Part shown: positions 1 to 64,000 of the stretch, one piece after another
Layout of the letters: each line of letters begins with the position of its first letter
How positions within the stretch are numbered: position 1 is the stretch's first letter
Assembly (NCBI GenBank): GCA_963837465.1
Contig: CAWINB010000004.1
Location: 10,853 to 74,852 of the forward strand
DNA: 64,000 nt
Reading direction: 5' to 3'
Source of the DNA: Candidatus Doudnabacteria bacterium
Lineage (GTDB): Bacteria > Patescibacteriota > Doudnabacteria > UBA920
Position numbers and translations under genes: made by a program
Notes under the pieces: generated by a model
Told to the model about the DNA's origin: nothing
What the model saw: only the letters and a program-made list of their open reading frames with translations
The model's database searches: none

Positions 1-226
1 CGGGGATCCGGTCGAGAAGTCCTGCCACTATCTGGCCGTCGCTGCGGGTCTCGATCACGTCGTTGTCCATGCCCACAGGTGAGGGACGGCGCTGTCGTTC
101 TGGTGATCGGGGACTGTCCAGCCCCTGTTGAACCGCTGACGACCCTGTCGAGGGGTTTCTCAAAGGCAACCCTTCACCACCCGTAAGCAACCGCGGGGCT
201 TGACCCGACCCCCGGTAGCGTTTCGG

Positions 227-1005
227 ATGGCGAGAGTTCTGGTAACCGGGTCGAGTGACGGCATCGGGCTGATGGCCGGCCGGCTGCTGCTGCAAGAGGG
301 CCACGAGGTGACGTTCCACGCCCGCAACGAGGAGCGGGCGGCCGACCTGCGCCGGGCCGTTCCGGGCGGGGGCCCTACCGTCGTCATCGGGGATCTGGCG
401 TCGCTCGAGCAGACCCGCTCGGTGGCGGAACAAGCCAACCGCATCGGCCGCCACGACGCGGTCATCCACAACGCCGGGATCGGCTTCCGCCGCCCGGCCC
501 GGGAGACCAGCGAGGACGGCCACGAGCTCACCTTCGCGGTCAACGTGCTGGCCGCCTACGTGCTCACCGCTCTGGTCGATCGGCCGGGGCGGCTGGTCTA
601 TCTCAGCTCGGGCATGCACCGAGGCGGGACGCCCAGCCTCGACGACGTCGAGTGGACCAAGCGGCGGTGGAACGGGACGCAGGCGTACTCGGACACCAAG
701 CTGTTCGACGTGGCGCTGGCCTTCGGGATGGCCCGGCGGTGGCCGGATGTGCTGAGCAACGCCGTCGAGCCGGGGTGGGTGGCCACCAAGATGGGCGGGC
801 CTGGGCGCCCCCGACGACCTGGCGGCGGCGCCGGTCACGCAGTGCTGGCTGGCCGTCGAGCGAGGACCCGGAGGCGAAGACGACCGGCGGTTACTGGTAC
901 CACCAGCGGCGGCGGGACGCCCACCCGGCTACCTCCGATCCCCGGTTCCAGGACGAGCTGATCGACCGCTGCGCGTCGCTCAGCGGGGTGCCGCTGCCCG
1001 GTTGA
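227..1005 (+). CDS. short-chain dehydrogenase/reductase (SDR); apparent frameshift around 820-870
   Basis: ORF 200..961 has the Rossmann motif VLVTGSSDGIG and catalytic YSDTK. The C-terminal continuation (GYWYHQRR...GVPLPG) is in the +1 frame (ORF 652..1005). Very high GC. Confidence 0.6.
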
Positions 1006-1014
1006 CCCGGGCGG

Positions 1015-1531
1015 CTACCAGTGGTCCCGGTGGACGACCTCGTCGAAGGGGCGGCGGTCGGGGTGGGCGATCGGCTTGAGGGGCCGGTCGGCCGGATAGC
1101 CCAGGGCCAGCATGTAGGCGCAGATCCGGTCCTCGGGTATGCCGAGAATGCGCCGGCAGGCCTCCTGGTCGCCGATGGCCGAGTGGCCCGAACCGATGCC
1201 CAGGTCGGTGGCGGCCAGCATCATCGCCATGGTCGCCTGGCCCAGGTCGTACTGGTCGATGGTGAGGTAGCGCTCCTCCTCCGGCTGGCCGGAGGGTCAT
1301 CACGACCGCGGCGGCCGCCTCGGCCAGGTGCCGGGCTCCCATCCACACCGTGGTGAGCTCCTGCAGCTGGGACCGGTCGGTCACCAGCACGAAGTCCCAC
1401 GGCTGCCGGTTGGACGCCGATGGTGATCGCCAGCCGGCTTCGAGGATCCGGTCGAGGTCGTCGGCCGCGATGGGCCGGTCCTGGTAGGTGCGGACGTTGC
1501 GGCGGGCCCTGATGGCGTCCCATGTCTCCAT
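1015..1531 (-). CDS. nitroreductase-family protein, frameshifted near 1290-1300
   Basis: N-terminal part RRNVRTYQDRPI...SPSASNRQPWDFVLV in ORF 980..1531. C-terminal part MAMMLAATDLGIGSGHSAIGDQEA...YPADRP in ORF 1015..1230 in another frame. Together they form a typical nitroreductase. Confidence 0.55.
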
Positions 1532-2517
1532 GGCCCAGGCTACGTGCTCGACATCGTCTCGGTGTTCATCTCGTGGCGTGGTGCCCGGACCGTCGAGTCC
1601 CCAGGCTTCCTCTTTTCTGATTTCATAGTCGCCGATGCGGAAAGATCAATCGGCGTATCGGCACTTCTTACGGGGTTGGGCTGCTCCTCGCGACGTGAAC
1701 GTCGCCGCTCCATCGGTTCTCGTGCCCGAGATCCCGGACCTAGGGAATTCCACGCGGAGTCGTCCGTCTCGCTCCGCTGGTTCCGAGAGACGACGCTGCA
1801 GCGGTGACCGCCGCCTCCAGGACGAAGAGTACCACCGCTGGACAGCGACCATCCCGTGCCCTACGAGAGCGACATGCCCAAGATGGACCGCGACACACGA
1901 AGACATTGACGATCCGGCACGGGCGTCGCTTCGCCGTCGTCGACGCAGAATCCGATGTGCTGCTCGGCTCGCTCGGCATTGGGCAGCTCGATGGAAGCAG
2001 TGAGGGCTGCATCCCGGAACTGGATCGCCGACCAAATCGCGGCCACGGAATCGCGAGCACCGCCTCGTTCTCGGGTGCGACTGGCTCCATCGAGTTGTCG
2101 GCTTTACGTGCTTCGAGCTCGTGACGATGCTCGGCAACGGTGTCGACGGCAACGGTCGCCGGGACGGCGGTTAGTCGAAGACAGGGATGGTGTCTCGTTA
2201 CGGCTTACCCGAGGCCCAGGACATCGTTTTCGACGTCACGCAATGGGTCTTAACCTATTGAAGTGTGATCGCGGACTGGTGATGCTGGATTCAGCTGATT
2301 CGCTCGCTGCCCCCGACCGCCGCTTACGTCGCTGCCCAAGGGTCAAGCCGCGAGTCGGAAATGTTGACGTCGGCCTTGCGACTACTGGTCTGAACTGGGG
2401 CTCTTATTGTCGCGTCAATCGCCATCGATATCACCGATCAGACCGATTGAGGGTTGGTGCCTCATTGCAGGGGACACATTCGCGATCGGCGACACTCAGA
2501 TCGATGCTTCGGCTCTG

Positions 2518-2835
2518 CTAACTTTCGTCGCCAACCGAGTCCTGATCGTCCCGTTCGAACTGGCGAGTGGCGTGCACCTCGTAGTGCATGCCATAGACCT
2601 GCCTCAGCTGGGCTATCGCCTTGAGATCAGCCTTGCTGTGGGGGCTCGCGGTTGCCTCACCCTCCTCGCCTTCGACCGGCTCAAAGGAATGCACAACTAT
2701 CTTTTCTAGAAGTTCCCCGAGTGTTATGCCCTTGAATTCCGCGAGTCCTTTCAGGACTTGCACCATATGCTTTTCCATCCGCACGCCGAGTTGTACCCGC
2801 TCGACACGCGACCCTTCAACCGTCTCGGCCATCAT
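2518..2835 (-). CDS. small ribbon-helix-helix-like DNA-binding protein (possible antitoxin/regulator)
   Basis: ORF 2518..2892. The segment MAETVEGSRVERVQLGVRMEKHMVQVLKGLAEFKGITLGELLEKIV resembles an RHH/Arc-type fold. Weak call. Confidence 0.3.
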   Translation of the reverse strand: MMAETVEGSRVERVQLGVRMEKHMVQVLKGLAEFKGITLGELLEKIVVHSFEPVEGEEGEATASPHSKADLKAIAQLRQVYGMHYEVHATRQFERDDQDSVGDES

Positions 2836-3214
2836 CCCTCCCTTATCTGTGTCCCTTGGTCCCAAGGTAACAAAACGGGAGGCATTCGTCAATCAACAGC
2901 AGCCTTCCGCTTCGCCGTCGGTCGCTAGCGGGGCTGATTCATGTTGACGAGCCCACCCAAGCAAGATCATCTGGCACTCTGATCGCATGCGTTCCTCCCG
3001 GCTGCGCAGGCGGCTCGGGACTTATCCGTCGCCGTGGACACACTAAAGCGCGGCGCGCTGCGGAGTTCGCCAAGTCGGATGTCGACTGGTACAACCCTGT
3101 CTTCGACCCGTCGTCTTCGGAAGCGGCGGCTGAACTGCTATCGCTCTGAACGAACTGATCGGGCTCGGATGGCCGTAGTACGAGGTAGTCGGAAGTCCCC
3201 CCTCCGACACGTAA

Positions 3215-3829
3215 CTAACAAGGACTTCGAGAGTCAGCGTCTTCGACAGCAGATGCATGGGTGTGGTCCACGTCGATGGCTACTCCGACCGAGTTGTCAT
3301 TTTCGATTAGTGATAACTCCCGGTCGAGGCAAGCAAGGATCCGGCGCTCTGGCCAGCCTTCCGGATCCACCGTTGCCCGAAGCCCGAGCCCATCCACGAC
3401 TGTCATCAACAGGTCGGCCGCGGCTGCCGGCTGAATTCCCTCGCGGAGTCGGCCACTATTTCGGAGGTTGTGAGCATGCTCTCGATGATGTGGTCCGCGG
3501 TAGTGCCGTCGCTGCTCTGCCCCGAGCCTCCCGCTCGTAGCCGCCGTTGCCCAGTAGTTGACCCAGATCGCCCACTCGAGGCGAACTTGCGCGTTGAGGG
3601 GAAGTGACTCACGCAATACAGCTCGTAGGTTCAGGGGATCGGCCATCGCCCGTCTCAAGAGGCGCTCATGGCACTCTTCCGTTGCGGTTGTCAGGGCGGC
3701 GACGAGTAGCGATTCCTTATCAGCAAAGTAGTGAGTCACCATGCCTGTGCTGCGACCAGCCTCTGCGGCGACATCGCGGATCGTCACCCGCTCGATTCCC
3801 TTCGAGGCGATCGGCGACACGCAGCCCAT
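3215..3829 (-). CDS. TetR-family transcriptional regulator (C-terminal half possibly frame-disturbed)
   Basis: N-terminal HTH ERVTIRDVAAEAGRSTGMVTHYFADKESLL is a classic TetR_N. The overlapping -strand ORF 3406..3612 suggests a local frame problem. Confidence 0.55.
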   Translation of the reverse strand: MGCVSPIASKGIERVTIRDVAAEAGRSTGMVTHYFADKESLLVAALTTATEECHERLLRRAMADPLNLRAVLRESLPLNAQVRLEWAIWVNYWATAATSGRLGAEQRRHYRGPHHREHAHNLRNSGRLREGIQPAAAADLLMTVVDGLGLRATVDPEGWPERRILACLDRELSLIENDNSVGVAIDVDHTHASAVEDADSRSPC

Positions 3830-4031
3830 GCCACCTCGAGGCGTTGTTGGTCACGATCGACAAGCTTAGGCACGGCACGACCGTAACCTTCCACGTGATA
3901 GAAAACAAATGTTCTATATCCGTGGCTCTGGAGCTAACTCCTGCATCTGCTGTCAGCTTCTTTATTCCTCTTGACGACGGCACCTCTGCTGTTAGGATGC
4001 ACAACAGATGTTTTGTTAGGTTCTAGGTTCG

Positions 4032-5679
4032 ATGCCGATCCGCCGCCAAGGCGGGCTGAGAGGGGGAAGGGCATGCGAGAGCCGTGAAGGCCATCACCCC
4101 GGGACGGGCGAGTTCCGGAGAGCCCTCAGCCGCCGAACGGTCCTCAAGGGACTCACATACGGCGGAGTTTTGGCTGCAGGTGGAGGAGTGCTGTCCTCCT
4201 GCGGTGCCTCACATAGCTCGCCCCCCAAGCAGGAAGCCCGAAAGCCGAGGCGAGGTGGGGTCCTTCGCGTTGGCCTTACGGGTGGAACCTCATCGGACAC
4301 CCTTGATCCCGATAATACGATCAATAACGTCGACTTTGCTCGTGCGTTCAACGTCTTCAACAGCTTGGTCGAGCTGAATCTTGACGCGCAGCCGCAGCTT
4401 TCTCTCGCTGAGGAGGTGACACCGAACAGCTCAGCCACCGCATGGACGATCCGTGTGCTACCAGACGTCACGTGGCACAACGGAAAGAGCCTCGGTGCTG
4501 ACGATGTCATCTTCACGCTCCGGCGCATTGCGAATCCGAAGAGCCCTCTCGAGGGTGCCTCGCAGATTGCAGCGCTTGACCTCAGCAACATCGAGAAGCT
4601 CGATGCCCGGACCATCCGGATCCATTGTCACACGCCGTTCTCAACCTTCGCCGAGACGCTTGCGGGCAACTTCTTCTTCGTCGTCCCAGTCGGCTTTGAC
4701 GTGAAGCATCCAGTCGGGACTGGCCCCTTCAGATTTGGCACTTTCTCGCCTGGGGTGGAGAGCAGTTTTCCGAGATTCGAGAATTATCTGGCAGCGCTCG
4801 CTACCTTATGTTGACAGCCTCCTCATCACCGAGTACGCGAATGAGACGAGCCAACTCGACGCCCTGCAGAGCGGTCAAGAGGACGTGATTCGTCTCCTAT
4901 CGCCGTCCAGTATTACTTCTGCCAGAACAAATGGAGGACAGGTAGTTGTCTCGCGTGGCGAAGGGTGGAATCCGTTCACTATGCGGGTCGATGTGCCTCC
5001 CTTTCACGACAACCGGGTTCGTGAGGCCATGCGGCTGATCGTGAATCGGGAGGAGATGTTAGGGGCGGTCTTCAGTGGCTACGGCACACTGGGCAACGAT
5101 GTCTTTACGATCTTCGACTCAACCTACGACCACTCCCTGCCGCAACGTCACCAGGACATCCCGCGGGCGAAGGCGCTTCTCAAGGCGGCCGGGGCTGAGG
5201 GCCTGCACGTGCAGCTCGTCACTTCTGCGATCGCCCAAGGCGTGGTCCAGTCAGCTCAGGTGTTCGCTCAACAGGCGCAAGCGGCAGGAGTGACGGTGTC
5301 GCTGAATAATGTGACACCGACTGCCTTTTACGGAGCGAACTACCTGAAATGGACCTTTGCGCAGGATGACTGGGTGTACGTTCCTTACCTTGTCCAGGTG
5401 TCGCAGGCGACTCTCCCATCGGCTCCGTTCAACGAGTGCCATTTCGACGACCCGCAGTACAACTCGCTCTACCAGCAGGCGCTCGCCACCACCGATGACG
5501 CCAAGCGCACGGAGTTGATCCACGAGATGCAGGTCATCGACTACACGAGCGGCGGATACATCATTCCGTACTTCCCCCCCGTGATTGATGCGCACTCTCA
5601 GAAGGTGCAAGGCATCGAGACCTCGAGGACGGGGCTGCCGCTTTCGAACTACGGATTCAAGTCGATGTGGTTTGCGTGA
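4032..5679 (+). CDS. ABC transporter substrate-binding protein, family 5 (peptide/nickel type), Tat-lipoprotein signal; frameshift near 4790-4830
   Basis: RRTVLKG twin-arginine motif plus lipobox-like LSSCGAS. The two ORFs 4032..4814 and 4735..5679 together read as one SBP_bac_5-like protein (RVGLTGGTSSDTLDP ... YVPYLVQ ... IIPYFPP). Confidence 0.6.
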
Positions 5680-5689
5680 GCCATTGAGG

Positions 5690-6600
5690 CATAGCCCGGC
5701 GGCCGAACTGAATCCTCGAGAGGAGATCGAGCTCGACGGGGCATCGCTGTCCTTGGAGGGATTGGCCGCCGTCGTCAGTGGCGAAAGGTCGGCTGTGCTT
5801 GCCCCGCGGGCAACGGTGCGGATGCGGGCCGCGAGGAACGTCCTTGTGAAAGAGATGGAACGTGGAATCGCCGTGTATGGCACGACGACGGGAGTTGCCG
5901 AGCGCAAACGCGTGTCAGTCGACGGTCCCCGCCAATCGGCCTTCAATCGAAGGCTCATCTCGGGTCATCGCGTCGCTCAGGGGCCGCCAGCGTCGCCGTT
6001 AATCGTGCGGGCGGCGATGCTTTGCCTCGCGAACAGTCTCGCAAAAGGGATGTCGGGTGTCCGCCCTGAGATCGTGGAACTCTTTCTCGAAGCTCTAGAC
6101 GACGGGTTCGTGCCGCTGGTGGGCAGCCTCGGCTCTGTCGGCGAAGGGGACATCGGGCCGCTCGCCGACCTTGCTCATGGCCTGCTCGATCGCAGCGGGC
6201 TTGTTCTTGAAGCTGGCGAGGGACTCGCGCTCATGAATAGCAACGCCTTCTCCACGGGATGGTCGGCACTTGCGCTGCTCAGAGCCGAGAGGTTGCTCGA
6301 CTCAACGGACGTGGCTGCCGCAATGGATCTTGAGGCGTTCGCTGCGAATCTCAGCCCTTGGCACGACATCGTTGTGGCCTGTCGCTCCTCGCCGGGCATC
6401 GAGACGACGATCGGAACAGTTCGCCAGCTGCTCTCCGGAAGTGTCCTTTGGGAGCCCGGCGGGCGCGCAATCTGCAGGATCCCATGACATTCCGCTGCAT
6501 TCCTCAGGTGCATGGCGCAGCCGCGAAGCCCTCACCTACGCCCGGGCGATCGTCGAGGCGGAGATCAACGCAGTCCAAGGGAATCCGGTGGTGGTGGTCG
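5690..6600 (+). pseudogene. histidine/phenylalanine ammonia-lyase-like (aromatic amino acid lyase family), multiply frameshifted and truncated after about 300 aa
   Basis: IAVYGTTTGVAE, GSLGSVGEGDIGPLADLAH (position of the MIO-forming GSVGASGDLAPLAH), RCIPQVHGAA and AIVEAEINAVQGNPVVV lie in three different frames (ORFs 5585..6487, 6358..6828, 6270..6647). The C-terminal ~200 aa of a normal HAL are absent. Confidence 0.55.
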
Positions 6601-7054
6601 AGGAGCAATATTTTTGCCCTGGACAACGGGCAAATCCTGGAAATTAATTCCGCCAAGGAAGCGCGCGCCACGCAGGACAGCAAAATTGCCAGCGGCTATG
6701 TATTTATAGACGGCCTCGGCGTAGGCGATGTCGGCGAAGTCGTCATTCGCGACAGGCAGGTTATGGCCCAGGGACGGAATGTTCGTGATTATAATGACTT
6801 TGGAACGACGCAGCGGCAAGCTGGTTAACCAGCCGGATATAATTTCGCGGGGGTTTATTTACATGAAGGGTAACGACAAACTCATTCGCGAAGTCAAGCA
6901 CGAAGTGCGCAAGCTGGTGGAAAGCAAAGGCAAGGAAAAACTGGAACCCAACTACGCCTTCCTGCGCAACATCGTCCGCGACGAAATCGGCGAATATCTC
7001 TACCAAAAAACCGAAAGGCGTCCGATGGTGCTGCCGGTGGTAATTGAGGTTTAA
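6600..7054 (+). pseudogene. 3' fragment of an RNase J-like ribonuclease gene, frameshifted
   Basis: ILEINSAKEARATQDSKIASGYVFIDGLGVGDVGEVVIRDRQVMAQ ... PDIISRGFIYMKG ... TERRPMVLPVVIEV spans ORFs 6358..6828 and 6728..7054. This matches my recollection of the C-terminal region of RNase J. Only the last ~150 aa are present, with no upstream beta-lactamase domain. Confidence 0.45.
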
Positions 7055-7065
7055 GCCGCAAACTT

Positions 7066-7100
7066 AACACAAAGGGGAATCCTAACAAGGATTCCCCTTT
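7066..7100 (+). terminator. hairpin AAAGGGGAATCCT-aaca-AGGATTCCCCTTT (terminator / REP-like palindrome)
   Basis: Perfect 13-bp inverted repeat directly after the RNase J fragment stop. It shares the GGGGAATCC core with the hairpin at 7757-7797. Confidence 0.6.
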
Positions 7101-7139
7101 AATTATGACCAATTATGGTATAATAAATAAAATTAAACC

Positions 7140-7754
7140 ATGGGAGGAATTATGCAATATAGGGATTATAAAATTTTTAGGGCCGGCGAAATTTATCATA
7201 TTTACAATCGAGGCAACCATAAAGAACAGATATTCTTCGATGAACAGGATTATTTAAACTACATTAAACGTATAAAATTAGCACTGGGAAAAGGCTCCCT
7301 ATCCAATCTTAAGATCCGGCCATTTCCTGCAAATACTTTTAGTATCCTATGCTATTGTTTAATGCCTAACCATTTTCACTTAATGGTTAAACAAAATAGC
7401 GATATACCAATTAGCCAGCTTATCAGCAAAGTTTCCATCAGCTACGCAATGTATTTTAATAAAAGATACAATAAAGTTGGCAATATTTTTCAAGATGCCT
7501 TTAAGGCAAAGCTAATAGACAGTGATTCTTACCTGACTTATTTATCCGCCTATATTCATAACAATCCAGAAAATCCTCAAACTTACCCTTACTCAAGTTT
7601 TCCGGACCTTGCCGGAGATAGAAACGGAACAATATGCGATAAGTACTTATTATCCTTTTTTGAAAATAATAAGGAAACTTATAAAAAATTTATATTATCT
7701 TACAATAATTCTGACTATCAAAAGATTCAGCACCTGACTTTTGAAGAGGGCTAA
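7140..7754 (+). CDS. IS200/IS605-like HUH tyrosine transposase, REP-associated (RAYT)-like
   Basis: HUH motif CYCLMPNHFHLM and catalytic-Tyr region YLSAYIHNNP. About 200 aa, AT-rich relative to neighbours, flanked by related palindromes. Confidence 0.6.
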   Translation: MGGIMQYRDYKIFRAGEIYHIYNRGNHKEQIFFDEQDYLNYIKRIKLALGKGSLSNLKIRPFPANTFSILCYCLMPNHFHLMVKQNSDIPISQLISKVSISYAMYFNKRYNKVGNIFQDAFKAKLIDSDSYLTYLSAYIHNNPENPQTYPYSSFPDLAGDRNGTICDKYLLSFFENNKETYKKFILSYNNSDYQKIQHLTFEEG

Positions 7755-7756
7755 CA

Positions 7757-7797
7757 AAAAAGGATTCCCCTAGTGCTGCACTAGGGGAATCCTTTTT
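7757..7797 (+). repeat. REP-like palindrome / terminator AAGGATTCCCCTAGTGC-TGC-GCACTAGGGGAATCCTT
   Basis: Inverted repeat with A-run and T-run flanks. It shares the core GGATTCCCC/GGGGAATCC with the hairpin at 7066-7100 on the other side of the RAYT gene. Confidence 0.55.
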
Positions 7798-7839
7798 TGA
7801 GTAGGCGGATGGGGAGTTTTTTGGTATAATCTAAATACT

Positions 7840-8820
7840 ATGAACAAACAAGAAACTTACCTTGCCGGCTGCAGGGTTAGCGGGAAGCTGCATATTGGCA
7901 ATTATTTAGGGCTGGTAAAAGATTTGCTGGAAACACAACAGCGCGACAATTTACAGCGCTTTTATTTCATTGCGGATTTACACGGATTAACCACGCCGTT
8001 TGTGCCCAAAGAAATGAAGGCAAACGCGCTGGATGTGGCGGCCAGTTATTTGGCGGCCGGGATTGACCCAAACAGGACGGTATTTTTTTTACAAAATCAT
8101 GTCCAGGAACACGCTTCTTTGGCCTGGATTTTTAACTGCATTACTCCGCTTGGGGAACTGGAAAGAATGACCCAATACAAAGATAAAACCTCCCAGCACA
8201 AAGAAAATATTAACGCCGGGCTGCTTACTTATCCCACTTTAATGGCAGCGGATATTTTACTATATAAGCCAACCTCAATCCCTGTAGGCGAAGATCAGGT
8301 CCAGCACGTGGAACTTGCCCGTTTTGCAGCGCGGAAATTTAACCATCATTTTGGCAAAACTTTTCCCGAGCCGCAAACCTATTTAACCAAACCCCTGCGC
8401 ATTATGTCCTTAACCGACCCAACAAAAAAAATGAGCAAGACCGGGGATGAGGCTTTGTTGCTTGATGATGAACCAAAGGAAATAATGAGAAAATTAAAAA
8501 AGGCTGTTACGGCCAGCGAGCCGGGTAAAAAATCCCCGGGTGTGGAAAATTTATTTTTATTAATGGAGCATTTCGGACAAAAAGAACAAGTTAACTATTT
8601 CCGCGACCAGCAAAAAAACAACACTCTTAAATTCAGTGAACTTAAGGAAACTTTGGCCAAAGATATTGCCGAATATTTTGTCGAATTCCGCGAAAAACGA
8701 AAAGAGCTTCTATCCAGACCCGAATACCTGGCCGAAGTCCTGGGAGAAGGCAGCCACAAAGCCAGGCAAGTTGCCAGCCAGACATTACTGGAAGTAAAAC
8801 AAAAAATCGGCCTGCTGTAG
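7840..8820 (+). CDS. trpS: tryptophanyl-tRNA synthetase
   Basis: Class I HIGH-type motif GKLHIGNY and KMSKS motif KMSKT. Length 326 aa. Confidence 0.85.
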   Translation: MNKQETYLAGCRVSGKLHIGNYLGLVKDLLETQQRDNLQRFYFIADLHGLTTPFVPKEMKANALDVAASYLAAGIDPNRTVFFLQNHVQEHASLAWIFNCITPLGELERMTQYKDKTSQHKENINAGLLTYPTLMAADILLYKPTSIPVGEDQVQHVELARFAARKFNHHFGKTFPEPQTYLTKPLRIMSLTDPTKKMSKTGDEALLLDDEPKEIMRKLKKAVTASEPGKKSPGVENLFLLMEHFGQKEQVNYFRDQQKNNTLKFSELKETLAKDIAEYFVEFREKRKELLSRPEYLAEVLGEGSHKARQVASQTLLEVKQKIGLL

Positions 8821-8833
8821 CGGGCCGATTTTT

Positions 8834-10218
8834 TTATTTTATGTGGTTAATTAAAGAAGTTACTTCGTCAATTTTTTGTTTCAGCAACTCGGCGCTGTCA
8901 GCCTCCACGTTTATACGCAACAGGTTTTGCGTATTGGAAGACCTTAAATTAAATCTCCAATTGGGATAGTTAAAATCATAACCATCTATGCTGTCTATTT
9001 GAGCATCGCTGTATTTGGATTTTACCGTTTCCAAAACATCCTGATTTTTAAACTCAAAATTTATTTCCTCGGAAATATAAAATTTTTCCCTAAGCGACTT
9101 TAAAACTTCTGAAAAAAGCTTGTCAGCGGCGGATAAAATTTCCAGCATGGCCAAAAACGGCATCAGTCCATTGTCCAGATAAAAATTATCCTTAAAATAA
9201 TAATGGCCGGAAGTCTCGCTGCCAAAAACTGCTCCTTCCTGAATCATCCGCTCTTTAATAAAAGAGTGCCCGGCTTTGGTCATTACCGCGATACCACCAT
9301 TTTGCTCAATAACATAATCTATAACCCGCACCACGCGCGTATCGTGCACAATTTTGCCGCCCGGATATTTTTTTAAATAATATTGCGAGAGCAAAGCATT
9401 AATATAAGCCGGGGTAACGAACTGGCCGTTTTCGTCAAAAAAGAAACAACGGTCGCCGTCGCCGTCCCAAGCCACCCCCAAATCCGGCTTCAGTTGCTTT
9501 ATGGACTCAATGGTTTCCGGCCGGTTGGTTGGCAGCAGAGGATCCGACGGTCCTTTGGGAAAATTTCCGTCCAAATGGCCATTCAAAACTTTTATAAATT
9601 CTATTGGCAACAAGGTTTTTAATTTTTCTATGGCCGGATTAGCCATACCAAAATTGGCATTGGCCACAACCTTAAAAGCCTTAAACTTGCTAACATCAAA
9701 AGTCTTAAGTACGTGCTTATAGTAAGCGTCTTTGATGTCCTGTTTTTGAGCCGCACCTTTTTTATTGGAAATTGGAAATTGGAAATTGGAAATTACCAAA
9801 TCTCTAATCTCATATATCCCGCTGTCCCCGGAAACGGGAGCCGATTTCTCCTTCACCAATTTTAAGCCGCCATATTGTTTGGGGTTATGGCTGGCCGTGG
9901 CCATAATGCCGCCATCCAGGTCCAGATGAACAACGCCAAAATACATTTGGTCCGTAGAAATTAAACCCAAATCCAACACATTCACCCCGGCATTGTAAGC
10001 CCGCGCTCGGCCGCGTCCCTGAATTCTTTCCCGCATAAGCGCATATCATGACCCACTGCAATGTTTAATTTTCGCATCGGCCCGTCTTTGAGATCATTCA
10101 TTTGCAATAACTTTACATAAGCCTGCGCAATCTTATAAACCAACTCGGCATTAATCTGCGTAGGATAAATTCCCCGGATGTCATAGGCTTTAAAAATTGA
10201 CTGATCTATTTGTTCCAT
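8834..10218 (-). CDS. phosphomannomutase/phosphoglucomutase (alpha-D-phosphohexomutase), frameshift near 10020-10040
   Basis: N-terminus (MEQIDQSIFKAYDIRGIYP ... IAVGHDMRL) is in ORF 9982..10218. The remainder (TASHNP phosphoserine loop, GDGDR metal loop) is in ORF 8834..10036. Confidence 0.75.
9764..9797. repeat. heptanucleotide tandem repeat (GGAAATT)x4.5 inside the phosphomannomutase CDS
   Basis: attggaaattggaaattggaaattggaaatt. On the coding strand it encodes ISNFQFPISN. The unit length is not a multiple of 3. Confidence 0.8.
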
Positions 10219-10227
10219 AAAATACTT

Positions 10228-10665
10228 TTAACGAAGTTTTATCTGATGAGTATTGCCTGAGGTGCCTGCCTTTTTATTTAAAAATTCTTGATAAAGAAAG
10301 TAAACTTGCGCAAAGTGACCTAATTTACCTGTAAAAATAGTGCTGGGCTTACCTGGACCATTATTAATTTTTAGCGTTAGCCCGCTTCTATTAGACCCGC
10401 TGGCTTCTTCGCAAATATTTAAAGATAAAAGTTTAGCGGCAATTTCATTAACCGCAGGAAGTTTTTGGGATTTTTCCAAGGCGATACCGCCCGCAACAAT
10501 TTTAGAGAACATCTCATAAATTAATCTTTTTTGATCTGGCGTTAAAATACCCTCGCCTGCTAAAATTATTTTTGGCTTCATCTCACTTGCTGTTTTCTCA
10601 ACTTCCTTAGCGTATCTAATCCTTTTTTGATAATCCGCTTCTCTCTGGTCTATATATCTTGGCAT
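10228..10665 (-). CDS. hypothetical protein
   Basis: 145-aa ORF with no motif I can recognise. Confidence 0.3.
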   Translation of the reverse strand: MPRYIDQREADYQKRIRYAKEVEKTASEMKPKIILAGEGILTPDQKRLIYEMFSKIVAGGIALEKSQKLPAVNEIAAKLLSLNICEEASGSNRSGLTLKINNGPGKPSTIFTGKLGHFAQVYFLYQEFLNKKAGTSGNTHQIKLR

Positions 10666-10862
10666 ATTTTTAATAACTTTTAGTTTAGATGTAGCTACAG
10701 TTTAGCACAAAATAAAAAGCTCCGGTAACGGAGCTGCTTATTTTACTTTTTGTTTCATAGATATTTTGTCAGTGGTGGGCTGCGGATTTTAACTCGCGGC
10801 CCGCCACTTAGGCCTTAAGGCGGACGCTATTTAAATTAATTAATAGAGTCGGAAGTTGATGG

Positions 10863-10898
10863 AACGGAAGGGCTGAAAAAAATCCAGCCCTTCCGGTT
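10863..10898 (-). terminator. hairpin CCGGAAGGGCTG-aaaaaaat-CAGCCCTTCCGG downstream of the TonB-like gene
   Basis: Perfect 12-bp inverted repeat. Located 3' of the minus-strand ORF ending at 10975. Confidence 0.55.
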
Positions 10899-10974
10899 AC
10901 AGCCGCCGCTGGAGGCCGCTGTCTGGGTAGAAGGCGCCGGGAATATCCCAACTTAAAGGCCTTCAAGGAAGAAC

Positions 10975-11745
10975 TTACTGGGCCAGGGTGAAGACCACCT
11001 GGATAGTGGTGGCGACCTGGACAGGTTGCTCGTTAAGAAGCGTAGGTTGGTAAACCCACTGCTTTACCGCATCAAGAGCGGCCTGGCGCAGCAATGGGTG
11101 CCCGCTGACAACCTTGAGCTCCTGGATGCGACCATCTTCGCCGATGATGGCCGATAGCTCCACCACTCCCGAAATCCGGGTGTTCCTGGCGAGCTGCGGG
11201 TAGACGGGATCCGGATGGCGAACCAGCTTGGCGTTCTGCACACGCCCGCCGACGGGGATAATGTTGGGTCGGGGTGGTTTTGGCGCCGGGGCTTTGGGGG
11301 GTGGAGGTGCTACGTTGACGCCACCGGAGCCGTTGCCGATTAGGCAGTCCAGGCATACGCCCGTTCCGCCGGATCCAGGTCCAGGGTTGCCGGGTCCGCC
11401 GTAAACTGCGGGCGGAACTTCGGCAATTTCCGCTACCGCGATCTTGGGGATCGCGCTTGGGAAAGCAAACTTTCTGATCGCAACCCTAGGAGCGGGTTGC
11501 GGGTTAGTAGTTTGCGGGGTCGCCGTCTTGCTAGCCGTTGCCGGCTGTTGCTTGGGCAATCTTACAACCACCTCAGCCGGCTGTACCAGCGTAGGCCGGG
11601 CCAGCTTAACCTCAAGCATGGCCGATTTTCCCTTGGTCGTAAAAACCAAGAGAGTGATGATGGCGGCTACAACAGGGACGCCAATCATCAAAGATTTTAA
11701 AGTTGGAGAGAGTCCTTGTCTCTTCTCCGTAAATTGCCCGAACAT
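10975..11745 (-). CDS. TonB-family protein (Pro-rich spacer plus TonB C-terminal domain)
   Basis: N-terminal TM helix, Pro/Ala-rich linker (PPPPKAPAPKPPRP). C-terminal PVYPQLARNTRISGVVELSAIIGEDGRIQELKVVSGHPLLRQAALDAVKQWVYQP is typical of TonB_C. Markedly higher GC than flanks. Confidence 0.65.
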   Translation of the reverse strand: MFGQFTEKRQGLSPTLKSLMIGVPVVAAIITLLVFTTKGKSAMLEVKLARPTLVQPAEVVVRLPKQQPATASKTATPQTTNPQPAPRVAIRKFAFPSAIPKIAVAEIAEVPPAVYGGPGNPGPGSGGTGVCLDCLIGNGSGGVNVAPPPPKAPAPKPPRPNIIPVGGRVQNAKLVRHPDPVYPQLARNTRISGVVELSAIIGEDGRIQELKVVSGHPLLRQAALDAVKQWVYQPTLLNEQPVQVATTIQVVFTLAQ

Positions 11746-11942
11746 CTGTTTGTTACTTGTTTGCCCTCCTTAAGGGTTTGTTTTGAACGAGATGCTCACC
11801 GTTATTCCACCTTATCGCTTAACCATTAATGGTACGGGTAGATAAAGTAGTCGCAAGCGGATTGGGTATTACCCCTTTCTACCTTAGGCATACACCCGCG
11901 TTAAAACCAGGTCAAATAACTAAAGCACCCGTTATCCACCGA

Positions 11943-11963
11943 CTGTATGAAAGTTTCATACAA
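11943..11963. promoter_or_regulatory. perfect palindrome TGTATGAAA-G-TTTCATACA in the 480-bp region upstream of the zeta-toxin-like gene
   Basis: 9-bp arms, perfect. Candidate operator. Confidence 0.3.
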
Positions 11964-12233
11964 TTATAAAGGCCGATAAATCCCCACGCTACGCCACTCT
12001 TGGCTAAACCCCGCATTTGCCTTATACTACTCACTAATCCCTAACCCCTAATTCATGTCCTTCCAAATCGGCATTGTATGAACACAACCCGACATTCGGT
12101 GCTGGACGAAAGTGTTAAGTTCATTCCATTTTCCTGTATAATAAAAATGCCGCCGTGGCAAAAGGCACGGGCTATAACGGCCCGTGACCGGTATGGCAAA
12201 ATTGTTCATTCATCTCCCATTCCCGCCTAAATT

Positions 12234-12938
12234 ATGGAAACCCAAAACGACCAACAACAAATTGACGCCGCCTACCAGTACCTCAAAGAACATAAACACG
12301 AATTGATCGAACGTTTTGCAGACCCTAAAATTTATAAGCCTGATAGCGAGCCAGTAACTCTATTTATGGCTGGTTCGCCCGGTGCGGGCAAAACCGAATC
12401 TTCCAAACGATTAATTGAGCTGTTTACTGGTAATCCTCCGGTGCGCATTGATGCCGACGACATCCGCAGTATCTTTCCCAATTATACTGGCTTCAATTCT
12501 CATATTTTTCAGCGTGCCTGCACTTTAGGAGTGAACTTACTTTTTAACCATGTCATGCATAATAATATTAACGCTATTTTGGATGGGACATTTGCTTACG
12601 AACGCGCTATGGAAAATATAGAGCGGTCGCTAAATCATAAGCGTGAAGTCATTATTTACTATTTGTTTCAAGACCCTAAAGTGGCTTGGGACTTTACCCA
12701 AATTCGCGAAGCCAAGGAAGGTCGCAGAGTTTCCAAAGAGGTTTTCATCAATGCTTTCCTGCGAGCCCGCGAAAATGTAAGCCAGGCCAAAGCCCACTAT
12801 GGCGATAAAATAATGCTTAACTTAATTATCAAAGATTTTACCAAAAATTTTGAGCAAGCCTACCCCAATGTCGGTCGTCTTGATAAGTATCTGCCAACAG
12901 TGTATACTAAAGAAAAACTGGAGAAATTACTATCATGA
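12234..12938 (+). CDS. zeta-toxin-like P-loop kinase (PezT/zeta family)
   Basis: Walker A MAGSPGAGKTES in the zeta-toxin arrangement. About 234 aa, typical of the family. Confidence 0.6.
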   Translation: METQNDQQQIDAAYQYLKEHKHELIERFADPKIYKPDSEPVTLFMAGSPGAGKTESSKRLIELFTGNPPVRIDADDIRSIFPNYTGFNSHIFQRACTLGVNLLFNHVMHNNINAILDGTFAYERAMENIERSLNHKREVIIYYLFQDPKVAWDFTQIREAKEGRRVSKEVFINAFLRARENVSQAKAHYGDKIMLNLIIKDFTKNFEQAYPNVGRLDKYLPTVYTKEKLEKLLS

Positions 12939-13120
12939 TGAAAAAATTTAAAGCGGTATTTAGCCCTCACAAAGAAGAGAAAAAGAATTTTTCCTCGTTT
13001 TTTAGACATGCCTCGCCGGAAGATCAAAAACGGCTGATGGAAGACGTTGCCCGCAAGGCTAACCAAGACCAAAGGGAACTGGTTGAAGCATATCACCAAG
13101 CAAACCAAAAGTTGATGTAA
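12935..13120 (+). CDS. small ORF translationally coupled (ATGATG overlap) to the zeta-toxin-like gene; possible cognate partner
   Basis: 61-aa ORF overlapping the toxin stop by 4 nt. Charged and helical (EDQKRLMEDVARKANQDQRELVEAYHQANQKL). Confidence 0.3.
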   Translation: MMKKFKAVFSPHKEEKKNFSSFFRHASPEDQKRLMEDVARKANQDQRELVEAYHQANQKLM

Positions 13121-13466
13121 AAAGCCGGTTTTTGTAACGACCCGGTATCAATTTTCGTCTTTATATTCAGGTCTCGGCGAAGGCCTGCCCTTTTTTGGCA
13201 GAGATTGGTTTAGCTAAGTTGGTATACCGACTTATTAAAATAGCCGAAGACCAGTCCGAATACAGACCGTATGGCTGGTGTCCGTGGCGTATCTACGGAA
13301 TAGGAACAGCCAACCTCTTATTACAATGTTGGATCACTAAGTCAAAAGACAGCTTAGGACAGAAAAACCGGAGAGTCCTCCAAGGACATCGCCGGTTTTT
13401 TTTGATATTTAAAGAAAACCGGCTTTAGTGAACCGTACCCTCTTTAGTGGACAGAGGATAAAACCG

Positions 13467-14033
13467 CTAAGTTTGTAAAGATAAAAGATGATTCCGGTAA
13501 TTAACCGGGGTCATCTTTTTTAAATCCCATTGTTGTCTCTCGTTGTTGTAGTATCGCACATATTCGGTGATTAGCATAAGAAGTTCTTCAAAAGTCTTGC
13601 AGTCCTGGTAGTCTACGTCGTCTTTTAAATGGCCAAAGAACGATTCCATTGGCGCATTGTCGATGCGCCGGCCTTTACGGGACATAGATTGTACCATGCC
13701 AAGGCTTTTTACCATATTAATATACTGCGGGCTGGTGTAGTGGAACCCCTGGTCAGAATGAATAATGGTTTTGGTAAGCGGCAGTCTGGCATTGGTCTTC
13801 ATCTGCTCTAAGCTGTCCATGACCACCTCCATGCCGATATGCCTGGACAAGTTCCAGCCCACGACCTCGCCGCTGGCAATGTCCTTAATGGCTGAAAAGT
13901 AGGCTAGGCGGTGATTGAAAGGCAGATAGGTGATGTCCGTACAGAAGACTCTGTAGGGCACAGATTGGGTAAAGTTCCTGTTCAGGATATTGGCAAAACT
14001 TTTGTGCCCCCTGGTCTTTTTCATAATAGCCAT
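13467..14033 (-). pseudogene. IS3-family transposase OrfB remnant (integrase-core/rve domain only)
   Basis: DDE-region signatures HSDQGFHYTS, NAPMESFFG, YYNNERQQ. The N-terminal ~100 aa and OrfA are missing. Confidence 0.6.
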
Positions 14034-14332
14034 TTGTGGAGCATTACTCTCGCTTGGTCAGAGAACTGTATGTTAAGCATATTCACGAAACCCCAACACG
14101 CCTAAAATGGATAATCAAGCTTATGGACGTAACCTCCCTAATAAACCTCACTTTCAGAAAACTGGCTATTGATAATAAGTGGAAAAAGCTCGAACCGATG
14201 ATACTCGACGAACAAACACTAAAAAACGTGGCACAAGTTACCGAGCGAACCAATTTTTTGAAAGGTTTCGCTCATAAGTAAAAAGTATTATAATTAAGAG
14301 GCTTAAAGCCTCTTTTTTATTTAAACCCCTCT

Positions 14333-15928
14333 ATGCCTAAGTCCGATAATTATTTGGAGAAAACCCAACAATGGCAACCACTGTTGGATGTTTTGATTAA
14401 AAATAAAGACCTGCAATGGAAAACAACCAGTGATATTAAGCAACTGGTTAAGTATATCGATAGTGAGTATGAGGCATTTTGCCACGAAGCCGAGGATTTA
14501 AAAGAAGCCTTGGTGATTTGTTTATTCCCTACCGATGGCTATATAAACAGAGATTTTCAAAATGAAAACGTTTGGAGATTTTTGGCCAGTTTATACGTGC
14601 AAAAAATTATCACCGACTTGCATTTACCAATTTATATCAAAAGAAAAAATCAGCAAATGGTTGAAGTCCAAGGGCTGCCGGTTTATTTTGACCCAAACAG
14701 TGCTTTAAAGGAAGCTATAACAAATCCGGAAAAATTTAAAAGGTCTTTTGTTCGCTTTAAAATTCCAGACTGGAATAAGTTTGAAAAAATAAGAGACAAA
14801 GTTTACGCTGACAAACAAACTTTGGTTTTGGAGAACAAAACGGGTGAACCAGTAGTAATACAGCCTACGGATTTAGATTTGGCATTGGCGTATTTAAAAC
14901 CTTCCGTATTAAAATCAAGACACTCCGGCGAGTGGGTTTTTGGAGACATTGAGTTAGGAGCTGTTAGCGATGGGTTAGAAGGAGAAGAAACCAAAAAAAT
15001 GTTATGTGTGGCTGATTTCCTAAAATCGGAAAGAGTTATTGATAGCTATCAGGTTATAGAAAGAGAAGACACTATAATTTATAAAAATAAAAACAAGGAT
15101 ACGTCGGAGCCAATTCCTTTCGTTGGCTATGTTGCCCGCTGCAAGTTCAAACCAAGCGAAGCTTTAGAATTTATGAAGCAGCATTGGCACCCAACGCACC
15201 TAAAAATCAAACAGATTGCTGATTTATATTTAAAGCTAATTAAGGTTGTAGAGGCTTATTTTAAACAACCCGAACCAGATGTGCAGCTCAATGCTTACTA
15301 TGTTCAAATTGATACTCAAATCAAAGATTTATTGACTGGCGACCTACCGCCACGACTGCGGCTGGATTACGATAAGCCTTTTGCTGACCTACTCTCAGCC
15401 CACAAGCAAATAGAGCAGACAAAAACAACGCTGCAAAGTCACCTCAATTCTGTATATGCTTTCTATGGCGTTTTGCAGGACTTTTTAAATTTTTATAATC
15501 TAAACCCTGAATTAGCTAAGGTAGAAGGGCTGGAAGATTACCTGTCAGACTTAAATGCAAAACAGGAAGAACCAAAATTTTTGCCAAGTCCACAAGAAAC
15601 CCAACCAAGAACTGAAAGTCCAAAAAAGGCAGTTTTTATATCCACTGACTACGGTATTTATTTGAATAAGGCCACCATAAAGCCTAACTATGCCATTAAA
15701 GGAAAGCGGGCAAAATTGCTCTGGCTGCTAAAAGATGGCCGGAAACTTACAGGTAAATTTATGGCGGAAACTTTGGGTCAAACCTTACCTTTGGTAAGTA
15801 AGGAACTGGAAGCTGTAAATACAAATTTTAAAGAAATTTTAAAACTGCAAGATGACTTGGTTATTCGTGTGGACACTGGCGGGCATCGTTTGAACAAGGA
15901 ATTATTTGAAGTTAAATTTTTAGAATAA
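14333..15928 (+). CDS. hypothetical 531-aa protein with C-terminal winged-helix-like region
   Basis: Long intact ORF in a low-GC mobile island. No recognisable catalytic motif. C-terminus KRAKLLWLLKDGRKLTGKFMAETLGQTLPLVSKELEA looks HTH-like. Confidence 0.4.
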   Translation: MPKSDNYLEKTQQWQPLLDVLIKNKDLQWKTTSDIKQLVKYIDSEYEAFCHEAEDLKEALVICLFPTDGYINRDFQNENVWRFLASLYVQKIITDLHLPIYIKRKNQQMVEVQGLPVYFDPNSALKEAITNPEKFKRSFVRFKIPDWNKFEKIRDKVYADKQTLVLENKTGEPVVIQPTDLDLALAYLKPSVLKSRHSGEWVFGDIELGAVSDGLEGEETKKMLCVADFLKSERVIDSYQVIEREDTIIYKNKNKDTSEPIPFVGYVARCKFKPSEALEFMKQHWHPTHLKIKQIADLYLKLIKVVEAYFKQPEPDVQLNAYYVQIDTQIKDLLTGDLPPRLRLDYDKPFADLLSAHKQIEQTKTTLQSHLNSVYAFYGVLQDFLNFYNLNPELAKVEGLEDYLSDLNAKQEEPKFLPSPQETQPRTESPKKAVFISTDYGIYLNKATIKPNYAIKGKRAKLLWLLKDGRKLTGKFMAETLGQTLPLVSKELEAVNTNFKEILKLQDDLVIRVDTGGHRLNKELFEVKFLE

Positions 15929-15968
15929 CTTGTAGTTGACTTCCTGTTGTTGTTAATAAGTTTTAACT

Positions 15969-15992
15969 AAACGGCTCAAATGAGCCGTTTTA
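15969..15992 (+). terminator. hairpin AAACGGCTCA-aat-GAGCCGTTT
   Basis: Perfect stem directly after the 531-aa ORF, followed by T-rich sequence. Confidence 0.55.
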
Positions 15993-16160
15993 ATTTTGTC
16001 CAAGGTTAAGCAAGTGCTAATTACAGGTATTTTCCATTTCTCCTATGCTTAGAGTAGGAAGAGTTAATCAGGCTGCTGCCTTGGAATTAGGTTCAACTCA
16101 TAGAGGGGTTTTCCTAAAACTTGGGCAGCGACCTGATTACCTCTAAACTTTAACTCCTCT

Positions 16161-16580
16161 ATGGCCAGCAGATACAATACCAGACTAATACGTAAGCGTC
16201 GCACCTATACCACTAAAGAGATAGCGGCATTGTTTGGTATGCATATACGCAGCGTTTTGCAGTGGGTGGCAAAACAAGGCCTGTCACCCATAGAGGGTAG
16301 TTCCAATCCCTATTTATTCTACGGGGAAGTATTATACGATTTTTTGACCAAAAAGAAACAAAAACGCAAATGTTCATTGCTTAAAGATGAATTTTATTGC
16401 CTTAAGTGCAAGTGCGGCAGAAAAGGACTGGCTACTGAATTTTCCATAAACAAAACCGAAACCAAGATTGGAAGCAAGGGAAAATTTAAGGCCATTAAAA
16501 TTAGCAGGTGCGAAGTATGCGGCATAAAACTTTACCGGTTTGCAACGTATCAGAAGGAAGTGCCGGATAGGATTAACTGA
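16161..16580 (+). CDS. HTH DNA-binding protein with C-terminal Cys4 zinc-ribbon
   Basis: TTKEIAALFGMHIRSVLQWV (MerR/Xis-like HTH), then CLKCKC...CEVCG. Confidence 0.45.
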   Translation: MASRYNTRLIRKRRTYTTKEIAALFGMHIRSVLQWVAKQGLSPIEGSSNPYLFYGEVLYDFLTKKKQKRKCSLLKDEFYCLKCKCGRKGLATEFSINKTETKIGSKGKFKAIKISRCEVCGIKLYRFATYQKEVPDRIN

Positions 16581-16625
16581 CGATTATTACCCTCTCTTAA
16601 ACATTCACTTAAACGCTACAAAAAT

Positions 16626-17726
16626 ATGACAAAAATCAATCTCAAAAATGAACAAATAAAACGCAAGTATTTTGACTGGCTCAAGGAAGCCGATGGCCTT
16701 TCTGACAGTAGTATTGAAAAAGTGGAGCGGTCAATTGCATTATGGGACGACTTTACCCACGCTGCCGACTACAAAACCTTTAACCCCGAAACTGTTAAGG
16801 GCTTTAAGAAATGGTTGTTTGAACGCAAAAATGCTGCCACAAACCAGCCAATTACCCTAACCACCTGCCACCATTACCTTATAAGCCTTAATGAATTTTT
16901 TAAGTGGCTGGCGGCGCAGGCTGGCTATAAGTCTAAGATTTCCCTAAACGACGTTGCCTATTTGCAGCTTGATAAAAAGCAAACCAAAATCGCATTAAAT
17001 CCTACACGGAAACGCTACCCAACTTTGGCAATAATCGAAAGGCTGGTTAATTCCATTGAAGTAAAAACCGAGGTAGACCGACGGGACAGGGCACTAATTT
17101 GTTTTACCTTACTTTCCGCAATGCGGGACGAAGCTATTTCAACCCTACCGCTGGGCTGCCTTAACGTAGAAAAACAGCAAGTTCACCAAGACCCTGAACG
17201 TGGGGTAAAGACTAAATTTTCTAAGGATATTTTAACCACGCTGTTTATTTTTGACCCTACCTTTTGGGAAATTATAAAAGACTGGGTTGATTACCTGAAA
17301 AAAGAAAAGCTATTTACTGACCAAGACCCTATATTCCCTGCTACAAAAAATGAGCAGGAAGGCGGCGACAGTAGCTCATTTATTGCCGACAATGTTGAGC
17401 GGCGATTTTGGAAAACCACTGGCGGTATTCGGGCAGTGTTCAAAAAGCGTTTTGAAGCTGCGGGCTTGGAATACTTTTCGCCGCACTCGTTCCGCCATTC
17501 GGCAACCAAAATAGCATTAGAACTTTGCAAAACTCCAGCGGAATTTAAGGCAGTAAGCCAGAACTTAGGCCACGAAAATATGGCTACCACAATGTTTGAT
17601 TATGCTGCCCTACCAGATGAAGAAGTCGAAAAGAAAGTTAAAAGTATAGGGCAAGCCGACCAAGACACGCAGCAGGCCGACATTGTTCAGCGACTACTTA
17701 GGGATTATAAAATAACTCCTAAATAA
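16626..17726 (+). CDS. tyrosine site-specific recombinase / phage-type integrase
   Basis: C-terminal catalytic region HSFRHSATKIALE and LGHENMATTMFDYA (R..H..R..Y pattern). Confidence 0.7.
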   Translation: MTKINLKNEQIKRKYFDWLKEADGLSDSSIEKVERSIALWDDFTHAADYKTFNPETVKGFKKWLFERKNAATNQPITLTTCHHYLISLNEFFKWLAAQAGYKSKISLNDVAYLQLDKKQTKIALNPTRKRYPTLAIIERLVNSIEVKTEVDRRDRALICFTLLSAMRDEAISTLPLGCLNVEKQQVHQDPERGVKTKFSKDILTTLFIFDPTFWEIIKDWVDYLKKEKLFTDQDPIFPATKNEQEGGDSSSFIADNVERRFWKTTGGIRAVFKKRFEAAGLEYFSPHSFRHSATKIALELCKTPAEFKAVSQNLGHENMATTMFDYAALPDEEVEKKVKSIGQADQDTQQADIVQRLLRDYKITPK

Positions 17727-17734
17727 TTTTTGTT

Positions 17735-17971
17735 ATGCAGCCAAACTACCAAGAATTAACCAAATTGTCACAGATAGACCTTCCACAATTAGCGGATGGC
17801 CAAATTCTTGGATTGGCTAAAAAGGCAAAGACTAAAAGTAACGAACCGAGCTTAACATACCAGCTGACCAACGAACCGAACCAGTCCCAAATTGATAAAG
17901 CCTTTGATATTTTATTTGAGGAAACTTTAAAGAAAAACGGCGATTTGACATCTTATGACAATTTGGTATAA
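17735..17971 (+). CDS. hypothetical small protein
   Basis: 78-aa ORF immediately after the integrase. Confidence 0.25.
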   Translation: MQPNYQELTKLSQIDLPQLADGQILGLAKKAKTKSNEPSLTYQLTNEPNQSQIDKAFDILFEETLKKNGDLTSYDNLV

Positions 17972-17978
17972 TGGACTT

Positions 17979-18158
17979 ATGGAATTTTACACATTGGAAG
18001 AAGTAGCAAAAGAGCTTAGGGTTAACCCCCGCACCATAATGCGCTGGCTTAAAAGTGGCCAGTTGAAAGGTTATAAACTTGGCAATAGCCAGACGTCATT
18101 ACTCCGTATCCCAAAGGCCGAGGTTAATAAATTTTTAGCAAAACATAAAATTAAATGA
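17979..18158 (+). CDS. excisionase-family / MerR-like HTH DNA-binding protein
   Basis: MEFYTLEEVAKELRVNPRTIMRWLKSGQLKGYKLG matches the Xis/AlpA-type HTH pattern. Confidence 0.55.
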   Translation: MEFYTLEEVAKELRVNPRTIMRWLKSGQLKGYKLGNSQTSLLRIPKAEVNKFLAKHKIK

Positions 18159-19780
18159 ACGACCTAACAGACAAACAATTCAAGCTGATTGCCACCTATG
18201 CCCGTGTGTCCAAAAATCAGGACGAGCAAGAGCAGACAATAAAAAACCAGTCTATGGTTTTTACGGAATTGGCAGGTAAAAATAACTGGCAGATAGTGGA
18301 GGAGTATAAAGACGACGATTGGAGCGGCGATATTTTAGAACGACCTGCACTTGATAGGCTACGGCTTGATGCAAAAAATAAAAACCGAGCTTGGGAAGCG
18401 GTGCTTATTTATGACCCTGACCGTTTGGCTCGTCGCTATTCGTATCAAGAGCTTGTGATGGATGAGTTGCGGGAAGCAGGGGTTGAAGTAATGTTTGTTA
18501 CTGTTTCCGCTCCAAAAAACAGTGAAGATAAAATTTTGCACGGCGTGAGAGGATTGTTTGCTGAATATGAAAGAGCAAAAATAGCAGAAAGATTTAGACT
18601 TGGCAAACTTCGCAAAGTCAAAGAAGGTCACATTTTAACTACCGAAGCCCCCTATGGCTATCGCTACATTCGTAACAATAAAGAAACCAAACAGCACGGC
18701 TATTATGTAATTGAAGAGGAAGAAGCTAAAGTTGTTAAAATGATTTTCTCTTGGGTTGCCAATCACGGACTAACTTTGAGGACGATCGTAAGGAAACTTC
18801 AAGACATGGGACTTAAGCCGCGCAAAAGCAAGCGCGGGGTCTGGAGTACCAGCACTTTGAGCACTCTATTGCGGGCCCGCGTATATATCGGGGAGGCGCA
18901 TTGGGGTAGCTCGTATGCGGTTGTGCCGGAAAATCCACTCAATAAGGAAAAATATAAAAAGATGAAAAAGTCCAGCCGCAGAAAAAGGCCCATGGAAGAA
19001 TGGATAACCATACCTGTTCCTGCTATAATAGACTTTGAACTATTTGAGAAAGCCGGAAGACAGCTAAAAACAAACTTTGCGCTTTGCCAACGCAATAAGA
19101 AAAAAGAATACCTTTTATCAGGAATACTTGAATGCGCTTGCGGCAGGACACGAGTTGGTGAAGGATATTGCAACAAACCAAATTTATACTACCGTTGCAC
19201 CGACCGAGTTTCGAGCTTCCCTCTACCGCCCAAGTGTGCGGAAAAAGGCATTAATGCCAGAATATCCGATGATCTGGTTTGGCAAAAAATTGCCGAGCTC
19301 ATGAGTTCAGAAGAACTTATGTCCGAACAAGTAAACCGTTGGTTTAACAGCAGGCAGGACAAAAGCAAGGCAACCTTAGTTGATACGGGAAACTTAAAAA
19401 AAGAAGTTGAAAAATTACGGGCCCAAGTAGAGCGCTATAATAAAGGCTATGGCGCTGGAGCTTTTACCCTGGAAGAGCTTAAAAATTATACGACCCCAAT
19501 TCGAGATAGAATCAGCCAACTGGAAATACAGATTGCCAATTCCACCAATGAAGCTAACCAAATCAGATTAGAAGCGCCGACCCAGATAGAAATAGCGGAC
19601 TTCGCCAAAAAAGCAAAAGAGACCCTGCAAGATTTAAAATTTGCAGCCAAGCGGGCTATTGCGCTAAACGTCGTAGAAAAAGTTATCGGCACGAGGGAGC
19701 ATTTACAAGTAATCGGAAATATTCCAATCAATCAAAATGTCGGGTTCTTCTCATTCAATCGGCATCGTCGGTTTGCCTAA
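18155..19780 (+). CDS. large serine recombinase (resolvase/integrase family) no. 1
   Basis: N-terminal resolvase domain with catalytic Ser in ATYARVSKNQDEQ. Central recombinase domain. Zinc ribbon CACGRT...YYRC. C-terminal coiled-coil. The last 44 nt overlap the ychF start. Confidence 0.75.
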   Translation: MNDLTDKQFKLIATYARVSKNQDEQEQTIKNQSMVFTELAGKNNWQIVEEYKDDDWSGDILERPALDRLRLDAKNKNRAWEAVLIYDPDRLARRYSYQELVMDELREAGVEVMFVTVSAPKNSEDKILHGVRGLFAEYERAKIAERFRLGKLRKVKEGHILTTEAPYGYRYIRNNKETKQHGYYVIEEEEAKVVKMIFSWVANHGLTLRTIVRKLQDMGLKPRKSKRGVWSTSTLSTLLRARVYIGEAHWGSSYAVVPENPLNKEKYKKMKKSSRRKRPMEEWITIPVPAIIDFELFEKAGRQLKTNFALCQRNKKKEYLLSGILECACGRTRVGEGYCNKPNLYYRCTDRVSSFPLPPKCAEKGINARISDDLVWQKIAELMSSEELMSEQVNRWFNSRQDKSKATLVDTGNLKKEVEKLRAQVERYNKGYGAGAFTLEELKNYTTPIRDRISQLEIQIANSTNEANQIRLEAPTQIEIADFAKKAKETLQDLKFAAKRAIALNVVEKVIGTREHLQVIGNIPINQNVGFFSFNRHRRFA

Positions 19781-20903
19781 TGTCGGCAAGTCAACATTGT
19801 TTAATGCTATTACCAAAAGCAAGGTTGAAGCGGCTAATTATCCGTTCGCGACTATTGACCCCAATGTGGGGGTAGTCGCGGTTCCCGATGATCGTTTGGC
19901 AAAACTTGCGGCGCTGGAAAAGAGCGAAAAAGTTGTGCCAACCACGATTGAATTTGTGGATATTGCCGGCTTGGTTAAAGGCGCGTCCACGGGCGAAGGT
20001 TTGGGCAATAAATTTTTAAGCCACATCCGCGAAGTCGACGCCATTATGGAAGTCACGCGTTTTTTTGAAAGCAAAGATATTATTCATGTTAACGGTAACG
20101 TAGACCCACAGCGCGATATGGAAACCATAGGCATAGAACTGCAGCTGGCCGATTTACAGAACGTGGAAAACAGATTGGCAACAGTAGCGCGGCAGGCCAA
20201 AAGCGGCGACCGTGAAATGACTATTAAAAAAACTGTCCTTGATAAATATAAAACGGCGCTGGAAGCCGGGCAAATGGCCAACACCGTACGGTTAACCGAC
20301 GAGGAAAAAGACAACGCCAAAGACATCCAACTTCTTACTACCAAGCCGTTTTTATTTGTGGCCAATTCCAAATTTGATTTGGATAAAAAGCAGTTTGTGT
20401 CTGCCATCCCGGAATTTTTGAGTGCATCCGAAAAAATATCCGGGACCCAGGACAAAGAGGATACTGGATCCCGGCTCTCGGGTGCACTCGGCCGGGATGA
20501 CACAACCATGATTACCATTGACGCTCAACTGGAATCGGAGCTTTCCGAGTTAAACGACGACGAACACGCGGAGTATCTTAAAGAATTGGGGTTGCCCCAA
20601 AGCGGCCTGGATAAAATTATAAAAAAAGCTTATGAGACTTTGGGTCTGATAACTTTTATTACAGCCGGACCCAAAGAAAGCAAAGCCTGGACCTGCAAAG
20701 CCGGCACTAAAGCGCCGCAGGCGGCGGGCGTAATCCATACCGATTTTGAAAAAGGTTTCATTCGCGCGGAATGCATCCAGTGGGACAAACTTTTGGAAGC
20801 CGGCGGCTATCCCGAAGCCAGAAACAAAGGCTGGCTAAGGACAGAAGGCAAAAACTATACAATAGAAGATGGTGATGTAGTCCATTTCCTATTCAACATT
20901 TAA
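19737..20903 (+). CDS. ychF: ribosome-binding ATPase YchF
   Basis: G1 motif IGIVGLPNVGKSTLFNA. C-terminal TGS-like region GLITFITAGPKESKAWT...GKNYTIEDGDVVHFLFN. Confidence 0.85.
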   Translation: MSGSSHSIGIVGLPNVGKSTLFNAITKSKVEAANYPFATIDPNVGVVAVPDDRLAKLAALEKSEKVVPTTIEFVDIAGLVKGASTGEGLGNKFLSHIREVDAIMEVTRFFESKDIIHVNGNVDPQRDMETIGIELQLADLQNVENRLATVARQAKSGDREMTIKKTVLDKYKTALEAGQMANTVRLTDEEKDNAKDIQLLTTKPFLFVANSKFDLDKKQFVSAIPEFLSASEKISGTQDKEDTGSRLSGALGRDDTTMITIDAQLESELSELNDDEHAEYLKELGLPQSGLDKIIKKAYETLGLITFITAGPKESKAWTCKAGTKAPQAAGVIHTDFEKGFIRAECIQWDKLLEAGGYPEARNKGWLRTEGKNYTIEDGDVVHFLFNI

Positions 20904-20959
20904 AAAAAGACTAAAGACTGTCGTAGGCAGTTTTTTTACTATCCCCTAAACCCTATTCC

Positions 20960-21607
20960 CTAACCCCTTTTCCTGTCCCCGCAACTCGGGCAAATAACCG
21001 GGCTGTGAATATGAAACGTATAGGCCACGCCGTTTTTAAGGTGATGGCCTTTTAGTTCGTCGCTGAACTGCCCGTGGGCGATTTGTTTTAAGGAATGTAA
21101 AATTATTTCCGAAGATACAATAGCCACGGTTTGGCCGCTGTAGCATTTTATTAAATCTTCCAAAAAACTTTTCAGCCGCCTGGCCACGTGGTTGCCGGTT
21201 TCGGATCCTTTAACAGAGCGGTGAATATCCCCGGTCAGCTTCCGAAATTCCAAAATCGGAATACCTTCCAGGCCGCCGGCGTGAATATCATTTAATCGCC
21301 TGTCTATTTGCACAAGCAATTTTTTTACCTTTGCCAAAGGCGCGGCGGTCTCCTGCGTACGTTTCATTTCCGAAGCAATTATTTCTTTTATTTCCTTATT
21401 TCCCAATTTCTTTGCCAACCCCTCCGCCTGCTTTTTGCCCTCAGCCGTTAAATGAAAAATCTTTTTCGGATCCCCGTTCACCACCCCCAAAACATTATGC
21501 TCGCTCTCCCCGTGCCGCATGGCTATAATGGTAATCCTTTGCTTGCCGAGGACTTTGGTCTTGCCGCAATTACAGCGCCAGTAACTAGTTTTGGATGATT
21601 TGTTCAT
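20960..21607 (-). CDS. histidine-phosphatase (phosphoglycerate-mutase-like) superfamily protein with Cys-rich N- and C-terminal ribbons
   Basis: RHG motif IIAMRHGESEHN. CxC...C motifs WRCNCGKTK and CPSCGD. Confidence 0.55.
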   Translation of the reverse strand: MNKSSKTSYWRCNCGKTKVLGKQRITIIAMRHGESEHNVLGVVNGDPKKIFHLTAEGKKQAEGLAKKLGNKEIKEIIASEMKRTQETAAPLAKVKKLLVQIDRRLNDIHAGGLEGIPILEFRKLTGDIHRSVKGSETGNHVARRLKSFLEDLIKCYSGQTVAIVSSEIILHSLKQIAHGQFSDELKGHHLKNGVAYTFHIHSPVICPSCGDRKRG

Positions 21608-21638
21608 AATGGGGTTATTATAACAACCAGCCCGGGCT

Positions 21639-21667
21639 TTGACAAAAATCCCCTGTTTTGCTATAAT
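21639..21667 (+). promoter_or_regulatory. sigma70-like promoter TTGACA-17 nt-TATAAT upstream of rpsF
   Basis: ttgacaaaaatcccctgttttgctataat. Consensus hexamers with 17-nt spacer, about 65 nt upstream of the rpsF ATG. Confidence 0.6.
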
Positions 21668-21733
21668 CTTTTTAACTTAATAATTATCATATTCGCCCTG
21701 ACTTTACGGAAGGGTGATTAAGGAAACTCCTTA

Positions 21734-22210
21734 ATGCCTCAATATGAGCTTATGTATTTGCTCGGCTCTCACGTAGCCGACGACGATGTGCCTAAAATTT
21801 CCCAGGCAGTGTTAAAGTTCGCGGAAGACTTCGGCGCCACCGAAGTCAAAGAAAGCCAGCTGGGCAAAAAAAAGTTAGCCTATCCCATAAAAAAAACCCG
21901 CAACGGACATTATGTTGTGGTTGATTTTACTATGGACACCAAAAATATTAACACTTTTGACGCCAAAATCCGCACGCAGGACCAGAGCATTATCCGCTAT
22001 TTGATTGTTAATCTGGACGAGCATTACGGCAGGATGGCCAAAGACAAAGCCGCGCAGGCTAAAATTGTGCGCAAAGGCCCTCCGGCCGAAGCCGCTGGAT
22101 TGCCGGCGCAGGAAACGGCAAAAAAAGGCCAAGGGCCGCTGATGGAAATAAACCAGGAAGATTTGGACAAGAAGATAGAAGCGGCGTTAAGCGAAGATTT
22201 AACAAAATAG
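21734..22210 (+). CDS. rpsF: 30S ribosomal protein S6 with C-terminal extension
   Basis: MPQYELMYLL start typical of S6. Gene order rpsF-ssb-rpsR. Confidence 0.8.
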   Translation: MPQYELMYLLGSHVADDDVPKISQAVLKFAEDFGATEVKESQLGKKKLAYPIKKTRNGHYVVVDFTMDTKNINTFDAKIRTQDQSIIRYLIVNLDEHYGRMAKDKAAQAKIVRKGPPAEAAGLPAQETAKKGQGPLMEINQEDLDKKIEAALSEDLTK

Positions 22211-22262
22211 CGTTTAGCGTTAAGTGATTAGCGTATAGACAAGCTAAACGCTAAACGCTACT
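22210..22262 (+). other. long hairpin between rpsF and ssb (AGCGTTTAGCGTT ... AACGCTAAACGCT)
   Basis: 13-bp perfect inverted arms around a 22-nt loop. Intra-operon structure, possibly an attenuator or processing site. Confidence 0.4.
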
Positions 22263-22304
22263 CACTATCCGCTTTAAAAAATTAAACATTAATTTTTTAA
22301 ACCT

Positions 22305-22841
22305 ATGGACTTAAATAAAGCAATGATAATCGGGCGGCTGACCCGGGATCCGGAATTAAAAACCACGGCCAGCGGCATCAGCGTTTGCCAAATCGGCGTG
22401 GCCACTTCCTACGTTTATACCAACCAGCAAAGCGGCCAAAAAGTGGAGCAGACGGAATTTCACAACGTGGTGCTGTGGCGCAAGCTGGGAGAAATCGCCG
22501 CGCAATACTTAAAAAAAGGCACCCAGGTTTTTATTGAAGGCCGTTTGCAAACCCGCAGCTGGGAAGGGCAGGACGGCAAAAAAAATTACCGCACGGAAAT
22601 TGTAGCCGATAATATGATTATGCTGCAGCGCGCCGGCCAGGGCGGCTCAACAAGCTCAACATCTTCAGGCAGCGCGGGCGGCTCGCATCAACAGTCATCC
22701 GCGGCTCCATCTCCCATAGCTGCCAAACCTTCAGCCGCCCAACTGCCGCCGACCGATTCATCTTCCGCTCCATCAGTGGAAGAAAACCTTCCCACCATCC
22801 AGCAAGGCGAAGATATAAGCGTTGAAGACATTCCATTTTAG
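22305..22841 (+). CDS. ssb: single-stranded DNA-binding protein
   Basis: OB-fold N-terminus MIIGRLTRDPELKTTASG. Gly/Ser/Gln-rich tail ending in the acidic EDIPF tip. Confidence 0.85.
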   Translation: MDLNKAMIIGRLTRDPELKTTASGISVCQIGVATSYVYTNQQSGQKVEQTEFHNVVLWRKLGEIAAQYLKKGTQVFIEGRLQTRSWEGQDGKKNYRTEIVADNMIMLQRAGQGGSTSSTSSGSAGGSHQQSSAAPSPIAAKPSAAQLPPTDSSSAPSVEENLPTIQQGEDISVEDIPF

Positions 22842-22956
22842 CCGCGGGCTAAAATGGAATTGACAAAACTAAGTAAAATTTAAATAATTGCCATAATTCT
22901 TGGGCCGCTAATTTTGCTCAATTATGTCAATCCTGATCAATCATTTAAATTATTCT

Positions 22957-23199
22957 ATGAGACCATCCAACAATAACAGAGACAACAAACCTGTGGAAAA
23001 AAAGCAGTGCTATTTTTGCAGCAACAAAATCAGCACCGTGGACTACAAAGACGCGCAAACCCTGCGCCGCTTTATGTCGCCGCACGCCAAAATCTTAAGC
23101 CACAACCGCACCGGCACCTGCCCAAAACACCAACGCATGGTGACCAAAGCTCTCAAGCACGCCAGACATATGGCCCTGTTGCCGTTTGTCGCGGCATAG
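22957..23199 (+). CDS. rpsR: 30S ribosomal protein S18
   Basis: CYFC...IDYKD...LRRF...TGTCPKHQR...ALLPF pattern of S18. Start moved to the internal Met of ORF 22924..23199. Confidence 0.8.
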   Translation: MRPSNNNRDNKPVEKKQCYFCSNKISTVDYKDAQTLRRFMSPHAKILSHNRTGTCPKHQRMVTKALKHARHMALLPFVAA

Positions 23200-23291
23200 C
23201 GACAAACGAGTTAAAAGTTATAAAGTAACCGCAACCTTAAACTGCTCTTACTTGATAACTTTATACTTGATAACTTTATAACTCATTTTAT

Positions 23292-23852
23292 ATGGATTTA
23301 AATGATATGAAAATCGGCACTGTCATCCTCTGGGAAAAACAACCAGTGATGATTATTTGGTCCAACCGTATGCGCACGGCCCAGAGAAAGCCGGTAATGC
23401 AAACCAAAATGCGCAATGTAATTACAGGAAAAGTTTACGAATACTCCTTTAAGTTCGGCGAAAGCATTAAGGAAGCCGATGTGGTGCGCGAAAAAGCCAA
23501 CTTCCTTTACGCCGACGGCGAGGGTACCCACTTTATGAATCCGGAAACTTTTGAAACCGTGGATATTCCCAAGGAAGTTACTCAGGAGCAGGAAAGCTTC
23601 CTGAAAGAAGGCATGCCTGTTTCCATTCTACGCTTTAACGATAAACCCGTTTCCATAGAACTGCCCATTAAAGTTGAACTTAAAGTTACGGAAAGTCCTC
23701 CCGACACCAAAGGCAACAGCGGCGGCAACGTCACCAAACCCGTCACCCTGGAAACCGGCCTCCAGGTAAACGCGCCGATGTTTATAAAAGAAGGCGATAT
23801 TATAAGAGTAGACACCCGCGATGGACAATACGTGGAACGGGTGGCGCAATAA
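23292..23852 (+). CDS. efp: elongation factor P
   Basis: About 186 aa with a KPGKG-like loop (PVMQTKMRNVITGKV) and the C-terminal OB pattern of EF-P. The call is partly by size and context. Confidence 0.65.
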   Translation: MDLNDMKIGTVILWEKQPVMIIWSNRMRTAQRKPVMQTKMRNVITGKVYEYSFKFGESIKEADVVREKANFLYADGEGTHFMNPETFETVDIPKEVTQEQESFLKEGMPVSILRFNDKPVSIELPIKVELKVTESPPDTKGNSGGNVTKPVTLETGLQVNAPMFIKEGDIIRVDTRDGQYVERVAQ

Positions 23853-23872
23853 TAACCACAGCCGTACCTAAT

Positions 23873-23905
23873 TAATCCCCGCGAGCCAGACTGGCCTCGC
23901 GGGGA
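23873..23905 (+). terminator. hairpin CCCCGCGAGCC-agact-GGCCTCGCGGGG followed by T-rich run
   Basis: Near-perfect GC-rich stem just after the efp stop. Confidence 0.6.
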
Positions 23906-24097
23906 TTTTAAAATTTGGCAGGTTTTGGGGAATTTACAGTCTCCAAATTTCAAGTTTAGATGGAGCGCCCGTTACCCCGCGGAAGCCAAGCTTGGATGGT
24001 TGCAAAACTCATTGAAGCGGCTGATTTTATGGATCAAACTATAGTTTTGTAACCGCCACGCTGTCTCCAAAAGATCTGTTTTTCATACGCGCCTGTT

Positions 24098-26563
24098 TTA
24101 GCGGCTCAGCACCCGGGGAGCCACCAGACTGCCGATAGGAAGGGATAAATCGGCGGCATTGGCCGGCACAACCCAGGAAAAGTCATTGTCATGATGCCAG
24201 GTGTTGTATACCGACAGGGAAGGATAGCCGTGCAATTGGCTGTCGTTGCCAACCCAGTAAACCGTGCCTTTTTCGTTAATATCCAACCCGGACAAATGCT
24301 GCGACTTGCCATTGTTAACAAGCGGACCCAGCGGCATCTCATTCAGCTCCGGCGTTGTTACCACCAGCACAGAGCTGAATTTAAAACCCAACGATAAAAA
24401 TACCTGGCTGGAAGTAAAGCCATACTTATTGCCTTCGGAAATCAGGTAGACGGTCGGGTCAACAGGATCTTTAACCAAAGCGCCGTTGCCGGGGAGAAGC
24501 AAGTTACCTTCCGGCAAAACCACATCCGAAGCATTAGCCGTAAACGCGTCCGTCCAGTCATAGCCGTAAGAAAATAAAATCCCCGGACTGGTTATGCCGT
24601 GCCGCACTCCATTTTGCACCAAGTAAAAAGTCCCGTTATCATTAATCAAGTATTGATCGGTTGCTGATACCGGCAAAACCGACGCGCCGTTCGGCACCAC
24701 CGAGCCTGTAGCCACGTACTGCGCGTAACTACCGGAGCTATTAAAAGCGAAAGCGGAGTAAGAATAAGCAACGTCGTTGGTTAAACCGGTGTCAGTGTAT
24801 GATTGTCCGGTTCCGTTGTAAACCTGGGTGCCGTCAGTCGGGCTTATCGGAGCGCTGTTGCCTACCTTCCGCACAATAACGGTCGCGGTCCAACCGGAAC
24901 TCGCTATGGGATTTACCCAAGTAATTAAGGCTTGTCCATTGCCGGGCTGTACGGAGAAATTAGTAATAACTGTACTCCCCGCGGAAAAACCACCACCACC
25001 ACCACCACCTCCACCACCACCACCACCACCACCTCCACCACCACCTCCACCTGAAGAAGCTGCCTGGGTAGAGGCCGAAACAGTTGTTGAAGTCGCGGAA
25101 GTGTTGCCTACGCCATCAAAAGCGTCAATATAATAGCTGTAGCCGGTGCCGGCGCCAAGGCCAGTGTCATTGTAAGAAGCGACGGAACTGGTGGCAATAT
25201 TAGCGCCATTTCTGTAAATATCATATCCCGCGAGGCCGGAGCCGCCGGTATCAGTGCTGGTAGCCCAGGATAAATCTATTTCCGAAGTTGAAACAGCAAT
25301 GGCCGAAAGGCTGGCGGGGACAGAAGGCGCCACATTATCAATCGTTACCGTGGTTTGGGCAGTAGTAGTCCCTGCGCTATTGACTGCGGTTAATGTATAT
25401 GTGGTAGTGGTAGCCGGGGAGACGGAAACCGAGCCTGTGGAAGTCGCTGTTTGATTGCCTAATCCATTATTAATGCTGACAGTGGTGGCGGTGGCGGTAG
25501 TCCAGGATAAAGTTGAGGTGGAAGAGGGACCAATAACCGAGGGCGACGCGATAAAAGAACCGATAACAGGCTTTACCGGCACGATTGTTAAAGCGCTGCC
25601 GGTGGCAAAAATTGTGATTGGGTCCGAGCTTGCGTCACTGCCGAGCACGCCTGAAAACTGAACAGACGAAGAAGTCGCCAAGGTGGAAGTGGCGGCGGTG
25701 AAACTTATAACTGACAGCACTCCGCTGCCAATGGAATTCTCGTTGAACCCCGAATCTACGCAGCGATAATCACCGGCAGCGACAAGATTACATGAAGTGC
25801 TTTTGCCCGCGGCAATCGATGCCGCGCCGTTGGCGGTAGACGAAGCGCTAAGCGCGGTAGGATCAAAAAGCATATCCCATTGCAGCATGGTAGTGCTGGC
25901 TAACGCCTGGCTGACATCAAGGGAAACATTCAGCGGGGTGGAACTGCCTGTGGCCACAGTACCGCCGGACAGCGACAGTTGCGGTGAATTGGAAGGCTGG
26001 GCAATGGTCACGGTGCCGCTATTTCCCAGCGCGGGAAGACTATCATAAACGGGCGAGGTTCCGGTGGCCGTAACATTGCTTATTGAAACTACTGAAGAGG
26101 TAGCCGGAGTACCGCTGGCAACAGACACAATACCTATTAAGACAATCGGGCTGGATGTGGGTATGGGATTGGAGTCGTCTCCGGAAATCTGGCAATTATA
26201 AACAGATTGGGAAACTGCCAAACAGCCCACGGTTTTGGCGCTGCCGCTTAGCGCCGCGCCCGGACTTATGCTAAAGCCCTGTAAAGCAGTATTGTCAATG
26301 GTTATCTGAAAACCTATGGCCGCCGGGGTTTCACTGGCCAAGCTGGCATCCATGGTCATATTCAGTTCCCCCGGATATCCCACGGCAGCTGGAACCGGCG
26401 GATTATTTAAAGTTAAAGTCACGGGGCCAAAAGCAAAAACCGGCTTAAAAAAGCCAATAACCAAAAAGGTTGTCGCTACGCAGGCAAGCAAAAGTGCCCA
26501 TATTTTAAAGCTTTTATAGTAAAAGTTTAGTTTCAATGACGGATGACAATATAAATTATTCAA
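24098..26563 (-). CDS. large secreted surface protein (N-terminal beta-sandwich domain, FN3-like domains, poly-Gly tract, C-terminal ~50-aa repeat module)
   Basis: N-terminal hydrophobic anchor/signal. FN3-like segment IDLSWATSTDTGGSGLAGYDIY. A run of 21-23 Gly. Three C-terminal repeats of type YLISEGNKYGFTS..VFLSLGF. Confidence 0.6.
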   Translation of the reverse strand: MNNLYCHPSLKLNFYYKSFKIWALLLACVATTFLVIGFFKPVFAFGPVTLTLNNPPVPAAVGYPGELNMTMDASLASETPAAIGFQITIDNTALQGFSISPGAALSGSAKTVGCLAVSQSVYNCQISGDDSNPIPTSSPIVLIGIVSVASGTPATSSVVSISNVTATGTSPVYDSLPALGNSGTVTIAQPSNSPQLSLSGGTVATGSSTPLNVSLDVSQALASTTMLQWDMLFDPTALSASSTANGAASIAAGKSTSCNLVAAGDYRCVDSGFNENSIGSGVLSVISFTAATSTLATSSSVQFSGVLGSDASSDPITIFATGSALTIVPVKPVIGSFIASPSVIGPSSTSTLSWTTATATTVSINNGLGNQTATSTGSVSVSPATTTTYTLTAVNSAGTTTAQTTVTIDNVAPSVPASLSAIAVSTSEIDLSWATSTDTGGSGLAGYDIYRNGANIATSSVASYNDTGLGAGTGYSYYIDAFDGVGNTSATSTTVSASTQAASSGGGGGGGGGGGGGGGGGGGGGFSAGSTVITNFSVQPGNGQALITWVNPIASSGWTATVIVRKVGNSAPISPTDGTQVYNGTGQSYTDTGLTNDVAYSYSAFAFNSSGSYAQYVATGSVVPNGASVLPVSATDQYLINDNGTFYLVQNGVRHGITSPGILFSYGYDWTDAFTANASDVVLPEGNLLLPGNGALVKDPVDPTVYLISEGNKYGFTSSQVFLSLGFKFSSVLVVTTPELNEMPLGPLVNNGKSQHLSGLDINEKGTVYWVGNDSQLHGYPSLSVYNTWHHDNDFSWVVPANAADLSLPIGSLVAPRVLSR
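24966..25060. repeat. homopolymeric-codon tract (CCA/CCT on + strand) encoding poly-Gly inside ORF 24098..26563
   Basis: ccaccaccaccacctccaccacc..., about 95 nt of GGN codons on the coding strand. Confidence 0.85.
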
Positions 26564-26614
26564 TCACCAGCTAATTTTAACAAATTTTTTAAATATCTTA
26601 AATAGTACCGCAAA

Positions 26615-28600
26615 CTACACGCCGGGCCAAAACATCTGGGGAACAAAGTCGTTTACTGAATTTTGACTGCTATTGTATCCGCTGTCGCGGGAATTATTAA
26701 CGCAATTCTCGTTGCTGTTGGTAATGGTGTTGTTGTTGCCGTTGACATTGTTGTTGTTATTCTGGTTGGAGCTGTTGGTGCCGGAGCTGGTATCGTTATT
26801 GGTGTTAGTATTGTTGTTACAGGAACTGGAATCGTTGTCGCAGTTACCAGTGCTTTGGGTTTGGGCGGGATTTACCGAAGAGACCGCTGGACAGTTGTTC
26901 GCGGCTTCCGCCTGGGCCTGACTTTGCGCCTGAGCCTGGGCTTGATTCTGGGCTTGATTCTGGGCATCCTGCTGGCTGACAGAACTGGTGGCAGTAGCGG
27001 TAGCAGTGGCCGTGGCTGAAGCAGTTGAACCGCCGGCACACTGAGCGTTGGCCGTTGCGGTAGCCGTAGCAGTGTCGGTAAAGGTAGCGGGGGCGGCCTG
27101 GGTGACGGTTACGGTTCCGCAGCTGGCCTGGTTTCCGGAAGAGTCACTTAAGGAAACCGGGTAGTTGCCCGCGGCATTAAAAACCACGGACAATCCACTC
27201 ACACTGCCGCCAAGAGCGCTTAAGCTATAATTTCCACTGCCCCCGCTGCCTTGGAAACTTGCGGAGCCCCCAACATCAATGTTAAGAGAAGATGTCGGCT
27301 GGCAGCTTAAGCCAACAGGAGCCGGACACTCGGCTTGCGCCTGACTTTGCGCCTGAGCCTGGGCTTGATTCTGGGCTTGATTCTGGGCATCCTGCTGGCT
27401 GACAGAACTGGTGGCAGTAGCGGTAGCAGTAGCCGTAGTTGCGGTTCCGTTCGAACAATTGGCCGTTGCGGTAGCCGTAGCAGTGGCGGTAAAGGTAGCG
27501 GGGGCGGTCTGGGTGACGGTTACGGTTCCGCAGCTGGCTGTTTGGCCTGAACTGTCAGTGGCTGTAACTGGATAGCTGCCGCTGCTATTGTAAGTGGCGG
27601 TAAGGCCGCTGATATTGGAAGCGCCGGAAGCGTTAAGAGTATAAGGGCTTTGGCCGCCGCTCACCAAAAAGCTGACGCTGCCCCCCGAACTGATATTAAG
27701 GGCGCTCGTTGGCTGGCATTGTAAAGGACTAATGACGGGGTTATTTATGTTGATTGTGACCTGCGGGGAAGTTCCCACTAAACCCTGGGAGTCGGTGGCT
27801 TGGGCGGTTAAAATATGGGTGCCGTTGCTAAAACCGGTGGAATTCCAGGAAATCGAATAAGGCGCGACACTGGCAGTGCCCAACAAAGAACTGCCATCCA
27901 GATAAAACCCGACACTGGAAATTGTGTCCCCGTTTGCCGGCGTAGCCGAAGCCGTAATGGTAACAGATGGTCCGGAAACCGAGGCTTGACTGCTTGGGGC
28001 CGTTATGGAAACTGTCGGAGGGGTGTTATTGGACTGATTTTGCCGCACCCCAATGCTGCCATTATTGGCGGTCATTTCTATTGAGTTGGCCGACACGTCC
28101 GCCGCTGACAGGTTAGAAAATTGCAATGGGATACTGGTAGCCAACGTAGTAGCGGTTAAAGTCACGGTAATAGTCCCGAGTGTTCCCTGGCCTATGGTAT
28201 TTTCATTAAACCCGACAATCAGGCAGCGGAAATCGCCCGGAGAAGGAGTGGCGCAGTCGCCGGATTTTCCCGCCGCGGTGGCGGCTGCTCCGTCGGCGTT
28301 CCAGGCAATGGAAGCCACATCGGCCGTATTGTACAGAATATCCCAGCCAAGCGCGGCCGGCTGTTCGGGAGCATTGCTGGGATTAATATAAATATTCAAA
28401 TTAACCGAAGCGCCAGGAGTGACACCGGAAGCGGAATCCATACTCAGGACAATTGAGCTGTCGGCACGGGCTAAATTAAAGGGGCCAAATAATTGCTGCA
28501 GGGTAAAAGCTGTCAAAAAACCCAATACCAAACAAGCGGTTAAATTGCGCCAGGTAGGGGCGGGAAATAAGGCAGGCTGATTTATTTGGTGGCTGTCCAT
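26615..28600 (-). CDS. secreted surface protein with N-terminal domain shared with the 821-aa protein, tandem ~140-aa repeats and Asn-rich tail
   Basis: Signal/TM region. GWDILYNTADVASIAW...GDFRCLIVGFNENTIGQG is similar to the 821-aa protein N-domain. Internal duplicated module CQPTS..LNI..GGS.SF...GG...Y.L...G ... QNQAQAQAQSQAQAE. Confidence 0.55.
   Translation of the reverse strand: MDSHQINQPALFPAPTWRNLTACLVLGFLTAFTLQQLFGPFNLARADSSIVLSMDSASGVTPGASVNLNIYINPSNAPEQPAALGWDILYNTADVASIAWNADGAAATAAGKSGDCATPSPGDFRCLIVGFNENTIGQGTLGTITVTLTATTLATSIPLQFSNLSAADVSANSIEMTANNGSIGVRQNQSNNTPPTVSITAPSSQASVSGPSVTITASATPANGDTISSVGFYLDGSSLLGTASVAPYSISWNSTGFSNGTHILTAQATDSQGLVGTSPQVTININNPVISPLQCQPTSALNISSGGSVSFLVSGGQSPYTLNASGASNISGLTATYNSSGSYPVTATDSSGQTASCGTVTVTQTAPATFTATATATATANCSNGTATTATATATATSSVSQQDAQNQAQNQAQAQAQSQAQAECPAPVGLSCQPTSSLNIDVGGSASFQGSGGSGNYSLSALGGSVSGLSVVFNAAGNYPVSLSDSSGNQASCGTVTVTQAAPATFTDTATATATANAQCAGGSTASATATATATATSSVSQQDAQNQAQNQAQAQAQSQAQAEAANNCPAVSSVNPAQTQSTGNCDNDSSSCNNNTNTNNDTSSGTNSSNQNNNNNVNGNNNTITNSNENCVNNSRDSGYNSSQNSVNDFVPQMFWPGV
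26900..27440. repeat. tandem direct repeat (~430-bp period) within ORF 26615..28600
   Basis: Near-identical ~100-bp stretches at ~26905-27003 and ~27335-27432 (gcctgggcctgactttgcgcctgagcctgggcttgattctgggcttgattctgggcatcctgctggctgac...). Confidence 0.7.
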
Positions 28601-28782
28601 GAAAAAATTGGCTTGATGGTAAATTTAGAAACATATGATTTTTATTTTATTTTTACAGTTATTGGCTATAAATAAGCCATAAACTAACATGCAATACATT
28701 TATGATAATATAAAAAAAGAACTTTCGCAATAGGGGAAAAGAGGCGGCCGCCGGGATGAAAACACCGGCGGCCTGGCAAAGA

Positions 28783-29286
28783 TTAGGGATACGGGATAGT
28801 TGCAATACAGAACGCTGAATAGGCGCTCTCGTTGCTCTTGTTATCCACGTCCACGGCGGTCACTACATAATAGTAGGTCTGCCCCGCTGTAACAGCCGCA
28901 TCAGTATACGTTATCGCGCTCCCGACGGTGGGTGCCAGAAATGTATACGGCCCCACGACCGATACCGTAGAACGGTATACCTTATATGTACAACAAGTCA
29001 CACCATCATCATCGGTGCTCGCCACCCAATTAAGGGTCACATAGTGCGCCGGGGTTACGACGCACGGACCGCCCAGTGCGGCATTTATAACACGCTGCAC
29101 CATGATAACGTTACAGTTGTTGCCAACAATTTGCGCCGTACATAGCGCGCCGTTGGCCATGTTCATGGCCATTTGGACGTCCAAGATGTTAACCTGGCCA
29201 TCCGAATTGAGATCACAGGCGTTGAGCGCCTGCGCGTTAGCCGGAGCGGCTAACAGGATTGCTGCGATCAGTATCTTCTTTTTCAT
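28783..29286 (-). CDS. small secreted protein with dockerin-like Ca-binding repeat and FN3-like domain
   Basis: Signal peptide MKKKILIAAILLAAPANA. CDLNSDGQVNILDVQMAMNMANG fits the dockerin/EF-hand loop D-x-N-x-D-G-x-V-N-x-x-D. Then a beta-rich FN3-like domain. GC higher than neighbours. Confidence 0.45.
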   Translation of the reverse strand: MKKKILIAAILLAAPANAQALNACDLNSDGQVNILDVQMAMNMANGALCTAQIVGNNCNVIMVQRVINAALGGPCVVTPAHYVTLNWVASTDDDGVTCCTYKVYRSTVSVVGPYTFLAPTVGSAITYTDAAVTAGQTYYYVVTAVDVDNKSNESAYSAFCIATIPYP

Positions 29287-29382
29287 CCCACTCGTCCTCC
29301 TTGGACGAATAAGCTATTTTACCAAATCATCCAAAAATAGACAACCGCCAAAAAAGCCGCTCTAATCCGCTGATTATAACTA

Positions 29383-29412
29383 AAACCCCTCCGGCGCGCG
29401 AGGGGTTTTAGG
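29383..29412 (-). terminator. hairpin AAAACCCCTC-cggcgcgc-GAGGGGTTTT
   Basis: 10-bp perfect stem with A/T flanks, 3' of the 957-aa gene. Confidence 0.6.
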
Positions 29413-29430
29413 GTTTATGTTGATTTGACT

Positions 29431-32304
29431 TTATTGCAACCGGCTATCGCCTATTGTCATCGGGGTTAGGATAGACAGGCGGAAGTCCCATTGGTTGGCC
29501 GGGACTATCAGGTTTTGCTGGCCGCCGTTTTGGATGAAGGTGTTCCAGTTGGGAACCGGGATGAGGCCGGTGGAATCGACAAAGTATATGGTTGAACCGC
29601 TCTTTATCCAGCTGCCCCAGGGATGCTGGCTGTATCTGGTTGTTACGGTATAGCCTGAATTCTGCAGACCGGGATTGGCGACCGGAATCACGTTGCTAAA
29701 ACTAAAACCCAGACCCAAAAATGCCGCGGCATTGGAAAATGGAGTTTCCAAATTTTTGTAGACAATATAAACCGTGCCGCCCTGGGAAATTAGTTCGCCG
29801 TTTGGGTAAGTGCTGGCGCCCAATACGCCCCCGCCGGGATACTGCAGGCCACTGCCTGGGTTGGAACCGGAATTGCCCAGGCTGAAATTCTGCGTGGCGC
29901 TGTGGCCATAGCTGTCGTTAACCGTAACGGTAAATGTCTGATAGCCGCCGTAAACCGGAGCGCCTGAAATCAATCCGCCCGAAGACAGCGACAGGCCGCC
30001 TGGAAGACTGCCGCCGCTTAAGGTGTAATAGTAGGGAGCCTGGCCGCCGCTTACCTGCAACTGGTAGTTGTAATATTGTCCTACTGTCATTAAGGGCAAA
30101 GGAGTCGTGGTTGTAAAATACAAACCGCCGTTGCCGTTACCACTGCCGTTATATCCCGCGGTCGTTACATATAAACTGGCGCAGCCGTTGCCGCTGCTTT
30201 GGCAAACCGTGACGGTGCTGGTGCCGGCGCTGGTAGAAGGATAGAGATTTAAGACATTGCCGGAAATGGCGGCGCTGACTATGGCAGGATTGGAGTTGGT
30301 GGAAATATAGTAACTGCCGCTGCCGTAAATATTAACGCTGTCAGTTTGTCCAGACGTCAGCGTCAAACTGGTCTGACTAAGCGTAATGCTGCCGCTATAA
30401 TAACCGGTGCCTACAGTTACATACAAGGTGCCGCAACCTCCGCCGCTGCTTTGGCAAACGGTAATACTGCTGTTACCCGCGGTCTGGCCGTACAAGTTCA
30501 GGCTGCTGCCGGAAATGGTGGCGGTAACTACGTAAGAATTGGAGTTGTTGGAAATATAGTAACCATTATAGCCGTTGTTATAGGAGCTGGAAATGACAAC
30601 GCTGGTATTCTGGCCCGTGCTTAAGCTGACGGAACCGGGACTGAAATAAACCGCCGAACCGCCGCTGCCGCCGTTAACCGTGACGTAAACGCTGGCGCAG
30701 CCGGAGTAACCGGAGCTTTGGCAAACGGTTACCGTGCTGCTGCCCGATTCAAGGGCGCTTAAAAATAAACTGCTGCCGGAAATGGTGGCGCTGACCACGG
30801 ACAGGTTGGAGTTGGTGGAAATATAATAACTGCCGCTGCCGCTGATAATAATATTTGAACTCTGGCCCTGGTTTAAGCTTAAATTGGTTTGGCTTAAATA
30901 AAGACTGCCGCTGGATCCTGAGCCATTTACAGTTACATAAATACTGCCGCACTGGCTGGAACTGCCTCCGCAGACTATTACTGTGGAGCTGCCGGAGCCT
31001 AAGGCATATAAAGTAATTACCGAGCCGCTGACGCTGGCCAATGCTACTCCCGAATTGCTGTTGCTGGAAATATACAGGTAGCCGCCGCTGTAATTATAAG
31101 CGCTGACTGTGGCGCTTTGGCCGGTGGACAAGTTCAGGCTGGTCTGGCTAAGTGAAAGGCCGCCGGTTCCAGTACCATTAACTGTCACATAAACACTGGC
31201 ACAGACAGAAGATCCGGAGCTCTGACAAACGGTAATCGTACTGCCGCCCGTATAAATTCCGGTCAGCAGCAGGGTACTGCCCGAAATAGAGGCGCTGACC
31301 GCGGAGGAGTTGGAATTGCTGGATATGTAATAACTGCCGCCGCCGCTGATAATGACATCTGAACTCTGGCCCTGGCCCAAGTTCAGGCTGGTCTGGCTGA
31401 GCGAGAGCGTGCCGCAGCCGTAATAACCGCAGGAGCCCAAAGAAACCGTAACGTACAAACTGACACACTGGCTGTTTGAATTTTGACAGACGGAAATTGT
31501 GGTATTGCCGGCCGCCAAGGCGCTGACCAAAACACTGCTGCCGGAAATAGAGGCGCTGGCCACGGAGATATTGGAATTGTTGGAAATATAATAGTTGCCG
31601 TAACTGTTCCCGTTGTTATAAATAGCAACATTGGAAGTTTGACCCTGGGATAAACTCAGGCTGGTCTGGCTTAAAGAAAGACTGCCGCTGCCGCAGTTAT
31701 AGCTGTCATATATACAAGAAGAGCCGGTGACAGTAACATATAAAGTGGCGCAAACCCCGTCGGCGCCGCTTGAACAAATGCTGATACTGCTGCTGCCGGA
31801 CGTCTCGCCGTAAACAGCAATCTGGCTGCCGCTAAGAGTTACCGAAGCTATAGAGGAATTGGAATTGCCGGAAATATAGTAACTGCCGCTGCCGTAAACA
31901 GCTATGGAGGAGCTTTGCCCCACGCTTAAACTTAAACTGGTCTGGCTAAGCGACAACCCGTAAGAGGTACCGCAATTATAAGTACAGCCTTCATTGTTAC
32001 CGTTGTTCACCACTTGCTGGCCTGCTACCGTGGCGGTAATTTGCGAACTTACGGAACCGACATCCGTGGTAAAATTACCGTTAACATCGGTAGTACCGGT
32101 AATGGTAGTCGGCAGGCTGCTGCCGGAAGGAGTGAAGTTTATGACCACGGCCGCGTCAGGTTGACCCCCGCTTATGGTTATGGAGTTGTCGCTACCTGAA
32201 CTATAAACACTCATGGTAGGATAATAGGCCAAGACAGGAGCCGCTGATCCTATTAAAAGGCTGACAGATAAGATCAAAATCAAGTTTTTTACCAGCTTCT
32301 TCAT
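29431..32304 (-). CDS. giant secreted adhesin-like protein with >8 tandem Ig-like (Big_2-type) repeats, a putative Ig domain, and the shared C-terminal repeat module
   Basis: Signal peptide. About 85-aa repeats LSLSQTSLSL..GQ.....I.G.GSYYIS.NSN.S......SGS.L.L...GSSTITVCQSSG..CASLYVTV. Then GGQAPYYYTLSGGSLPGGLSL. C-terminal GTVYIVYKN...FLGLGFSF and GSTIYFVDSTGL modules. Confidence 0.6.
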   Translation of the reverse strand: MKKLVKNLILILSVSLLIGSAAPVLAYYPTMSVYSSGSDNSITISGGQPDAAVVINFTPSGSSLPTTITGTTDVNGNFTTDVGSVSSQITATVAGQQVVNNGNNEGCTYNCGTSYGLSLSQTSLSLSVGQSSSIAVYGSGSYYISGNSNSSIASVTLSGSQIAVYGETSGSSSISICSSGADGVCATLYVTVTGSSCIYDSYNCGSGSLSLSQTSLSLSQGQTSNVAIYNNGNSYGNYYISNNSNISVASASISGSSVLVSALAAGNTTISVCQNSNSQCVSLYVTVSLGSCGYYGCGTLSLSQTSLNLGQGQSSDVIISGGGSYYISSNSNSSAVSASISGSTLLLTGIYTGGSTITVCQSSGSSVCASVYVTVNGTGTGGLSLSQTSLNLSTGQSATVSAYNYSGGYLYISSNSNSGVALASVSGSVITLYALGSGSSTVIVCGGSSSQCGSIYVTVNGSGSSGSLYLSQTNLSLNQGQSSNIIISGSGSYYISTNSNLSVVSATISGSSLFLSALESGSSTVTVCQSSGYSGCASVYVTVNGGSGGSAVYFSPGSVSLSTGQNTSVVISSSYNNGYNGYYISNNSNSYVVTATISGSSLNLYGQTAGNSSITVCQSSGGGCGTLYVTVGTGYYSGSITLSQTSLTLTSGQTDSVNIYGSGSYYISTNSNPAIVSAAISGNVLNLYPSTSAGTSTVTVCQSSGNGCASLYVTTAGYNGSGNGNGGLYFTTTTPLPLMTVGQYYNYQLQVSGGQAPYYYTLSGGSLPGGLSLSSGGLISGAPVYGGYQTFTVTVNDSYGHSATQNFSLGNSGSNPGSGLQYPGGGVLGASTYPNGELISQGGTVYIVYKNLETPFSNAAAFLGLGFSFSNVIPVANPGLQNSGYTVTTRYSQHPWGSWIKSGSTIYFVDSTGLIPVPNWNTFIQNGGQQNLIVPANQWDFRLSILTPMTIGDSRLQ

Positions 32305-32465
32305 ATAGCTTATATATTAATTATAGCTCTATATTATTATAGATTTTATGGGATTTGTCAACTCGCGTCTGTCGGGTGAAGCTCCTACGGATAATACGGG
32401 CCAATTAACGAAAAAAGTCCTGTTTTTTAAGCTTCCGTCCAATCTGAAAATTCCCGCGAAACTAA

Positions 32466-32496
32466 AGCGCGCGGCTTTATGCCGCGCGCCTGAAAC
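32466..32496 (-). terminator. hairpin GCGCGCGGC-tttat-GCCGCGCGC downstream of gdh
   Basis: 9-bp GC stem, 3' of the minus-strand gdh stop at 32518. Confidence 0.5.
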
Positions 32497-32517
32497 TTTA
32501 GATGTTTTTAACAGTTG

Positions 32518-33747
32518 CTACTTCATTGCTTCAATAATTCTTTCCGCGGCCAGAATATAAGCGCCGTTGCGAAAGGACGTTTGATATTTGTTTCTTTTTT
32601 CCAGGACATCGGCAAACGCCAGCTTAATTTGTCTGGACAACTTTTCCAAAACTTGTTCCTTGCCCCATGTCTCCCGGTGCATGTTCTGATACCATTCAAA
32701 ATAACTGGCGCAAACGCCGCCGCTGTTGGCCAAAATATCGGGAATAACCACTGCGCCGTTTTTATCAAAAACCGCGTCGGCTTCGGGAGTGGTCGGGCCG
32801 TTGGCCATCTCCATAACCAACTTAGCCCTAATTTTTTCCGCGTTATCTTTGGTCAGAACATTTTCCAAAGCCGCGGGCACCAAAACATCCACAGGCAATT
32901 CCAGCAATTCCTCGTTGCTGATATTTTTGGCGCCGCTAAAATCTTTTAGCGCCCCTGAACTTTTTTTATGGGACATGACTTTTTCAAAGTCCAAGCCCTC
33001 CGGATTATAAATGCCGCCTTTGGAATCAGACAAAGCCACGACTTTGTAACCCAGCTTTTCCGCGGCTTTGGCAAAAAAAGTCGCCACGTTGCCAAAACCC
33101 TGAATGGCAATTGTTGAGCCTTCGGGCAAATCCACCACTTTATTTTTCACCACTTCCTCAAACACGTACACGCCGCCAAAACCCGTGGCTTCTTCGCGGC
33201 CCTGGCTGCCGCCGTTGTCCAAGGATTTTCCGGTAAAGGTGGCCATGGATTTGTTGCCGGTAATTTTTTGGTATTCGTCCAGCATCCAGCCCATAATCTG
33301 CCCGTTGGTGTTAACGTCCGGCGCGGGCACATCCGTTTCCGGGCCAAATACCGGGTAAAGTTTTTTTACGTAACCGCGCGACAGTTTTTCCAGCTCGCCT
33401 TCCGACAGCTGCCTGGGATTTACGATAATGCCGCCTTTGCCGCCGCCAAAGGGCACATTCACCACCGCGTTTTTAAACGACATCCAAAAACTCAGGGCCC
33501 GGACTTCGTCCAGGTTAACATCCTGATGGTAGCGGATACCGCCTTTGTAAGGCCCGCGCGCGTTATTGTGCTGGCTGCGGAAACCGGTAAAAATTTTCCG
33601 CTCCCCGTTGTCCATTTTTACCGGAATGGAAACTTCCACGTAGCGGTCGGGGGTTTTTAACTGCTGGACTTTGTCTTTATCCAGTCCGGCCAGCTTAGCC
33701 GCGGCTTCCAGCTGGGCCTGGGCGGTTTGAAATGGGTTTACGTTCAT
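32518..33747 (-). CDS. gdhA: glutamate dehydrogenase (Glu/Leu/Phe/Val dehydrogenase family)
   Basis: Catalytic Lys region GGGKGG. Dinucleotide-binding GFGNVATF. 409 aa. Confidence 0.8.
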   Translation of the reverse strand: MNVNPFQTAQAQLEAAAKLAGLDKDKVQQLKTPDRYVEVSIPVKMDNGERKIFTGFRSQHNNARGPYKGGIRYHQDVNLDEVRALSFWMSFKNAVVNVPFGGGKGGIIVNPRQLSEGELEKLSRGYVKKLYPVFGPETDVPAPDVNTNGQIMGWMLDEYQKITGNKSMATFTGKSLDNGGSQGREEATGFGGVYVFEEVVKNKVVDLPEGSTIAIQGFGNVATFFAKAAEKLGYKVVALSDSKGGIYNPEGLDFEKVMSHKKSSGALKDFSGAKNISNEELLELPVDVLVPAALENVLTKDNAEKIRAKLVMEMANGPTTPEADAVFDKNGAVVIPDILANSGGVCASYFEWYQNMHRETWGKEQVLEKLSRQIKLAFADVLEKRNKYQTSFRNGAYILAAERIIEAMK

Positions 33748-33749
33748 AT

Positions 33750-34136
33750 TTATTGTGCGAGTCGCTTAATTTTTATAATGTCCTGCTTAATTTGCTTTTT
33801 TAATTGTTCCCCGGATTTAAATTTCTTGAACGGACGGAGGTATTTTTTTAAACTGATGGTAATTTTTTTGCCGTACAAGCTGCCTTTAAAATTTAACAGA
33901 TGGGCTTCAAGTTTCGGTAATTGGTTTTTATCAACGGGCCCGATTATGACAGCCGCGTGATATATCTTTGGCGGGCGGCTAAAGCCCGTCCCCACAACCG
34001 CGGACCCCTGCCAAATCCCGAATTTAATGTTTAACTTTTTTCTGGCATACGCGCGACGATCAAGATTGGCGGTGGGAAAACCCAAACTCCTGCCGTAATG
34101 GTCGCCGTGGATGACTTTGCCGCTGATTTCCGCCAT
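33750..34136 (-). CDS. riboflavin kinase domain protein
   Basis: GKVIHGDHYGRSLGFPTANL matches the flavokinase G.V..G...G..LGFPTAN motif. Monofunctional size. Confidence 0.6.
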   Translation of the reverse strand: MAEISGKVIHGDHYGRSLGFPTANLDRRAYARKKLNIKFGIWQGSAVVGTGFSRPPKIYHAAVIIGPVDKNQLPKLEAHLLNFKGSLYGKKITISLKKYLRPFKKFKSGEQLKKQIKQDIIKIKRLAQ

Positions 34137-34137
34137 A

Positions 34138-34545
34138 TTAACGGCTTTCTCCGCGGTAAGGGATTCCAAAAAAGGTATCGCCGAGCAATTTTTGTATGGC
34201 TGACCTCTGCGCGCGGCTGTGATATTGGATTAAAATGTCGCCTTTTATAAAATACATGCCTCCCGCGCTGCTTGCGCAATTGGTTTCCTGACCCAAAACC
34301 TCCAGCGCTCCGGCATTTTTTAGTTTTGCCACCATATCCTGATGCCTGGCCAGAGCCCTTGTAACCTGGGGGTAAAAAGGCAGCTGCTCGCAGGGCAAAA
34401 AGTGTTCGCGGTCATCTTTGACTACGCTGTAGTAAAGAATTTTGGCAGGCCTGTAATTGACCAAAAAATAAACTCCGGCGCAAACAGCGGCCGCGCCCAC
34501 AATAACCCCTACAACTTTGGCAACTCTTTTCCAGGAAAATTCCAT
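34138..34545 (-). CDS. hypothetical membrane-anchored protein
   Basis: N-terminal TM helix VVGVIVGAAAVCAGVYFLV. No recognised domain. Confidence 0.3.
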   Translation of the reverse strand: MEFSWKRVAKVVGVIVGAAAVCAGVYFLVNYRPAKILYYSVVKDDREHFLPCEQLPFYPQVTRALARHQDMVAKLKNAGALEVLGQETNCASSAGGMYFIKGDILIQYHSRAQRSAIQKLLGDTFFGIPYRGESR

Positions 34546-34554
34546 AGTTAAAAA

Positions 34555-35520
34555 TTATTTATCCTCTGTATCCGCCAGATATTTTTCCACGTCCAAAGCC
34601 GCCATACTGCCCATGCCGGCGGCAACCACGGCCTGGCGGTAACGCGGATCGTTGACATCGCCAGCCACAAACACTCCCCCTATATTAGTGCGGGTAAAAT
34701 TATTAACGATGATGTAGCTTTTTTGGTCAATCTCAATGCCGGCCGCAGCGAAAATTTTGGTATTGGGCGTATGGCCAATGGCGGAAAAGTAACCTTGGGC
34801 TTTTATAACCCTTTCTTCGCCCGTCTTGTTATCCCTGATTTTTATACCCTCAACTGTATTTTCCCCAAGGATGTCCGTGACAGTAACATTGGTAATAAAT
34901 GTAATTTTAGGATTATCCTGGGCTCGCTTGAGCATAATTTTGGAAGCCCGGAATTCGTCGCGGCGATGGATAATGCTAACCTTGGAAGCAAAGCGCGTCA
35001 AGAAAGTGGCTTCTTCCATAGCCGTATCGCCGCCGCCAATAACCACGACTTCTTTTCCCTTAAAAAAGAATCCGTCACAGGTGGCGCAGGCGCTTACGCC
35101 CTTGCCGCGCAGCCTCTGTTCATTGGGCAAATCCAGCCACTTGGCTTCGGCGCCCGTGGCAATAATAACCGTACGCGATTGATATTCGGCTTTTTCTGTT
35201 TTTATCGTAAATGGTTTTTTCTTGTCCGCCGTAGCTTCAGCGAAGGCCGAGGAAAAATCCACGGACTCAACATTTTCCATAAGCAATTCGGCGCCAAAAC
35301 GCTTTACCTGCTTCATCATATTGTCCATAAGTTCCGGCCCCAAAATCCCATTAACAAAACCCGGATAGTTCTCGACTTCCGTGGTCTGCATCAACTGGCC
35401 GCCCGGAGTCAGCCCGGCAATAACCAGGGGTTTTAACTCGGCGCTGCGCCGCGTAAAGCGCGGCCGTCAGTCCGGCCGGCCCGCTGCCTATAATTATAGT
35501 ATTGTAAATTTTTGAACTTT
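34555..35520 (-). CDS. trxB: thioredoxin reductase, frameshift near 35440-35450
   Basis: Redox-active CATCDG and second FAD/NADPH GxGxxA motifs are in ORF 34555..35394. The N-terminal FAD motif IIIGSGPAGLTAALYAA is read from ATG at 35520 in a different frame. Confidence 0.7.
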
Positions 35521-35631
35521 CCATAAACAAACTTTTTTATGACCGTATTTTAAATTGTACCAAACGCGCAAAGTAAATAGCAAGCTATTTACTTTGACTC
35601 GCTCTGCGTCGCGAATAAAAGTCAAAAAATC

Positions 35632-36714
35632 CTACATCTGCTCGCCCAAAATAACCTGGAGCTGTAAAGTGCCGCTGCCGCGGGTTACGGTCAGAGTCAC
35701 CTGCGCGCCGGCCTGGAAAGAATCTATGCTGTCGTCCAGGGATTGATTGGGGGTAATGGCACTGCCGTTGACCGAGGTAATAATATCGCCGGGCTGAAGC
35801 CCCGCGACCGCCGCAGGACTGCCGGGCACTACCGCGCTGACCAAAGCCCCGGAGTTAACGCTCAAACCCTGGGTGATTTGCGCCGCGGGATCTATATTTA
35901 AAAACTCCACTCCCAAAAACGGCCGGGAAACTTTGCCGAAGGTTTTAATCTGCTGAACCGCGTCTTTAATGGTATTAACCGGAATGGCAAAACCCAAACC
36001 CGCGCCGCCGGCATCTATTAAAGTGTTCATTCCTATTACCTGGCCGGACAAATTTATCAGCGGGCCGCCGCTGTTGCCGGGGTTTATGGCCGCGTCGGTC
36101 TGGATTAAGTTGTGCAGGCGGCTGTCCTGGCCGCTGTCGTCGGCCACGTCCACGGAACGGCCCAGAGCCGAGACCACGCCGCGGGTAACCGTATACTGAT
36201 ACTGGCCAAGCGAATTACCGATGGCAAAAACACTCTGTCCTGTTTCCAGGGCGCTGGAATCTCCCAACTGGGCCGGCACCAGATTTTGAGCGTTAACCTG
36301 TAAAAGCGCGATGTCATCAAATTTGTCCAAGTCCAAAATTTTAGCCGGATATTCGCTGCCATCCGGCAAAATAACCGTGTAGTTCATAGTGGGATCGGAA
36401 ACTACGTGGTTGTTGCTGACTATCATGCCGTCGCTGTCCAGCACAAAACCGGTGCCGTAAACGGCGTCCTGGTCAGCTATGGAAGCCTGGCTGGAGCTGG
36501 AATTCTGAGGCGCGGTTACGCCCACAATGTCCACCACCGAAGCTTTAACGGTCCGCACGGCCAAAATTCCCTGCTGTTCGTCGCTAAGCGGAGTAACGCT
36601 GCCGGGCTTGGCGGCCAAGAGCCTGGCTCCCTGGGCCAGTCCGGACAAAATTAAAATTGACAAAATCACGCCGGGAACCAGAAATCTTTTGTTCATCGTT
36701 TTAAAATTTTGCAT
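35632..36714 (-). CDS. htrA: HtrA/DegP-family serine protease with PDZ domain
   Basis: Signal/TM region. Trypsin-like catalytic GNSGGPL. C-terminal PDZ-like GLQPGDIITSVNG. Confidence 0.8.
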   Translation of the reverse strand: MQNFKTMNKRFLVPGVILSILILSGLAQGARLLAAKPGSVTPLSDEQQGILAVRTVKASVVDIVGVTAPQNSSSSQASIADQDAVYGTGFVLDSDGMIVSNNHVVSDPTMNYTVILPDGSEYPAKILDLDKFDDIALLQVNAQNLVPAQLGDSSALETGQSVFAIGNSLGQYQYTVTRGVVSALGRSVDVADDSGQDSRLHNLIQTDAAINPGNSGGPLINLSGQVIGMNTLIDAGGAGLGFAIPVNTIKDAVQQIKTFGKVSRPFLGVEFLNIDPAAQITQGLSVNSGALVSAVVPGSPAAVAGLQPGDIITSVNGSAITPNQSLDDSIDSFQAGAQVTLTVTRGSGTLQLQVILGEQM

Positions 36715-36912
36715 GGATTATTTTAGATTACTAATTTAGAACCTATTTGAAAAATAACGAAGTTGGGGGAGTAAACCTGTTTATAACCTGACGCTGACAA
36801 ACACCGATTATGGCATCCTGTCGGCTTTATCTGTTTCCCGGTCTGTGTTAATCCGTTTCCAAAAACCGGTTCTCAGTTATTTATAGCATTAAACGCGGAA
36901 GTTCAGGAAGCC

Positions 36913-37866
36913 CTAATCTATATCCCGGACTTTCAGATCATCCATAACTTCCTGCGTGGCCAAAAGCCAGTTTGGGTTGCAGGGCTGGACGTAAACTCCG
37001 CACATTTGCTTTAAGGTCCAATCGTTGTATTTTTTATCCAGCAGCCGGTTAAAATCCACCACCCAGTCCTGATAGCTGCCGTACTGCCGCCAGGAGGGCG
37101 CGCCCGGCTTTACCCCAATATTACTGCAGTTGTCGTCGCTGCAATTTTTTCCCAGGGTGCTTTCCGCGAAAGCGATGGCCAAAATAAGCTGCCAGTGAGG
37201 CTGTTCGGCAATAGTTGCCGCGGCCGAAGCCAGTGGCGACTTTTGATCCTGTAAATACTTGGTCAAAGCCTGGGTTCTCTGTTCTATAATATCAGGTTGG
37301 GCCACGGTGGCCAGGTAATTTTTTAAGTACTGGATGGGGGTATTAAACAAAATATCATTGCCTGCGTTGGTAGCAGCGGCAGAAATCTGCGCATTGGGCA
37401 GCAGGGTTTGATAATTGGCAGGCGGCTCGACAGGCTGTTCCACAGCCGCGGTTTTTGCCGCGGAAAGGGTGGTCAAAACTCCTCCGCCGAAAGCCAAAAA
37501 TAAGGCGGCTACGGCCGCCAGCAAAGTAACTTTTTGCCCGACAATGAACTTAGAGTATGTTTGGGAAGCATTTTTAAAACCGGCTTTTAAATTCAGACCA
37601 AAAGCCGATTCTTGGCCTGCTGTCTTAAAGCTGGCTTTAAAGGGGGTGATGTAAACGGGCCGGGTCAGGGAAGCCACTTTACTAAAATGCTTTTTAAGGG
37701 TGGCGGGCGGGCGGGCGGGCTTATTTGGCCGAACCACAGAGCCGGATAACCATCGTGGCGGACGATAAATATCATCTATTTTAAAAACCCTCTTTGGCTT
37801 TGGCGCAACTGTAAATTTAACACGCCTGGTGGAATTTTTAGTTTTTTTTATGCCGTCAATACTCAT
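36913..37866 (-). CDS. hypothetical membrane protein
   Basis: Basic N-terminus, central TM helix LLAAVAALFLAFGGGVLTT. C-terminal Cys-containing domain of unknown function. Confidence 0.35.
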   Translation of the reverse strand: MSIDGIKKTKNSTRRVKFTVAPKPKRVFKIDDIYRPPRWLSGSVVRPNKPARPPATLKKHFSKVASLTRPVYITPFKASFKTAGQESAFGLNLKAGFKNASQTYSKFIVGQKVTLLAAVAALFLAFGGGVLTTLSAAKTAAVEQPVEPPANYQTLLPNAQISAAATNAGNDILFNTPIQYLKNYLATVAQPDIIEQRTQALTKYLQDQKSPLASAAATIAEQPHWQLILAIAFAESTLGKNCSDDNCSNIGVKPGAPSWRQYGSYQDWVVDFNRLLDKKYNDWTLKQMCGVYVQPCNPNWLLATQEVMDDLKVRDID

Positions 37867-37892
37867 GTCTAATCATTATAGCAGAGAGCATT

Positions 37893-37913
37893 AAAAAGGC
37901 CACGCCACAGGCG
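37893..37913 (-). terminator. hairpin GGCCACGCC-aca-GGCGCGGCC 3' of the SDR gene
   Basis: 8/9-bp GC stem. Run of A on the + strand (U-run on the minus transcript) follows. Confidence 0.45.
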
Positions 37914-37917
37914 CGGC

Positions 37918-37951
37918 CTTAGAGGCTGTCTGAAAAGATCCATTTTGCCGG
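37918..37951. repeat. dispersed 34-bp motif copy A (TTAGAGGCTGTCTGAAAAGATCCATTTTGCCGG)
   Basis: Near-identical copy at 56714-56747. Truncated copies at 40211-40230 and ~63686-63702. Confidence 0.7.
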
Positions 37952-37952
37952 C

Positions 37953-38657
37953 TTACATCTCCGCTTCCGGATTTTCGGAGACTATAAGCCCGGCGATTTT
38001 TTCCGCCACCTGCTCCGGCGTGTCTATTTCCATTGGCGGTCTGCCGGAAGCGGCGTTTTGGGTCCAATCCGGCCGCGCGCCCACGGAATGCCTGCCGAAA
38101 TCCGTGGCAGTCATTTTGGGATGAAAAACGCTGACCACAATTTTGTCTTTTTCCAGCTCTGCCCGCGCCGTTAACGACAGGGCGTTAAGCGCGTACTTGG
38201 TGGAGGCGTAAGCGGCCAGCCCGGGAAAATAATTTTTGGAAACGCGGGAGCTGATATTTAAAATTATCCCCCCGCCCTGCTTTCGCATTTGCGGAATTAC
38301 CGCCTGCATACCGAGCAGCGGCCCGTAAACATTAAGCTCCATAATTTCCTTATAATTTTCCAGGTCGATTTTTTCCACCGGGCCATACATTCCCCGGCCG
38401 GCGTTGTTAATCATAACGTCCACGCGCCCGTATTTTTCCATGGTCCGGCTGACTAAATTTTTAATGTCCGCGGCTTTGCGCGTATCGGTAACTACGGCAA
38501 AAGCATTGGATATGGTTTTGGCCAGTTGGTTTATTTTATCGGCCGAACGGGCGGCCAGCACGACTTTGGCGCCAAGGTCCGACAAATGTTTGGCCGTGGA
38601 CAGGCCAATCCCTGCCGAAGCTCCGGTTATAATTATAACTTTATCTTTTATGTCCAT
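37953..38657 (-). CDS. short-chain dehydrogenase/reductase
   Basis: TGASAGIG cofactor motif and catalytic YASTK. Confidence 0.8.
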   Translation of the reverse strand: MDIKDKVIIITGASAGIGLSTAKHLSDLGAKVVLAARSADKINQLAKTISNAFAVVTDTRKAADIKNLVSRTMEKYGRVDVMINNAGRGMYGPVEKIDLENYKEIMELNVYGPLLGMQAVIPQMRKQGGGIILNISSRVSKNYFPGLAAYASTKYALNALSLTARAELEKDKIVVSVFHPKMTATDFGRHSVGARPDWTQNAASGRPPMEIDTPEQVAEKIAGLIVSENPEAEM

Positions 38658-38712
38658 AAAAATATTTTTAATTATTATGTTTTGATTATAACAGAAAGTT
38701 GTTTAATAGATA

Positions 38713-38750
38713 TTAAAAACACGTAGGACACGGAGCTTCGTGATCCGTGT
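38713..38750 (-). terminator. hairpin ACGTAGGACACGGA-gcttcgtga-TCCGTGTCCTACGT
   Basis: Perfect 14-bp inverted repeat, 3' of the IS transposase gene. Confidence 0.55.
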
Positions 38751-38854
38751 CCTACGTTTGTTCTGTCCGTGTTTTCCGTGTTGATTATTAAATAAAACCT
38801 GTCTAAAAAATAATTTGCGCGCAGATAGAGTAGTTTCTAATCAAGACATGGCCC

Positions 38855-40141
38855 CTATCCGCCAGCGGCCATTTTTTGATGTTCCTTAAGTTTAATGTTT
38901 TTAAATACTGCTGACTTTGCTTCCTGCATAAGTTTTGCCCATCCGTTATGGCTGTGGCCGGTGCTGATGTCATCCAGTTGTTTTTCCGTCCGTCCTGGGG
39001 CAAGGTAGCGTGTCCAATTATCCAGAGTCTTCAGTTTGGCATAGGGAGTTAAGTAAATATCATATTTTTTCTTTTCCTTGCCCTTATGGTCAACCGTGGT
39101 GGTGGCAAAGCCGCAGGGTCTGTGGAAGTTCAGGTAAGGGTTAAAAAACTTCTGGTAAAATTCGTTAATCTCCTGCGCGTAGGTTTTCGGGATATGAGTG
39201 TAGCCCATATACTTTCTGATGACACTGCCGTTCTTGCTTTCCACTAAGGCATTGTCATTGCAGTGCCTGCTTCGTGATTTTGTCTGTTTAATAACTAACC
39301 TTCTAAGAATATCAGCTACCGTGTAATTAATGTTCTCGCTACCGTTGTCAGAGTGGAAGTTAATTACTGTAAAGGGAAACATTTGCTGCAACTGTTCAAA
39401 TATGGGTTTTAAATGCAGCTCGGAAATCGTTTCCACACAGAAGACCATTTCCCATTGGGTGACTTCATCCACCAGGTTTAAGTGGTAAATACCTTTCTCA
39501 TACTTGCCCAAAGCCAGCTTACGGTCGCCCTGATGCACGGTATCCACCCGCAGATAGCCCGGAATGCCCATATTGTCGGGTCTTCTTCTAATACCAATCG
39601 GGGTGCTTACTGGATCGGTTATGGTAAAGGTGGTGGAGTGGCTGGTGTAAATTCTTTTAACTCGCAGATTGTAGATATGGGAAACGGAAATATCTTTTAG
39701 TCTTTTAAACCGTTCGTCACCGAATATTTCATATTCAGCCATTAGGATCTGTTTGGTGGCATGGGCATTCATTCGTTGGTGCAGATTATCGGTTTCAGCC
39801 AGCAATAGTATTTCTGCCGGGCCATAAACAGTAACAAACCGGTTTTTCTTGCCCCAATTCGGGGACAAGGCCACTAACCCACTTCCTCTCTTGTTGGTAA
39901 TCAGTCGTTTTAGCTGTCTGCCCGACATGCCGGTCATCCGTTGGATATATTCCTTAATCTGCCCCTTGTCTTTTTTGCCTTTAAGCCGGACATAGCCAAA
40001 CTTGTTTAAGACGTTGTTAATCCATTCATATTTCTCCTTTCTGGAAACTGAGGTAAAATTAATTGCTGTATTGACCTTTAGAAATTCCTTGATTTGAGCT
40101 ATGCTCGTAACGCTTAAGTCTGTCATATCGATTGTCATCAA
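38855..40141 (-). CDS. DDE transposase, integrase catalytic core (IS481/ISNCY-like)
   Basis: FHSDNGSE and CNDNALVESKN motifs of the rve fold. 428 aa. Confidence 0.65.
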   Translation of the reverse strand: MMTIDMTDLSVTSIAQIKEFLKVNTAINFTSVSRKEKYEWINNVLNKFGYVRLKGKKDKGQIKEYIQRMTGMSGRQLKRLITNKRGSGLVALSPNWGKKNRFVTVYGPAEILLLAETDNLHQRMNAHATKQILMAEYEIFGDERFKRLKDISVSHIYNLRVKRIYTSHSTTFTITDPVSTPIGIRRRPDNMGIPGYLRVDTVHQGDRKLALGKYEKGIYHLNLVDEVTQWEMVFCVETISELHLKPIFEQLQQMFPFTVINFHSDNGSENINYTVADILRRLVIKQTKSRSRHCNDNALVESKNGSVIRKYMGYTHIPKTYAQEINEFYQKFFNPYLNFHRPCGFATTTVDHKGKEKKKYDIYLTPYAKLKTLDNWTRYLAPGRTEKQLDDISTGHSHNGWAKLMQEAKSAVFKNIKLKEHQKMAAGG

Positions 40142-40210
40142 GTCAGTGTGGCAGGCTTATGCTCTTTGTACAGCTTCCGGGCAACCCTCCGGTTTCAGCA
40201 ATTGGGGTAC

Positions 40211-40230
40211 CGTCCTCCTTTAGAGGCTGT
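40211..40230. repeat. truncated copy C of the dispersed motif (TTAGAGGCTGTCTCAAAGAT) abutting the IS end
   Basis: Matches the first 20 nt of copies A/B. It then runs straight into the IS inverted repeat AGGGGCCATGT. Confidence 0.55.
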
Positions 40231-40353
40231 CTCAAAGATAGGGGCCATGTTCCATTGTATAAGACTGATAGTTTACAAACCATCTTAAATATGCTATAAT
40301 CAGTATATCAACATTTAATGGCCCGTTAAATGGGCTGGAAATAAAAAATAAAA

Positions 40354-40677
40354 ATGGACACGAATATGCAAGGCCAACACCCACAAAGCGGCTGCAATTG
40401 CGGCATGTGCCAGATGCACCGCAACTTTTTTTTGCGCTGGATTTTGGGACTAATAATCCTGGCTATGGTTTTTTGGGTCGGGGTTAAAATAGGCGAATTT
40501 AAAGCCGGCTATTTTGAATACCAAAACTATCCGATGATGATGAATTCCTACTCCCCCGGCATGATGACGCGTCACAGCTACGGCGGCAGCGGTATGATGC
40601 AAACCGGATCTGGCGGCATGGATGGAATGGGCAACATGGATATGGGTACTGCGCCCGCCACTTCAACAGGAAAATAA
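40354..40677 (+). CDS. small Met/Gly-rich membrane protein
   Basis: One TM helix (WILGLIILAMVFWVGV), then GMM/GSG-rich tail. Confidence 0.35.
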   Translation: MDTNMQGQHPQSGCNCGMCQMHRNFFLRWILGLIILAMVFWVGVKIGEFKAGYFEYQNYPMMMNSYSPGMMTRHSYGGSGMMQTGSGGMDGMGNMDMGTAPATSTGK

Positions 40678-40697
40678 TCTCTGCTTAATTTTGCAAT

Positions 40698-40730
40698 AAA
40701 ATACCTCCCGCTAAGGCGGGAGGTATTTTA
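40698..40730 (+). terminator. hairpin AATACCTCCCGC-taag-GCGGGAGGTATT plus T-run
   Basis: Perfect 12-bp stem followed by TTTATTAT. Confidence 0.7.
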
Positions 40731-40957
40731 TTATCCTAAAACCCCAATACCCTTAAACCCTTGAAAAAACTAGCTTCTTATGATAAAATTGCCTAAGTTG
40801 ACTGGGTTTGGGGTTTTTAAATCTTATTACAATCATCTACCATCTACGCCGAAACGTTCCCGGATAAAACATCGGCCAGGAAAAGGGAAATATTTTTAAA
40901 AAAGAGTTTTAAGGCACGGGAAAATATTTTGAAAAATTTATAAATATTTTCTTTTGC

Positions 40958-41032
40958 GGCGCTATCATCTAACGGTTAGGATAAGTGGTTTTCATCCACT
41001 AAATCGGGGTTCGACTCCCCGTAGCGCTACCA
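40958..41032 (+). tRNA. tRNA-Glu (anticodon TTC)
   Basis: Hand-folded cloverleaf. Acceptor GGCGCTA/TAGCGCT (one G-U). D-arm ATCT/GGAT with GG in the loop. Anticodon stem AGTGG/CCACT, loop TTTTCAT (U33, anticodon TTC, A37). T-arm CGGGG-TTCGACT-CCCCG. Discriminator A, encoded CCA. Confidence 0.8.
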
Positions 41033-41049
41033 AAGAAAATATTTATAAG

Positions 41050-41146
41050 CTAACGGTTAGGATAAGTGGTTTTTCCGCCGGAGGCGGACCCGCCTCCGGC
41101 GGGCATCCACTAAACCTGGGGTTCGATTCTCCGTACCGCTACCAAG
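41050..41146 (+). pseudogene. partial duplicate of tRNA-Glu (D-loop to 3' end) carrying a 30-nt palindromic insertion in the anticodon loop; probable att-site remnant
   Basis: TAACGGTTAGGATAAGTGG-TTTTT-[CCGCCGGAGGCGGACCCGCCTCCGGCGG]-GCAT-CCACT...GGTTCGATTCTCCGTACCGCTACCA. The 5' acceptor strand is absent. T-arm diverged from the intact copy 17 nt upstream. Confidence 0.65.
41074..41103. repeat. 30-nt GC-rich palindromic element, copy 1 (in pseudo-tRNA)
   Basis: TCCGCCGGAGGCGGACCCGCCTCCGGCGGG. 28/30 identical to copy 2 at 57030-57059. Confidence 0.8.
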
Positions 41147-42630
41147 ACCAAACTTTCAGACAATTTAGATTTATTTTCCAGGGCTGCCTTAAGGGCAGCC
41201 CATTGTGTCTGCGGGACAAATTCAATTTTTTGATTTTTTAAAAACAGGTTCGAACCGAAAATTTTTTGTGCAGCCGATTTTTTGGGGTGCAGTTCGGGCG
41301 AAAGCGTTATTTCGCCCAATTTTTCTGCGTCTTTGAGCCATTGCGTCAGGGGTTCAAACCAGGCAGCCCGCTTTTGTTCAAGACGAGCTATTTGCTCCTC
41401 CAAAGACTTCTTTTCCAAGACCAGGCCATTCTTCTGTTCCCGGTAGTTATCCCTCTCAATATCCTGGTCTAAATACATATCCTGAAGTCTTTGGAGCCTG
41501 TGGTCAATGTCCCCAATTTTTGACCGCAGCTCTTGAACAAAAGCCGCCGTGGATTGTGTTGATTCCTGCCGTTTTTTCTCGGCCATAATTAACAATTTTT
41601 CTGCCCAATCTTTGGGCATGACAAATTGCTTTAAAGTTTCTGAAAGCTTGCTGATTAATACCTCGTCCCTGACAAACGGCTGGGAGCAAACAACATTTCT
41701 TTTAGTGCAATGGTAATAGACATAACGGTGGATATTGCCATTTTTTTGTTGTTTAGTCCTTTGCTCGGCCGTAACCCCACGGCCGCATTCGCCACAGTGG
41801 AATAAACCACAGAGTAGCTGGGGATTATTTTTAGTTTCCTTATGCGGCCGACCCCGATAGGCTAAAACCTCTTGGACTTTATCAAACAATTGTTTGCTAA
41901 CAATCGGCTCGTGCTTACCTTGGTATAATTCTCCGCCAAAACGGAATAAGCCACAGTAGATAGGATTAGACAAAAGGTAGGAAATTTTATCCCGTTTGAA
42001 AAGCTTATTGCCTCTAGAAATTAATCCATGACTTTTAAAAAATTCCCCTATATCCTCCAAACGGGATTGATCTTTGGCGTACAGCTCGAAAGCGGCCTTA
42101 ACAATTAGGGTTTTTCTTTGGTCAATAGCTATTTTTTTAGTTCTTAAATCATTAATGTAGCCAATGGGAGCAAGTCCCGGATATTCGCCCCGTTTGGCTT
42201 TTTCGTGCATGCCACGTTTAGTGTTTGCGCTTAAGTCACGTACGTATTGGTTAGCTATTCCAAACTCCATTTGCATCATTAAAACATTATCAGCCGAGTA
42301 ATAGCTTTTATCATGGGTTTGAATGTGCTGGATTATACCCTCTTGCAACATCCAGCTAATTTGGGCGGCATCCACAGGATTGCGGGCTAACCTGTCCAGC
42401 TTCCAGCAAACTATGCCTTGAGCTTCACCTTTGTTAATGCGGACAAGCATATCAGTAAATACAGGGCGACCTGGTCTTTTGGCCGACTGTTTTTCAACAA
42501 ATTCGGAGGCAATATTTAAGCCCTGTTCTTTTGTTAAGGCCCTCAAAACAGCAAGCTGATCTTCAATAGACCGGACTTGCTTGTCTTCTACATCTGTGGA
42601 TTTACGGGCGTAGAGGAAATAATTTGGCAT
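41110..42630 (-). CDS. large serine recombinase no. 2
   Basis: Catalytic-Ser motif YARKSTDVEDKQ. Recombinase domain. Zinc ribbon CGLFHCGECG...YYHC. Coiled-coil. The last ~37 codons lie inside inverted repeat IR1, and the ORF runs into the pseudo-tRNA. Confidence 0.75.
   Translation of the reverse strand: MPNYFLYARKSTDVEDKQVRSIEDQLAVLRALTKEQGLNIASEFVEKQSAKRPGRPVFTDMLVRINKGEAQGIVCWKLDRLARNPVDAAQISWMLQEGIIQHIQTHDKSYYSADNVLMMQMEFGIANQYVRDLSANTKRGMHEKAKRGEYPGLAPIGYINDLRTKKIAIDQRKTLIVKAAFELYAKDQSRLEDIGEFFKSHGLISRGNKLFKRDKISYLLSNPIYCGLFRFGGELYQGKHEPIVSKQLFDKVQEVLAYRGRPHKETKNNPQLLCGLFHCGECGRGVTAEQRTKQQKNGNIHRYVYYHCTKRNVVCSQPFVRDEVLISKLSETLKQFVMPKDWAEKLLIMAEKKRQESTQSTAAFVQELRSKIGDIDHRLQRLQDMYLDQDIERDNYREQKNGLVLEKKSLEEQIARLEQKRAAWFEPLTQWLKDAEKLGEITLSPELHPKKSAAQKIFGSNLFLKNQKIEFVPQTQWAALKAALENKSKLSESLVLVAVRRIEPQV
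41140..41252. repeat. inverted repeat IR1, left copy (113 bp)
   Basis: taccaagaccaaactttcagacaattt...aaaaacaggttcg. Reverse-complement identical to 44463-44575. Confidence 0.85.
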
Positions 42631-42854
42631 AAATTTTACTCTTAAAAATTAAAGGGGCAGTCCTGGCTACCCAGCTCCACCAAAACGAGTTTGGATTTGC
42701 TGGCAGGACTGCCACCTCAATAGCAAAAGGGCAAAATAAAATCGCTTTGGGATATAGAACTGGGTAGCAAGGATATTATACCATATATAAAATTTTCAGC
42801 AATTATTTCAGTTAGTTTTTGGCAATTTCGTCCTAAAAAGAGTAAAATTTTAGC

Positions 42855-44375
42855 ATGAGTCTTTACGATAACTATAAACCACTAAGAAATAACCTAAGAC
42901 GGCTTGAACTTTTTGATTCACTGTACGTAATTTGGGCGTACGCCCAACATCTACAATTTGGCAATCCATTCCCAGACAATATTCAAGTATGGAATAAATT
43001 TGTAAATAATGCCACGGAAATGCCACGAGAGACGTACCTATCCCCTTGGGACTTAGAGACTTTAACACGCGAATTAATACTACACGCCCCTATTGGCAAC
43101 AACTTATCAGATAAAAGCTTGCGCAAATGGGATAATTTAGCTAATACAAAAAATAAATTCAGGGAACTAGAGAATCAAATAGGCGCAGAATTTGTGAATA
43201 AAGATAATATATTAATGGAAATGTTTCGAATTGCCCACCGGCAGTTTTTGTGGCAAATTCACCCAAGCCAAATTTATATGTACAGGTACTACAGAATTTT
43301 TGGTTCTGAGGAAATGGGAAAAATTGTAGAAAATAAACTGGGTGTCACTACATACAAATTACACCTCGTTGGTACGGCCCTATTGGGCCATTTTTTGGGA
43401 AGCAATATTTTACGTTACCCAATAAGGGTTGAAATTCCCAGCGTAAACGCTGACATGCTAAAAGAGGTAATAGCCTTAAGTTCTTCCGAATTAGAAAATA
43501 TACGGGAAAAACTTCAGGGAGAATCCACGTTGGATGAAAAATTTTCTTATGCAAATTACGCGTTACGGGCTCACCCACTTATCAAAACTAAAATTCAAGG
43601 TCAGGATGTACTAATTTGCCCATTGCCCACCCTTTTATATTGGCGGTATACTAGCGGGCTTTATTATGAACTTTACAATGAAAACGGGTTTGATAACGCT
43701 TTTGGTGGTTCATTCCAAAACTACGTTGGAGAAGTGCTCAGAAAAGCAAACCCCAACCAACAAGTTATCCCATCAATGAAATTTGATAAGACATCAAAAG
43801 AAACAATTGACTGGATTTTGTCTGAAGACGAATCGGCTTTATTCATTGAATGCAAAATGAAACGGTTGCCTGTTCCGGTCAAGATGGAGTTAAACAACAC
43901 TGGCCCGCTGGATGGACAACTGGACACAATAACAAATATAATTTTGCAAGTTTACAAAACTATTAAGGACTACAAAGAAAATAAATACCCAAATTTTCCA
44001 TACCAAAAAGATAGGGTTATATTCCCTTTAATTTTAACCTTGGAGGACTGGTACTGGTTTCCTGATGTCATAGAGGCAAAATTAAACACCATGCTTGAAG
44101 ACAAATTTAAAGCGAGCGGTATCCCTATAGAATGGCTGGACGAAATACCTTATTCACTTTGCTCAATAAATGAATTTGAGAACATGGCGCAAATTATTAA
44201 CAAAGTAGGTATTAAAAATTTTATGGACAAAAAGCTTACCAATAAAGAAAAGAGGCGCTGGCATTTTGGCCCGTTTATGGTTAAGGAATTTCCAAAAGAA
44301 TATTCTGCCAAAAAATTCTTGTTTGAAAAGGAATTTAACAATGAATTTCCAGTAAAGGGAAGCGATGTAGTCTAA
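42855..44375 (+). CDS. hypothetical 506-aa cytoplasmic protein with PD-(D/E)xK-like motif (candidate nuclease cargo)
   Basis: No signal peptide. The segment IDWILSEDESALFIECKMK fits D-x13-E-x-K spacing of the restriction-endonuclease-like fold. Otherwise unrecognised. Confidence 0.4.
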   Translation: MSLYDNYKPLRNNLRRLELFDSLYVIWAYAQHLQFGNPFPDNIQVWNKFVNNATEMPRETYLSPWDLETLTRELILHAPIGNNLSDKSLRKWDNLANTKNKFRELENQIGAEFVNKDNILMEMFRIAHRQFLWQIHPSQIYMYRYYRIFGSEEMGKIVENKLGVTTYKLHLVGTALLGHFLGSNILRYPIRVEIPSVNADMLKEVIALSSSELENIREKLQGESTLDEKFSYANYALRAHPLIKTKIQGQDVLICPLPTLLYWRYTSGLYYELYNENGFDNAFGGSFQNYVGEVLRKANPNQQVIPSMKFDKTSKETIDWILSEDESALFIECKMKRLPVPVKMELNNTGPLDGQLDTITNIILQVYKTIKDYKENKYPNFPYQKDRVIFPLILTLEDWYWFPDVIEAKLNTMLEDKFKASGIPIEWLDEIPYSLCSINEFENMAQIINKVGIKNFMDKKLTNKEKRRWHFGPFMVKEFPKEYSAKKFLFEKEFNNEFPVKGSDVV

Positions 44376-44462
44376 AGCCACGCGGTGGGTTGGGTGGGTC
44401 AAGTGGCTTTGCGTTTTGGTGTTAATTGCGTTCTGCGGCCCCCAAAAAATCTTCCCTGTTCC

Positions 44463-44575
44463 CGAACCTGTTTTTAAAAAATCAAAAAATTGAATTTGTC
44501 CCGCAGACACAATGGGCTGCCCTTAAGGCAGCCCTGGAAAATAAATCTAAATTGTCTGAAAGTTTGGTCTTGGTA
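44463..44575. repeat. inverted repeat IR1, right copy (113 bp)
   Basis: cgaacctgtttttaaaaaatcaaaaaattgaatttgtcccgcagacacaatgggctgcccttaaggcagccctggaaaataaatctaaattgtctgaaagtttggtcttggta. Exact reverse complement of 41140-41252 as far as I can align by eye. Confidence 0.85.
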
Positions 44576-44934
44576 CCTTTATTCGATATTTTACAAACCT
44601 ATTATACCCAAAACAGCTAATTTTGGCCACCCAATTTAGCCTGTTTTAGCTGCCAAAATTAGCCAGCTAGGTGGTAGAACGGGTAGTAGAACAGGGTTCT
44701 ACCACTAAAACTCATAAACCCCTTGATTCTATTGACTCTGTCCCAAACAAAAACCGCGGACTACCTACCACCAGGTAATCAACTGAACGACCAATACTAC
44801 TACTAACTCTAATACTAAAATACCTTAAAAATACTACTCAAAATACATAAATCTTAACCAACTAACTAAACTAATCTAAACCAAAACACAAAAAACATCA
44901 AAACCTAAAAATCAATACAAAAGGGTGTGGGGGG
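44572..44934. repeat. inverted repeat IR2, left copy (~362 bp), contiguous with IR1 right copy
   Basis: ggtacctttattcgatattttacaaacc...aaaagggtgtggggg. Reverse complement of 50620-50981 with at least one mismatch (T/C at ~44676). Confidence 0.8.
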
Positions 44935-45015
44935 TTATACGTCTAAAACCCCAAGGAAACAAAAAAGGATTGTTAAATTAGCGCCAAACGATTTATCATC
45001 AACATAGAAAAAACT

Positions 45016-45036
45016 ATCCATTGCTGGATAGTTTTT
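45016..45036 (-). terminator. hairpin CTATCCA-ttgc-TGGATAG with A-run/T-run flanks (bidirectional)
   Basis: Perfect 7-bp stem, 40 nt 3' of the giant gene stop. Confidence 0.5.
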
Positions 45037-45072
45037 TCTTACGCGCTCAAGCGAGACGTTTTTATTCTTTTG

Positions 45073-48000
45073 TTATCTTAAGTTGTTAATAAAACTTCTG
45101 GTTAGAGTGTCTAGTGCCCCATTATCGGCCTTAATCCCAATTTGCGTTTTGTACTTGTTTTGGAAACTCTTTAAAGCTGCTTTAGTCGCAAGGCCAAACA
45201 AAGTAGTTTCGTGTCCAGGAGAACCAATTGCTCCATTTGGGGCAACAGCGAAGTTATTATTGTTTAAGAACTGCTGCAAAGCCGTAACGTCCACCCCTTT
45301 GCTTAAGTAGCCAAGGTTTCGGGTAAAGATTATGGTGGCAGGAATGAGGCCAGTAGATTGGTTAGTTGCGGCCGGAGCTGGACTGGACAGAGCGGTTTGG
45401 CCCAGGACCTGGCTGGCTGTTTCTGACTCTATGGTATACGGGGCTTTGGAGCCTCTTAGTACAGTTAATTTCTCCCCACTTTGGCTTTGATATTGCTGGA
45501 AGCTCAAGAAAGTATCAAAAGGATATAAGCCATTAGGCTTAACCAGGTAGATAGTCGGGTTGCCTTTAAACTGTAATAGCTGGCCATCGTGGACATTGTA
45601 TGGTAGGACTACGGTAACAGAGGGTGATATATTGGTTGTTGGTGGAGTTGGTAATATTAGGTATGGAATGGATGTCGGAGTCGAAGTTGGCGATGGTGCC
45701 ACAGTTCCTGCCAAGGTCAGGGTGGTGAATGTATAATCTCCGGAAACATTAAACTGTAAGTTAGGGTCTTTAACCCTAAAATGGTACAAAGTGGCCGGGT
45801 TTAGGCTGGTTAAGATAAGGCTATGGCTTGTTGCGGGTGTAGAACTAGAAACAGTTGAACCGTAAGAGGAGGTTGTGCCATAGTCTACAGAGGAGCCAAT
45901 TTGATAATTGGTTTGCCAGGACACAATTATTGAAGTAGGTGTTGTATTGGAAACCTGGACGTTGCTGAAACTGGCATAAATAGCACCTCCGCCTCCGCCG
46001 GAACTCACTACATTCGTGGAGCAGGATACGGACACATTGGTAATGTTAGATGAGGCTACCGTACCGCTGCCATTAGTTACGTTACAGGTTTGGCCTGATG
46101 GCTGAGTTAAAACCGTAACATTGTATGTGCCGCCGGTGCTGGTGGCTGTGGCGAAAATAAAGCTAGTATTAGTTGTAGTGCTTATATTATTTCCGCCATT
46201 ATTCTGTAAAACAACAGTCCCAGTTAAGCCAGAAATATTACCGCCAATTGTGTAGGTAGGATTATTGGAACACGAAACTGAAACGTTGCTCACGTTCGCG
46301 GAAGATACTGTGCCACTACCATTGGTGACACTACAGGTTTGACCGCTAGGCTGGGTCAAAACAGTTACAGAATAACTGGCACTATTGTTTAAAGCTGTGG
46401 CAAAAATAAATGAGCCATTGGTGGAAGTGCTGTAGTTATCTCCCCCGTTATCCTGGAGGACCACGGTGCCGGACAGGCCAGAAATGGTGCCACCGATGGT
46501 GTAGGTTGTAGAAGAAGATTGATAAGCGCCAATATCGGGGGATGAACTGTAAAGGACTTGAGTACCGCTAGAATTTTTATAGAGATAAACCGGATTTCCC
46601 GAAGACCTAGTTATTGGACTAGCCAATGTTATAACATTGGTTGAATAATTAATTGAGGAGATTTGTACTGTAGTGGCTGAGCCTACCCTAATCCAGTCGG
46701 CATTTACTATCCCTGAACCATCGGAAAAGAACCCGGCGTCATTAACAACCAACGAAGTTCCAGAGCCTGTGTCAGAGTTCGCTACTGTTGTAAGGTAAGT
46801 TCCAGCGCCGCGGGCTGGGGAAGAATTTTGCAGTTGAAAATTCCCTGATGGTGGAGTGGCTACGTTTGTCAAAAGTGGATCTTGGTTAAGTACAACTCCT
46901 GATTCTGAAGACAAACTGCTCTGCCATGAGCCAGAATAGCCTTGGTTAAAAACAAGTGTGTTACCACTAATTGTAGGCGAAGAGCTGGCATCAGTTAAAA
47001 TATCATAATATCCATTTACAATATCGTTGTACAGAAGATTATTAAGCCACGCCCCACCGGTAGCTCCTACTCCAGGCATATAGTTCCAAGAAGCTGTATA
47101 GTCTGGTGGTAAGACTGTATTAATAATATCATTATTATAAACTTTTGATTGTGGTATGCCCTGACTAAGTACGAAGTAACCACCGCTTCCATAATAGGTA
47201 TTAAATCTGGTAATTACTCCTGTTGGATTATCAACAGTTGGAGTCTCGGCCTGTAGTAAAGAAAAATGAGTATTGTACTCAGGGGTGTTATACATGACGT
47301 TATTCTCCATCAGCAGATGAATTAATGGCGTCCCTGTAACGTCCCATGTTTGCATTCCGTCAAGATGGGCGGTTGTTGTCGCCGCATATGAATATGTTCC
47401 AGTAGTTCCGGCAAATGGGGTATAAAGAGTCAAGGATGTGCTACTGCTTATTGATAAAATAGAATATACAAGGCTACCAATTGAAATTGCGTATACATTA
47501 CCACCAGCCCAACTGGAATCAAATACTGTTCCCGATGCCCATGTGACTGTAGTGCTGCCATTAGTAACATTCACAGTACCCATGGTTGAAACAAAATCTG
47601 TGCTGGCGCTATCATGCCAAGTATTATTGCGCAACACATCGTAAGAGCCATGAACATGCGTGTAATCTAAAACATGCGAAATATCGTTTGAGTCAATCAA
47701 ATTATAGTTTCCATATACATCAATTCCATATGTACCGGACGCGTTATACCCTGCCCAAGAAATTGTGTTGTTGGAAATTGTACAGTAATTCGAATTATTG
47801 CTTGGGTTATACGGCGATTGGTTAAATCCTACACCAAATCCTCCGGTATAGCTTATAATATTATTGCTGACAATGACGTGTGATGCGGCGATAAGCTGTA
47901 CACCTCTCAACCCAGCCGCATTATGATTACCAATATAAAATCCTTGAATTGCAATATAATTTTGGCCTGACACTACAAAAGCATTAACTAGCACGGTGTC

Positions 48001-50040
48001 TCCGGTATGGGCTTGAAAAACAATAGGGTTACCCGAAATACCCGAGGCAGGAACACTGACTGTCTCTGAATATGTGCCCGCGTAAACCGTGCAGGTGTCT
48101 CCTGCTAAAGCAGCATTCGCACACGCCTGAATTGTTGTAAAATCACCTCCACCGGCTGATTTAACAGCGTACATAATGCCGCTTGGGGTTGCCTGACTTT
48201 GCATTGTATAGGCAGCCTTGTTGCCAGCCTCATCTTTGACCACAACATTAAAGTAATAGGTCGTAGATGGATACAAACCTGTCACGTTGAATGTGCTGAT
48301 GTTTTGGGTAAACGACTGAATAATACTACCATTTGTTTCGGCATTAGCTACTGTACTAATGTTACTACTGGTAGATTCAATAACTTCATACTGGAGGTTG
48401 GCTTGCAGCGAAACATTGTCCGTAGCCGCTGTCCAGTTAAGAGTAAGGCTGTGAGCCGCGACACTAGCTGCGCTGATTGCCCCGCTACTGCCCGGGACAG
48501 GTGGGGTGGTATCTGGCGCAGTAGTGGTAAAGGTTAAGTCCGTAGATGTAGCAACGTTACCCGAAGAATCAGAAGAAGCTACCTGAAAATGATAAAGGGT
48601 ACTTGTAGCCAGGCCAGTTAAAGTTATGGAGTGAGAAGTCACAAATGAGGCCGATGATGAAGCTGTTCCGTAACCGGAGGTTAGCCCATAATTAACTGTA
48701 GATGTTGCGCTTTCGTCAGTAGTCCAAGTTATAATGGCAGTAGTTTGAGTTGTTGATGAGGCTATAGAAGAAATTACGGGAGGGGTGACGTCGGCGCTTG
48801 TTTGACCGATGTAAGACAAAAGCATACGAGTAGATTGCGGCGTACTGGAAGGAGTGACTTGAGTATCATACAATGCTCCATTTGTGGGAGTAAATGAGCC
48901 TGAGGCCGATCCAGTAGTTGTCGCTGCGCCGGATATGCTAATTGGAAAAGTGGTTGAAGCATTGCCACCGTTCTCGCGCAATACAGTGGCCCAAGATTTA
49001 GTGTTACCTGGGGCACCAATAACTTTGGCATAAAGACCTACTAGGTTGTAGTCGGACCAGCCAAGTGTTTGTGTTTGAGTTTCAGTGGCTGAAATTGTGT
49101 TTGTGCCTGATAATCCTAAGTAATTAACAGCCGAATTTGAAGGCGTAGTATTGGCGATGGGAATGATAAAATCCCCGGTGGTGTTTGGAACGAAAACTAA
49201 ACCAAAAGCTCCTTGAGCAGAAGTAGGGGTACCGGAGGCTGTTTGGACAATATCTATAAGATCGCCTGGTACGACCGACACATTATCACCGGAATTTGTG
49301 TCCGAGAGAACGCCAGTACTGGCGGCATTAAATGTCGTAGCTAAAGTTGTGGTCGCTCCATTTTTTCTCAGAGCAAAAGACTCGCCATTACCAGAGCCAG
49401 GAGCAGCGGATAAGTAAGTGTATAAATGTTCCAAAGTCCCGGTCGCCGGAACTACAATTTGAACATTGCCCTCTGTCGCACTACCTGCAACACCTACTAA
49501 ACCATAGTATGTCGTGCTTGTAGCAAAATTTCCGCCTGTTCCTGACATAAGCACGGTCTCGCCAGCAGTTGTCGGAAGGAAATCCAACATGAACGAAACG
49601 CGCGCACCAGTAGCAGGAGTTCCACTTGGTGTAACTGAGACCGAGACTCGGTTACCGGCTGTAATGTTCACAGTGTCGTTTGTATCGGAACAACTTGTTG
49701 CCAAATCACTTATCGTGCAAGTTAAAGCCGTATTTGCAAGTTCATCGCGAAAAGTTATAACATAAGATTTGCCGGTACCTGGAGCAGTGTCAAGTTGCAC
49801 ACGTAATTTCTGTACAGTTCCGCTAGACGGAGCAATCTGATAAGCATTGATTTCAGCGTTCTGCGGGGGAAGAGCCCCAAAAGGAGAAAAATAGCGAACT
49901 GCTCCGGTACTAGTCTGGCCATCATATGACCCAAACCATTTAGACGGCAAACTGGCTGCCGAGGCTTTACCGACAAAGCTAAAAGCACACACCACAAAAA
50001 ATGCCAGTAAGGTTAATTTGTTGTTTAAAAATTTAGTCAT
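45073..50040 (-). CDS. giant (1655 aa) secreted surface protein: FN3 domains, right-handed beta-helix region, tandem ~80-aa repeats, C-terminal repeat module and peptidoglycan-binding (PG_binding_1-like) domain
   Basis: Signal peptide MTKFLNNKLTLLAFFVVCAFSFVGKASA. FN3-like IITWTTDESATSTVNYG...LYHFQV and IIVSWQTNYQIGSSVDYG...LYHFRV. Beta-helix repeats NNIISYTGGFGVGFN...ISNNTISWAG...IDSNDISH. Duplicated YTIGG.ISGL.GTVVLQ.NGG.N.ST.TN.SFIFATA modules. C-terminal LQQFLNNNNFAVAPNGAIGSPGHETTLFGLATKAALKSFQ. Confidence 0.65.
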   Translation of the reverse strand: MTKFLNNKLTLLAFFVVCAFSFVGKASAASLPSKWFGSYDGQTSTGAVRYFSPFGALPPQNAEINAYQIAPSSGTVQKLRVQLDTAPGTGKSYVITFRDELANTALTCTISDLATSCSDTNDTVNITAGNRVSVSVTPSGTPATGARVSFMLDFLPTTAGETVLMSGTGGNFATSTTYYGLVGVAGSATEGNVQIVVPATGTLEHLYTYLSAAPGSGNGESFALRKNGATTTLATTFNAASTGVLSDTNSGDNVSVVPGDLIDIVQTASGTPTSAQGAFGLVFVPNTTGDFIIPIANTTPSNSAVNYLGLSGTNTISATETQTQTLGWSDYNLVGLYAKVIGAPGNTKSWATVLRENGGNASTTFPISISGAATTTGSASGSFTPTNGALYDTQVTPSSTPQSTRMLLSYIGQTSADVTPPVISSIASSTTQTTAIITWTTDESATSTVNYGLTSGYGTASSSASFVTSHSITLTGLATSTLYHFQVASSDSSGNVATSTDLTFTTTAPDTTPPVPGSSGAISAASVAAHSLTLNWTAATDNVSLQANLQYEVIESTSSNISTVANAETNGSIIQSFTQNISTFNVTGLYPSTTYYFNVVVKDEAGNKAAYTMQSQATPSGIMYAVKSAGGGDFTTIQACANAALAGDTCTVYAGTYSETVSVPASGISGNPIVFQAHTGDTVLVNAFVVSGQNYIAIQGFYIGNHNAAGLRGVQLIAASHVIVSNNIISYTGGFGVGFNQSPYNPSNNSNYCTISNNTISWAGYNASGTYGIDVYGNYNLIDSNDISHVLDYTHVHGSYDVLRNNTWHDSASTDFVSTMGTVNVTNGSTTVTWASGTVFDSSWAGGNVYAISIGSLVYSILSISSSTSLTLYTPFAGTTGTYSYAATTTAHLDGMQTWDVTGTPLIHLLMENNVMYNTPEYNTHFSLLQAETPTVDNPTGVITRFNTYYGSGGYFVLSQGIPQSKVYNNDIINTVLPPDYTASWNYMPGVGATGGAWLNNLLYNDIVNGYYDILTDASSSPTISGNTLVFNQGYSGSWQSSLSSESGVVLNQDPLLTNVATPPSGNFQLQNSSPARGAGTYLTTVANSDTGSGTSLVVNDAGFFSDGSGIVNADWIRVGSATTVQISSINYSTNVITLASPITRSSGNPVYLYKNSSGTQVLYSSSPDIGAYQSSSTTYTIGGTISGLSGTVVLQDNGGDNYSTSTNGSFIFATALNNSASYSVTVLTQPSGQTCSVTNGSGTVSSANVSNVSVSCSNNPTYTIGGNISGLTGTVVLQNNGGNNISTTTNTSFIFATATSTGGTYNVTVLTQPSGQTCNVTNGSGTVASSNITNVSVSCSTNVVSSGGGGGAIYASFSNVQVSNTTPTSIIVSWQTNYQIGSSVDYGTTSSYGSTVSSSTPATSHSLILTSLNPATLYHFRVKDPNLQFNVSGDYTFTTLTLAGTVAPSPTSTPTSIPYLILPTPPTTNISPSVTVVLPYNVHDGQLLQFKGNPTIYLVKPNGLYPFDTFLSFQQYQSQSGEKLTVLRGSKAPYTIESETASQVLGQTALSSPAPAATNQSTGLIPATIIFTRNLGYLSKGVDVTALQQFLNNNNFAVAPNGAIGSPGHETTLFGLATKAALKSFQNKYKTQIGIKADNGALDTLTRSFINNLR

Positions 50041-50130
50041 CGTAAAAGTAAAAAATAAAAAGCGCCGTCAAAAACGGAGCTTAAATAAAAATATTAAGTT
50101 TGTATAATCGCAAAACTGGCGAGCGTGTTT

Positions 50131-50148
50131 TACTCTCTCTCTCTCTCG
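50131..50148. repeat. dinucleotide microsatellite (CT)8 about 90 nt upstream of the giant gene start
   Basis: tactctctctctctctcg in the 5' region shared by the giant gene and ORF 50176..50478. Confidence 0.8.
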
Positions 50149-50175
50149 TTGTCAGCTTTTAAAATTTTAGGCATT

Positions 50176-50478
50176 TTAGTTTTTTTCTGGTAGCCGCCGT
50201 AAGGCTTGGGATGTAATTTCTTCTAGGGTGTCGGCCGGTACTGGCTTGCCAAGTATTCTTTCAGCTAGTTCCAGCATTTTGTTTAAACTTGGTTGACTTT
50301 TAAATTTATTCGCTATAATTTCCTGAGCGCCTTCTTGGGCAGGGGTTTTATCCTCAGCAGTTATTCTGGATAGATGAAGCATTGTGACATAGGCGGATAA
50401 AAGTCTTGCACATTCTTCCAGATAAGCCTGGTTATCTTCCGGCCTGCGAACCAATTCTAGCCTCTTAGGATAATCCAT
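50176..50478 (-). CDS. hypothetical 100-aa protein, co-oriented upstream of the giant gene
   Basis: Intact helical-looking ORF (MDYPKRLELVRRPEDNQAYLEE...). No known motif. Confidence 0.3.
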   Translation of the reverse strand: MDYPKRLELVRRPEDNQAYLEECARLLSAYVTMLHLSRITAEDKTPAQEGAQEIIANKFKSQPSLNKMLELAERILGKPVPADTLEEITSQALRRLPEKN

Positions 50479-50619
50479 AATTACTACAACTATTTATACA
50501 AATATTATACTATAGTTTACGATTAAAGACCAGCATTTAATAGCTAAGGGTATTATGGTATAGTGTTTTGGTAATTTGGTCAGTATTTTTGGTCTTTGTT
50601 TCCTGTTTTCTGTCTTCCA

Positions 50620-50981
50620 CCCCCACACCCTTTTGTATTGATTTTTAGGTTTTGATGTTTTTTGTGTTTTGGTTTAGATTAGTTTAGTTAGTTGGTTAAG
50701 ATTTATGTATTTTGAGTAGTATTTTTAAGGTATTTTAGTATTAGAGTTAGTAGTAGTATTGGTCGTTCAGTTGATTACCTGGTGGTAGGTAGTCCGCGGT
50801 TTTTGTTTGGGACAGAGTCAATAGAATCAAGGGGTTTATGAGTTTTAGTGGTAGAACCCTGTTCTGCTACCCGTTCTACCACCTAGCTGGCTAATTTTGG
50901 CAGCTAAAACAGGCTAAATTGGGTGGCCAAAATTAGCTGTTTTGGGTATAATAGGTTTGTAAAATATCGAATAAAGGTACC
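50620..50981. repeat. inverted repeat IR2, right copy (~362 bp)
   Basis: cccccacacccttttgtattgatttttagg...ggtttgtaaaatatcgaataaaggtacc. Reverse complement of 44572-44934. Confidence 0.8.
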
Positions 50982-51336
50982 AAAAAAAATGCCTATAAAT
51001 TAAAAATACCGGACTCATTCCGGTATTTTTAATTACCCGGGCAACAACCTTTGGGTCAAAATCAATAATCCATTGAATACCGCATTTGTCTCTAAACATT
51101 CCAAGATATAAAATTTAAAGGTTCCTATAAAATTTAAAGGTTCCTGACACCTTTGAATTCCTCCTTACATGAATGGTTGTCAGCCGTGCCAGAATTAGCA
51201 AATTGTATTCTTTTAAAAAATAAACAGCGTCCATGGATTAGTAAAAATAATTTGCCGAATGATAACTTCGACAAAATTTTTACAGAATAGCTAGTTGGGG
51301 GCAGTTATTATAAAAACCAATTTTTTATAGAGCGAC

Positions 51337-51594
51337 TCACTCCTCTCCTAATAATTTTTCTAATTCAGAAACTATATCCTCAATTAGATCGCTATCAGAC
51401 CGTTTAGCTAGCCTGTCTGCCAAAGTAGGGCTATATTTAGCCATATCGTCTTTTGTAATATTGTGCCAAACAGGTAATACTACTTTTCTGCCATTTCTCT
51501 CTTGAGCAACCAAGCCATTTAACTCATATTCTGTCCATTGTTTCTTTGTCAAAAAAGCTTTAGAAAAAACGACAATCCCATAAGTAGAATTTTT
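51337..51594 (-). pseudogene. 3' fragment of a TIR-domain-like protein gene
   Basis: VVLPVWHNITKDDMAKYSPTLADRLAK resembles the conserved C-terminal half of TIR domains. The ORF opens only 14 codons upstream of a TTG and lacks the N-terminal half. Confidence 0.3.
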
Positions 51595-51717
51595 TCAACC
51601 ACTGTGCACTGGAAGTGCACAGACTGGTCGCCGACTGGAAGTCGAGAACAGCGAAGGAATTATCTATTATTTTTTACTGAAGTGACCGCCTGAAGGCGTG
51701 GGAACTCACCGCCCCAA

Positions 51718-51903
51718 ATGGAGGCCTTAGAAGGTCAAGGCATTATGCATATAGATTCAGAATCAGCTCCAGTCCATCCTGGGCAGGCAATTTATATTCC
51801 ACCAAGCTCCAAACGATATATTGAAAATAACGGTAAGGCTGATTTAAAATTTTTATGTATTGTCGACCCTGCATGGAGAGTTGAGGATGAAGAGGTGCTT
51901 TAA
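51718..51903 (+). pseudogene. cupin-barrel fragment
   Basis: GQAIYIPPSSKRYIENNGKADLKFLCIV is a typical cupin_2 C-terminal strand pattern. Only 61 aa. Confidence 0.3.
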
Positions 51904-51960
51904 CCCAAAGTAGACTGGAAAACCTTTCCAGCTTAAAAATAACAGTTTTCCAAAAGCACC

Positions 51961-53379
51961 TTGCTCAAGCAAATAAATCTGGAAAACTTTTTTGTTTTAA
52001 ATATAACCAAATTGGAGTATAATATAAAAAACTCATGTTTTATGAACAAACTTTTTTCTCAAAACCCAACTGCTGAAAGCCAAAATTCAGATCAGTCTAT
52101 TAAGAAACCCATGATTCCTTGGGCCATATTGATTTTAGTAGTTTTGGCAGTAATTGGTTCCTTTGTTTACATACAGGGTAGAACAAACCCAAATCAAAGT
52201 AACAAAATTGCAAACAAAAATATTTTCCAAAATAATACAACTGAGAAAAATTCCTCCGCCAATATTTCCAAAAATAAGGAATTCAGCCCCACAAAGGTAT
52301 TAGTGACCACCGACTCAGAAATAGCACTTTATGACATACTGGCTCAAAAAATAATTGCTTCCACAACTGAGCCAAATGCTTTTTCTAACGTAGCCGGATC
52401 CAGTGCCGCAATACAATATAATGATAAAACCGGAGATATTTTTTATTTTATTGCAGGCGGTGTGGACTATGATGGAACATGTGATCCCGGCGGCACTTGT
52501 ACCAACGGATTATATAAGACAAATATTTATACCCATAAAACAAGTTTTTTATGGCGGACAGCGGATTGGCCGCCAAGCCAATGGGTTATTGATACAAATA
52601 ATAACTCAGTACTTGTTGGATTTGGGTTAGGCAGCAACCTTGAATCTACCAGCACCGTACGATCAATCTTAGATATTATGAAAATTGATGCCGAGAATGG
52701 GGCAACTTCAACAATTTTTAGCCAAACCTTTCCCGGTAATACTGGGTTTGGAAGTTTCGCTTTATCAAACGATGGCACGAAACTGTATATGACGGCTATA
52801 CAAGATTTTTTTAATCCACGGAGTCCCACCGAATTAAGCGCCAATTATTTAGATTTAACAAGTAATAAACTTTACGGGTTGGCTAAAATCACGGCTTCGT
52901 CTTTAAATGATATCCTCGATATGTCTGCGTCATATTATTCCTACGACGACAAATACCTACTTTATTTTAATAATAGTATTAACCCTATTATTTTAGATAT
53001 TAACAATTTAAAGAATATCCCAATCAATGGCATACCATACGCTGATTTGCTTAACGCCAGTTTTGTATGGGCTACTGACAATGCCGGATTATATTATAGC
53101 AATGATACTGTAATTTCTGGCGACAAACAGATGCGTTATTATTCCTTGGCGACTCAAAGCAGCTCAACTTTAGCATTTCTTCCACCCTATCAAACAGAAC
53201 CCATTGCGGCATCGGACAAATATTTGTTTTACACAGCATATGTGTCGGCGAAGACAAATGGAACTCATTATAATGAATGGGAAACAAAGGGTTATGATTT
53301 AGCCAATAACAGAGATCTTGATTTATCAAATTTTCCCATGTCGACCGATCCGCCAGGAATCACTTTTGTAAATGATTAA
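51961..53379 (+). CDS. hypothetical membrane-anchored extracellular protein, very AT-rich (possibly beta-propeller)
   Basis: TM helix IPWAILILVVLAVIGSFVYI. Repeated beta-rich segments. Composition much lower in GC than the surrounding genes. Confidence 0.4.
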   Translation: MLKQINLENFFVLNITKLEYNIKNSCFMNKLFSQNPTAESQNSDQSIKKPMIPWAILILVVLAVIGSFVYIQGRTNPNQSNKIANKNIFQNNTTEKNSSANISKNKEFSPTKVLVTTDSEIALYDILAQKIIASTTEPNAFSNVAGSSAAIQYNDKTGDIFYFIAGGVDYDGTCDPGGTCTNGLYKTNIYTHKTSFLWRTADWPPSQWVIDTNNNSVLVGFGLGSNLESTSTVRSILDIMKIDAENGATSTIFSQTFPGNTGFGSFALSNDGTKLYMTAIQDFFNPRSPTELSANYLDLTSNKLYGLAKITASSLNDILDMSASYYSYDDKYLLYFNNSINPIILDINNLKNIPINGIPYADLLNASFVWATDNAGLYYSNDTVISGDKQMRYYSLATQSSSTLAFLPPYQTEPIAASDKYLFYTAYVSAKTNGTHYNEWETKGYDLANNRDLDLSNFPMSTDPPGITFVND

Positions 53380-53460
53380 CATGGGCAAGTTTTGTGATTT
53401 AAGCATTCGCCATAGAAGAATGTAAAATTAGGGGGTTATTTAGTGAATTATAAATCTCCC

Positions 53461-53922
53461 TTACAAGAGCCAAATAAGTTTTCCACCTGTCTCGAGGTGC
53501 GCTACCAAATTAGATTTTTTTCCTCCGTACTCCTTGTTTATCTTATAGACTTGCGGTAATTTGGCGGTTCCAAACTTCTTACCGTCAAACTTTATTTTTT
53601 CTTTGAATATCATTTTCTGGAAACGTAATCGTGCAGGATAATCAGCTTCATTCCACGTTTTTGCTGTGGTTCTAACATACTCAAAACAATAGCTTAAAGA
53701 TTCCTCCATATTAAACTCTTCAACCCTGCTCTCTTGCACGAGCAGGCGTTTTGCGCCTATGGCAGAATTTATTTTATTTTTCTGGTCTAAAAATTCTTCA
53801 TCTGAATATTTACCGCTTCTATGAAAATCAAAAACTTTTTGTCGTTCCTGTTCCAGCTTGGTGGTGTTTTTGTTTCTGTCGGCAGCTGTTTTTATTTCTT
53901 TTCTCAGGCAATCGACAGGTTT
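53461..53922 (-). CDS. hypothetical protein (open frame extends upstream of the listed GTG start to a stop at 53923-53925); possible recombinase C-terminal remnant
   Basis: Hand translation shows no stop between 53739 and 53922. Lys/Glu-rich coiled-coil-like N-part. Assignment uncertain. Confidence 0.2.
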   Translation of the reverse strand, partial: KPVDCLRKEIKTAADRNKNTTKLEQERQKVFDFHRSGKYSDEEFLDQKNKINSAIGAKRLLVQESRVEEFNMEESLSYCFEYVRTTAKTWNEADYPARLRFQKMIFKEKIKFDGKKFGTAKLPQVYKINKEYGGKKSNLVAHLETGGKLIWLL

Positions 53923-54058
53923 TTATTCTCAAATCAGGCTTCTGTTTACACAATTGAGCCGTATAGTGTAAAATATAATCTCCTCGGTTAGTTCCTGTCT
54001 TGCGGGATGGCCCAAGTTGTGTTGTTAATAAAATAATAATTAATAATTAGCCTTAAAT

Positions 54059-56590
54059 ATGAGATTTTTTAAAATACTCCTGCCTGTTTTAGCGCTGGCC
54101 TGTTTTGCTTTTGGCGCCGCTCCACGGCTTGCCCAGGCCGCCGGTACCTTAAATTTTGATGTAGAGGGCCCGTCCGGGACAATATATAACAACAGTATTG
54201 ACCCGTCCGCAATCTCCCCCTGCGCCACGCCGGATAACGCGACTTCCACCGTAAATGGATACTGCCTGTTTGCCGCCGCGGGACTTAGCAATGTAAACGC
54301 GACATCAACGGCTTCCGGTTTGCAGATAACCTCCGTTAACGGCATTAGCGGCAACTGGCAGTGGTTTTTAAACGGCAGTTTCCAGGCAGGCAGCATTGAA
54401 AGCTACACTCCTCAGGCAGGCGACAGCATTTTGTGGGCGGAGGGAGTAGAGCCTTTGCAGGTTACCCTGTCAACAACCACTCCGGCGGTTAACGCCAGCA
54501 CTACCGTGACCGTGCTGGGCTTTGCCACCAGCACTTCCGATTTTTTGCCGGTCGCGGGCGCGACCATAGTAGGAACCTCGGCAACCACCAACATTAACGG
54601 CGCCGCGGCCATAGTAGCCACATCCACCAATCCATTGACAATTTCAGTTACTGCTCCCGGGTTTATTTCCAGCCAGCAGTTTACCATTACACCCCAGCCT
54701 GAAAGCATAACACTGATCGTCCGCGATGGCAGCGCTACCGCATTCTCCGGCAGTGTCAATTTACCCGACCAAAGCTCTCCGGATATTATGGTTACGCCTG
54801 CCAACAGCACCAGCAGTATAGCGGTTTCTCCCCGCAGCGTGCTGGGTATCCTGGAAGCAACTGAAGCATCATCCACTGGTTTTAATATTACAAATCTATC
54901 TTACTCAACCAGCACCAATTCCTTTACCATTAACTGCGTCGCGGTTCCCTCTGCCACCTCCACACCGGACTGTTCCAACTGGACTTACGCCGTTAATGGC
55001 GCTTACCCTCAAACCGGAATCAACCAGCAGCTGCTCAACAATGGCGATATTGTTTACCTTTTCTTTGGCACGCCCCACCAAACCGCGCTGTCTCAAAGTT
55101 CAACAACCGCGGGCCAGCCCTTTACCGCGACCGCGGAACAGTATAACTTAAGCTCCGGAGCCTATCAACCGCTGACCGGGGTAACTTTGGGAATAATAAC
55201 CTTTAACCCCGATTCCTCTTATACCGAACTGGCAACATCCACCGTGGACGCAAGCGGCAACGCGGTGTTTACGCTCAACAACGCGGGAACATACGCGGTC
55301 GGCATTCAGGAAGATTCCTATTCCCCCAGCGCTACCATAACAGTTACCAGCGCCGCGTCGTCCGGCGGCGGAGGCCTTAGCCACAGCACCTTTAACATTC
55401 CAAACGCGTTGAGCTTTATCTCGGCCCAGCAGAATATCAACGGTTCCTTCGGCTCGACTTCCAATACCGACTGGACGGCAATCGCGCTGGCGGCTGTAAA
55501 TCCCGGAGCCGCCAAAACAAAACTCACAAATTATCTGCTCAGCACCACGCCCGCGCTTTCCGGCATTTTAGATTATGAACAGCAAGCCATGGCCTTGGAA
55601 GCCCTGGACATCAACCCTTATTCCGGCACTTCGGTTAATTACATAACCGCCATCACCACCGCGTTTAACGGCGCTCAAATAGGCAGCTCCGGCGACACTG
55701 ACGACATTTTCGCCCTTCTTCCCCTTGAGCACGCGGGCTTTACGTCCGGCGATTTAATTATCCAAAAAGAAGCGGCGTTTGTGCTTTCCACCCAGCAACC
55801 CGATGGCTCATGGGACGAATCTCCGGCTATGACCGCGGCGGCCATACAAGCCTTAGGTCCGCTTTTTGATATTTCCGGCGTTAACAACGCGCTCGGGCAG
55901 GCGGCCGGATATCTGGCGTTCACCGAACTACCCAACGGCGGCTGGGGCAATATAGATTCCACCAGCTGGGTCCAAGCGGCGATTAACGGCATAATCCAGG
56001 CTCAAACTCCCGGCTTTGAAACAGAAACTCCCTGGACTTCCACAGCCGGATACTTACCCACCGATGCCATAGCCAGCGCGCAACAATCCAACGGAGCCAT
56101 CCAGTCCGCAAATCCCCTGTTAAGCACCAGCTATGCCGTAACCGCGGCCTCGGGCCAAAGCTGGGTATCAATTCTAAATTCGTTCCCGCAGCCCAACTCT
56201 CCGGGTTCGGGCGGAGGAGGAGGCAGTTCATCGAGCGGAGAAGTTTTGGGAACCGCGACTTCAACGCCCAGCGTTTTAACGGCTCCGGAAGCGACTACAA
56301 CACCGGCAACCGCCACATCCACCAAAATCGTTACTATCCTGCTGCCGACTTTAACCATAAACCGGGCGACCTCTACAGTAACAACACTTAGGCCAAACAC
56401 AAAATTCCGCGGAAAACCAGGGGCCAAAACAAAAAAACCCTCCCATACCTCGGCCAAAGAAGCAAAGCCGGAAGCCGTCCACCCAACCATATCCCAAGCG
56501 CCGGCCGCGACCATGACATCACCGGAAAATCGAGGCTTCCTCGGACGCACCTGGCACGCAATCACCTCTTTTTTCCACCGCCTGTTTTAA
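54059..56590 (+). CDS. secreted 843-aa protein with DUF4430-like beta domains and prenyltransferase/terpene-cyclase-like alpha/alpha-toroid repeats (transcobalamin-like architecture)
   Basis: Signal peptide MRFFKILLPVLALACFAFGAAPRLAQA. GDSILWAEG and NGDIVYLFFG beta-domain signatures. Repeats QQPDGSWDESPAMTAAAIQAL, ELPNGGWGNIDSTSWVQAAINGI, QQSNGAIQSANPLLSTSYAV. Lys/Pro-rich C-terminal tail. Confidence 0.45.
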   Translation: MRFFKILLPVLALACFAFGAAPRLAQAAGTLNFDVEGPSGTIYNNSIDPSAISPCATPDNATSTVNGYCLFAAAGLSNVNATSTASGLQITSVNGISGNWQWFLNGSFQAGSIESYTPQAGDSILWAEGVEPLQVTLSTTTPAVNASTTVTVLGFATSTSDFLPVAGATIVGTSATTNINGAAAIVATSTNPLTISVTAPGFISSQQFTITPQPESITLIVRDGSATAFSGSVNLPDQSSPDIMVTPANSTSSIAVSPRSVLGILEATEASSTGFNITNLSYSTSTNSFTINCVAVPSATSTPDCSNWTYAVNGAYPQTGINQQLLNNGDIVYLFFGTPHQTALSQSSTTAGQPFTATAEQYNLSSGAYQPLTGVTLGIITFNPDSSYTELATSTVDASGNAVFTLNNAGTYAVGIQEDSYSPSATITVTSAASSGGGGLSHSTFNIPNALSFISAQQNINGSFGSTSNTDWTAIALAAVNPGAAKTKLTNYLLSTTPALSGILDYEQQAMALEALDINPYSGTSVNYITAITTAFNGAQIGSSGDTDDIFALLPLEHAGFTSGDLIIQKEAAFVLSTQQPDGSWDESPAMTAAAIQALGPLFDISGVNNALGQAAGYLAFTELPNGGWGNIDSTSWVQAAINGIIQAQTPGFETETPWTSTAGYLPTDAIASAQQSNGAIQSANPLLSTSYAVTAASGQSWVSILNSFPQPNSPGSGGGGGSSSSGEVLGTATSTPSVLTAPEATTTPATATSTKIVTILLPTLTINRATSTVTTLRPNTKFRGKPGAKTKKPSHTSAKEAKPEAVHPTISQAPAATMTSPENRGFLGRTWHAITSFFHRLF

Positions 56591-56713
56591 CCAACTTACC
56601 GACCTTTAGCGCATGGTTTATTAGAACCTATTCGCAAAATAGATTCTAATCAGATATGTCGCAAAGCCTGCAAAAACCAAGCATTTTCGATCAATATCTC
56701 CATCAACTTAAAT

Positions 56714-56747
56714 CTTAGAGACTGTCTGAAAAGATCCATTTCTGCCG
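56714..56747. repeat. dispersed 34-bp motif copy B (TTAGAGACTGTCTGAAAAGATCCATTTCTGCCGG)
   Basis: 32/34 identical to copy A at 37918-37951. Lies upstream of engB. Confidence 0.7.
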
Positions 56748-56808
56748 GAAATTCTGAAATTTCGCGACGAAAGCGACTTTCCGGACAGCCCTTAAAGGTC
56801 AACAGGAC

Positions 56809-57423
56809 TTGCGCGCAAATCCCGCAACCATGAACATAATATCTGCCAAATTTCTAAAAGGCGTAACCGGGCCGGACGAAAGCCTGGCGGACGGAATCCC
56901 GCAGGTGGCTTTTATCGGGCGTTCCAACGTGGGCAAGTCCAGCGTCATTAACACTTTAGCCAATAAAAAAGGTCTGGCCCGTACCAGTTCAATGCCCGGA
57001 CGCACCCAGGAAATAAATCTATTTTTGGTTTCCGCCGGAGGCGGATCCGCCTCCGGCGGAAATTTTTACCTGGTGGATTTACCGGGCTATGGTTTTGCCA
57101 AAGCCCCCAAAGATTTACAGGAACAAATCCAAAATTTGATTTACTGGTATTTTTTTGCTTCCGGTTACGGGCAAAAAAAAGTTGTCCTGATTATAGACGC
57201 CAACGTTGGCGCGACCAACAACGACATGGAAATGTTATTCAGCCTTAAGCAAGCCGATAAAGACATAATTATCGTGGCCAATAAAATTGATAAAGTAAAA
57301 AAAACCGCTCTTCAAAAACGGTTAAAAGAAATCCAAAATGTCGTCGGAGATTATAAAGTCATCCCCTACTCGGCTGAAAAAAGAACCGGGATAAACGAAC
57401 TGGCCAATGAAATTCTAAAATAA
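56809..57423 (+). CDS. engB: ribosome-biogenesis GTPase EngB/YsxC/YihA with a 10-aa palindrome-encoded insertion
   Basis: G1 VAFIGRSNVGKSS. DLPGYGFAK. NKIDK G4. The SAGGGSASGG insert between the LF and NFYLVDLPGYG segments is absent from typical EngB. Alternative start at 56830. Confidence 0.8.
   Translation: MRANPATMNIISAKFLKGVTGPDESLADGIPQVAFIGRSNVGKSSVINTLANKKGLARTSSMPGRTQEINLFLVSAGGGSASGGNFYLVDLPGYGFAKAPKDLQEQIQNLIYWYFFASGYGQKKVVLIIDANVGATNNDMEMLFSLKQADKDIIIVANKIDKVKKTALQKRLKEIQNVVGDYKVIPYSAEKRTGINELANEILK
57030..57059. repeat. 30-nt perfect palindromic element, copy 2 (in-frame within engB)
   Basis: TCCGCCGGAGGCGGATCCGCCTCCGGCGGA. Self-complementary over all 30 nt, centred on GGATCC. 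Confidence 0.85.
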
Positions 57424-57424
57424 A

Positions 57425-57452
57425 AATCCTGCCAATGCCGGCAGGATTTTTA
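57425..57452. terminator. bidirectional hairpin ATCCTGCC-aatgcc-GGCAGGAT between convergent engB and ORF 57470..57685
   Basis: Perfect 8-bp stem flanked by A-run and T-run. Confidence 0.65.
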
Positions 57453-57469
57453 TTTTAGAATTTCATTTT

Positions 57470-57685
57470 TTACATTTCCGGCAAGGCATCAAACTTAATC
57501 TTGAAGCCGGCCCACCATTTAGCCGTGTCGTCTGAGCTCATTTTCTTTATTTGCTCAGCAAGGTCAGGATGATTCTGCGTTACGTGGTCGGTGCCGTTTT
57601 TAACCATCTCCTCGGCAGTGTTGCCGGTAAGGACAACGCCGCAAGTCGCCGGGCCGCCCATTTGGGCACAAGTCATTTGTTTCAT
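57470..57685 (-). CDS. small DUF1059-like protein
   Basis: 71 aa. MKQMTCAQMGGPATCG start with paired Cys, as in small metal-binding DUF1059 proteins. Weak call. Confidence 0.35.
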   Translation of the reverse strand: MKQMTCAQMGGPATCGVVLTGNTAEEMVKNGTDHVTQNHPDLAEQIKKMSSDDTAKWWAGFKIKFDALPEM

Positions 57686-57739
57686 ATTTGATGATTGCTT
57701 TCTTTAAATTATTAATGTCTGCGATAACCTGCCTGTCAG

Positions 57740-57976
57740 CTACATTTGTTGTCGGTTTGGGCCGTTTGCGCCCTTCTTGCTAAAACCAAAAATATAAATA
57801 ATTTCCAGAATCCCGACTGTGTTAATTATCAACAACACCACATACCAGCCCGTATGGGAATTACGGGCCGCTTTCCATAAAGCTATGCCTTTCCAGATTA
57901 CGCTCCATATTAAAAGAACCAGCAGCAAAAGCTTTACGCGAAGAGAAATGACAAAAACCGGATAATTATGCCACAT
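57740..57976 (-). CDS. small two-TM membrane protein
   Basis: Two hydrophobic helices (LLLLVLLIWSVIW, VVLLIINTVGILEIIYIF). Confidence 0.35.
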   Translation of the reverse strand: MWHNYPVFVISLRVKLLLLVLLIWSVIWKGIALWKAARNSHTGWYVVLLIINTVGILEIIYIFGFSKKGANGPNRQQM

Positions 57977-58112
57977 ATAATTTTTCCTTTCATTTTAATT
58001 TTAATGCTTTAATTATATACCCATTTTTTATAACAAGCTATTTTTAAAACACCTCCCCGGTTTTGGGAAGGTGTTTTAAATTTAACCGCTTTGGTTAATT
58101 ACTGCGCCTGCT

Positions 58113-59087
58113 TTATTTTGCGGGAGCGGCAACCGGCTTGTTGCGGCCGTGGCCGAAATTGCCGCGCGCAAAAGTCCCGTCCATAATTTTAGTCGCTGTA
58201 ACGTTATCGCCTGAGGCTGTACCCTGGACTACCAAAGTATCGCCGGTCTGTATTTGGGATACTGTGATGGTCGCGCTGGTACCGCGGCTGCCGCTGGTTC
58301 CCGGAGTAAATTTGGTAACAGTAGCGCTTGAGGCGTCAACCGTGTAGGTGGCGCCGTTTTTGCCGGTCAGGGTAATGGTATTACCGCTGACTGAGGCAAC
58401 AGTCCCTACGGCCGCGGGTTTGGCGACAGGGCCTCTGCCATACCAGTTACCGAACACTCCATCGGTAATGCTGGTGGCGGTTATGTTATTTCCGGAAGCC
58501 GTACCCTGAACCACAACAGTGTCGCCAACCAAAATACCCGAAACGCTTATAGAACTCCTCGTGGGCTTGGCTCCGCTGGAACCGGGGGTAATTTTATTGA
58601 TTTTGGCGTTGGCGGCATCCACAGTATATGTAACGCCGTTTTTGCCGGTAACCGTCAGGCTGTTGCCATTAACCGCGGCAACTGTTCCGCTGGCCGCTGG
58701 CTTGGCCATTTTTCCCCGGCTCATGGACATCCCGTCCATAATTTTAGTCGCTGTAACGTTATCGCCTGAGGCTGTACCCTGGACTACCAAAGTATCGCCG
58801 GTCTGTATTTGGGATACTGTGATGGTCGCGCTGGTACCGCGGCTGCCGCTGGTTCCCGGAGTAAATTTGGTAACAGTAGCGCTTGAGGCGTCAACCGTGT
58901 AGGTGGCGCCGTTTTTGCCGGTCAGGGTAATGGTATTACCGCTGACTGAGGCAACAGTCCCTACGGCCGCGGGCGGAGTAAAAGACTTTGCCGTTTTACC
59001 GGCTGCCATGGCCGTGCCTCCGGCGACCAAGATCAGGGCAACAGCACCGGCTCCCATGCCCATTAAATATTTATTTCGCGTAGTCAT
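58113..59087 (-). CDS. secreted protein with three tandem ~100-aa repeats (DUF5666-like); repeats 1 and 3 identical at DNA level
   Basis: Signal/TM. Repeat unit AVGTVASVSGNTITLTGKNGATYTVDASSATVTKFTPG...GDTLVVQGTASGDNVTATKI. About 235-bp identical direct repeats at ~58157-58391 and ~58742-58973. Confidence 0.55.
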   Translation of the reverse strand: MTTRNKYLMGMGAGAVALILVAGGTAMAAGKTAKSFTPPAAVGTVASVSGNTITLTGKNGATYTVDASSATVTKFTPGTSGSRGTSATITVSQIQTGDTLVVQGTASGDNVTATKIMDGMSMSRGKMAKPAASGTVAAVNGNSLTVTGKNGVTYTVDAANAKINKITPGSSGAKPTRSSISVSGILVGDTVVVQGTASGNNITATSITDGVFGNWYGRGPVAKPAAVGTVASVSGNTITLTGKNGATYTVDASSATVTKFTPGTSGSRGTSATITVSQIQTGDTLVVQGTASGDNVTATKIMDGTFARGNFGHGRNKPVAAPAK

Positions 59088-59399
59088 ACTATTAAGTTCC
59101 TTTCTTAATTTTAATGATGGATATAAGACTTACAGGCTTGAGGCAACGATAAATATAATTATTTTGCCCCAAACGCGTAAGTCCTATATTTTAAACTTGT
59201 TGCTTAATTTGTTCTTCTACTTAGTAATACAACAGTGGCGGCGGTTATCTTTCATTCAGAATTAATTATACCCGCTCAAGAACCCCGCAAAAGTCTAATC
59301 AAAATTCACCGATACTCCCTGGTATCGACTCATTTTTCTTCAACTTTTTCGCTCCAATTCCTGAAATTTCGCTTCAAAAGCAATCTATTAAACGGGCTC

Positions 59400-59918
59400 T
59401 TAATAATCTTTGATTCTGGGATTGCGATATTGGCCATAGAATTGCCTGATTACCGGCAACCGGTGCTGGGCGGAAAAATGATAAAGCCTGTCGTGGAAAG
59501 ATGTAACATGCAGAACAAACGTAGCGGCGGCCAGCACGGCAATTATGCCCAGCAGAAGATAAACCAGCGGCTGGCGGTAAACAAAGGAATATTGCTGGAG
59601 CATAAAACCTAAAATTACTATAAGCAAAATACCGCCGAACACCGGGATCCAGGGAAACATCTCCAGATAAAAACCGAACCCCTGCTTACCTGCGTATGGG
59701 AAAAAAGAAAAGCTTTGCGATACCAGTAATTCAAAAACAAAACTGATTAAAAAAATAGCGGCCATAAGCAACAGCGCCGTACCCAAAGCGGCTAAAGCAG
59801 TCTGCAGCAAAAATTGCCGTCTGGACTTTTTTTTCAGCTCGCCGCTTTCAATTTTTTCCAAAATATCATTGGGTTGACTATCCATATTCTTAAATTCCGC
59901 CCGCAAATTATTTTTCAA
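59400..59918 (-). CDS. membrane anti-sigma factor (putative)
   Basis: 4-nt overlap with the upstream ECF sigma gene. Cytoplasmic N-domain, then multiple TM helices. Confidence 0.45.
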   Translation of the reverse strand: MKNNLRAEFKNMDSQPNDILEKIESGELKKKSRRQFLLQTALAALGTALLLMAAIFLISFVFELLVSQSFSFFPYAGKQGFGFYLEMFPWIPVFGGILLIVILGFMLQQYSFVYRQPLVYLLLGIIAVLAAATFVLHVTSFHDRLYHFSAQHRLPVIRQFYGQYRNPRIKDY

Positions 59919-60523
59919 ACAGGTTCTTTAGTGATTGAATCTTCATAGTATTTTTTTAATAATTTTCTTCCCCGCAGCAACCGCACTCCCACCGTATCAA
60001 TGGGAACATGCAGAATGTCCGCTATCTCCCTGTAATCAAAGCCTTCCATATAGTAAAGCAAAAGCGGTTCTTTGTATTTAAGGTCCAATTTATCCACGCA
60101 CAAACCCAGCAGTTCCTTTAACTGCCCGGCGTTTAATTCATCCTTATATTTTTCCCGCGGCAAATGGGGGAATAAAACGTCCAGGTCGAAAAACGGGATT
60201 TTTTCCAGCTTTCTCTTCTTAAGGAAATTAACGCATTCATTGTGGGCAATGCGGTAAAGCCAGGAGGAAAATTTGCGCCCGGTATCAAAGCTTTCAATAT
60301 TCCGGTAAGCTTTGATAAATGTTTCCTGGACAATATCCCTTCTGTCTTCCGCGTCGCTTAAAAACCTTCCGGCGTAGCGGGAAATTTTACCTTCGTAGCG
60401 TTCAAGCAGCCTGCCGAACAGTTCATTTTGCCCGGCTTGGATTTGGCCGGCGATATATTCGTCGCTTTGTTCACCGCTTTGTCCGTCATTATGGATTCCT
60501 TCTGGCAGAGAGTTGGGCTCCAT
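59915..60523 (-). CDS. ECF-type RNA polymerase sigma factor (sigma-70 regions 2 and 4)
   Basis: Region 2 FSSWLYRIAHNECVNFLKKRK. Region 4 HTH YREIADILHVPIDTVGVRLLRGRKLL. Confidence 0.75.
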   Translation of the reverse strand: MEPNSLPEGIHNDGQSGEQSDEYIAGQIQAGQNELFGRLLERYEGKISRYAGRFLSDAEDRRDIVQETFIKAYRNIESFDTGRKFSSWLYRIAHNECVNFLKKRKLEKIPFFDLDVLFPHLPREKYKDELNAGQLKELLGLCVDKLDLKYKEPLLLYYMEGFDYREIADILHVPIDTVGVRLLRGRKLLKKYYEDSITKEPV

Positions 60524-60919
60524 AGGCGCTTTGATTCCGATAGTTAATACAGTTAACCTGGGGCTTTTCTTTCATCCGGCCCGCCAAGAAACTCTCCGGA
60601 AAGTCGCTTTCGTGATGAAATTTCAGAATTTTATGATGATTGAGGGGGGAATTTTTTTATGACAATCGGCCAAAATTATGGAATTTAAGCCGAAATGGGC
60701 TTTGTGGAGCAGTTTCTTAACAAGCAGGGAATGGGCTATAACGGCCGCATTCCCTGCTTTATACCGGACTCTGCAATTCTTTGCTATATTTATAATACGC
60801 CGAAGGTAAACAGCTTGGTGCTTTTTTTGCCATACGATAAGTGGCCAAAAAGCCCATTTTACTAATTCCCATTTATGGATTAAAGTCATAAGTATAAGAT
60901 CATAATTTTAACTTGCTTT

Positions 60920-61606
60920 ATGGAAGCAAAATTTTTAGGCAAAAAGCTGTTGTTTTTGATCGCCCATCCCGACGATGAAAGTTTTGCCGCTGCGGGAACT
61001 ATGTTTAAAAATTTCCTGGCCGGCGGGCAAAATTATATTGTTTGCGCGACTTTGGGCGAGCGCGGCAAATCCCATATGGGCAGGAGTGTAACCCAAAAAG
61101 AGCTGAGAAAAATCCGCAAAAATGAACTTATTAAAGTTGCCGAATTTTTAAAGGTAAGCGGTTTGTATTTTTTTAAATTCCCCGATGCCGGGCTTAAAGC
61201 CCACGGCCGGGACTTGGAGGCAAAAACCAAAAAATTGGCAAAAAAAATTAAGCCGGATTATATTTTCAGCTTTGGCCCCGATGGCATGTCCGGCCACCTG
61301 GATCACATCGCGGCCGGCAAAGCCGCGCGTCAAGTAAGCAAAAAGCTCGGCATTCCTTTTGTGGCTTTTGCCGCTTCCCCGGGCCTGGTAAAAAGGTTTA
61401 AGGGGATTAAATCGCGCCGCGCCTACGGCAAGTACGCCAAAACCGTAACCCATCGAGCGCCCAACCTAAAAGTTAAAATTGATTTTAAAAATAAACTTAA
61501 AGTCCTCAGCTTCCACAAATCCCAATTCGGCCAAAGCACCATGCTGGCCGACGTACCCAAGCAAGTTAAGGATGGGTTTATGGATTATGAGTATTTTGTT
61601 GTTTGA
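60920..61606 (+). CDS. PIG-L/LmbE-family N-acetylglucosaminyl deacetylase
   Basis: AHPDDE metal-binding motif near the N-terminus, HxDH downstream (GHLDHIAAG). Confidence 0.7.
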   Translation: MEAKFLGKKLLFLIAHPDDESFAAAGTMFKNFLAGGQNYIVCATLGERGKSHMGRSVTQKELRKIRKNELIKVAEFLKVSGLYFFKFPDAGLKAHGRDLEAKTKKLAKKIKPDYIFSFGPDGMSGHLDHIAAGKAARQVSKKLGIPFVAFAASPGLVKRFKGIKSRRAYGKYAKTVTHRAPNLKVKIDFKNKLKVLSFHKSQFGQSTMLADVPKQVKDGFMDYEYFVV

Positions 61607-61633
61607 TTTGGAAACTATTTTAAAACGAATTTT

Positions 61634-62725
61634 TTGAACGATTTTGACAAAAAAACCATCCTGGCCATAGAAACCAGCTGCGACGAAACGGCCGCGGCGG
61701 TTTTGGAATTTTATAACGGCGGCAAATGGCCAAAAATCAAAACTCTGTCTTCGGCCGTCAAATCCCAAATTTCAATCCACAAAGCCTTTGGCGGCGTGGT
61801 GCCGGAAGCGGCCGCGCGCGCCCACGTAAAGAACATAAGACCGGTCGTGGAAAAAGCTTTGTCGGCATCAAGCTGTCGGCTGTCGGCAGTCAGCTGCATT
61901 GCTGTGACGACGGGTCCCGGACTCATCCCGTCATTAATAATAGGCGTGGAGTTCGCCAAGGCATTGTCTATGGCCACGGGCAAACCTGTAATCCCGGTCA
62001 ACCACATGCTTGGACATCTTTACTCGCCGTTTAAGGATAAAATGTTAAGGATTAAGGATTTTTTTCCGATTATCAGCCTGATAGTCAGTGGCGGACATAC
62101 GATGCTGGTGCTAATGCGGGATGAAAAAAACTACAGAGTTTTGGGGCAGACCGTTGATGACGCGGCGGGCGAGGCTTTTGATAAAGTGGCAAAGTTGCTG
62201 AAACTGCCTTATCCGGGCGGACCGGAAGTTGCCAAACTGGCGGAAAAAGGGAAACCGGATTTTGAATTTCCCAGGCCGATGGTAAATTCCAAAAATTACG
62301 ATTTTTCTTTCTCCGGACTCAAAACAGCTGTTTTATATTATCTTCGCGATAATGTAGGGGCTGGCTTTAGCCGCCCGAACCCTAAAACGGACGAGCAGGC
62401 TCTGCCCCTACAATTAAAGGCAAATATCTGCGCGGCTTTCCAGGACGCGGCCGTGGACGTTTTAGTTGCCAAAACCGTGCGCGCCGCAAAAGAGTTCAAC
62501 GCGAAATCCGTTTCCCTTTCCGGCGGCGTTGCGGCCAACCAAGCCTTGCGGAAAAAGCTGAAAGCGGAAAGCAAAAAGCTGAAAGCGGAATTCTTTGTTC
62601 CGCCAATAAATTTATGCGCCGACAACGCCGAAATGATAGGTTTGGCCGCGGGGTTTATGCTGCATAATGGATTTAAGCCAAAAATTTATAAATCCATAAA
62701 GGCTGACCCTAATTTGGAACTTTAA
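61634..62725 (+). CDS. tsaD: tRNA N6-adenosine threonylcarbamoyltransferase TsaD (Kae1/Gcp family)
   Basis: ILAIETSCDETAAAV, VPEAAARAH, TTGPGLIPSLIIGV, HMLGHLY signature motifs. Confidence 0.85.
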   Translation: MNDFDKKTILAIETSCDETAAAVLEFYNGGKWPKIKTLSSAVKSQISIHKAFGGVVPEAAARAHVKNIRPVVEKALSASSCRLSAVSCIAVTTGPGLIPSLIIGVEFAKALSMATGKPVIPVNHMLGHLYSPFKDKMLRIKDFFPIISLIVSGGHTMLVLMRDEKNYRVLGQTVDDAAGEAFDKVAKLLKLPYPGGPEVAKLAEKGKPDFEFPRPMVNSKNYDFSFSGLKTAVLYYLRDNVGAGFSRPNPKTDEQALPLQLKANICAAFQDAAVDVLVAKTVRAAKEFNAKSVSLSGGVAANQALRKKLKAESKKLKAEFFVPPINLCADNAEMIGLAAGFMLHNGFKPKIYKSIKADPNLEL

Positions 62726-62778
62726 CTGTTTTTTAATTACCTCTTGATATAATCCGGTTATATATAATTTATAATATT

Positions 62779-63561
62779 ATGCTTACCTTAAATAAATTTA
62801 GCGCCTTTTGGGCATCGGTCCTGCTGCTGGGTTTTACCGCGACTTTTTTGCTCATACCCAGGAGCGCCGATGTCCTTCTTGCCAGGTATAATCAAAATTA
62901 TCCCTACTACAACAATTATTATCCTAACAACAATAACGGCAACTATTATAATTATAATTCCCAGCCCAGTGGCAGCATTTACCAGCAGGCGCCGGTTACT
63001 TATTTAAATGTAAACCCGAACCCCGTGTATCCAAGTTATCCCAATTATCCTGTTTACGGCACCGCCCCGACTTCCGGATCCGGCAATAATTTAAGCGGCA
63101 ACTTTAGCCTGACATCCAACAATGATTACCGCGTGGGACAAACGCCGACTTACACTATTTCCGCGCCATCAAACTGGGACGGACAAATTATTAATTGGAC
63201 CAGTTCCCACAACGGCATAAGCAGCCAAACTACTTTTAGCTTAAACTCGAGCGGACAATGGACCGCTTCGGGCAACACCTGGGGCTACGGCGATGTGGGC
63301 TCGTGGCAAAAAACCGCGAACATTAACGGCGTCTCCCAAACTTTAAGCTTCAGCGTGCAAAATTGTGGCGGCACTCCGGTTGTTAATAACCCCTATCCCA
63401 GTAATAACGATGGCTTTGGTAATACCATTGGCGGCTCAACCGTAAGCTCAGGCGGCGGGCTAATTGGCGGGTCCGTAGGCGGCTACGGCCTCCAGACAAT
63501 AGGCGGCTCGGTTTACGGCTCAGGCTACCAAACTATTGGCGGCTCCACTGCTTTTAATTAG
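62779..63561 (+). CDS. secreted Tyr/Asn/Gly-rich low-complexity protein
   Basis: Signal/TM. YYNNYYPNNNNGNYYNY and GGS.GGYGLQTIGGS repeats. Confidence 0.4.
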   Translation: MLTLNKFSAFWASVLLLGFTATFLLIPRSADVLLARYNQNYPYYNNYYPNNNNGNYYNYNSQPSGSIYQQAPVTYLNVNPNPVYPSYPNYPVYGTAPTSGSGNNLSGNFSLTSNNDYRVGQTPTYTISAPSNWDGQIINWTSSHNGISSQTTFSLNSSGQWTASGNTWGYGDVGSWQKTANINGVSQTLSFSVQNCGGTPVVNNPYPSNNDGFGNTIGGSTVSSGGGLIGGSVGGYGLQTIGGSVYGSGYQTIGGSTAFN

Positions 63562-63689
63562 GGTTTGATTCGGTGGACTTGCCACTTTTCACTTTTCACT
63601 TTATACTACAAACAAGCTTATGTTCCGGCTGTCACCGGAATTCATCGTTGAGGTGAAAGCATTGGAAGAAATTGCGGCTGTCTGAATCC

Positions 63690-63806
63690 AAAGCTGCAAA
63701 ACTAGATCCAATCGGGGTTGCCCGTTAACAGCAAGAAACCAAGTATACTTCACGATGGTACCGCCAGCGATGGCTTGTGAACACCAATTTTTGGTGTTTT
63801 TTGTTT
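63690..63806 (+). promoter_or_regulatory. possible T-box-like leader / attenuator upstream of valS (low confidence)
   Basis: GATGGTACCGCC resembles the T-box core GGTGGNACCGCG, with UGGU able to pair with the ACCA end of tRNA-Val. It is followed by the ACACCAA-ttt-TTGGTGT hairpin plus T-run at 63783-63806. Confidence 0.25.
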
Positions 63807-63835
63807 TTCTAATCCCTATCCCCTAATCCCTTCCT

Positions 63836-64000
63836 ATGATCGAACTCGAAAAGGCCTACGACCACTCCAAAGTGGAACAAAAAATTTATAAAATTTGGGA
63901 AGACAGCGGATTTTTTAATCCGGATAATTTACCCGGAGACCGCAAAGAGCCATACACCATAATTATGCCGCCGCCCAATGCCAACGCGCCTATGCATTTG
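63836..64000 (+). CDS. valS: valyl-tRNA synthetase, 5' end (runs off window)
   Basis: MIELEKAYDHSKVEQKIYKIWEDSGFF...PYTIIMPPPNANAPMHL. Class I PPPN...HLGH entry motif typical of ValRS. Confidence 0.75.
   Translation, partial: MIELEKAYDHSKVEQKIYKIWEDSGFFNPDNLPGDRKEPYTIIMPPPNANAPMHL

What the first reader, a model, noticed from the sequence alone, without database searches (positions are those of the whole stretch)
7066..7797. RAYT-type HUH transposase flanked on both sides by related REP-like palindromes
ORF 7140..7754 has the IS200-like HUH motif (LMPNHFHLM) and a YxxxNP tyrosine region. It is the most AT-rich gene in the neighbourhood. The hairpins at 7066-7100 and 7757-7797 share the core GGGGAATCC/GGATTCCCC. 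REP-associated tyrosine transposases are characteristically flanked by the REPs they mobilise. I am not aware of this described for CPR-like low-GC genomes, which is why it is worth a look. It also sits exactly at the compositional breakpoint.
Basis: partly seen in the sequence, partly recalled or inferred. Interest (0 to 1): 0.6.

Follow-up and report, generated by a model that had tools for sequence, protein, structure and literature searches.

The report
RAYT-like gene bracketed by cognate hairpins
A single-copy relative of the REP-associated tyrosine transposases sits in a tiny-genome (CPR-type) bacterium between two perfect DNA hairpins built from one shared short unit; related genomes carry the same unit as a scattered repeat, so this is a known kind of system in a new host group.

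Summary
ORF 7152-7754 (the start is better placed at 7152 than 7140) is a Y1 HUH protein: Pfam Y1_Tnp above threshold, invariant NHFH and AYIHNNP, and a predicted fold closest to E. coli RAYT bound to a REP hairpin. Two perfect palindromes (7071-7100 and 7755-7799) share the 11-mer AGGATTCCCCT. That 11-mer occurs nowhere else in the 64 kb.

An 82%-identical ortholog in the same rnj-Y1-trpS position keeps hairpin 1 at 30/30 bases, while third codon positions are only 58% identical. All 11 lineages examined have their own hairpin unit on both flanks of the gene. The window's unit (consensus ACAAGG-ATTCC-CCTTGT, stem covarying) is a scattered, mostly intergenic doublet palindrome in related CPR genomes, with at least 7 sites in one genome.

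The RAYT/REP reading is therefore supported at family level. It is not shown for this genome: there are no extra copies in 57 kb, the canonical GTAG foot is absent, and the NCBIfam RAYT model scores below its cut-off.

The "compositional breakpoint" is an assembly join at 6603/6604 inside rnj and is unrelated to the gene.

Verdict: a new member of a known kind, of moderate interest.

The parts
6604..7054 (+). 3' part of the RNase J gene (rnj). It is cut at 6603/6604 by an assembly join and carries a 1-nt insertion (an extra G near 6771) that shifts the frame. It is the upstream neighbour of the element.
   Evidence: Alignment with the independent assembly L001. Orthologous loci L002/L003/L006 have full-length RNase J with Pfam RNase_J_C.
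7071..7100 (.). Hairpin 1: AAAGGGGAATCCT-AACA-AGGATTCCCCTTT. It is an inverted pair of the unit (U' at 7073-7083, U at 7088-7098). It lies 16 nt after the rnj stop codon and just upstream of the Y1 promoter.
   Evidence: -13.9 kcal/mol, z -7.6. Identical at 30/30 bases in L002. Flagged as terminator-like on the minus strand.
7116..7124 (+). Extended -10 promoter-like element TGGTATAAT for the Y1 gene. The same element precedes trpS at 7822-7830.
   Evidence: Read from the sequence. The stretch 7101-7127 is 26/27 identical in L002, while the 5'UTR is only 50% identical. Function is inferred.
7152..7754 (+). Y1 HUH (IS200-like fold) gene of 200 aa: class-2 TnpA_Y1 / RAYT-like. HUH is at 7371-7379 (H74-F-H76). 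The catalytic-Tyr motif YIHNNP is at 7551-7568. GGGAGG lies at 7142-7147.
   Evidence: H74, H76 and Y134 invariant in 33 sequences. (pLDDT 93). (4ER8 top hit). (motifs align with E. coli RayT). Codon-position identity 86/89/58% against L002 indicates purifying selection.
7755..7799 (.). Hairpin 2: CAAAAAAGGATTCCCCTAGTGC-T-GCACTAGGGGAATCCTTTTTTG. It is an inverted pair of the unit in the opposite order (U at 7761-7771, U' at 7783-7793). It starts 1 nt after the Y1 stop codon and is followed by a T-run, so it looks like a bidirectional terminator.
   Evidence: -23.7 kcal/mol, z -10.6. 41/45 identical in L002.
7840..8820 (+). trpS (tryptophanyl-tRNA synthetase), the downstream neighbour. The rnj-Y1-trpS order is shared by orthologs down to 61% Y1 identity.
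   Evidence: Pfam tRNA-synt_1b. Synteny in L002, L003, L006 and L007.

Best explanation
This is a REPtron/TIRtron-like locus. It holds a chromosomally resident, single-copy class-2 Y1 HUH nuclease/transposase (RAYT-like) with its own promoter, bracketed by its cognate hairpin DNA.

Shown:
- The enzyme fold and the catalytic residues.
- The two perfect palindromes are inverted pairs of one unit whose core is AGG-ATTCC-CCT.
- The palindromes are far better conserved than silent sites.
- Every lineage of this protein family that I examined has its own hairpin unit on both flanks.
- In related CPR genomes the window's unit type (17-nt hairpin ACAAGG-ATTCC-CCTTGT, usually as inverted doublets) is scattered at many sites without the gene.

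Inferred, by analogy with E. coli TnpA_REP and IS608/ISDra2 TnpA:
- The protein binds the folded single-stranded hairpin, cuts and rejoins next to it through Tyr134 and the HUH-bound metal, and thereby can copy or move hairpin doublets in trans.
- In this genome the two flanking palindromes probably also serve as terminators. Hairpin 1 would end rnj transcription and insulate the Y1 promoter; hairpin 2 would end Y1 transcription.
- The lineage appears to have few or no dispersed copies. The units here have a weakened small stem (3-4 bp instead of 6).
For: Protein:
- Pfam Y1_Tnp 40.7 bits against a cut-off of 23.
- H74, H76 and Y134 are invariant in 33 homologs.
- AF2 model with pLDDT 93. Top PDB match is 4ER8, RAYT plus REP hairpin (E 1.3e-5, TMt 0.65), followed by ISDra2 and IS608 TnpA.
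- The motifs HUH, (W/F)Q, Y..NP and P-x-S-S/T-F line up with E. coli RayT.
- The motif set NHFH / FQ / YIHNNP fits class 2 of Quentin et al. 2018.

Hairpins tied to the gene:
- All occurrences of the unit in 64 kb are in the two flanks.
- Window against L002: hairpin 1 30/30, promoter 26/27, hairpin 2 41/45, but codon position 3 58% and spacers 38-50%.
- 11 of 11 lineages have lineage-specific hairpin units 0-18 nt after the stop and 11-53 nt before the start.

Single copy and residency:
- One copy in the window.
- Identical proteins P0080 and P0100, each read on 24 contigs, always sit at the same locus.
- The rnj-Y1(-trpS) order is kept at 61-62% Y1 identity.
- Rare on plasmids (13 of 72,556 records, all below 33% identity) and on phages.

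Dispersal in relatives:
- U'-U doublets occur at at least 7 loci in Doudnabacteria nzgw383, at 5 in CAZGAF01, 4 in CAZPRQ01 and 5 in CAYXJG01. Only L110 carries a Y1 gene next to one.
- The genome of L110 has a further copy elsewhere (L022).
- U-U doublets occur in 29 metagenome loci, only one of them next to Y1.
- L125 and L164 show their own flank unit again at extra sites within 20 kb.
- The small-hairpin stem covaries: score 0.261 against 0.133 for shuffles, 0 of 500 shuffles reach it.
Against: - No copy of the unit outside the two flanks in 57 kb of this genome, nor in 18.7 kb (L002) or 12.6 kb (L006) of the closest relatives. At the density seen in relatives (roughly 7-10 per Mb) this is only weakly informative, but dispersal in this genome is unproven.
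- The NCBIfam REP_Tyr_transpos equivalog scores 38.9 bits against a cut-off of 80.
- Sequence profiles do not reach 4ER8.
- There is no GT[AG]G guide at the hairpin foot.
- In one genome (CAZGAF01) the only Y1 gene I saw has a different flank unit from the dispersed GGATTCCCC palindromes. The enzyme-repeat pairing in the multicopy genomes is directly shown only for JAJZRC01 (L110/L022), L125 and L164.
- Y1 and TrpS identities are incongruent: window-L002 is 82% against 61.5%, window-L006 is 61% against 70%. Inheritance is therefore not purely vertical.
- No biochemical data exist for this subfamily.
Confidence: 0.65

Rival explanations
1. It is a minimal autonomous IS200-like insertion sequence, about 730 bp from 7071 to 7799. 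The hairpin units act as the left-end and right-end subterminal hairpins on the same strand. It is currently single-copy or inactive in this genome.
For: - In most lineages the units nearest the gene are direct repeats on the coding strand, as IS200/IS605 ends are.
- The size is close to that of IS200.
- The left hairpin is terminator-like, as in IS200.
- The gene sits in different neighbourhoods in distant lineages: rnj-trpS, comM-like/ROK, EpsG/polA, methyltransferase/ATPase.
- Y1 and TrpS identities are incongruent.
- The gene's GC is about 10 points below its locus in all six lineages measured.
Against: - It is never seen in more than one context per genome. Identical proteins on 24 contigs always lie at one locus, and there is one copy in the window.
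- Synteny is kept down to about 60% protein identity.
- The motif is Y---NP, not the Y---Q of IS200 TnpA, and the protein is 200 aa rather than about 150.
- The best fold match is RAYT.
- The dispersed copies in relatives are gene-less hairpin doublets, not whole elements.
- It is almost absent from plasmids and phages.
Confidence: 0.15
2. The two palindromes are ordinary intrinsic terminators (of rnj and of the Y1 gene). They resemble each other through a local duplication or shared terminator 'style' and have no functional tie to the protein.
For: - Both lie directly after stop codons.
- Hairpin 2 is followed by TTTTTT and hairpin 1 by TTTAATT.
- Hairpin 1 is flagged as terminator-like, on the minus strand.
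- Many dispersed copies in relatives lie 6-26 nt after stop codons.
- There are only two sites in this window.
Against: - None of the other roughly 35 genes in the window uses this sequence.
- The both-flank pattern with a lineage-specific unit recurs in 11 of 11 lineages, including units placed 11-25 nt upstream of the start where no upstream gene end requires a terminator.
- Sequence, not just pairing, is conserved at 30/30.
- A small hairpin inside each arm covaries, which a simple terminator does not need.
Confidence: 0.08
3. The hairpins are operator-like sites through which the Y1 protein only regulates its own expression, or protects its locus. There is no transposition or repeat-spreading activity in this lineage: a fully domesticated enzyme with another single-stranded-DNA function.
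For: - Hairpin 1 abuts the -35 region of the conserved promoter.
- There are no dispersed copies in 57 kb.
- The small-hairpin stems in this lineage are degenerate (3-4 bp) compared with the dispersed consensus.
- There is strong purifying selection on the protein.
Against: - Catalytic His and Tyr residues are invariant.
- Related genomes do show spread of the same unit.
- There is no direct evidence for regulation.
Confidence: 0.1

Closest known systems
REPtron: TnpA_REP/RAYT gene flanked by REP/REPIN (E. coli rayT/yafM; Pseudomonas; class 2 TnpA_Y1 of Quentin et al. 2018, PMC6006769; Bertels et al. 2017, PMC5581495)
   Same: - Y1 HUH fold, with the best PDB match 4ER8.
- Y---NP motif.
- A single-copy chromosomal gene kept in synteny.
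- Both flanks carry hairpins, arranged as inverted doublets (REPIN-like).
- The hairpin type co-varies with the protein lineage.
- The same unit is dispersed, mostly intergenic and sometimes in frame inside genes, in related genomes.
   Different: - No GT[AG]G tetranucleotide at the hairpin foot.
- FQ replaces the W(Q/E) motif.
- The NCBIfam RAYT equivalog scores below its cut-off (38.9 against 80).
- No dispersed copies are seen in this genome's 57 kb, and copy numbers in relatives are low (single digits to about ten, not hundreds).
- The host is a CPR/Patescibacteria-type genome of under 1 Mb.
- The nearest flank units are mostly in direct, not inverted, orientation.
TIRtron / TIRYT (Di Nocera et al. 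2013, PMC3733652; mostly subclass 2.1 of Quentin et al.)
   Same: - A RAYT-like gene flanked by repeats at a fixed short distance from the ORF, in species without classical REPs.
- The repeats are partly self-complementary, are sometimes members of small repeat families, and are organised as dimers.
- NH[YF]H and FQ motifs.
- G-rich cores (GGGGAATC here, GGGTCAC in L008) resemble GGGGWSAS.
   Different: - GGGGWSAS is matched at only 6 of 8 positions here.
- The protein is 200 aa with no detectable C-terminal HTH-type domain (the subclass 2.1 median is 238 aa).
- The Y motif is YIHNNP, not Y[IV]HLNP or YIELNP.
IS200/IS605-family TnpA with subterminal left-end and right-end hairpins (IS200, IS608, ISDra2)
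   Same: - Same fold and same catalytic residues.
- Hairpins close to both gene ends on one strand.
- The left hairpin can act as a terminator.
- The element is about 0.7 kb.
   Different: - The motif is Y---NP, not Y---Q.
- There is a 50-aa C-terminal extension.
- There is no multicopy behaviour and no tnpB partner.
- Synteny is conserved.

Membership tests
Y1 HUH transposase superfamily (Pfam PF01797 Y1_Tnp) | Profile match above the curated threshold | tested here: met
   40.7 bits against a cut-off of 23; residues 65-142 match model positions 39-121 of 121
Y1 HUH transposase superfamily (Pfam PF01797 Y1_Tnp) | HUH motif and a single catalytic Tyr, conserved | tested here: met
   H74-F-H76 and Y134 are invariant in 33 homologs and align with E. 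coli RayT HUH and Y..NP
Y1 HUH transposase superfamily (Pfam PF01797 Y1_Tnp) | TnpA-type alpha/beta fold | tested here: met
   AF2 pLDDT 93. Foldseek hits: 4ER8, 2XM3, 2VJV, 2F4F, E from 1e-5 to 1e-3
Class 2 TnpA_Y1 = TnpA_REP/RAYT (Quentin 2018; Bertels 2017) | Y---NP tyrosine motif (class 1 and IS200 have Y---Q) | tested here: met
   YIHNNP.
Class 2 TnpA_Y1 = TnpA_REP/RAYT (Quentin 2018; Bertels 2017) | Low copy number and no near-identical duplicates | tested here: met
   One copy in 64 kb. Identical proteins are always at one locus. The whole source genome could not be examined
Class 2 TnpA_Y1 = TnpA_REP/RAYT (Quentin 2018; Bertels 2017) | Gene flanked on both sides by hairpin (REP-like) sequences of one family | tested here: met
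   The same architecture is seen in 11 of 11 lineages
Class 2 TnpA_Y1 = TnpA_REP/RAYT (Quentin 2018; Bertels 2017) | The flanking sequence is over-represented elsewhere in the same genome (REP/REPIN population) | tested here: inconclusive
Relatives: at least 7, 5, 5 and 4 loci per genome. Extra copies of the own flank unit occur in L125, L164 and the genome of L110
Class 2 TnpA_Y1 = TnpA_REP/RAYT (Quentin 2018; Bertels 2017) | Canonical REP: 5' GT[AG]G guide at the foot of the hairpin | tested here: not met
   The feet are AAAGG.../ACAAGG..., with no GTAG or GTGG. Subclasses 2.6 and 3 are also described as lacking it
NCBIfam NF047646 REP_Tyr_transpos (equivalog) | Score at or above the curated cut-off of 80 bits | tested here: not met
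   38.9 bits. It is the only NCBIfam hit, E 7.5e-10
IS200/IS605 insertion sequence (subclass 1.1) | Y---Q motif, a core-only protein of about 150 aa, and multiple near-identical copies | tested here: not met
   YIHNNP, 200 aa, single copy
IS200/IS605 insertion sequence (subclass 1.1) | Subterminal hairpins at both ends on the same strand | tested here: met
   Direct copies of the unit lie upstream and downstream in most lineages
TIRYT/TIRtron (Di Nocera 2013) | Terminal inverted repeats flanking the gene | tested here: met
   7084-7098 against 7783-7797: 15 nt, 93% complementary
TIRYT/TIRtron (Di Nocera 2013) | GGGGWSAS motif in the repeat, and the C-terminal HTH-like domain of subclass 2.1 | tested here: not met
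   GGGGAATC matches 6 of 8 positions. Pfam finds no domain other than Y1_Tnp at E up to 1
Rho-independent terminator | GC-rich stem followed by a T-run, placed after a stop codon | tested here: inconclusive
   Hairpin 2 has a 22-bp stem followed by TTTTTT, read from the sequence. The scan flags only hairpin 1, on the minus strand. No transcript data are available

The most novel reading that the evidence does not exclude
The roughly 200-aa NHFH/FQ/YIHNNP proteins form a large, so far unclassified CPR-centred subclass of domesticated Y1 enzymes. Each is kept with a private pair of hairpins that double as the gene's insulating terminators. From these hairpins the enzyme seeds small populations of REPIN-like doublets, some inserted in frame into housekeeping genes, in genomes of under 1 Mb. 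This would be a RAYT-REPIN-type partnership persisting in the most streamlined bacteria, possibly supplying them with terminators.
Probability: 0.3. Interest if true: 0.55.

Novelty: new member of a known kind. Interest (0 to 1): 0.42.

Why it matters
RAYT/REP systems have been characterised almost entirely in Proteobacteria, Cyanobacteria and Bacteroidetes. The surveys I read (Bertels 2017; Quentin 2018; Di Nocera 2013) do not mention CPR/Patescibacteria, and the library search found no paper on it.

Finding the same gene-plus-cognate-hairpin architecture in bacteria with genomes under 1 Mb has several consequences:
- The hairpin types co-vary with the protein, which points to co-evolution of enzyme and substrate.
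- Low-copy dispersed doublets are present even in extremely streamlined genomes, so these genomes retain this kind of element.
- There are in-frame insertions in genes.
- It offers a compact, sequence-defined enzyme/substrate pair (a 200-aa protein and a 17-nt hairpin) for biochemical work on how non-GTAG hairpins are recognised.

For annotation, it shows that these 'transposase' calls in CPR MAGs are not signs of active IS load.

The chimeric join at 6603/6604 is a practical warning about this assembly.

Tried and rejected
- phmmer of the protein against PDB sequences found nothing relevant.
- The family profile against PDB gave only marginal ISDra2 hits in the HUH region, E about 0.6-0.9. 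The link to RAYT therefore rests on the predicted fold and on motifs.
- The Foldseek afdb50 library was unavailable.
- An exact look-up of the 204-aa ORF and of cluster member P0122 found no contig.
Two of the Doudnabacteria nzgw383 hits (L028, L075) are the same locus at contig ends.
- About 25 Acidimicrobiaceae/Acidimicrobiales hits (gtgtcGGGGAATCCTtggAGGATTCCCCgacac, mostly one per listed genome) are an unrelated conserved site and were set aside.
- Viral contigs hold only one distant relative.
- Considered and rejected: that the gene marks a horizontally acquired island at a GC break. The break is an assembly join, and the low GC of the gene is a family-wide trait, about 10 points below the locus in all six lineages measured.
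- Considered and rejected: chance similarity of two terminators.
Full report
**1. What is in the sequence**

The ORF listed at 7140..7754 is present. Three things place the real start at ATG 7152. A GGGAGG box lies at 7142-7147. All 33 aligned homologs begin M-x-x-RDYK. The identical database protein P0001 is 200 aa.

The product matches Pfam Y1_Tnp at 40.7 bits (cut-off 23). It carries LMPNHFHLM (H74, H76) and AYIHNNP (Y134).

Two perfect palindromes bracket the gene:
- Hairpin 1, 7071-7100: AAAGGGGAATCCT-AACA-AGGATTCCCCTTT.
- Hairpin 2, 7755-7799: CAAAAAAGGATTCCCCTAGTGC-T-GCACTAGGGGAATCCTTTTTTG.

As single-stranded DNA they fold at -13.9 and -23.7 kcal/mol (z = -7.6 and -10.6).

They share the 11-mer AGGATTCCCCT (U) and its complement (U'). 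GGGGAATCC occurs four times in 64 kb, all in these two hairpins, against 0.56 expected. Allowing three mismatches in a 15-mer adds no further site.

The arm order is swapped between the two hairpins, so the layout is U'-U - gene - U-U'.

The gene is the most AT-rich of 36 ORFs of at least 150 aa (GC 0.325).

**2. The 'compositional breakpoint' is an assembly join**

An independent assembly of the same organism (L001) matches the window from about 6604 rightwards, apart from one substitution and the extra G near 6771. To the left of that point L001 continues the RNase J gene, whereas the window switches to unrelated 59-70% GC DNA.

That high-GC DNA carries a frameshifted SBP_bac_5 gene and an aromatic-lyase gene cut at the join. 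The window also has an extra G near 6771 that frameshifts rnj.

The break is therefore about 550 bp upstream of the ORF, cuts two genes, and says nothing about the element.

The gene's low GC is a family trait. It is about 10 points below the surrounding locus in all six lineages measured.

**3. The protein**

The family is large:
- 3,862 clusters at 90% identity were found through the word index.
- 18,029 representatives at 50% identity have E up to 1e-3.

The few named members are 'Candidatus Doudnabacteria' transposases.

H74, H76 and Y134 are invariant. Codon-position identities against the 82% ortholog are 86/89/58%, which indicates purifying selection.

An AlphaFold model (pLDDT 93) has as its best PDB match 4ER8, E. 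coli RAYT bound to a REP hairpin (E 1.3e-5, TMt 0.65). ISDra2, IS608 and IS200 transposases follow. Sequence-only searches of the PDB are marginal.

A profile alignment with E. coli RayT (taken from NC_000913.3) lines up HUH, IFQ/IWQ and the YPYSSF/WPFSTF motif.

In the classification of Quentin et al. 2018, Y---NP defines class 2 (TnpA_REP-like). The combination NHFH/FQ/YIHNNP at 200 aa falls between two subclasses:
- Subclass 2.1 (TIRYT): NH[YF]H, FQ, 238 aa, an HTH tail.
- Subclass 2.4: NH[IFV]H, WQ, YIxNNP, 194 aa.

The curated NCBIfam RAYT equivalog is the only NCBIfam hit, but it scores below its cut-off (38.9 against 80).

**4. The hairpins belong to the gene**

The ortholog P0002 (82% identity; L002-L004) sits in the same rnj-Y1-trpS position. 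Segment by segment, window against L002:

| Segment | Identity |
|---|---|
| Hairpin 1 | 30/30 |
| Adjacent promoter stretch | 26/27 |
| Hairpin 2 | 41/45 |
| Third codon positions | 58% |
| Spacers and 5'UTR | 38-50% |

More distant lineages each have their own unit directly upstream (11-53 nt before the start) and downstream (0-18 nt after the stop):

| Locus | Y1 identity to window | Flank unit |
|---|---|---|
| L006 | 61% | CAAAGG-ATTCC-CCTTTG |
| L110 | 62% | ACAAGG-ATTCC-CCTTGT |
| L005 | 59% | ACAAAGAT-C-ATCTTTGT |
| L164 | 56% | ACGAGG-GTTCC-CCTCGT |
| L125 | 55% | CAAAG-GTGCT-CTTTG |
| L166 | 55% | ACGAAG-ATCAC-CTTCGT |
| L008 | 53% | ACGAGGG-TCA-CCCTCGT |
| L127, L133 | 53%, 51% | GGAAGAnnATCTTCC plus AAGTCCCC |

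That is 11 of 11 lineages. The shared stretches are 12-19 nt, against about 7 nt in shuffled flanks.

The upstream unit always lies just before a TG-extended -10-like box. It is therefore probably not part of the Y1 transcript.

**5. Single copy and residency**

- The window has one copy.
- Identical proteins seen on 24 contigs (P0080, P0100) are always at one locus.
- rnj-Y1 linkage persists at 61-62% Y1 identity.
- Relatives are nearly absent from plasmids (13 of 72,556 records, all below 33% identity), from phages (1 record) and from viral contigs (1 distant hit).

One caveat: Y1 and TrpS divergences are incongruent. Window-L002 is 82% against 61.5%; window-L006 is 61% against 70%. Some recombination or transfer has therefore occurred.

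**6. The same unit is a dispersed repeat in related genomes**

About 35 of these are CPR MAGs with the consensus ACAAGGGGAATCCTTGCGCnnCGCAAGGATTCCCCTTGT:

| Genome | Loci |
|---|---|
| Doudnabacteria nzgw383 | at least 7 distinct |
| CAZGAF01 | 5 |
| CAYXJG01 | 5 |
| CAZPRQ01 | 4 |
| CAYVNU01, JAEUSF01, JAJZRC01 | 2 each |

Only one of these loci (L110, JAJZRC01) has a Y1 gene next to the palindrome. There the palindrome is the gene's flank, and a second copy lies elsewhere in the genome (L022).

Most copies are intergenic, often 6-26 nt after a stop codon.

The opposite doublet order (U-U') gave 29 metagenome loci, only one of them next to Y1. These include about ten distinct contexts in one groundwater sample. 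Three lie on a 496-kb contig whose units have the stem AGAGG/CCTCT.

On 104 distinct units the stem pairs outside the fixed core covary (AU/GC, CG/AU, AU/GU). The covariation score is 0.261 against 0.133 for shuffles (0 of 500 reach it) and at most 0.107 for slid controls. Pairing stops after 6 bp. These rows are not independent, and the core was fixed by the search pattern.

Lineages with other units also show extra copies:
- L125 has a doublet and a singlet 4-7 kb from the gene.
- L164 has a doublet 870 bp away.

**7. What this means for the window**

The architecture and the family behaviour match a REPtron/TIRtron.

In this genome there is no copy beyond the flanks in 57 kb. At the densities seen in relatives, fewer than one would be expected in that length, so this is not decisive.

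The window's units keep the 11-nt core but only 3-4 bp of the small stem, while the long palindromes are perfect and terminator-like. The most economical reading has three parts:
- A resident RAYT-like gene sits with its cognate hairpins.
- The hairpins here also insulate the transcription units.
- The lineage has few or no dispersed copies.

The biochemical steps (binding of the folded single strand, cleavage and rejoining through Tyr134) are inferred from E. coli TnpA_REP and IS608/ISDra2. They are not shown.

**8. Rivals**

- A minimal IS200-like element fits the direct orientation of the flank units, the size and the varied neighbourhoods. It is contradicted by strict single-copy behaviour, deep synteny, the Y---NP motif, and the gene-less nature of the dispersed copies.
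- 'Just terminators' fails on the 11 of 11 lineage-specific both-flank pattern, on sequence-level conservation and on the internal covarying hairpin.
- A purely regulatory or operator role cannot be excluded for this lineage.

**9. Novelty**

The kind of system is known: RAYT/REP, TIRYT/TIR, and subclasses with atypical hairpins. I found no description for CPR/Patescibacteria in the searchable library.

I rate it a new member of a known kind, with moderate interest. The family-wide, hairpin-co-varying architecture in genomes under 1 Mb and the in-frame insertions are the most noteworthy aspects.

Noticed in passing
window 1-6603 (join at 6603/6604): Unrelated 59-70% GC DNA is fused to the CPR-type sequence in the middle of two genes. 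It carries an SBP_bac_5 gene split by a frameshift (4032-4814 / 4735-5679) and an aromatic amino-acid lyase truncated at the join. There is also a 1-nt insertion in rnj near 6771. This looks like a chimeric, indel-prone (long-read?) assembly.
   Followed up: yes
window 41072-41103 and 57029-57062: A second, unrelated doublet-palindrome family: TTCCGCCGGAGGCGGA(C/T)CCGCCTCCGGCGG. Its unit is CCGCC-GGA-GGCGG, another small hairpin in inverted pairs. It has two exact copies in the window (0 of 100 shuffles reach the observed match count). It does not flank the Y1 gene, so its mobiliser, if any, is unknown.
   Followed up: partly
window 56809-57423 (palindrome at 57029-57062): The second-family palindrome lies in frame inside a GTPase gene (EngB/YihA-like by my reading; Pfam matches MMR_HSR1 and FeoB_N). 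It encodes SAGGGSASGG just before the LVDLPGYGFA motif. This is an intragenic palindrome insertion that keeps the reading frame.
   Followed up: partly
window 40958-41140: tRNA-Glu (40958-41032) is followed by a partial second copy of itself (about 41054-41136). A 30-nt second-family palindrome is inserted exactly in the anticodon loop of that copy. It abuts the 3' end of a large serine recombinase gene (41110-42630, minus strand). This is probably an att-site duplication of an integrated element.
   Followed up: partly
L012:1529-1559, L016:2731-2761, L068:5065-5095, L071:1368-1398, L080:3507-3537; L013:2185-2215: In five related CPR genomes the GGGGAATCCT...AGGATTCCCC palindrome lies in frame at the same position of orthologous family-2 glycosyltransferase genes. 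It encodes TRGILVRHKDSPC next to a length-variable loop. In a sixth case it lies inside a DinB-like polymerase gene. No ortholog of this glycosyltransferase is in the window.
   Followed up: partly
About 25 genome-scan loci, e.g. L015, L020, L021, L024, L027, L038 and L042: Many Acidimicrobiaceae/Acidimicrobiales genomes carry, mostly once per listed genome, a conserved site gtgtcGGGGAATCCT-tgg/cca-AGGATTCCCCgacac inside a conserved context (ctgcactgatcgcccgaacc...). It shares the 10-mer arms by coincidence or convergence and is unrelated to the CPR repeats.
   Followed up: no
window 7152-7754 against 7840-8820, compared with L002 and L006: Y1 is 82% identical between the window and L002 while the adjacent TrpS is only 61.5%. 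Against L006 the order is reversed (61% and 70%). This hints at recombination or replacement of one of the two genes within a conserved gene order.
   Followed up: no
window 57406-57467: The longest perfect palindrome of the window has 28-nt arms: AATGAAATTCTAAAATAAAAATCCTGCC / GGCAGGATTTTTATTTTAGAATTTCATT. It lies between the convergent GTPase gene and ORF 57470-57685, and is likely a bidirectional terminator.
   Followed up: no

Follow-up and report, generated by a model that had tools for sequence, protein, structure and literature searches.

The window, the whole 64,000-nucleotide stretch of DNA analysed here, contains a two-gene unit in which a kinase gene of the zeta-toxin family immediately precedes a gene for a small helical protein. 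Judging from sequence comparisons and predicted structures, we consider it probable (roughly 60%) that this locus is a toxin-first, toxin-antitoxin (TA)-like or defence cassette of the zeta superfamily with a new antitoxin family. The small ORF proved to be a genuine gene, inherited together with the kinase. The two genes recur side by side on mobile DNA in many bacterial phyla. An earlier note on this DNA had left two readings side by side, a reversed-order TA pair and a solo zeta-like kinase. The former is the best supported, with pairing in 79/79 evaluable loci, a conserved putative internal promoter and carriage by mobile elements. The features of the locus are listed in Table 1.

Table 1. 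Features of the kinase-small ORF locus, in positions of the window.
Feature	Position	Strand	Remarks
Perfect 9+1+9 palindrome TGTATGAAA-G-TTTCATACA	11944..11962	.	examined; not supported as part of the module
Likely operon promoter, -10 region (TGTATAATAA)	12135..12144	+	sequence inference only
Kinase ORF	12234-12938	+	234 aa; zeta-toxin-family P-loop kinase
Walker A GSPGAGKTE	residues 47-55, nt 12372-12398	+	K53 = zeta K46
D73-A-D75	nt 12450-12458	+	D75 = zeta D67 (PezT D66), catalytic Asp
D117-G-T119	in kinase	+	= zeta E116-G-T118; E116 conservatively replaced by Asp
Internal sigma70-like promoter for small ORF	12880..12908	+	-35 TTGATA 12880-12885, 17-nt spacer, -10 TATACT 12903-12908
GGAG Shine-Dalgarno-like element	12920..12923	+	11 nt 5' of small-ORF start; read off the sequence
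Small ORF	12935-13120	+	61 aa; presumed antitoxin or inhibitor
Terminator-like hairpin and T-run closing the two-gene unit	13168..13196	+	pattern scan
rve transposase fragment	13467-14033		3' of the pair

Zeta toxins are textbook type II toxins, and the assignment of the first gene to zeta-like kinases was borne out, far beyond chance. Its product matched Pfam PF06414 (Zeta_toxin) over residues 32-189 with an E-value of 2.1e-33 and 115.9 bits (cut-off 22.3), and also Pfam AAA_33 (E 1e-7). More than 2500 homologues were found, and all those listed carried PF06414. The AF2 model had a pLDDT of 94.3. The best Foldseek matches in the PDB were zeta (1gvn_B/3q8x_B) and PezT (2p5t), with E-values of 1e-8 to 1e-7 and TM scores of 0.60-0.68, ahead of AvrRxo1, PFKFB and polynucleotide kinases. 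Identity to zeta/PezT was only ~18%, and the C-terminal half could not be aligned by sequence. Residues were matched to those of zeta in an hhalign sequence alignment, and the catalytic Lys, Asp and (D/E)-G-T of the kinase were invariant in 13 sequences from three phyla. The protein is predicted to be an active P-loop phosphotransferase with a zeta/PezT-like fold, its Walker A Lys, catalytic Asp and D-G-T all being retained.

In zeta, UDP-GlcNAc (UNAG) is contacted by R120, E100 and T128 (PMC3062530). According to the hhalign sequence alignment alone, R120 and E100 are replaced by A121 and N101 in the window kinase, and T128 falls outside the alignable part. Of the UNAG-kinase residues whose presence the earlier note had left to an alignment, the catalytic K/D/(D/E)GT set was kept, whereas the contacts R120 and E100 were lost. 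The known toxic mechanism of zeta is not simply transferable because these two contacts are not conserved, and the substrate of the kinase is probably bound otherwise than zeta binds UDP-GlcNAc. The window kinase also shares the P-loop and a D-x-x-R motif (RIDADDIR) with the polynucleotide 5'-kinases of AAA_33 (Pnkp1, Clostridium thermocellum Pnk and T4 Pnk). However, the profile match to Pnkp1 was weak (E 8e-4) and the fold matches to these enzymes were weaker (TMq 0.48-0.53). Unlike them, the window kinase resembles zeta in its additional N- and C-terminal elements, and their linked phosphatase, ligase and Hen1 genes are absent here. Searches with the defence HMMs of PADLOC-DB 2.0 gave only marginal matches for the CPR and Pseudomonas-type kinases (mad8, E 6e-4 and 1e-3; DolB, 8e-3).

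A homologue of the small ORF lay directly after the kinase gene in 79/79 evaluable CPR loci, which answers the question of its conservation with zeta-like homologues, and the order of the two genes was kept in all loci. The same pair was found in relatives outside CPR, among them Pseudomonas, Enterococcus and Shewanella alongside further genera, and in records of the three named genera the small ORF is called as a gene. The pairwise identities of the kinases and small ORFs were correlated in a Mantel test (r=0.70, a value reached by 0/1000 permutations), with the small protein changing faster than the kinase (mean identity of 33% vs 47%). The overlap with the kinase stop codon described earlier is present: the ATG of the small ORF runs into the kinase TGA as ATGA at 12935-12938, an arrangement common to 51/70 loci. 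Comparison of the neighbourhoods showed that the pair was conserved and the other neighbours were not; there was no conserved third gene, and any neighbour family was common to at most 4/77 loci. No fusion of the two proteins was present among the listed best matches (96 for the kinase; the best 150 of 952 for the small protein).

The small protein has a basic, disordered N-terminus, followed by a short F-S-x-F-F helix and a long helix bearing the motif ...EK..L...V.RKAN.DQR.L...Y. AF2 placed helices at residues 19-25 and 28-60 and no beta-strand. A profile search retrieved 952 clusters (50% identity) of 42-73 aa, annotated as 'hypothetical' almost everywhere. Mismatches between relatives of the small ORF favoured the third codon position (59/45/128). 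Q46 is the only invariant residue in the family and F23 and Y53 are nearly so; no Ser, Thr or Tyr is invariant. The profile search against known antitoxin families, proposed in the earlier note, revealed no similarity. Pfam, NCBIfam, PHROGs, PDB sequences and Foldseek contained no match and PADLOC nothing meaningful. A search of PDB sequences with the small-ORF profile, including the 4z8v complex, did not find the Arc1 (AvrRxo1-ORF2) chain at E up to 10. An RHH or HTH antitoxin was considered and rejected, as AF2 gave helices only and the family and fold searches were empty. On the strength of these searches and the model, the small protein is not epsilon/PezA-like or Arc1-like and is similar to no known antitoxin family. 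Classical type II autoregulation is not evident because neither a DNA-binding fold nor a conserved operator was found. Epsilon is likewise without a DNA-binding domain.

The putative internal promoter lies in kinase codons 216-225 and scored 10/12 in a consensus scan. A promoter-like sequence of the form TTGAC-17-TAyAnT held this position in 59/66 CPR loci, with TTGA conserved at 94-97% and the -10 bases at T100 A97 T81 A81 C78 T97, and it was also present in relatives from other phyla with a GC content of 53-63%. Synonymous sites within it read nTT in 56/57 cases and Thr ACT in 43/43 compared to a 25% background, and the Asp codon was GAC in 67% compared to 26%. By this evidence, a strong bias in synonymous codon choice preserves the position of the internal promoter. 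This would allow the small protein to be synthesised separately from the kinase, like the mqsA product in mqsRA. In that E. coli system the toxin gene also comes first and the antitoxin has promoters of its own inside the toxin gene (PMC6918082), an arrangement that the pair appears to share. MqsR, an RNase, and the zinc/HTH DNA-binding antitoxin MqsA are nevertheless unrelated to the two proteins here. The Shine-Dalgarno-like GGAG ahead of the small ORF is weak, since such a motif was seen in only 11/60 homologous loci.

Our proposed mechanism is that the ~60-aa product of the second gene would bind the kinase and keep it inactive as a type II-like antitoxin, and that, by analogy with epsilon, its F-S-x-F-F segment may fill the nucleotide site of the kinase. 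The small protein would be supplied by two routes, translational coupling at ATGA on the operon mRNA and the dedicated sigma70 promoter within the final 60 nt of the kinase coding sequence. With both routes, the inhibitor could be in excess of the kinase and independent of it, which is the solution of mqsRA. The cassette is carried by mobile elements and would serve there as an addiction or abortive-defence module; its carriers include IS- and integrase-rich CPR islands, a Pseudomonas-type P2-like prophage hotspot, an Enterococcus-type ICE-like element and a Shewanella plasmid. More tentatively, and short of an even chance, the loci may form one cross-phylum abortive-defence or addiction family. 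It would combine a zeta-fold kinase acting on a non-UNAG target (e.g., a nucleotide cofactor or an RNA end) with a new ~60-aa antitoxin family, whose supply would be set by the promoter in the toxin codons.

A toxin-first order has a precedent within the zeta superfamily. In AvrRxo1:Arc1 of Xanthomonas oryzae pv. oryzicola, the gene of a zeta-like NAD kinase lies 5' of a neutralising small ORF encoding the antitoxin/chaperone, and the flanking genes are variable and mobile (PMC4938570). Here too, the kinase gene comes immediately before the small gene, with the ATGA overlap. The fold match of the window kinase to AvrRxo1 was significant (TMq 0.60), but zeta and PezT were closer. In addition, AvrRxo1 and Arc1 have 378-421 and 81-98 aa (PMC4938570) as opposed to 234 and 61 aa here, and the type III secretion context is absent.

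The small protein might instead be a non-inhibitory accessory subunit, i.e., an activator, specificity adaptor, sensor or phosphorylation substrate, as in a two-component anti-phage or counter-defence system whose kinase acts only with the small protein. We regard this as rather unlikely. It agrees with the strict pairing and co-evolution, with related copies being located at a prophage hotspot and on an ICE-like element, and with a small protein unlike known antitoxins. The independent promoter of the small gene would also fit an activator, sensor or substrate, and the strong conservation of the kinase in at least 551 CPR species, unusual for a toxin, would also fit a beneficial enzymatic role. 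However, the characterised close structural relatives (zeta, PezT, ng_zeta1 and AvrRxo1) are all toxins held by small helical proteins (PMC5923241, PMC4938570). A faster-evolving partner, a toxin-first operon and an extra promoter together represent a known TA design (PMC6918082), and a phosphorylation substrate would have to do without an invariant Ser, Thr or Tyr.

The genomic contexts of the pair are consistent with the TA-like or defence cassette. As previously suggested, the window locus lies at the edge of a mobile island, in which the rve fragment is followed by an HTH_17 protein, a tyrosine integrase and a large serine recombinase, these genes extending to 19780. Other CPR loci adjoin IS elements, integrases, R-M genes, Fic genes and tRNA genes, with tRNA-adjacent insertions in loci L011 and L028, and the pair was present in 47 IMG/VR contigs. 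A Pseudomonas-type relative (L092) adjoins the portal, terminase and GPO genes of a P2-like prophage; the gpA-gpQ interval of such prophages is a defence hotspot (PMC9122126). Locus L097, on an ICE-like element of Enterococcus type, is accompanied by conjugative-element-type genes, and the copy on a Shewanella plasmid is flanked by integrase genes.

These contexts weigh against a vertically inherited CPR kinase of housekeeping or metabolic function (e.g., in salvage or the metabolism of the cell envelope) that is regulated by a small subunit, which we find improbable. Such an enzyme would account for the wide occurrence of the kinase in Patescibacteria (CPR), where at least 551 GTDB species genomes contain it, for its high conservation (mean identity of 47% across CPR and 36-41% to Proteobacteria and Firmicutes) with an invariant active site, and for the nearest relatives of the window kinase being labelled Doudnabacteria. 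However, the kinase tree was not congruent with the CPR lineage labels, and Moran-, Uhr- and Curtissbacteria each appeared in distant clades. Furthermore, the loci have no conserved neighbourhood at all and adjoin mobile, R-M, Fic and tRNA genes, and the same pair is carried by prophages, an ICE-like element and a plasmid in Pseudomonas, Enterococcus and Shewanella.

The DNA 5' of the kinase gene was also compared with related loci. It holds no antitoxin-like gene, in keeping with the earlier description of this DNA as non-coding, and no ORF in 11746-12233 was conserved against 86 related loci. Upstream ORFs of 50, 46, 40 and 53 aa were examined as antitoxin candidates and rejected, having no convincing counterpart in these loci. 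The sole weak match was that of the 50-aa ORF to locus L082 (E 5e-4), which sits 3' of that locus's own pair. No convincing counterpart of the upstream intergenic DNA was found in related loci either. No good -35 was found for the likely operon promoter with its -10 at 12135-12144; the GTGTATAATAA motif also occurs 5' of the closest homologues (L001/L002, L008 and L009). A non-coding RNA was discarded as a candidate, as the Rfam search of the region gave no match even at E up to 1, and the 5' UTR folded no better than shuffled sequences (z = -0.97). A second copy in the window was likewise discarded: the other 234-aa ORF (37953-38657) is unrelated, and tblastn found no paralogue.

A canonical epsilon/zeta-type UDP-GlcNAc kinase system with the upstream palindrome as its operator is very improbable. 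The epsilon/zeta and PezA/PezT systems (Streptococcus pyogenes pSM19035 and S. pneumoniae) belong to the same Pfam family and gave the best structural match (TM 0.66-0.68). They share the Walker A Lys, the catalytic Asp and (D/E)-G-T, the pairing with a small all-helical protein (here predicted) and the carriage on mobile elements, and the palindrome is perfect and has a third half-site, ATTGTATGAA, at 12073-12082. However, an epsilon or PezA homologue is absent, the gene order is reversed with the toxin-like gene first, and the UNAG contacts R120 and E100 are replaced. The partner of ~60 aa, with one short and one long helix, has no similarity to the three-helix bundle of epsilon/PezA. It is not predicted to have a DNA-binding fold, the pair appears to be without an omega- or PezA-type DNA-binding function, and the partner gene has a putative internal promoter. 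The palindrome itself was rejected as an operator, being unconserved, distant from the promoter and of chance-level size. It occurs in the window and the identical Logan contig (L007) only, upstream of no homologue, and lies ~175 nt 5' of the likely operon -10. With a minimum arm length of 9 nt and a loop no longer than 6 nt, the window contained 18 perfect palindromes compared to ~2.1 per 64 kb expected from Markov simulations. Most of these were longer and terminator-like, and that at 11944-11962 was among the shortest. The palindrome reported earlier thus exists, but not as a conserved or promoter-proximal part of the module, for which it alone is weak evidence.

That the small ORF is a chance ORF beside a solo kinase has a negligible probability: apart from its shortness and missing database annotation nothing speaks for it after testing, and the solo alternative is refuted by the co-inheritance in 79/79 evaluable loci with r=0.70, the 952 clusters, the third-codon-position bias and the gene calls in Pseudomonas, Enterococcus and Shewanella records.

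Among the papers searched, none tied zeta toxins to CPR/Patescibacteria or contained a description of the kinase-small ORF pair. Surveys of 'orphan' zeta/PezT genes sought partners upstream only (PMC10532202), so a downstream partner family was left unnamed. If the toxin-first reading is true, the antitoxin family would be new, the zeta superfamily would gain a second lineage with the toxin gene in first place, and the promoter would be a clear case of a regulatory element that selection on synonymous sites has kept within a coding region across phyla. The pair also draws attention to a widespread kinase with a probable non-UNAG substrate. To our knowledge, the TA and defence systems of CPR/Patescibacteria are poorly known, and the pair is a candidate addiction or defence module for their reduced genomes, with cultivable carriers in Pseudomonas, Enterococcus and Shewanella. 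Should the loci indeed form one cross-phylum family, few TA or defence cassettes in CPR/Patescibacteria would be as widespread, and the family could be put to a direct test in Pseudomonas aeruginosa-type P2-like prophages and Enterococcus mobile elements.

The kinase gene, the small ORF that starts inside its stop codon, the upstream palindrome and the downstream recombination genes were all found as listed in the table, and the earlier note's description of the locus was therefore correct. Its placement of the pair at the edge of a mobile island was also borne out. The downstream cluster comprises, in order, an rve transposase fragment (truncated, IS3-type), a 531-aa orphan ORF (14333-15928, without a Pfam match), an excisionase-like HTH_17 protein, a tyrosine integrase and a large serine recombinase, whose end overlaps the start of the following housekeeping gene, ychF. 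Upstream of the kinase, the 488 nt separating it from the TonB_C-domain gene held no conserved ORF. The protein encoded by the latter adjoins the cassette and is unexpected in a presumed Patescibacteria (CPR) genome; local GC at 11001-12000 is 55%.

Features of the kinase locus (window positions)
Feature	Position	Strand	Remarks
TonB_C-domain gene	10975-11745	-	divergent from kinase; Pfam E 1e-20; proline-rich linker
Perfect palindrome	11944-11962		TGTATGAAA-G-TTTCATACA; between TonB_C-domain gene and kinase
Third half-site of palindrome	12073-12082		
Kinase ORF	12234-12938	+	234 aa; Walker A motif GSPGAGKTE
Internal promoter-like element	12880-12908		TTGATA-17-TATACT; consensus scan; ends 27 nt before small-ORF ATG
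Small ORF	12935-13120	+	61 aa; start inside kinase stop codon (ATGA)
Terminator-like hairpin with T-run	13168-13196		after small ORF
Recombination gene cluster	13467-19780		downstream of pair

Other features were observed elsewhere in the window. Within 1-7800, G+C was 0.59-0.71 over 1-7000 and then 0.36-0.47. At the switch lies an ORF for an IS200-like Y1 transposase (7140-7754), with a strong hairpin on either side (7071-7100 and 7755-7799); in a genome that is otherwise CPR-like, the first 7000 nt may be foreign high-GC DNA or the product of a chimeric assembly. The phosphoglucomutase/phosphomannomutase gene at 8834-10218 (-) is apparently split into overlapping ORFs (8834-10036 and 9982-10218), which suggests a frameshift or pseudogene. 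In the large ORFs at 29431-32304 (-) and 26615-28600 (-), internal repeats recur with a spacing of roughly 250-290 nt (seven copies in 30258-31904) or of about 400 nt; these ORFs probably encode repetitive surface proteins. Part of a tRNA-Glu gene (40958-41032) recurs as a 30-nt direct repeat at 41044-41073. Perfect inverted repeats of 113 bp (41140-41252/44463-44575) bracket two 506-aa ORFs, and others of 364 bp (44570-44933/50620-50983) bracket a 1655-aa ORF; the region 40938-51000 may be a mobile segment of invertible or composite type.

The kinase matched Pfam Zeta_toxin (E 2e-33), and plain sequence searches against solved structures reached no further than the P-loop region of PezT, zeta and Pnkp1. 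Its AlphaFold2 model, with 52 homologues as input, was confident (pLDDT 94.3), and the best fold matches in the PDB were zeta (1gvn and 3q8x, TM 0.65-0.68) and PezT (TM 0.60-0.66), with AvrRxo1 (TM 0.60) and then the PFKFB kinase domain, polynucleotide kinases and PSTK ranking lower. A profile-sequence alignment to zeta from plasmid EFD32pA paired K53 with K46, D75 with the catalytic base D67, and D117-G-T119 with E116-G-T118, indicating that the catalytic machinery is intact; the loss of catalytic residues that the earlier note had considered was not seen. These residues are invariant from CPR to Pseudomonas and Enterococcus. R120 and E100, the UDP-GlcNAc contacts of zeta (PMC3062530), face A121 and N101 in the same alignment, and nothing supports UNAG as the substrate of this kinase.

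We found more than 2500 kinase homologues. A scan of GTDB species genomes gave at least 551 carriers, essentially all Patescibacteria/CPR; the few other labels look unreliable. In a first pass, 70 of 77 loci had an ORF of 50-67 aa downstream of the kinase with the motif F-S-x-F-F ... EK..L...V.R.AN.DQR.L...Y, and 51 of these 70 shared the ATGA overlap of the window. An HMM search added the small ORF in all remaining loci but one, so that the pair, whose conservation the earlier note had wished to see checked, was present in 79/79 evaluable loci; the locus left out ends at a contig edge. Differences between the small ORFs of close relatives were mostly at third codon positions (59/45/128). Kinase and small-protein identities co-varied (Mantel r=0.70, reached in 0/1000 permutations), with the small protein evolving faster (mean identity 33% vs 47%). 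The small ORF is a genuine gene and the kinase's obligate partner.

A profile search with the small protein yielded 952 clusters among 1.84 billion representatives; the best 150 were nearly all 42-73 aa long and none was fused to another domain. Source records label the homologues 'hypothetical'. The search against antitoxin families proposed in the earlier note came back empty, with no match in Pfam, NCBIfam, PADLOC, PHROGs, PDB sequence or Foldseek searches. In the AlphaFold prediction, the basic N-terminus is disordered, FSSFF forms a short helix and a single long helix follows; neither a beta-strand nor an HTH is present. In one sub-family (loci L026, L036, L037, L073, L076, L078, L086 and L087), the long N-terminus is missing, F-F-x-L-P replaces F-S-x-F-F, and the protein ends in a Cys-rich tail, e.g. 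CQFCDCK; the cognate kinases group together in the kinase tree.

The promoter-like element inside the kinase gene had an equivalent at the same place in 59/66 CPR loci, and any other 41-nt bin of the gene held at most 13 such matches. With the DNA aligned on the invariant Tyr224 codon, the -35 profile was TTGA at 94-97% followed by C (63%) or T (32%), the spacer was fixed at 17 nt, and the -10 profile was T100 A97 T81 A81 C78 T97. Since the element overlaps conserved kinase residues (I/L/V-D and Y-T/S/N), synonymous positions served as the test. The last two bases of codon 216 are TT in 56/57 genes (background ATT 0.48, CTT 0.22, GTT 0.35), the Asp217 codon is GAC in 67% vs 26% elsewhere, and the Thr225 codon is ACT in 43/43 vs 25% elsewhere; where Ser replaces Thr225, the codon still ends in T. 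Relatives in genomes of 53-63% GC keep ATTGAC (100%) and mostly TATGAT. These patterns reflect selection acting directly on the DNA. They are most simply explained by a sigma70 promoter, which would give the small gene transcription of its own, apart from that of the kinase gene. A documented parallel is the mqsA promoter within mqsR (PMC6918082).

Upstream of the kinase, the closest relatives have a GTGTATAATAA motif in common, located 35-45 nt ahead of the start codon; the window copy (12135-12144) lies about 90 nt upstream of the start. The leader between this copy and the kinase folded no better than shuffles, and Rfam gave no match. In 28/63 other CPR loci (L014, L019, L022, L050, L058, L069, L071, L073, L075, L076, L078, L081, L082 and others), the distance from the end of a -10 box, often of the extended TG type (TGnTAnAAT), to the kinase ATG is 5-8 nt and peaks sharply at 6 nt, which implies a leaderless kinase mRNA in those loci, unlike in the window. 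The palindrome of the earlier note is present, but it has no demonstrable part in the module. No homologous locus carries it, its distance upstream of the likely -10 is about 175 nt, and palindromes of its size are expected by chance about 2.1 times per window; we rejected it as an operator on these grounds. If it has a function at all, this may relate to the divergent TonB-like gene.

No neighbouring gene family was common to more than 4/77 loci; neighbours included Fic, R-M genes, helicases and RelA/SpoT, and tRNA genes directly preceded the pair in two loci. The kinase tree disagreed with CPR lineage labels. The pair also occurred on 47 IMG/VR contigs (kinase identity 34-42%, small-ORF motif recognisable) and between integrase genes on the Shewanella plasmid pSA70-4. 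Exact small proteins were found in Pseudomonas, including P. aeruginosa (about 1000 contigs), in Enterococcus (388 contigs), and in Shewanella, Moritella and Spongiibacter. In a Pseudomonas-type locus (L092, 1-4756), the pair borders directly on P2-like prophage genes for the portal, large terminase and GPO scaffold. This is the gpQ flank of the gpA-gpQ interval, an established hotspot for anti-phage systems (PMC9122126, PMC13586616). In an Enterococcus-type locus (L097, 2769-8760), the pair is surrounded by FtsK/SpoIIIE-like, DUF961 and Rep_trans genes and adjoins a split C5 DNA methylase, a context that looks like a Tn916-like conjugative element. The cassette is thus cargo of mobile elements in at least three phyla.

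The evidence fits a toxin-first, zeta-superfamily toxin-antitoxin (TA)-like cassette with a new partner family, because the pair is an autonomous two-gene unit on mobile DNA, the characterised structural relatives of the kinase are all toxins, and the partner is small, fast-evolving, helical, translationally coupled and predicted to be separately transcribed. The kinase would be the toxin, and the FSxFF helix of the small protein is suggested to block its nucleotide site, as the epsilon N-terminus does; the cassette may serve addiction or abortive defence. The chief competing reading gives the small protein the role of activator, sensor or substrate in place of inhibitor. A CPR housekeeping role of the kinase is unlikely, given the mobile contexts and cross-phylum spread of the pair. 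Between the earlier note's alternatives, the reversed-order TA pair fits, whereas the solo zeta-like kinase fails on the 79/79 pairing.

The kinase belongs to the same Pfam family as zeta, and the cassette is predicted to work most like epsilon/zeta, but the upstream epsilon/PezA antitoxin and the UNAG contacts that define that system are missing. AvrRxo1:Arc1 (PMC4938570) has the same gene order but a partner of different family and size, and mqsRA is alike in regulatory architecture without homology. A 2023 PezT survey sought partners of 'orphan' toxins among upstream genes only (PMC10532202), and no description of the pair was found in the literature searched. The cassette is widely distributed and lacks annotation, its mechanism is suggestive, and cultivable hosts are available for testing it.

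What the first reader, a model, noticed from the sequence alone, without database searches (positions are those of the whole stretch)
13140..19780. Mobile island with IS3 remnant, 531-aa unknown protein, tyrosine integrase, Xis-like HTH and a large serine recombinase ending inside ychF
Between the zeta-like gene and ychF there is a lower-GC block. It holds a truncated IS3 OrfB, an intact 531-aa protein of unknown function with a winged-helix-like C-terminus, an HTH/zinc-ribbon protein, a tyrosine integrase, an excisionase-like HTH protein and a 541-aa large serine recombinase. The recombinase's final 44 nt overlap the ychF start codon region. Two different recombinase classes in tandem and a recombinase 3' end fused to the 5' end of an essential GTPase gene suggest nested or serial integrations. 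An att site probably lies within about 19700-19790, and the element may supply the ychF start.
Basis: partly seen in the sequence, partly recalled or inferred. Interest (0 to 1): 0.6.

Follow-up and report, generated by a model that had tools for sequence, protein, structure and literature searches.

The report
Recombinase island that rewrites ychF's start
A 7.7-kb mobile element has inserted inside the first codons of the conserved GTPase gene ychF, giving ychF a new start while cutting about 50 conserved residues off its own recombinase, and relatives do the same in many ultra-small (CPR-like) bacteria.

Summary
It spans window 12070-19762 (7,691 bp), so it includes the zeta-toxin-like gene.

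- **Integration site:** a large serine recombinase (LSR) inserted it at a GG dinucleotide in the Ile-Gly codons of ychF.
- **Left end (attL):** the orphaned native ychF start (ATGTCCTTCCAAATCGG, MSFQIG) sits at 12055.
- **Right end (attR):** the element supplies a new start and leader (MSGSSHS-IGIVG).
- **Comparative support:** five relatives have the empty site. About 58 metagenomic LSR homologues (52-80% identity) sit at the same spot with the same 7-residue leader.
- **Split recombinase:** attP lies inside the LSR reading frame. Integration removes a conserved tail of about 50 aa (NTTRH...IPFxFxIKLPPP), which is left at 12072-12230. All 58 ychF-adjacent LSRs lack this tail. Of 19 without ychF, 16 keep it in one piece, including a 733-bp contig with a contiguous attP.
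- **Second recombinase:** the tyrosine recombinase and its HTH/zinc-ribbon partner are a recurrent module of the family, not a nested element. Only the IS3 fragment is a secondary insertion.
- **531-aa protein:** it stays uncharacterised. It has a confident predicted fold, a winged-helix C-terminus and no significant structural match.

This is a new variant of a known kind.

The parts
12040..12096 (+). attL. It holds the host B arm with the orphaned native ychF start (ATG at 12055; remnant ORF MSFQIGIV* at 12055-12081), the crossover GG at 12070-12071, and the element P' arm (CATTGTATGAACACAACCCGACATT, 12072-12096).
   Evidence: Sequence read. The pattern search gave a unique hit. The P' arm is the inverted partner of 19736-19759 (repeat I2). 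The reconstructed attB is colinear with five empty sites.
12072..12230 (+). Detached 3' end of the LSR gene. It is the conserved C-terminal tail (HCMNTTRHSVLDESVKFIPFSCIIKMPPWQKARAITARDRYGKIVHSSPIPA) and is in frame with the LSR only across the excised attP junction.
   Evidence: The frame stays open and the motif is conserved in 9 of 9 reconstructed junctions. The tail is contiguous with the LSR in loci that lack ychF and in L163. pS is 0.81 against pN 0.26.
12234..12938 (+). Cargo: zeta-toxin-family P-loop kinase. After integration it lies directly downstream of the displaced native ychF promoter region.
   Evidence: PF06414, E = 2e-33. A promoter-like site lies at 12000-12028. No epsilon-type antitoxin was recognised.
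12935..13120 (+). 61-aa ORF that overlaps the zeta gene stop by 4 nt. No family match; possible partner protein.
   Evidence: no hits.
13467..14033 (-). Truncated IS3-family transposase (C-terminal rve half only). It is a secondary insertion remnant found in no related element.
   Evidence: NF033516 positions 195-369 of 369, E = 3e-58. It forms a singleton cluster among 82 loci.
14333..15928 (+). 531-aa protein of unknown function. It is modular: N-terminal region, a confident middle domain (about 165-410) and a C-terminal winged helix (about 430-531).
   Evidence: Only one full-length homologue in 5.8 billion proteins (P0002, 43%). 289 partial relatives in the representative search. AF2 pLDDT 77 overall, above 90 for residues 165-410 and 430-531. 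No Foldseek hit at E <= 1e-3 in PDB or BFVD; only winged-helix-level partial matches.
16060..16144 (+). Conserved long imperfect hairpin or palindrome upstream of the HTH/zinc-ribbon and tyrosine-recombinase operon. Its role is unknown (leader RNA, operator or recombinase site).
   Evidence: Conserved in window, L085, L090 and L081. The consensus fold has 32 pairs, 5 of them with compensatory changes.
16161..16580 (+). 139-aa protein with a weak HTH_17 match and a CxxC...CxxC zinc ribbon. It is the fixed partner of the tyrosine recombinase.
   Evidence: Cluster C6 lies next to C4 in 12 loci.
16626..17726 (+). Tyrosine recombinase (Xer/integrase-like), 366 aa, apparently intact.
   Evidence: PF00589, E = 4e-12. 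Xer-type NCBIfam hits. Same length in L085 and L090. Mutually exclusive with primase modules.
17735..17971 (+). 78-aa small protein (cluster C1; C-terminal motif DKAFDILFEE). It is the most constant neighbour of this LSR clade and a candidate recombination directionality factor.
   Evidence: Found in 49 loci, including the LSRs not at ychF. No family match.
17945..17972 (+). Perfect sigma-70 consensus promoter (TTGACA, 16 nt, TG-n-TATAAT) with a TGACA direct repeat in the spacer. It ends 6 nt before the HTH start, so it probably gives a leaderless HTH-LSR(-ychF) transcript.
   Evidence: 12 of 12 match. Conserved at the same position in about 29 distinct loci.
17979..18158 (+). Excisionase-family HTH_17 protein (cluster C2). 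It is a candidate regulator or directionality factor.
   Evidence: PF12728, E = 1e-13. TIGR01764 at 42 bits against a cut-off of 28.8. 81% identical in L005.
18155..19780 (+). Large serine recombinase in its integrated (truncated) form, 541 aa. The last 6 codons (RHRRFA*) are an out-of-frame read of ychF.
   Evidence: Pfam. PHROG 95 integrase, E = 5e-86. Compared with the excised form.
19736..19795 (+). attR. It holds the element P arm (AATGTCGGGTTCTTCTCATTCAATC, 19736-19760), the crossover GG at 19761-19762, and the host B' arm (CATCGTCGGTTTGCCTAATGTCGGCAAG), which encodes the P-loop.
19737..20903 (+). ychF. Codons 1-8 (MSGSSHSI) are element DNA; host DNA starts at the GG of Gly9.
   Evidence: Empty sites begin MSFQIGIVG. 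All 58 occupied sites begin MS[GSH]S..[ST]-IGIVG.

Best explanation
The region 12070-19762 is one small integrative element of 7,691 bp.

**How it integrated.** Its large serine recombinase inserted it into the 5' end of ychF, at a GG dinucleotide in the Ile-Gly codons just before the P-loop. The attP site lies inside the recombinase's own reading frame, about 50 codons before its stop. Integration therefore swaps gene ends in both directions.

- ychF loses its native start (MSFQ, left at attL) and gains an element-encoded start and 7-residue leader.
- The P-arm DNA does three jobs: it is the recombinase binding site, it codes LSR residues, and it codes the new ychF N-terminus.
- The recombinase loses a conserved tail of about 50 aa, which is stranded 7.7 kb away at attL. 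The protein ends instead in a few out-of-frame ychF codons.

**How ychF is expressed afterwards (inferred).** It is probably co-transcribed with the HTH and LSR genes from a conserved consensus promoter at 17945-17972.

**How it leaves (inferred).** Excision is presumably helped by the small C1 protein and/or the HTH_17 protein. It would restore both the full-length recombinase and native ychF.

**Other contents.** The rest is cargo or maintenance:
- a zeta-toxin-like kinase, now behind the old ychF promoter;
- an IS3 remnant;
- the unknown 531-aa DNA-binding protein;
- a tyrosine recombinase module that, in this family, replaces the primase/replicase module.

**Shown and inferred.** Shown: the boundaries, crossover position, empty and occupied sites, split recombinase gene, selection on the tail, and the existence of unintegrated forms. 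Inferred: the transcription pattern, which protein sets directionality, what the tail does, and whether this particular copy can still move.
For: **Boundaries and sites**
- The native ychF 5' end sits at 12055, followed by a P' arm that is the inverted partner of the sequence at the ychF start.
- The reconstructed attB is colinear with empty sites in L001-L004 and L006, which start MSFQ/MSFK-IGIVG and have no recombinase upstream.
- Synteny (PMM ... ychF-rpsF-ssb) is kept in L001. L005 shows the PMM-ychF part.
- The crossover is narrowed to GG by intersecting the identical attL/attR cores of L085, L092, L093 and L144.

**Family**
- 58 loci have an LSR homologue overlapping ychF, each with the same element-borne leader.
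- Nine complete elements of 7.0-11.4 kb share the same att architecture but carry different cargo.

**Split recombinase**
- In 9 of 9 reconstructed attP junctions the frame stays open and encodes the conserved NTTRH...IPFxFxIKLPPP tail.
- All 58 ychF-adjacent LSRs lack the tail. Of 19 without a detected ychF, 15 pass the motif test. L135 also has an IPF motif. L109 and L123 end at contig ends with ychF-type out-of-frame tails.
- In the tail block, pS is 0.81 against pN 0.26.
- L163 carries a contiguous attP plus tail. It is nearly identical to the window's reconstruction.

**Expression**
- A conserved consensus promoter lies upstream of the HTH-LSR genes.
Against: - No read-level or experimental evidence shows that this particular copy excises.
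- No contig could be shown to be circular.
- This copy carries an IS3 remnant.
- Its tail departs from the family consensus at four positions of the most conserved motif: IPFSCIIKMPPW against IPFSFTIKLPPP. It may therefore be decaying.
- The Zn-ribbon domain of the LSR scores just below Pfam's cut-off.
- Promoter and terminator calls are consensus matches only.
- Host taxonomy of the metagenomic loci is inferred only from ychF similarity to labelled MAGs.
Confidence: 0.88

Rival explanations
1. Nested or serial integrations. The block holding the 531-aa protein, the HTH/zinc-ribbon protein and the tyrosine integrase would be a separate element that inserted into, or next to, an LSR element.
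For: - Two complete Xis-like/integrase pairs sit in tandem.
- The 531-aa protein, the HTH protein and the start of a further gene, in the position the tyrosine integrase has in the window, recur together on an unrelated-looking contig, L081.
- An IS3 fragment shows that secondary insertions did happen here.
Against: - The HTH/zinc-ribbon and tyrosine recombinase pair lies in the same order, immediately upstream of C1-C2-LSR-ychF, in about 13 loci whose LSRs range from 54 to 80% identity.
- It never co-occurs with the primase/replicase genes that fill that slot in 19 other elements: 0 of 28 have both.
- No direct repeats flank the block.
Confidence: 0.08
2. The island was formed as described but is now an immobile, decaying fossil. 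ychF would be permanently dependent on element sequences for its start and promoter.
For: - A truncated IS3 lies inside the island.
- The tail motif has four substitutions at otherwise conserved positions compared with the close relative P0151.
- No excised form of exactly this element was found.
Against: - The ORFs for the LSR, the tyrosine recombinase, the HTH protein and C1 are full length.
- Both att arms are intact. The P' arm is identical to that of the unintegrated relative L163 over 32 nt.
- The tail reading frame is still open.
Confidence: 0.3
3. There is no island. LSR-ychF would be an ancestral operon with a domesticated recombinase.
For: The adjacency is seen in 58 loci from diverse hosts.
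Against: - Empty sites exist in the closest relatives.
- The orphaned native start lies at attL in nine loci.
- Cargo differs between elements.
- Unintegrated attP forms exist.
Confidence: 0.01
4. It is a prophage remnant or a conjugative element rather than a small plasmid-like or mobilisable island.
For: The LSR, the excisionase and the integrase match phage families in PHROGs.
Against: - No structural, packaging, lysis, relaxase or type IV secretion genes occur in the window's element or in nine complete relatives of 7-11 kb.
- The LSR has no relative in 2.9 million viral contigs.
Confidence: 0.04

Closest known systems
Large-serine-recombinase integrative elements that insert within genes (SPbeta in spsM, skin in sigK, A118 in comK, SCCmec Ccr at the rlmH 3' end). 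Recalled from general knowledge; Ccr and XisF also came up as NCBIfam hits.
   Same: - The recombinase has the same three-domain build.
- The att sites are short, with inverted arms around a non-palindromic central dinucleotide.
- The integrase gene sits at the element edge.
- The target lies inside a host gene.
   Different: - The target gene is not inactivated; it is repaired at its 5' end, not its 3' end.
- attP lies inside the recombinase ORF, so the enzyme itself is truncated on integration.
- The nearest characterised LSRs are at most 33% identical.
Pipolins of Actinomycetota that use LSRs to integrate at ychF (PMC11551731).
   Same: ychF is the target of an LSR-borne, self-replicating, cargo- or defence-carrying small element.
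   Different: - No piPolB, the hallmark of pipolins, was recognised among the element genes screened here.
- The hosts are CPR-like.
- That paper gives no detail on a 5'-codon swap or a split recombinase in the passages read.
Integration-dependent immunity of mycobacteriophages such as BPs and Brujita (PMC3694055).
   Same: attP lies inside a coding sequence, so the viral and prophage forms of a protein differ at the C-terminus. The integration state is thereby written into a protein.
   Different: - There the split gene is the repressor, the integrase is a tyrosine recombinase, and the removed piece is a short degradation tag.
- Here the split gene is the serine recombinase itself, and the removed piece is a conserved 45-50-aa segment of unknown role.
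Pneumococcal defective prophage between dnaN and ychF (PMC6375853).
   Same: A mobile element with its integrase gene next to ychF changes ychF expression according to whether it is integrated or excised.
   Different: - That element integrates in the promoter region, with a 14-bp repeat, and lowers ychF expression.
- It does not replace coding sequence.
phiRv1, an LSR with a Xis-family directionality factor (cited in PMC3694055).
   Same: An excisionase-family HTH protein is encoded next to a large serine recombinase.
   Different: The role of the HTH_17 protein here is untested. The small C1 protein is the more constant partner of this LSR clade.

Membership tests
Large serine recombinase (serine integrase) | N-terminal resolvase catalytic domain with the nucleophilic serine | tested here: met
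   PF00239, E = 4e-28. The YARVS motif is at residues 15-19 of the translation. The region aligns to the TP901-1 integrase catalytic domain.
Large serine recombinase (serine integrase) | Recombinase domain plus a zinc-ribbon domain with an embedded coiled coil | tested here: met
   PF07508, E = 8.5e-21. PF13408 scores 23.6 bits, just under the 25.3 cut-off, but also matches in L005. Coiled-coil-type hits at 375-482 in the L005 LSR.
Large serine recombinase (serine integrase) | attP and attB are short sites with imperfect inverted arms around a 2-bp non-palindromic crossover, with no long direct repeats | tested here: met
   The attP arms AATGTCGGGTT.../...AACCCGACATT are symmetric about GG. 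In L085 the only identity shared by attL and attR is GG.
Large serine recombinase (serine integrase) | Catalyses attP x attB integration, with excision dependent on a directionality factor | not testable with these tools
   Needs a recombination assay.
Tyrosine recombinase | Phage_integrase catalytic domain with the HxxR and C-terminal Tyr signature | tested here: met
   PF00589, E = 4e-12. HSFRH and ...GHENMATTMFDY are visible in the translation. The target site is unknown.
Zeta/PezT toxin of an epsilon-zeta toxin-antitoxin pair | Zeta_toxin P-loop kinase domain | tested here: met
   PF06414, E = 2e-33, with the Walker A motif GSPGAGKT.
Zeta/PezT toxin of an epsilon-zeta toxin-antitoxin pair | Cognate epsilon/PezA antitoxin encoded immediately upstream | tested here: not met
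   No antitoxin family hit. The only small neighbour is a downstream 61-aa ORF with no match. The gene is therefore called zeta-like, not a proven toxin-antitoxin system.
IS3 insertion sequence | Complete OrfA-OrfB transposase with terminal inverted repeats | tested here: not met
   Only model positions 195-369 of 369 are present. It is a remnant.
Pipolin | Primer-independent family-B DNA polymerase (piPolB) | tested here: not met
   No polymerase B domain was found in the window's island proteins or in those family proteins that were screened against Pfam.
Prophage, ICE or IME | Virion or packaging genes, or a relaxase/T4SS/oriT | tested here: not met
   None appears in Pfam, PHROGs or NCBIfam scans of the window's island. 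The LSR is absent from viral contigs.

The most novel reading that the evidence does not exclude
The integration state of the element is encoded in the recombinase protein itself. The free element makes a full-length 588-aa enzyme whose conserved C-terminal tail tunes activity or directionality, for example by enabling attP x attB synapsis or blocking attL x attR. Integration deletes the tail and yields a 541-aa enzyme with different behaviour, either latent or excision-competent with C1 or the HTH protein. This would be a natural, self-resetting directionality latch for a serine integrase. It would be paired with a target half-site in the near-universal P-loop coding sequence of YchF/OLA1.
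Probability: 0.3. Interest if true: 0.8.

Novelty: new variant of a known kind. Interest (0 to 1): 0.62.

Why it matters
- **A described element family for CPR bacteria.** It defines a widespread family of small integrative elements in CPR/Patescibacteria-like bacteria that I did not find described in the papers searched. The mobile elements of these bacteria are poorly known. The description includes exact att sites, the crossover dinucleotide, a core gene set and interchangeable modules.
- **Safe use of a conserved gene.** An element can use a conserved gene as a landing site without harming it, by carrying a replacement start and leader inside its own recombinase binding site.
- **A split serine integrase.** A serine integrase gene is split by its own attP, so the integrated and free forms of the enzyme differ by a conserved segment that is under selection. 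This makes a directionality or regulation question directly testable with two defined protein forms and four defined sites. It may interest people who engineer serine integrases.
- **Possible resistance cargo.** Sister elements carry an Erm-type 23S rRNA methyltransferase and an APH(4)-like kinase. This hints at mobile resistance genes in Saccharibacteria.

Tried and rejected
- **tRNA and Rfam scans:** nothing near the island, so it has no tRNA target.
- **Generic repeat search:** it listed the attP arm pair only as one of 13 chance-level inverted repeats. The pair became meaningful only after comparison with empty sites.
- **AF2 of the 531-aa protein with 2 sequences:** useless, pLDDT 44. With 71 remote relatives the model was good, but Foldseek against PDB and BFVD gave nothing at E <= 1e-3.
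- **Pfam on 71 relatives of the 531-aa protein:** no consistent family.
- **hhalign to positional analogues in other elements:** weak or insignificant.
- **LSR search in viral contigs:** no relatives.
- **Terminal-overlap test for circular contigs:** negative for all 23 contigs tested.
- **PDB sequence search with the full-length LSR:** it matched only catalytic domains, so it says nothing about the tail.
- **Invertible-segment idea:** I considered and rejected that the inverted repeat 12073-12096/19736-19759 marks an invertible segment. It is the two arms of one attP.

Full report
**Observation**

| Feature | Coordinates | Evidence |
|---|---|---|
| Zeta-toxin-family kinase | 12234-12938 | PF06414 |
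| IS3 transposase fragment | 13467-14033 (-) | only positions 195-369 of the 369-position model |
| 531-aa ORF | 14333-15928 | no family hit |
| HTH/CxxC protein (139 aa) | 16161-16580 | weak HTH_17 |
| Tyrosine recombinase | 16626-17726 | PF00589 |
| 78-aa ORF | 17735-17971 | no family hit |
| Excisionase-family HTH_17 protein | real start probably 17979 | PF12728, TIGR01764 |
| Large serine recombinase (LSR), 541 aa | 18155-19780 | Resolvase, Recombinase, borderline Zn ribbon |

The LSR's last 44 nt overlap ychF (19737-20903). No tRNA or Rfam family lies nearby. The GC dip is modest.

**Boundaries**

I fetched ychF relatives from reference genomes. In the five closest genomes without a recombinase upstream (L001-L004, L006), ychF starts ATG-AGC/TCA-TTT-CAA-ATC-GGC-ATC-GTC-GG, which is MSFQIGIVG or MSFKIGIVG. 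The window's ychF starts MSGSSHS-IGIVG instead.

The missing native start is in the window at 12055-12077: ATGTCCTTCCAAATCGGCATTGT, encoding MSFQIGIV followed by a stop. This is 7.7 kb upstream, just before the zeta gene. It is followed by ATGAACACAACCCGACATT, the inverted partner of AATGTCGGGTTCTTCTCAT at the ychF start (repeat I2).

Joining the left half of attL to the right half of attR gives a sequence colinear with the empty sites. AATCGGCAT occurs only at these two places in the 64 kb. The island is therefore 12070-19762 (7,691 bp), and it includes the zeta gene.

**A family, not a one-off**

- L005, a Saccharibacteria MAG, has a 74%-identical LSR in the same position, with a ychF start MSGSKQT-IGIVG. 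Its own attL (ATGTCATTTCAAATCGG...) lies 7,057 bp upstream, and its cargo is different.
- A metagenome scan with the LSR returned 80 loci at 52-80% identity.
- With L005 and the window itself, 58 loci in all have ychF overlapping the LSR 3' end. In each, ychF carries a 5-7-residue element-borne leader, MS[GSH]S..[ST], before IGIVGLPNVGKST.
- Nine elements have both ends within the fetched DNA and measure 7.0-11.4 kb.
- The crossover can be pinned down by intersecting the sequence shared by attL and attR. The shared sequence is TCGG in L092, GGCAT in L093 and L144, and only GG in L085. The crossover dinucleotide is therefore GG. It is non-palindromic, as serine integrases require.
- Consensus half-sites:
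  - P arm: ATGTCgagTtca...CTa.C.ATC
  - P' arm: cATgG...GAACACAAcccGACAT
  - B' arm: the P-loop coding sequence aATcGT.GG.cTgCC.AAtGT.GG.AAaTC
- Host ychF genes are most similar to Saccharibacteria, Taylorbacteria and unclassified MAGs. This is only a rough guide to taxonomy.

**The recombinase gene spans attP**

I joined the LSR frame at attR to the DNA after attL. In all nine complete elements the frame stays open for 30-50 more codons. These encode a conserved tail: (N)RH-G-x-N-T-T-R-H, then 5-10 residues, then K-[LF]-I-P-F-x-F-x-I-K-L-P-P-P. In the window this tail is 12072-12230, which includes the 50-aa ORF 12078-12230.

- The first 9 or so codons coincide with the P' arm, so DNA-site constraint could explain their conservation.
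- The IPF block lies more than 45 nt past the crossover. It shows near-saturated synonymous change with low non-synonymous change: pooled pS 0.81 against pN 0.26, and L005 against L085 gives 0.50 against 0.00. That is selection at the protein level.
- All 58 ychF-adjacent LSRs lack the tail and end in a short out-of-frame read of ychF (..RNRR.A*).
- Nineteen complete LSRs have no detected ychF. Fifteen of them carry the tail by the motif test, and a sixteenth (L135) has the IPF motif.
- Two more (L109, L123) end at contig ends with ychF-type out-of-frame tails. Only L137 is unexplained.
- A search with the C-terminal 169 aa of the reconstructed enzyme found P0151, on a 733-bp contig (L163). 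There the P arm, GG, the P' arm and the tail are contiguous and almost identical to the window's reconstruction.
- L147 and L148 are further CPR-type copies in attP form.

Integration therefore truncates the recombinase from 588 to 541 aa, and unintegrated forms exist.

**Expression**

A perfect TTGACA-16-TGnTATAAT promoter lies at 17945-17972 and ends 6 nt before the HTH protein's conserved MEF start. The same promoter recurs at the same distance in about 29 distinct loci. Its spacer holds a TGACA direct repeat that looks like an operator.

I infer a leaderless HTH-LSR transcript that reads into ychF in the integrated state. A weaker promoter-like site at 12000-12028, presumably the native ychF promoter, now points at the 8-codon ychF remnant and the zeta gene. 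These are consensus matches, not measurements.

**Modules**

I clustered the ORFs of 82 loci.

- **Core next to attR:** C1 (the 78-aa protein, 49 loci), C2 (HTH_17, 42 loci) and the LSR. C1 also accompanies the LSRs that are not at ychF, so it is at least as good a candidate for the directionality factor as the HTH protein.
- **Slot upstream of the core:** it holds one of two things.
  - A replication module: Prim-Pol-PriCT-AAA_25, a DnaG-type zinc ribbon, a Toprim primase or an unknown 388-aa protein.
  - The HTH/zinc-ribbon plus tyrosine recombinase pair.
- **Counts among 28 elements:** 19 have a replicase, 5 have the tyrosine recombinase, 4 have neither and none has both.
- **What this implies:** the second recombinase is a recurrent alternative module, not a nested element. 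Its role is unknown (multimer resolution, a second target, or maintenance of the circle).
- **Possible site:** a conserved 85-nt hairpin precedes the tyrosine recombinase operon and may be its site or a leader.
- **Cargo elsewhere:** restriction-modification genes, membrane proteins, and, in L005 and L085, two possible resistance genes. One is an Erm-type 23S rRNA methyltransferase scoring above NCBIfam's equivalog cut-off. The other is an APH(4)-like kinase.

**The 531-aa protein**

- Only one full-length homologue exists in 5.8 billion proteins. It is again followed by the HTH/zinc-ribbon gene.
- A profile search of 1.8 billion representatives found 289 partial relatives that share one of three regions. 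Most often this is the C-terminal 100 or so residues.
- With 71 of these, AF2 gives a confident middle domain and a C-terminal three-helix-plus-hairpin winged helix.
- Foldseek finds nothing significant in PDB or BFVD. The best partial matches are winged-helix DNA-binding domains.
- I take it to be a DNA-binding protein of unknown role, either a regulator or an initiator. It is not a housekeeping family.

**Comparison with what is known**

- ychF has been reported as an LSR target for Actinomycetota pipolins (PMC11551731).
- A pneumococcal defective prophage in the ychF promoter region modulates ychF expression (PMC6375853).
- attP inside a coding sequence, so that the free and integrated forms of a protein differ, is the basis of integration-dependent immunity in mycobacteriophages. 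There the split gene is the repressor and the integrase is a tyrosine recombinase (PMC3694055).
- Fusing a directionality factor to the C-terminus of a serine integrase can control its direction (cited in PMC11722253). A natural C-terminal switch is therefore mechanistically plausible.
- The papers found in five literature searches did not turn up two things: a serine integrase split by its own attP, or this CPR element family.
- The closest LSRs in sequenced phages and plasmids are at most 33% identical.

**Verdict and caveats**

This is a real, well-delimited LSR island.

Whether this copy is still mobile is open. It carries an IS3 remnant, and its tail has four substitutions in the conserved motif, but all the recombination genes and both att arms are intact. 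The function of the tail is inferred, not shown.

Noticed in passing
window 1-6900: This stretch is 57-73% GC in a genome that is otherwise about 36-55%. It encodes fragments typical of other phyla: a frameshifted SBP_bac_5, a truncated aromatic amino-acid lyase, TetR, a nitroreductase and an SDR. It is either foreign DNA in decay or an assembly chimera.
   Followed up: partly
window 7140-7754: An IS200-like Y1 transposase (PF01797) sits at the junction between the high-GC block and the native TrpRS gene.
   Followed up: no
window 10975-11745 (-): A proline-rich protein with a TonB C-terminal domain lies in a 62% GC patch immediately upstream of attL. This is odd for a CPR-like bacterium and has no counterpart in L001. 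The ychF upstream region seems to collect foreign DNA.
   Followed up: no
window 8834-10218 (-): The phosphomannomutase gene appears split into a 400-aa and a 78-aa ORF, whereas it is a single 463-475-aa gene in L001 and L005. This is a frameshift or a sequencing error.
   Followed up: no
L005 3141-4965; L085 2683-4585: Sister elements at the same ychF site carry two possible resistance genes. One is an Erm-type 23S rRNA methyltransferase (NF000499, 250 bits against a cut-off of 212). The other is an APH(4)-Ia-like phosphotransferase. These may be mobile antibiotic-resistance genes in Saccharibacteria.
   Followed up: partly
window 16060-16144: An 85-nt imperfect hairpin upstream of the HTH/zinc-ribbon and tyrosine recombinase operon is conserved in four loci, with some compensatory changes. 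Its function is unknown.
   Followed up: partly
window 14315-14335 and 16099-16119: A 21-nt inverted repeat (86% complementary) brackets the 531-aa gene. Its right arm lies inside the conserved hairpin. The motif CCTCTATG also forms the start context of both the 531-aa and 139-aa genes.
   Followed up: no
L115-L117, L122, L125, L126, L133, L135, L139, L156: These loci carry LSR relatives at 54-60% identity with the tail. A few (L139 and, in the same group, L118 and L131) also show an intact palindromic attP-like site. They sit inside long contigs, up to 689 kb, next to an XRE-like gene, a conserved 160-170-aa gene and a TrwB-like coupling protein. They may be another host group or a larger element that carries the LSR unintegrated.
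   Followed up: partly
window 17950-17966 and the same position in about 29 loci: A direct repeat TGACA-N6-TGACAAT lies inside the spacer of the conserved promoter and looks like an operator.
   Followed up: no
window 13121-13466 and 14034-14332: These non-coding stretches flank the IS3 fragment and contain three terminator-like hairpins (13168-13187, 13185-13201, 14296-14314). Their ORFs are probably spurious. They may be leftovers of the IS ends.
   Followed up: no
L142, L144: In these loci the out-of-frame read of the LSR into ychF meets no early stop. The integrated LSR is therefore 652 aa, with a junk extension of about 110 aa.
   Followed up: no
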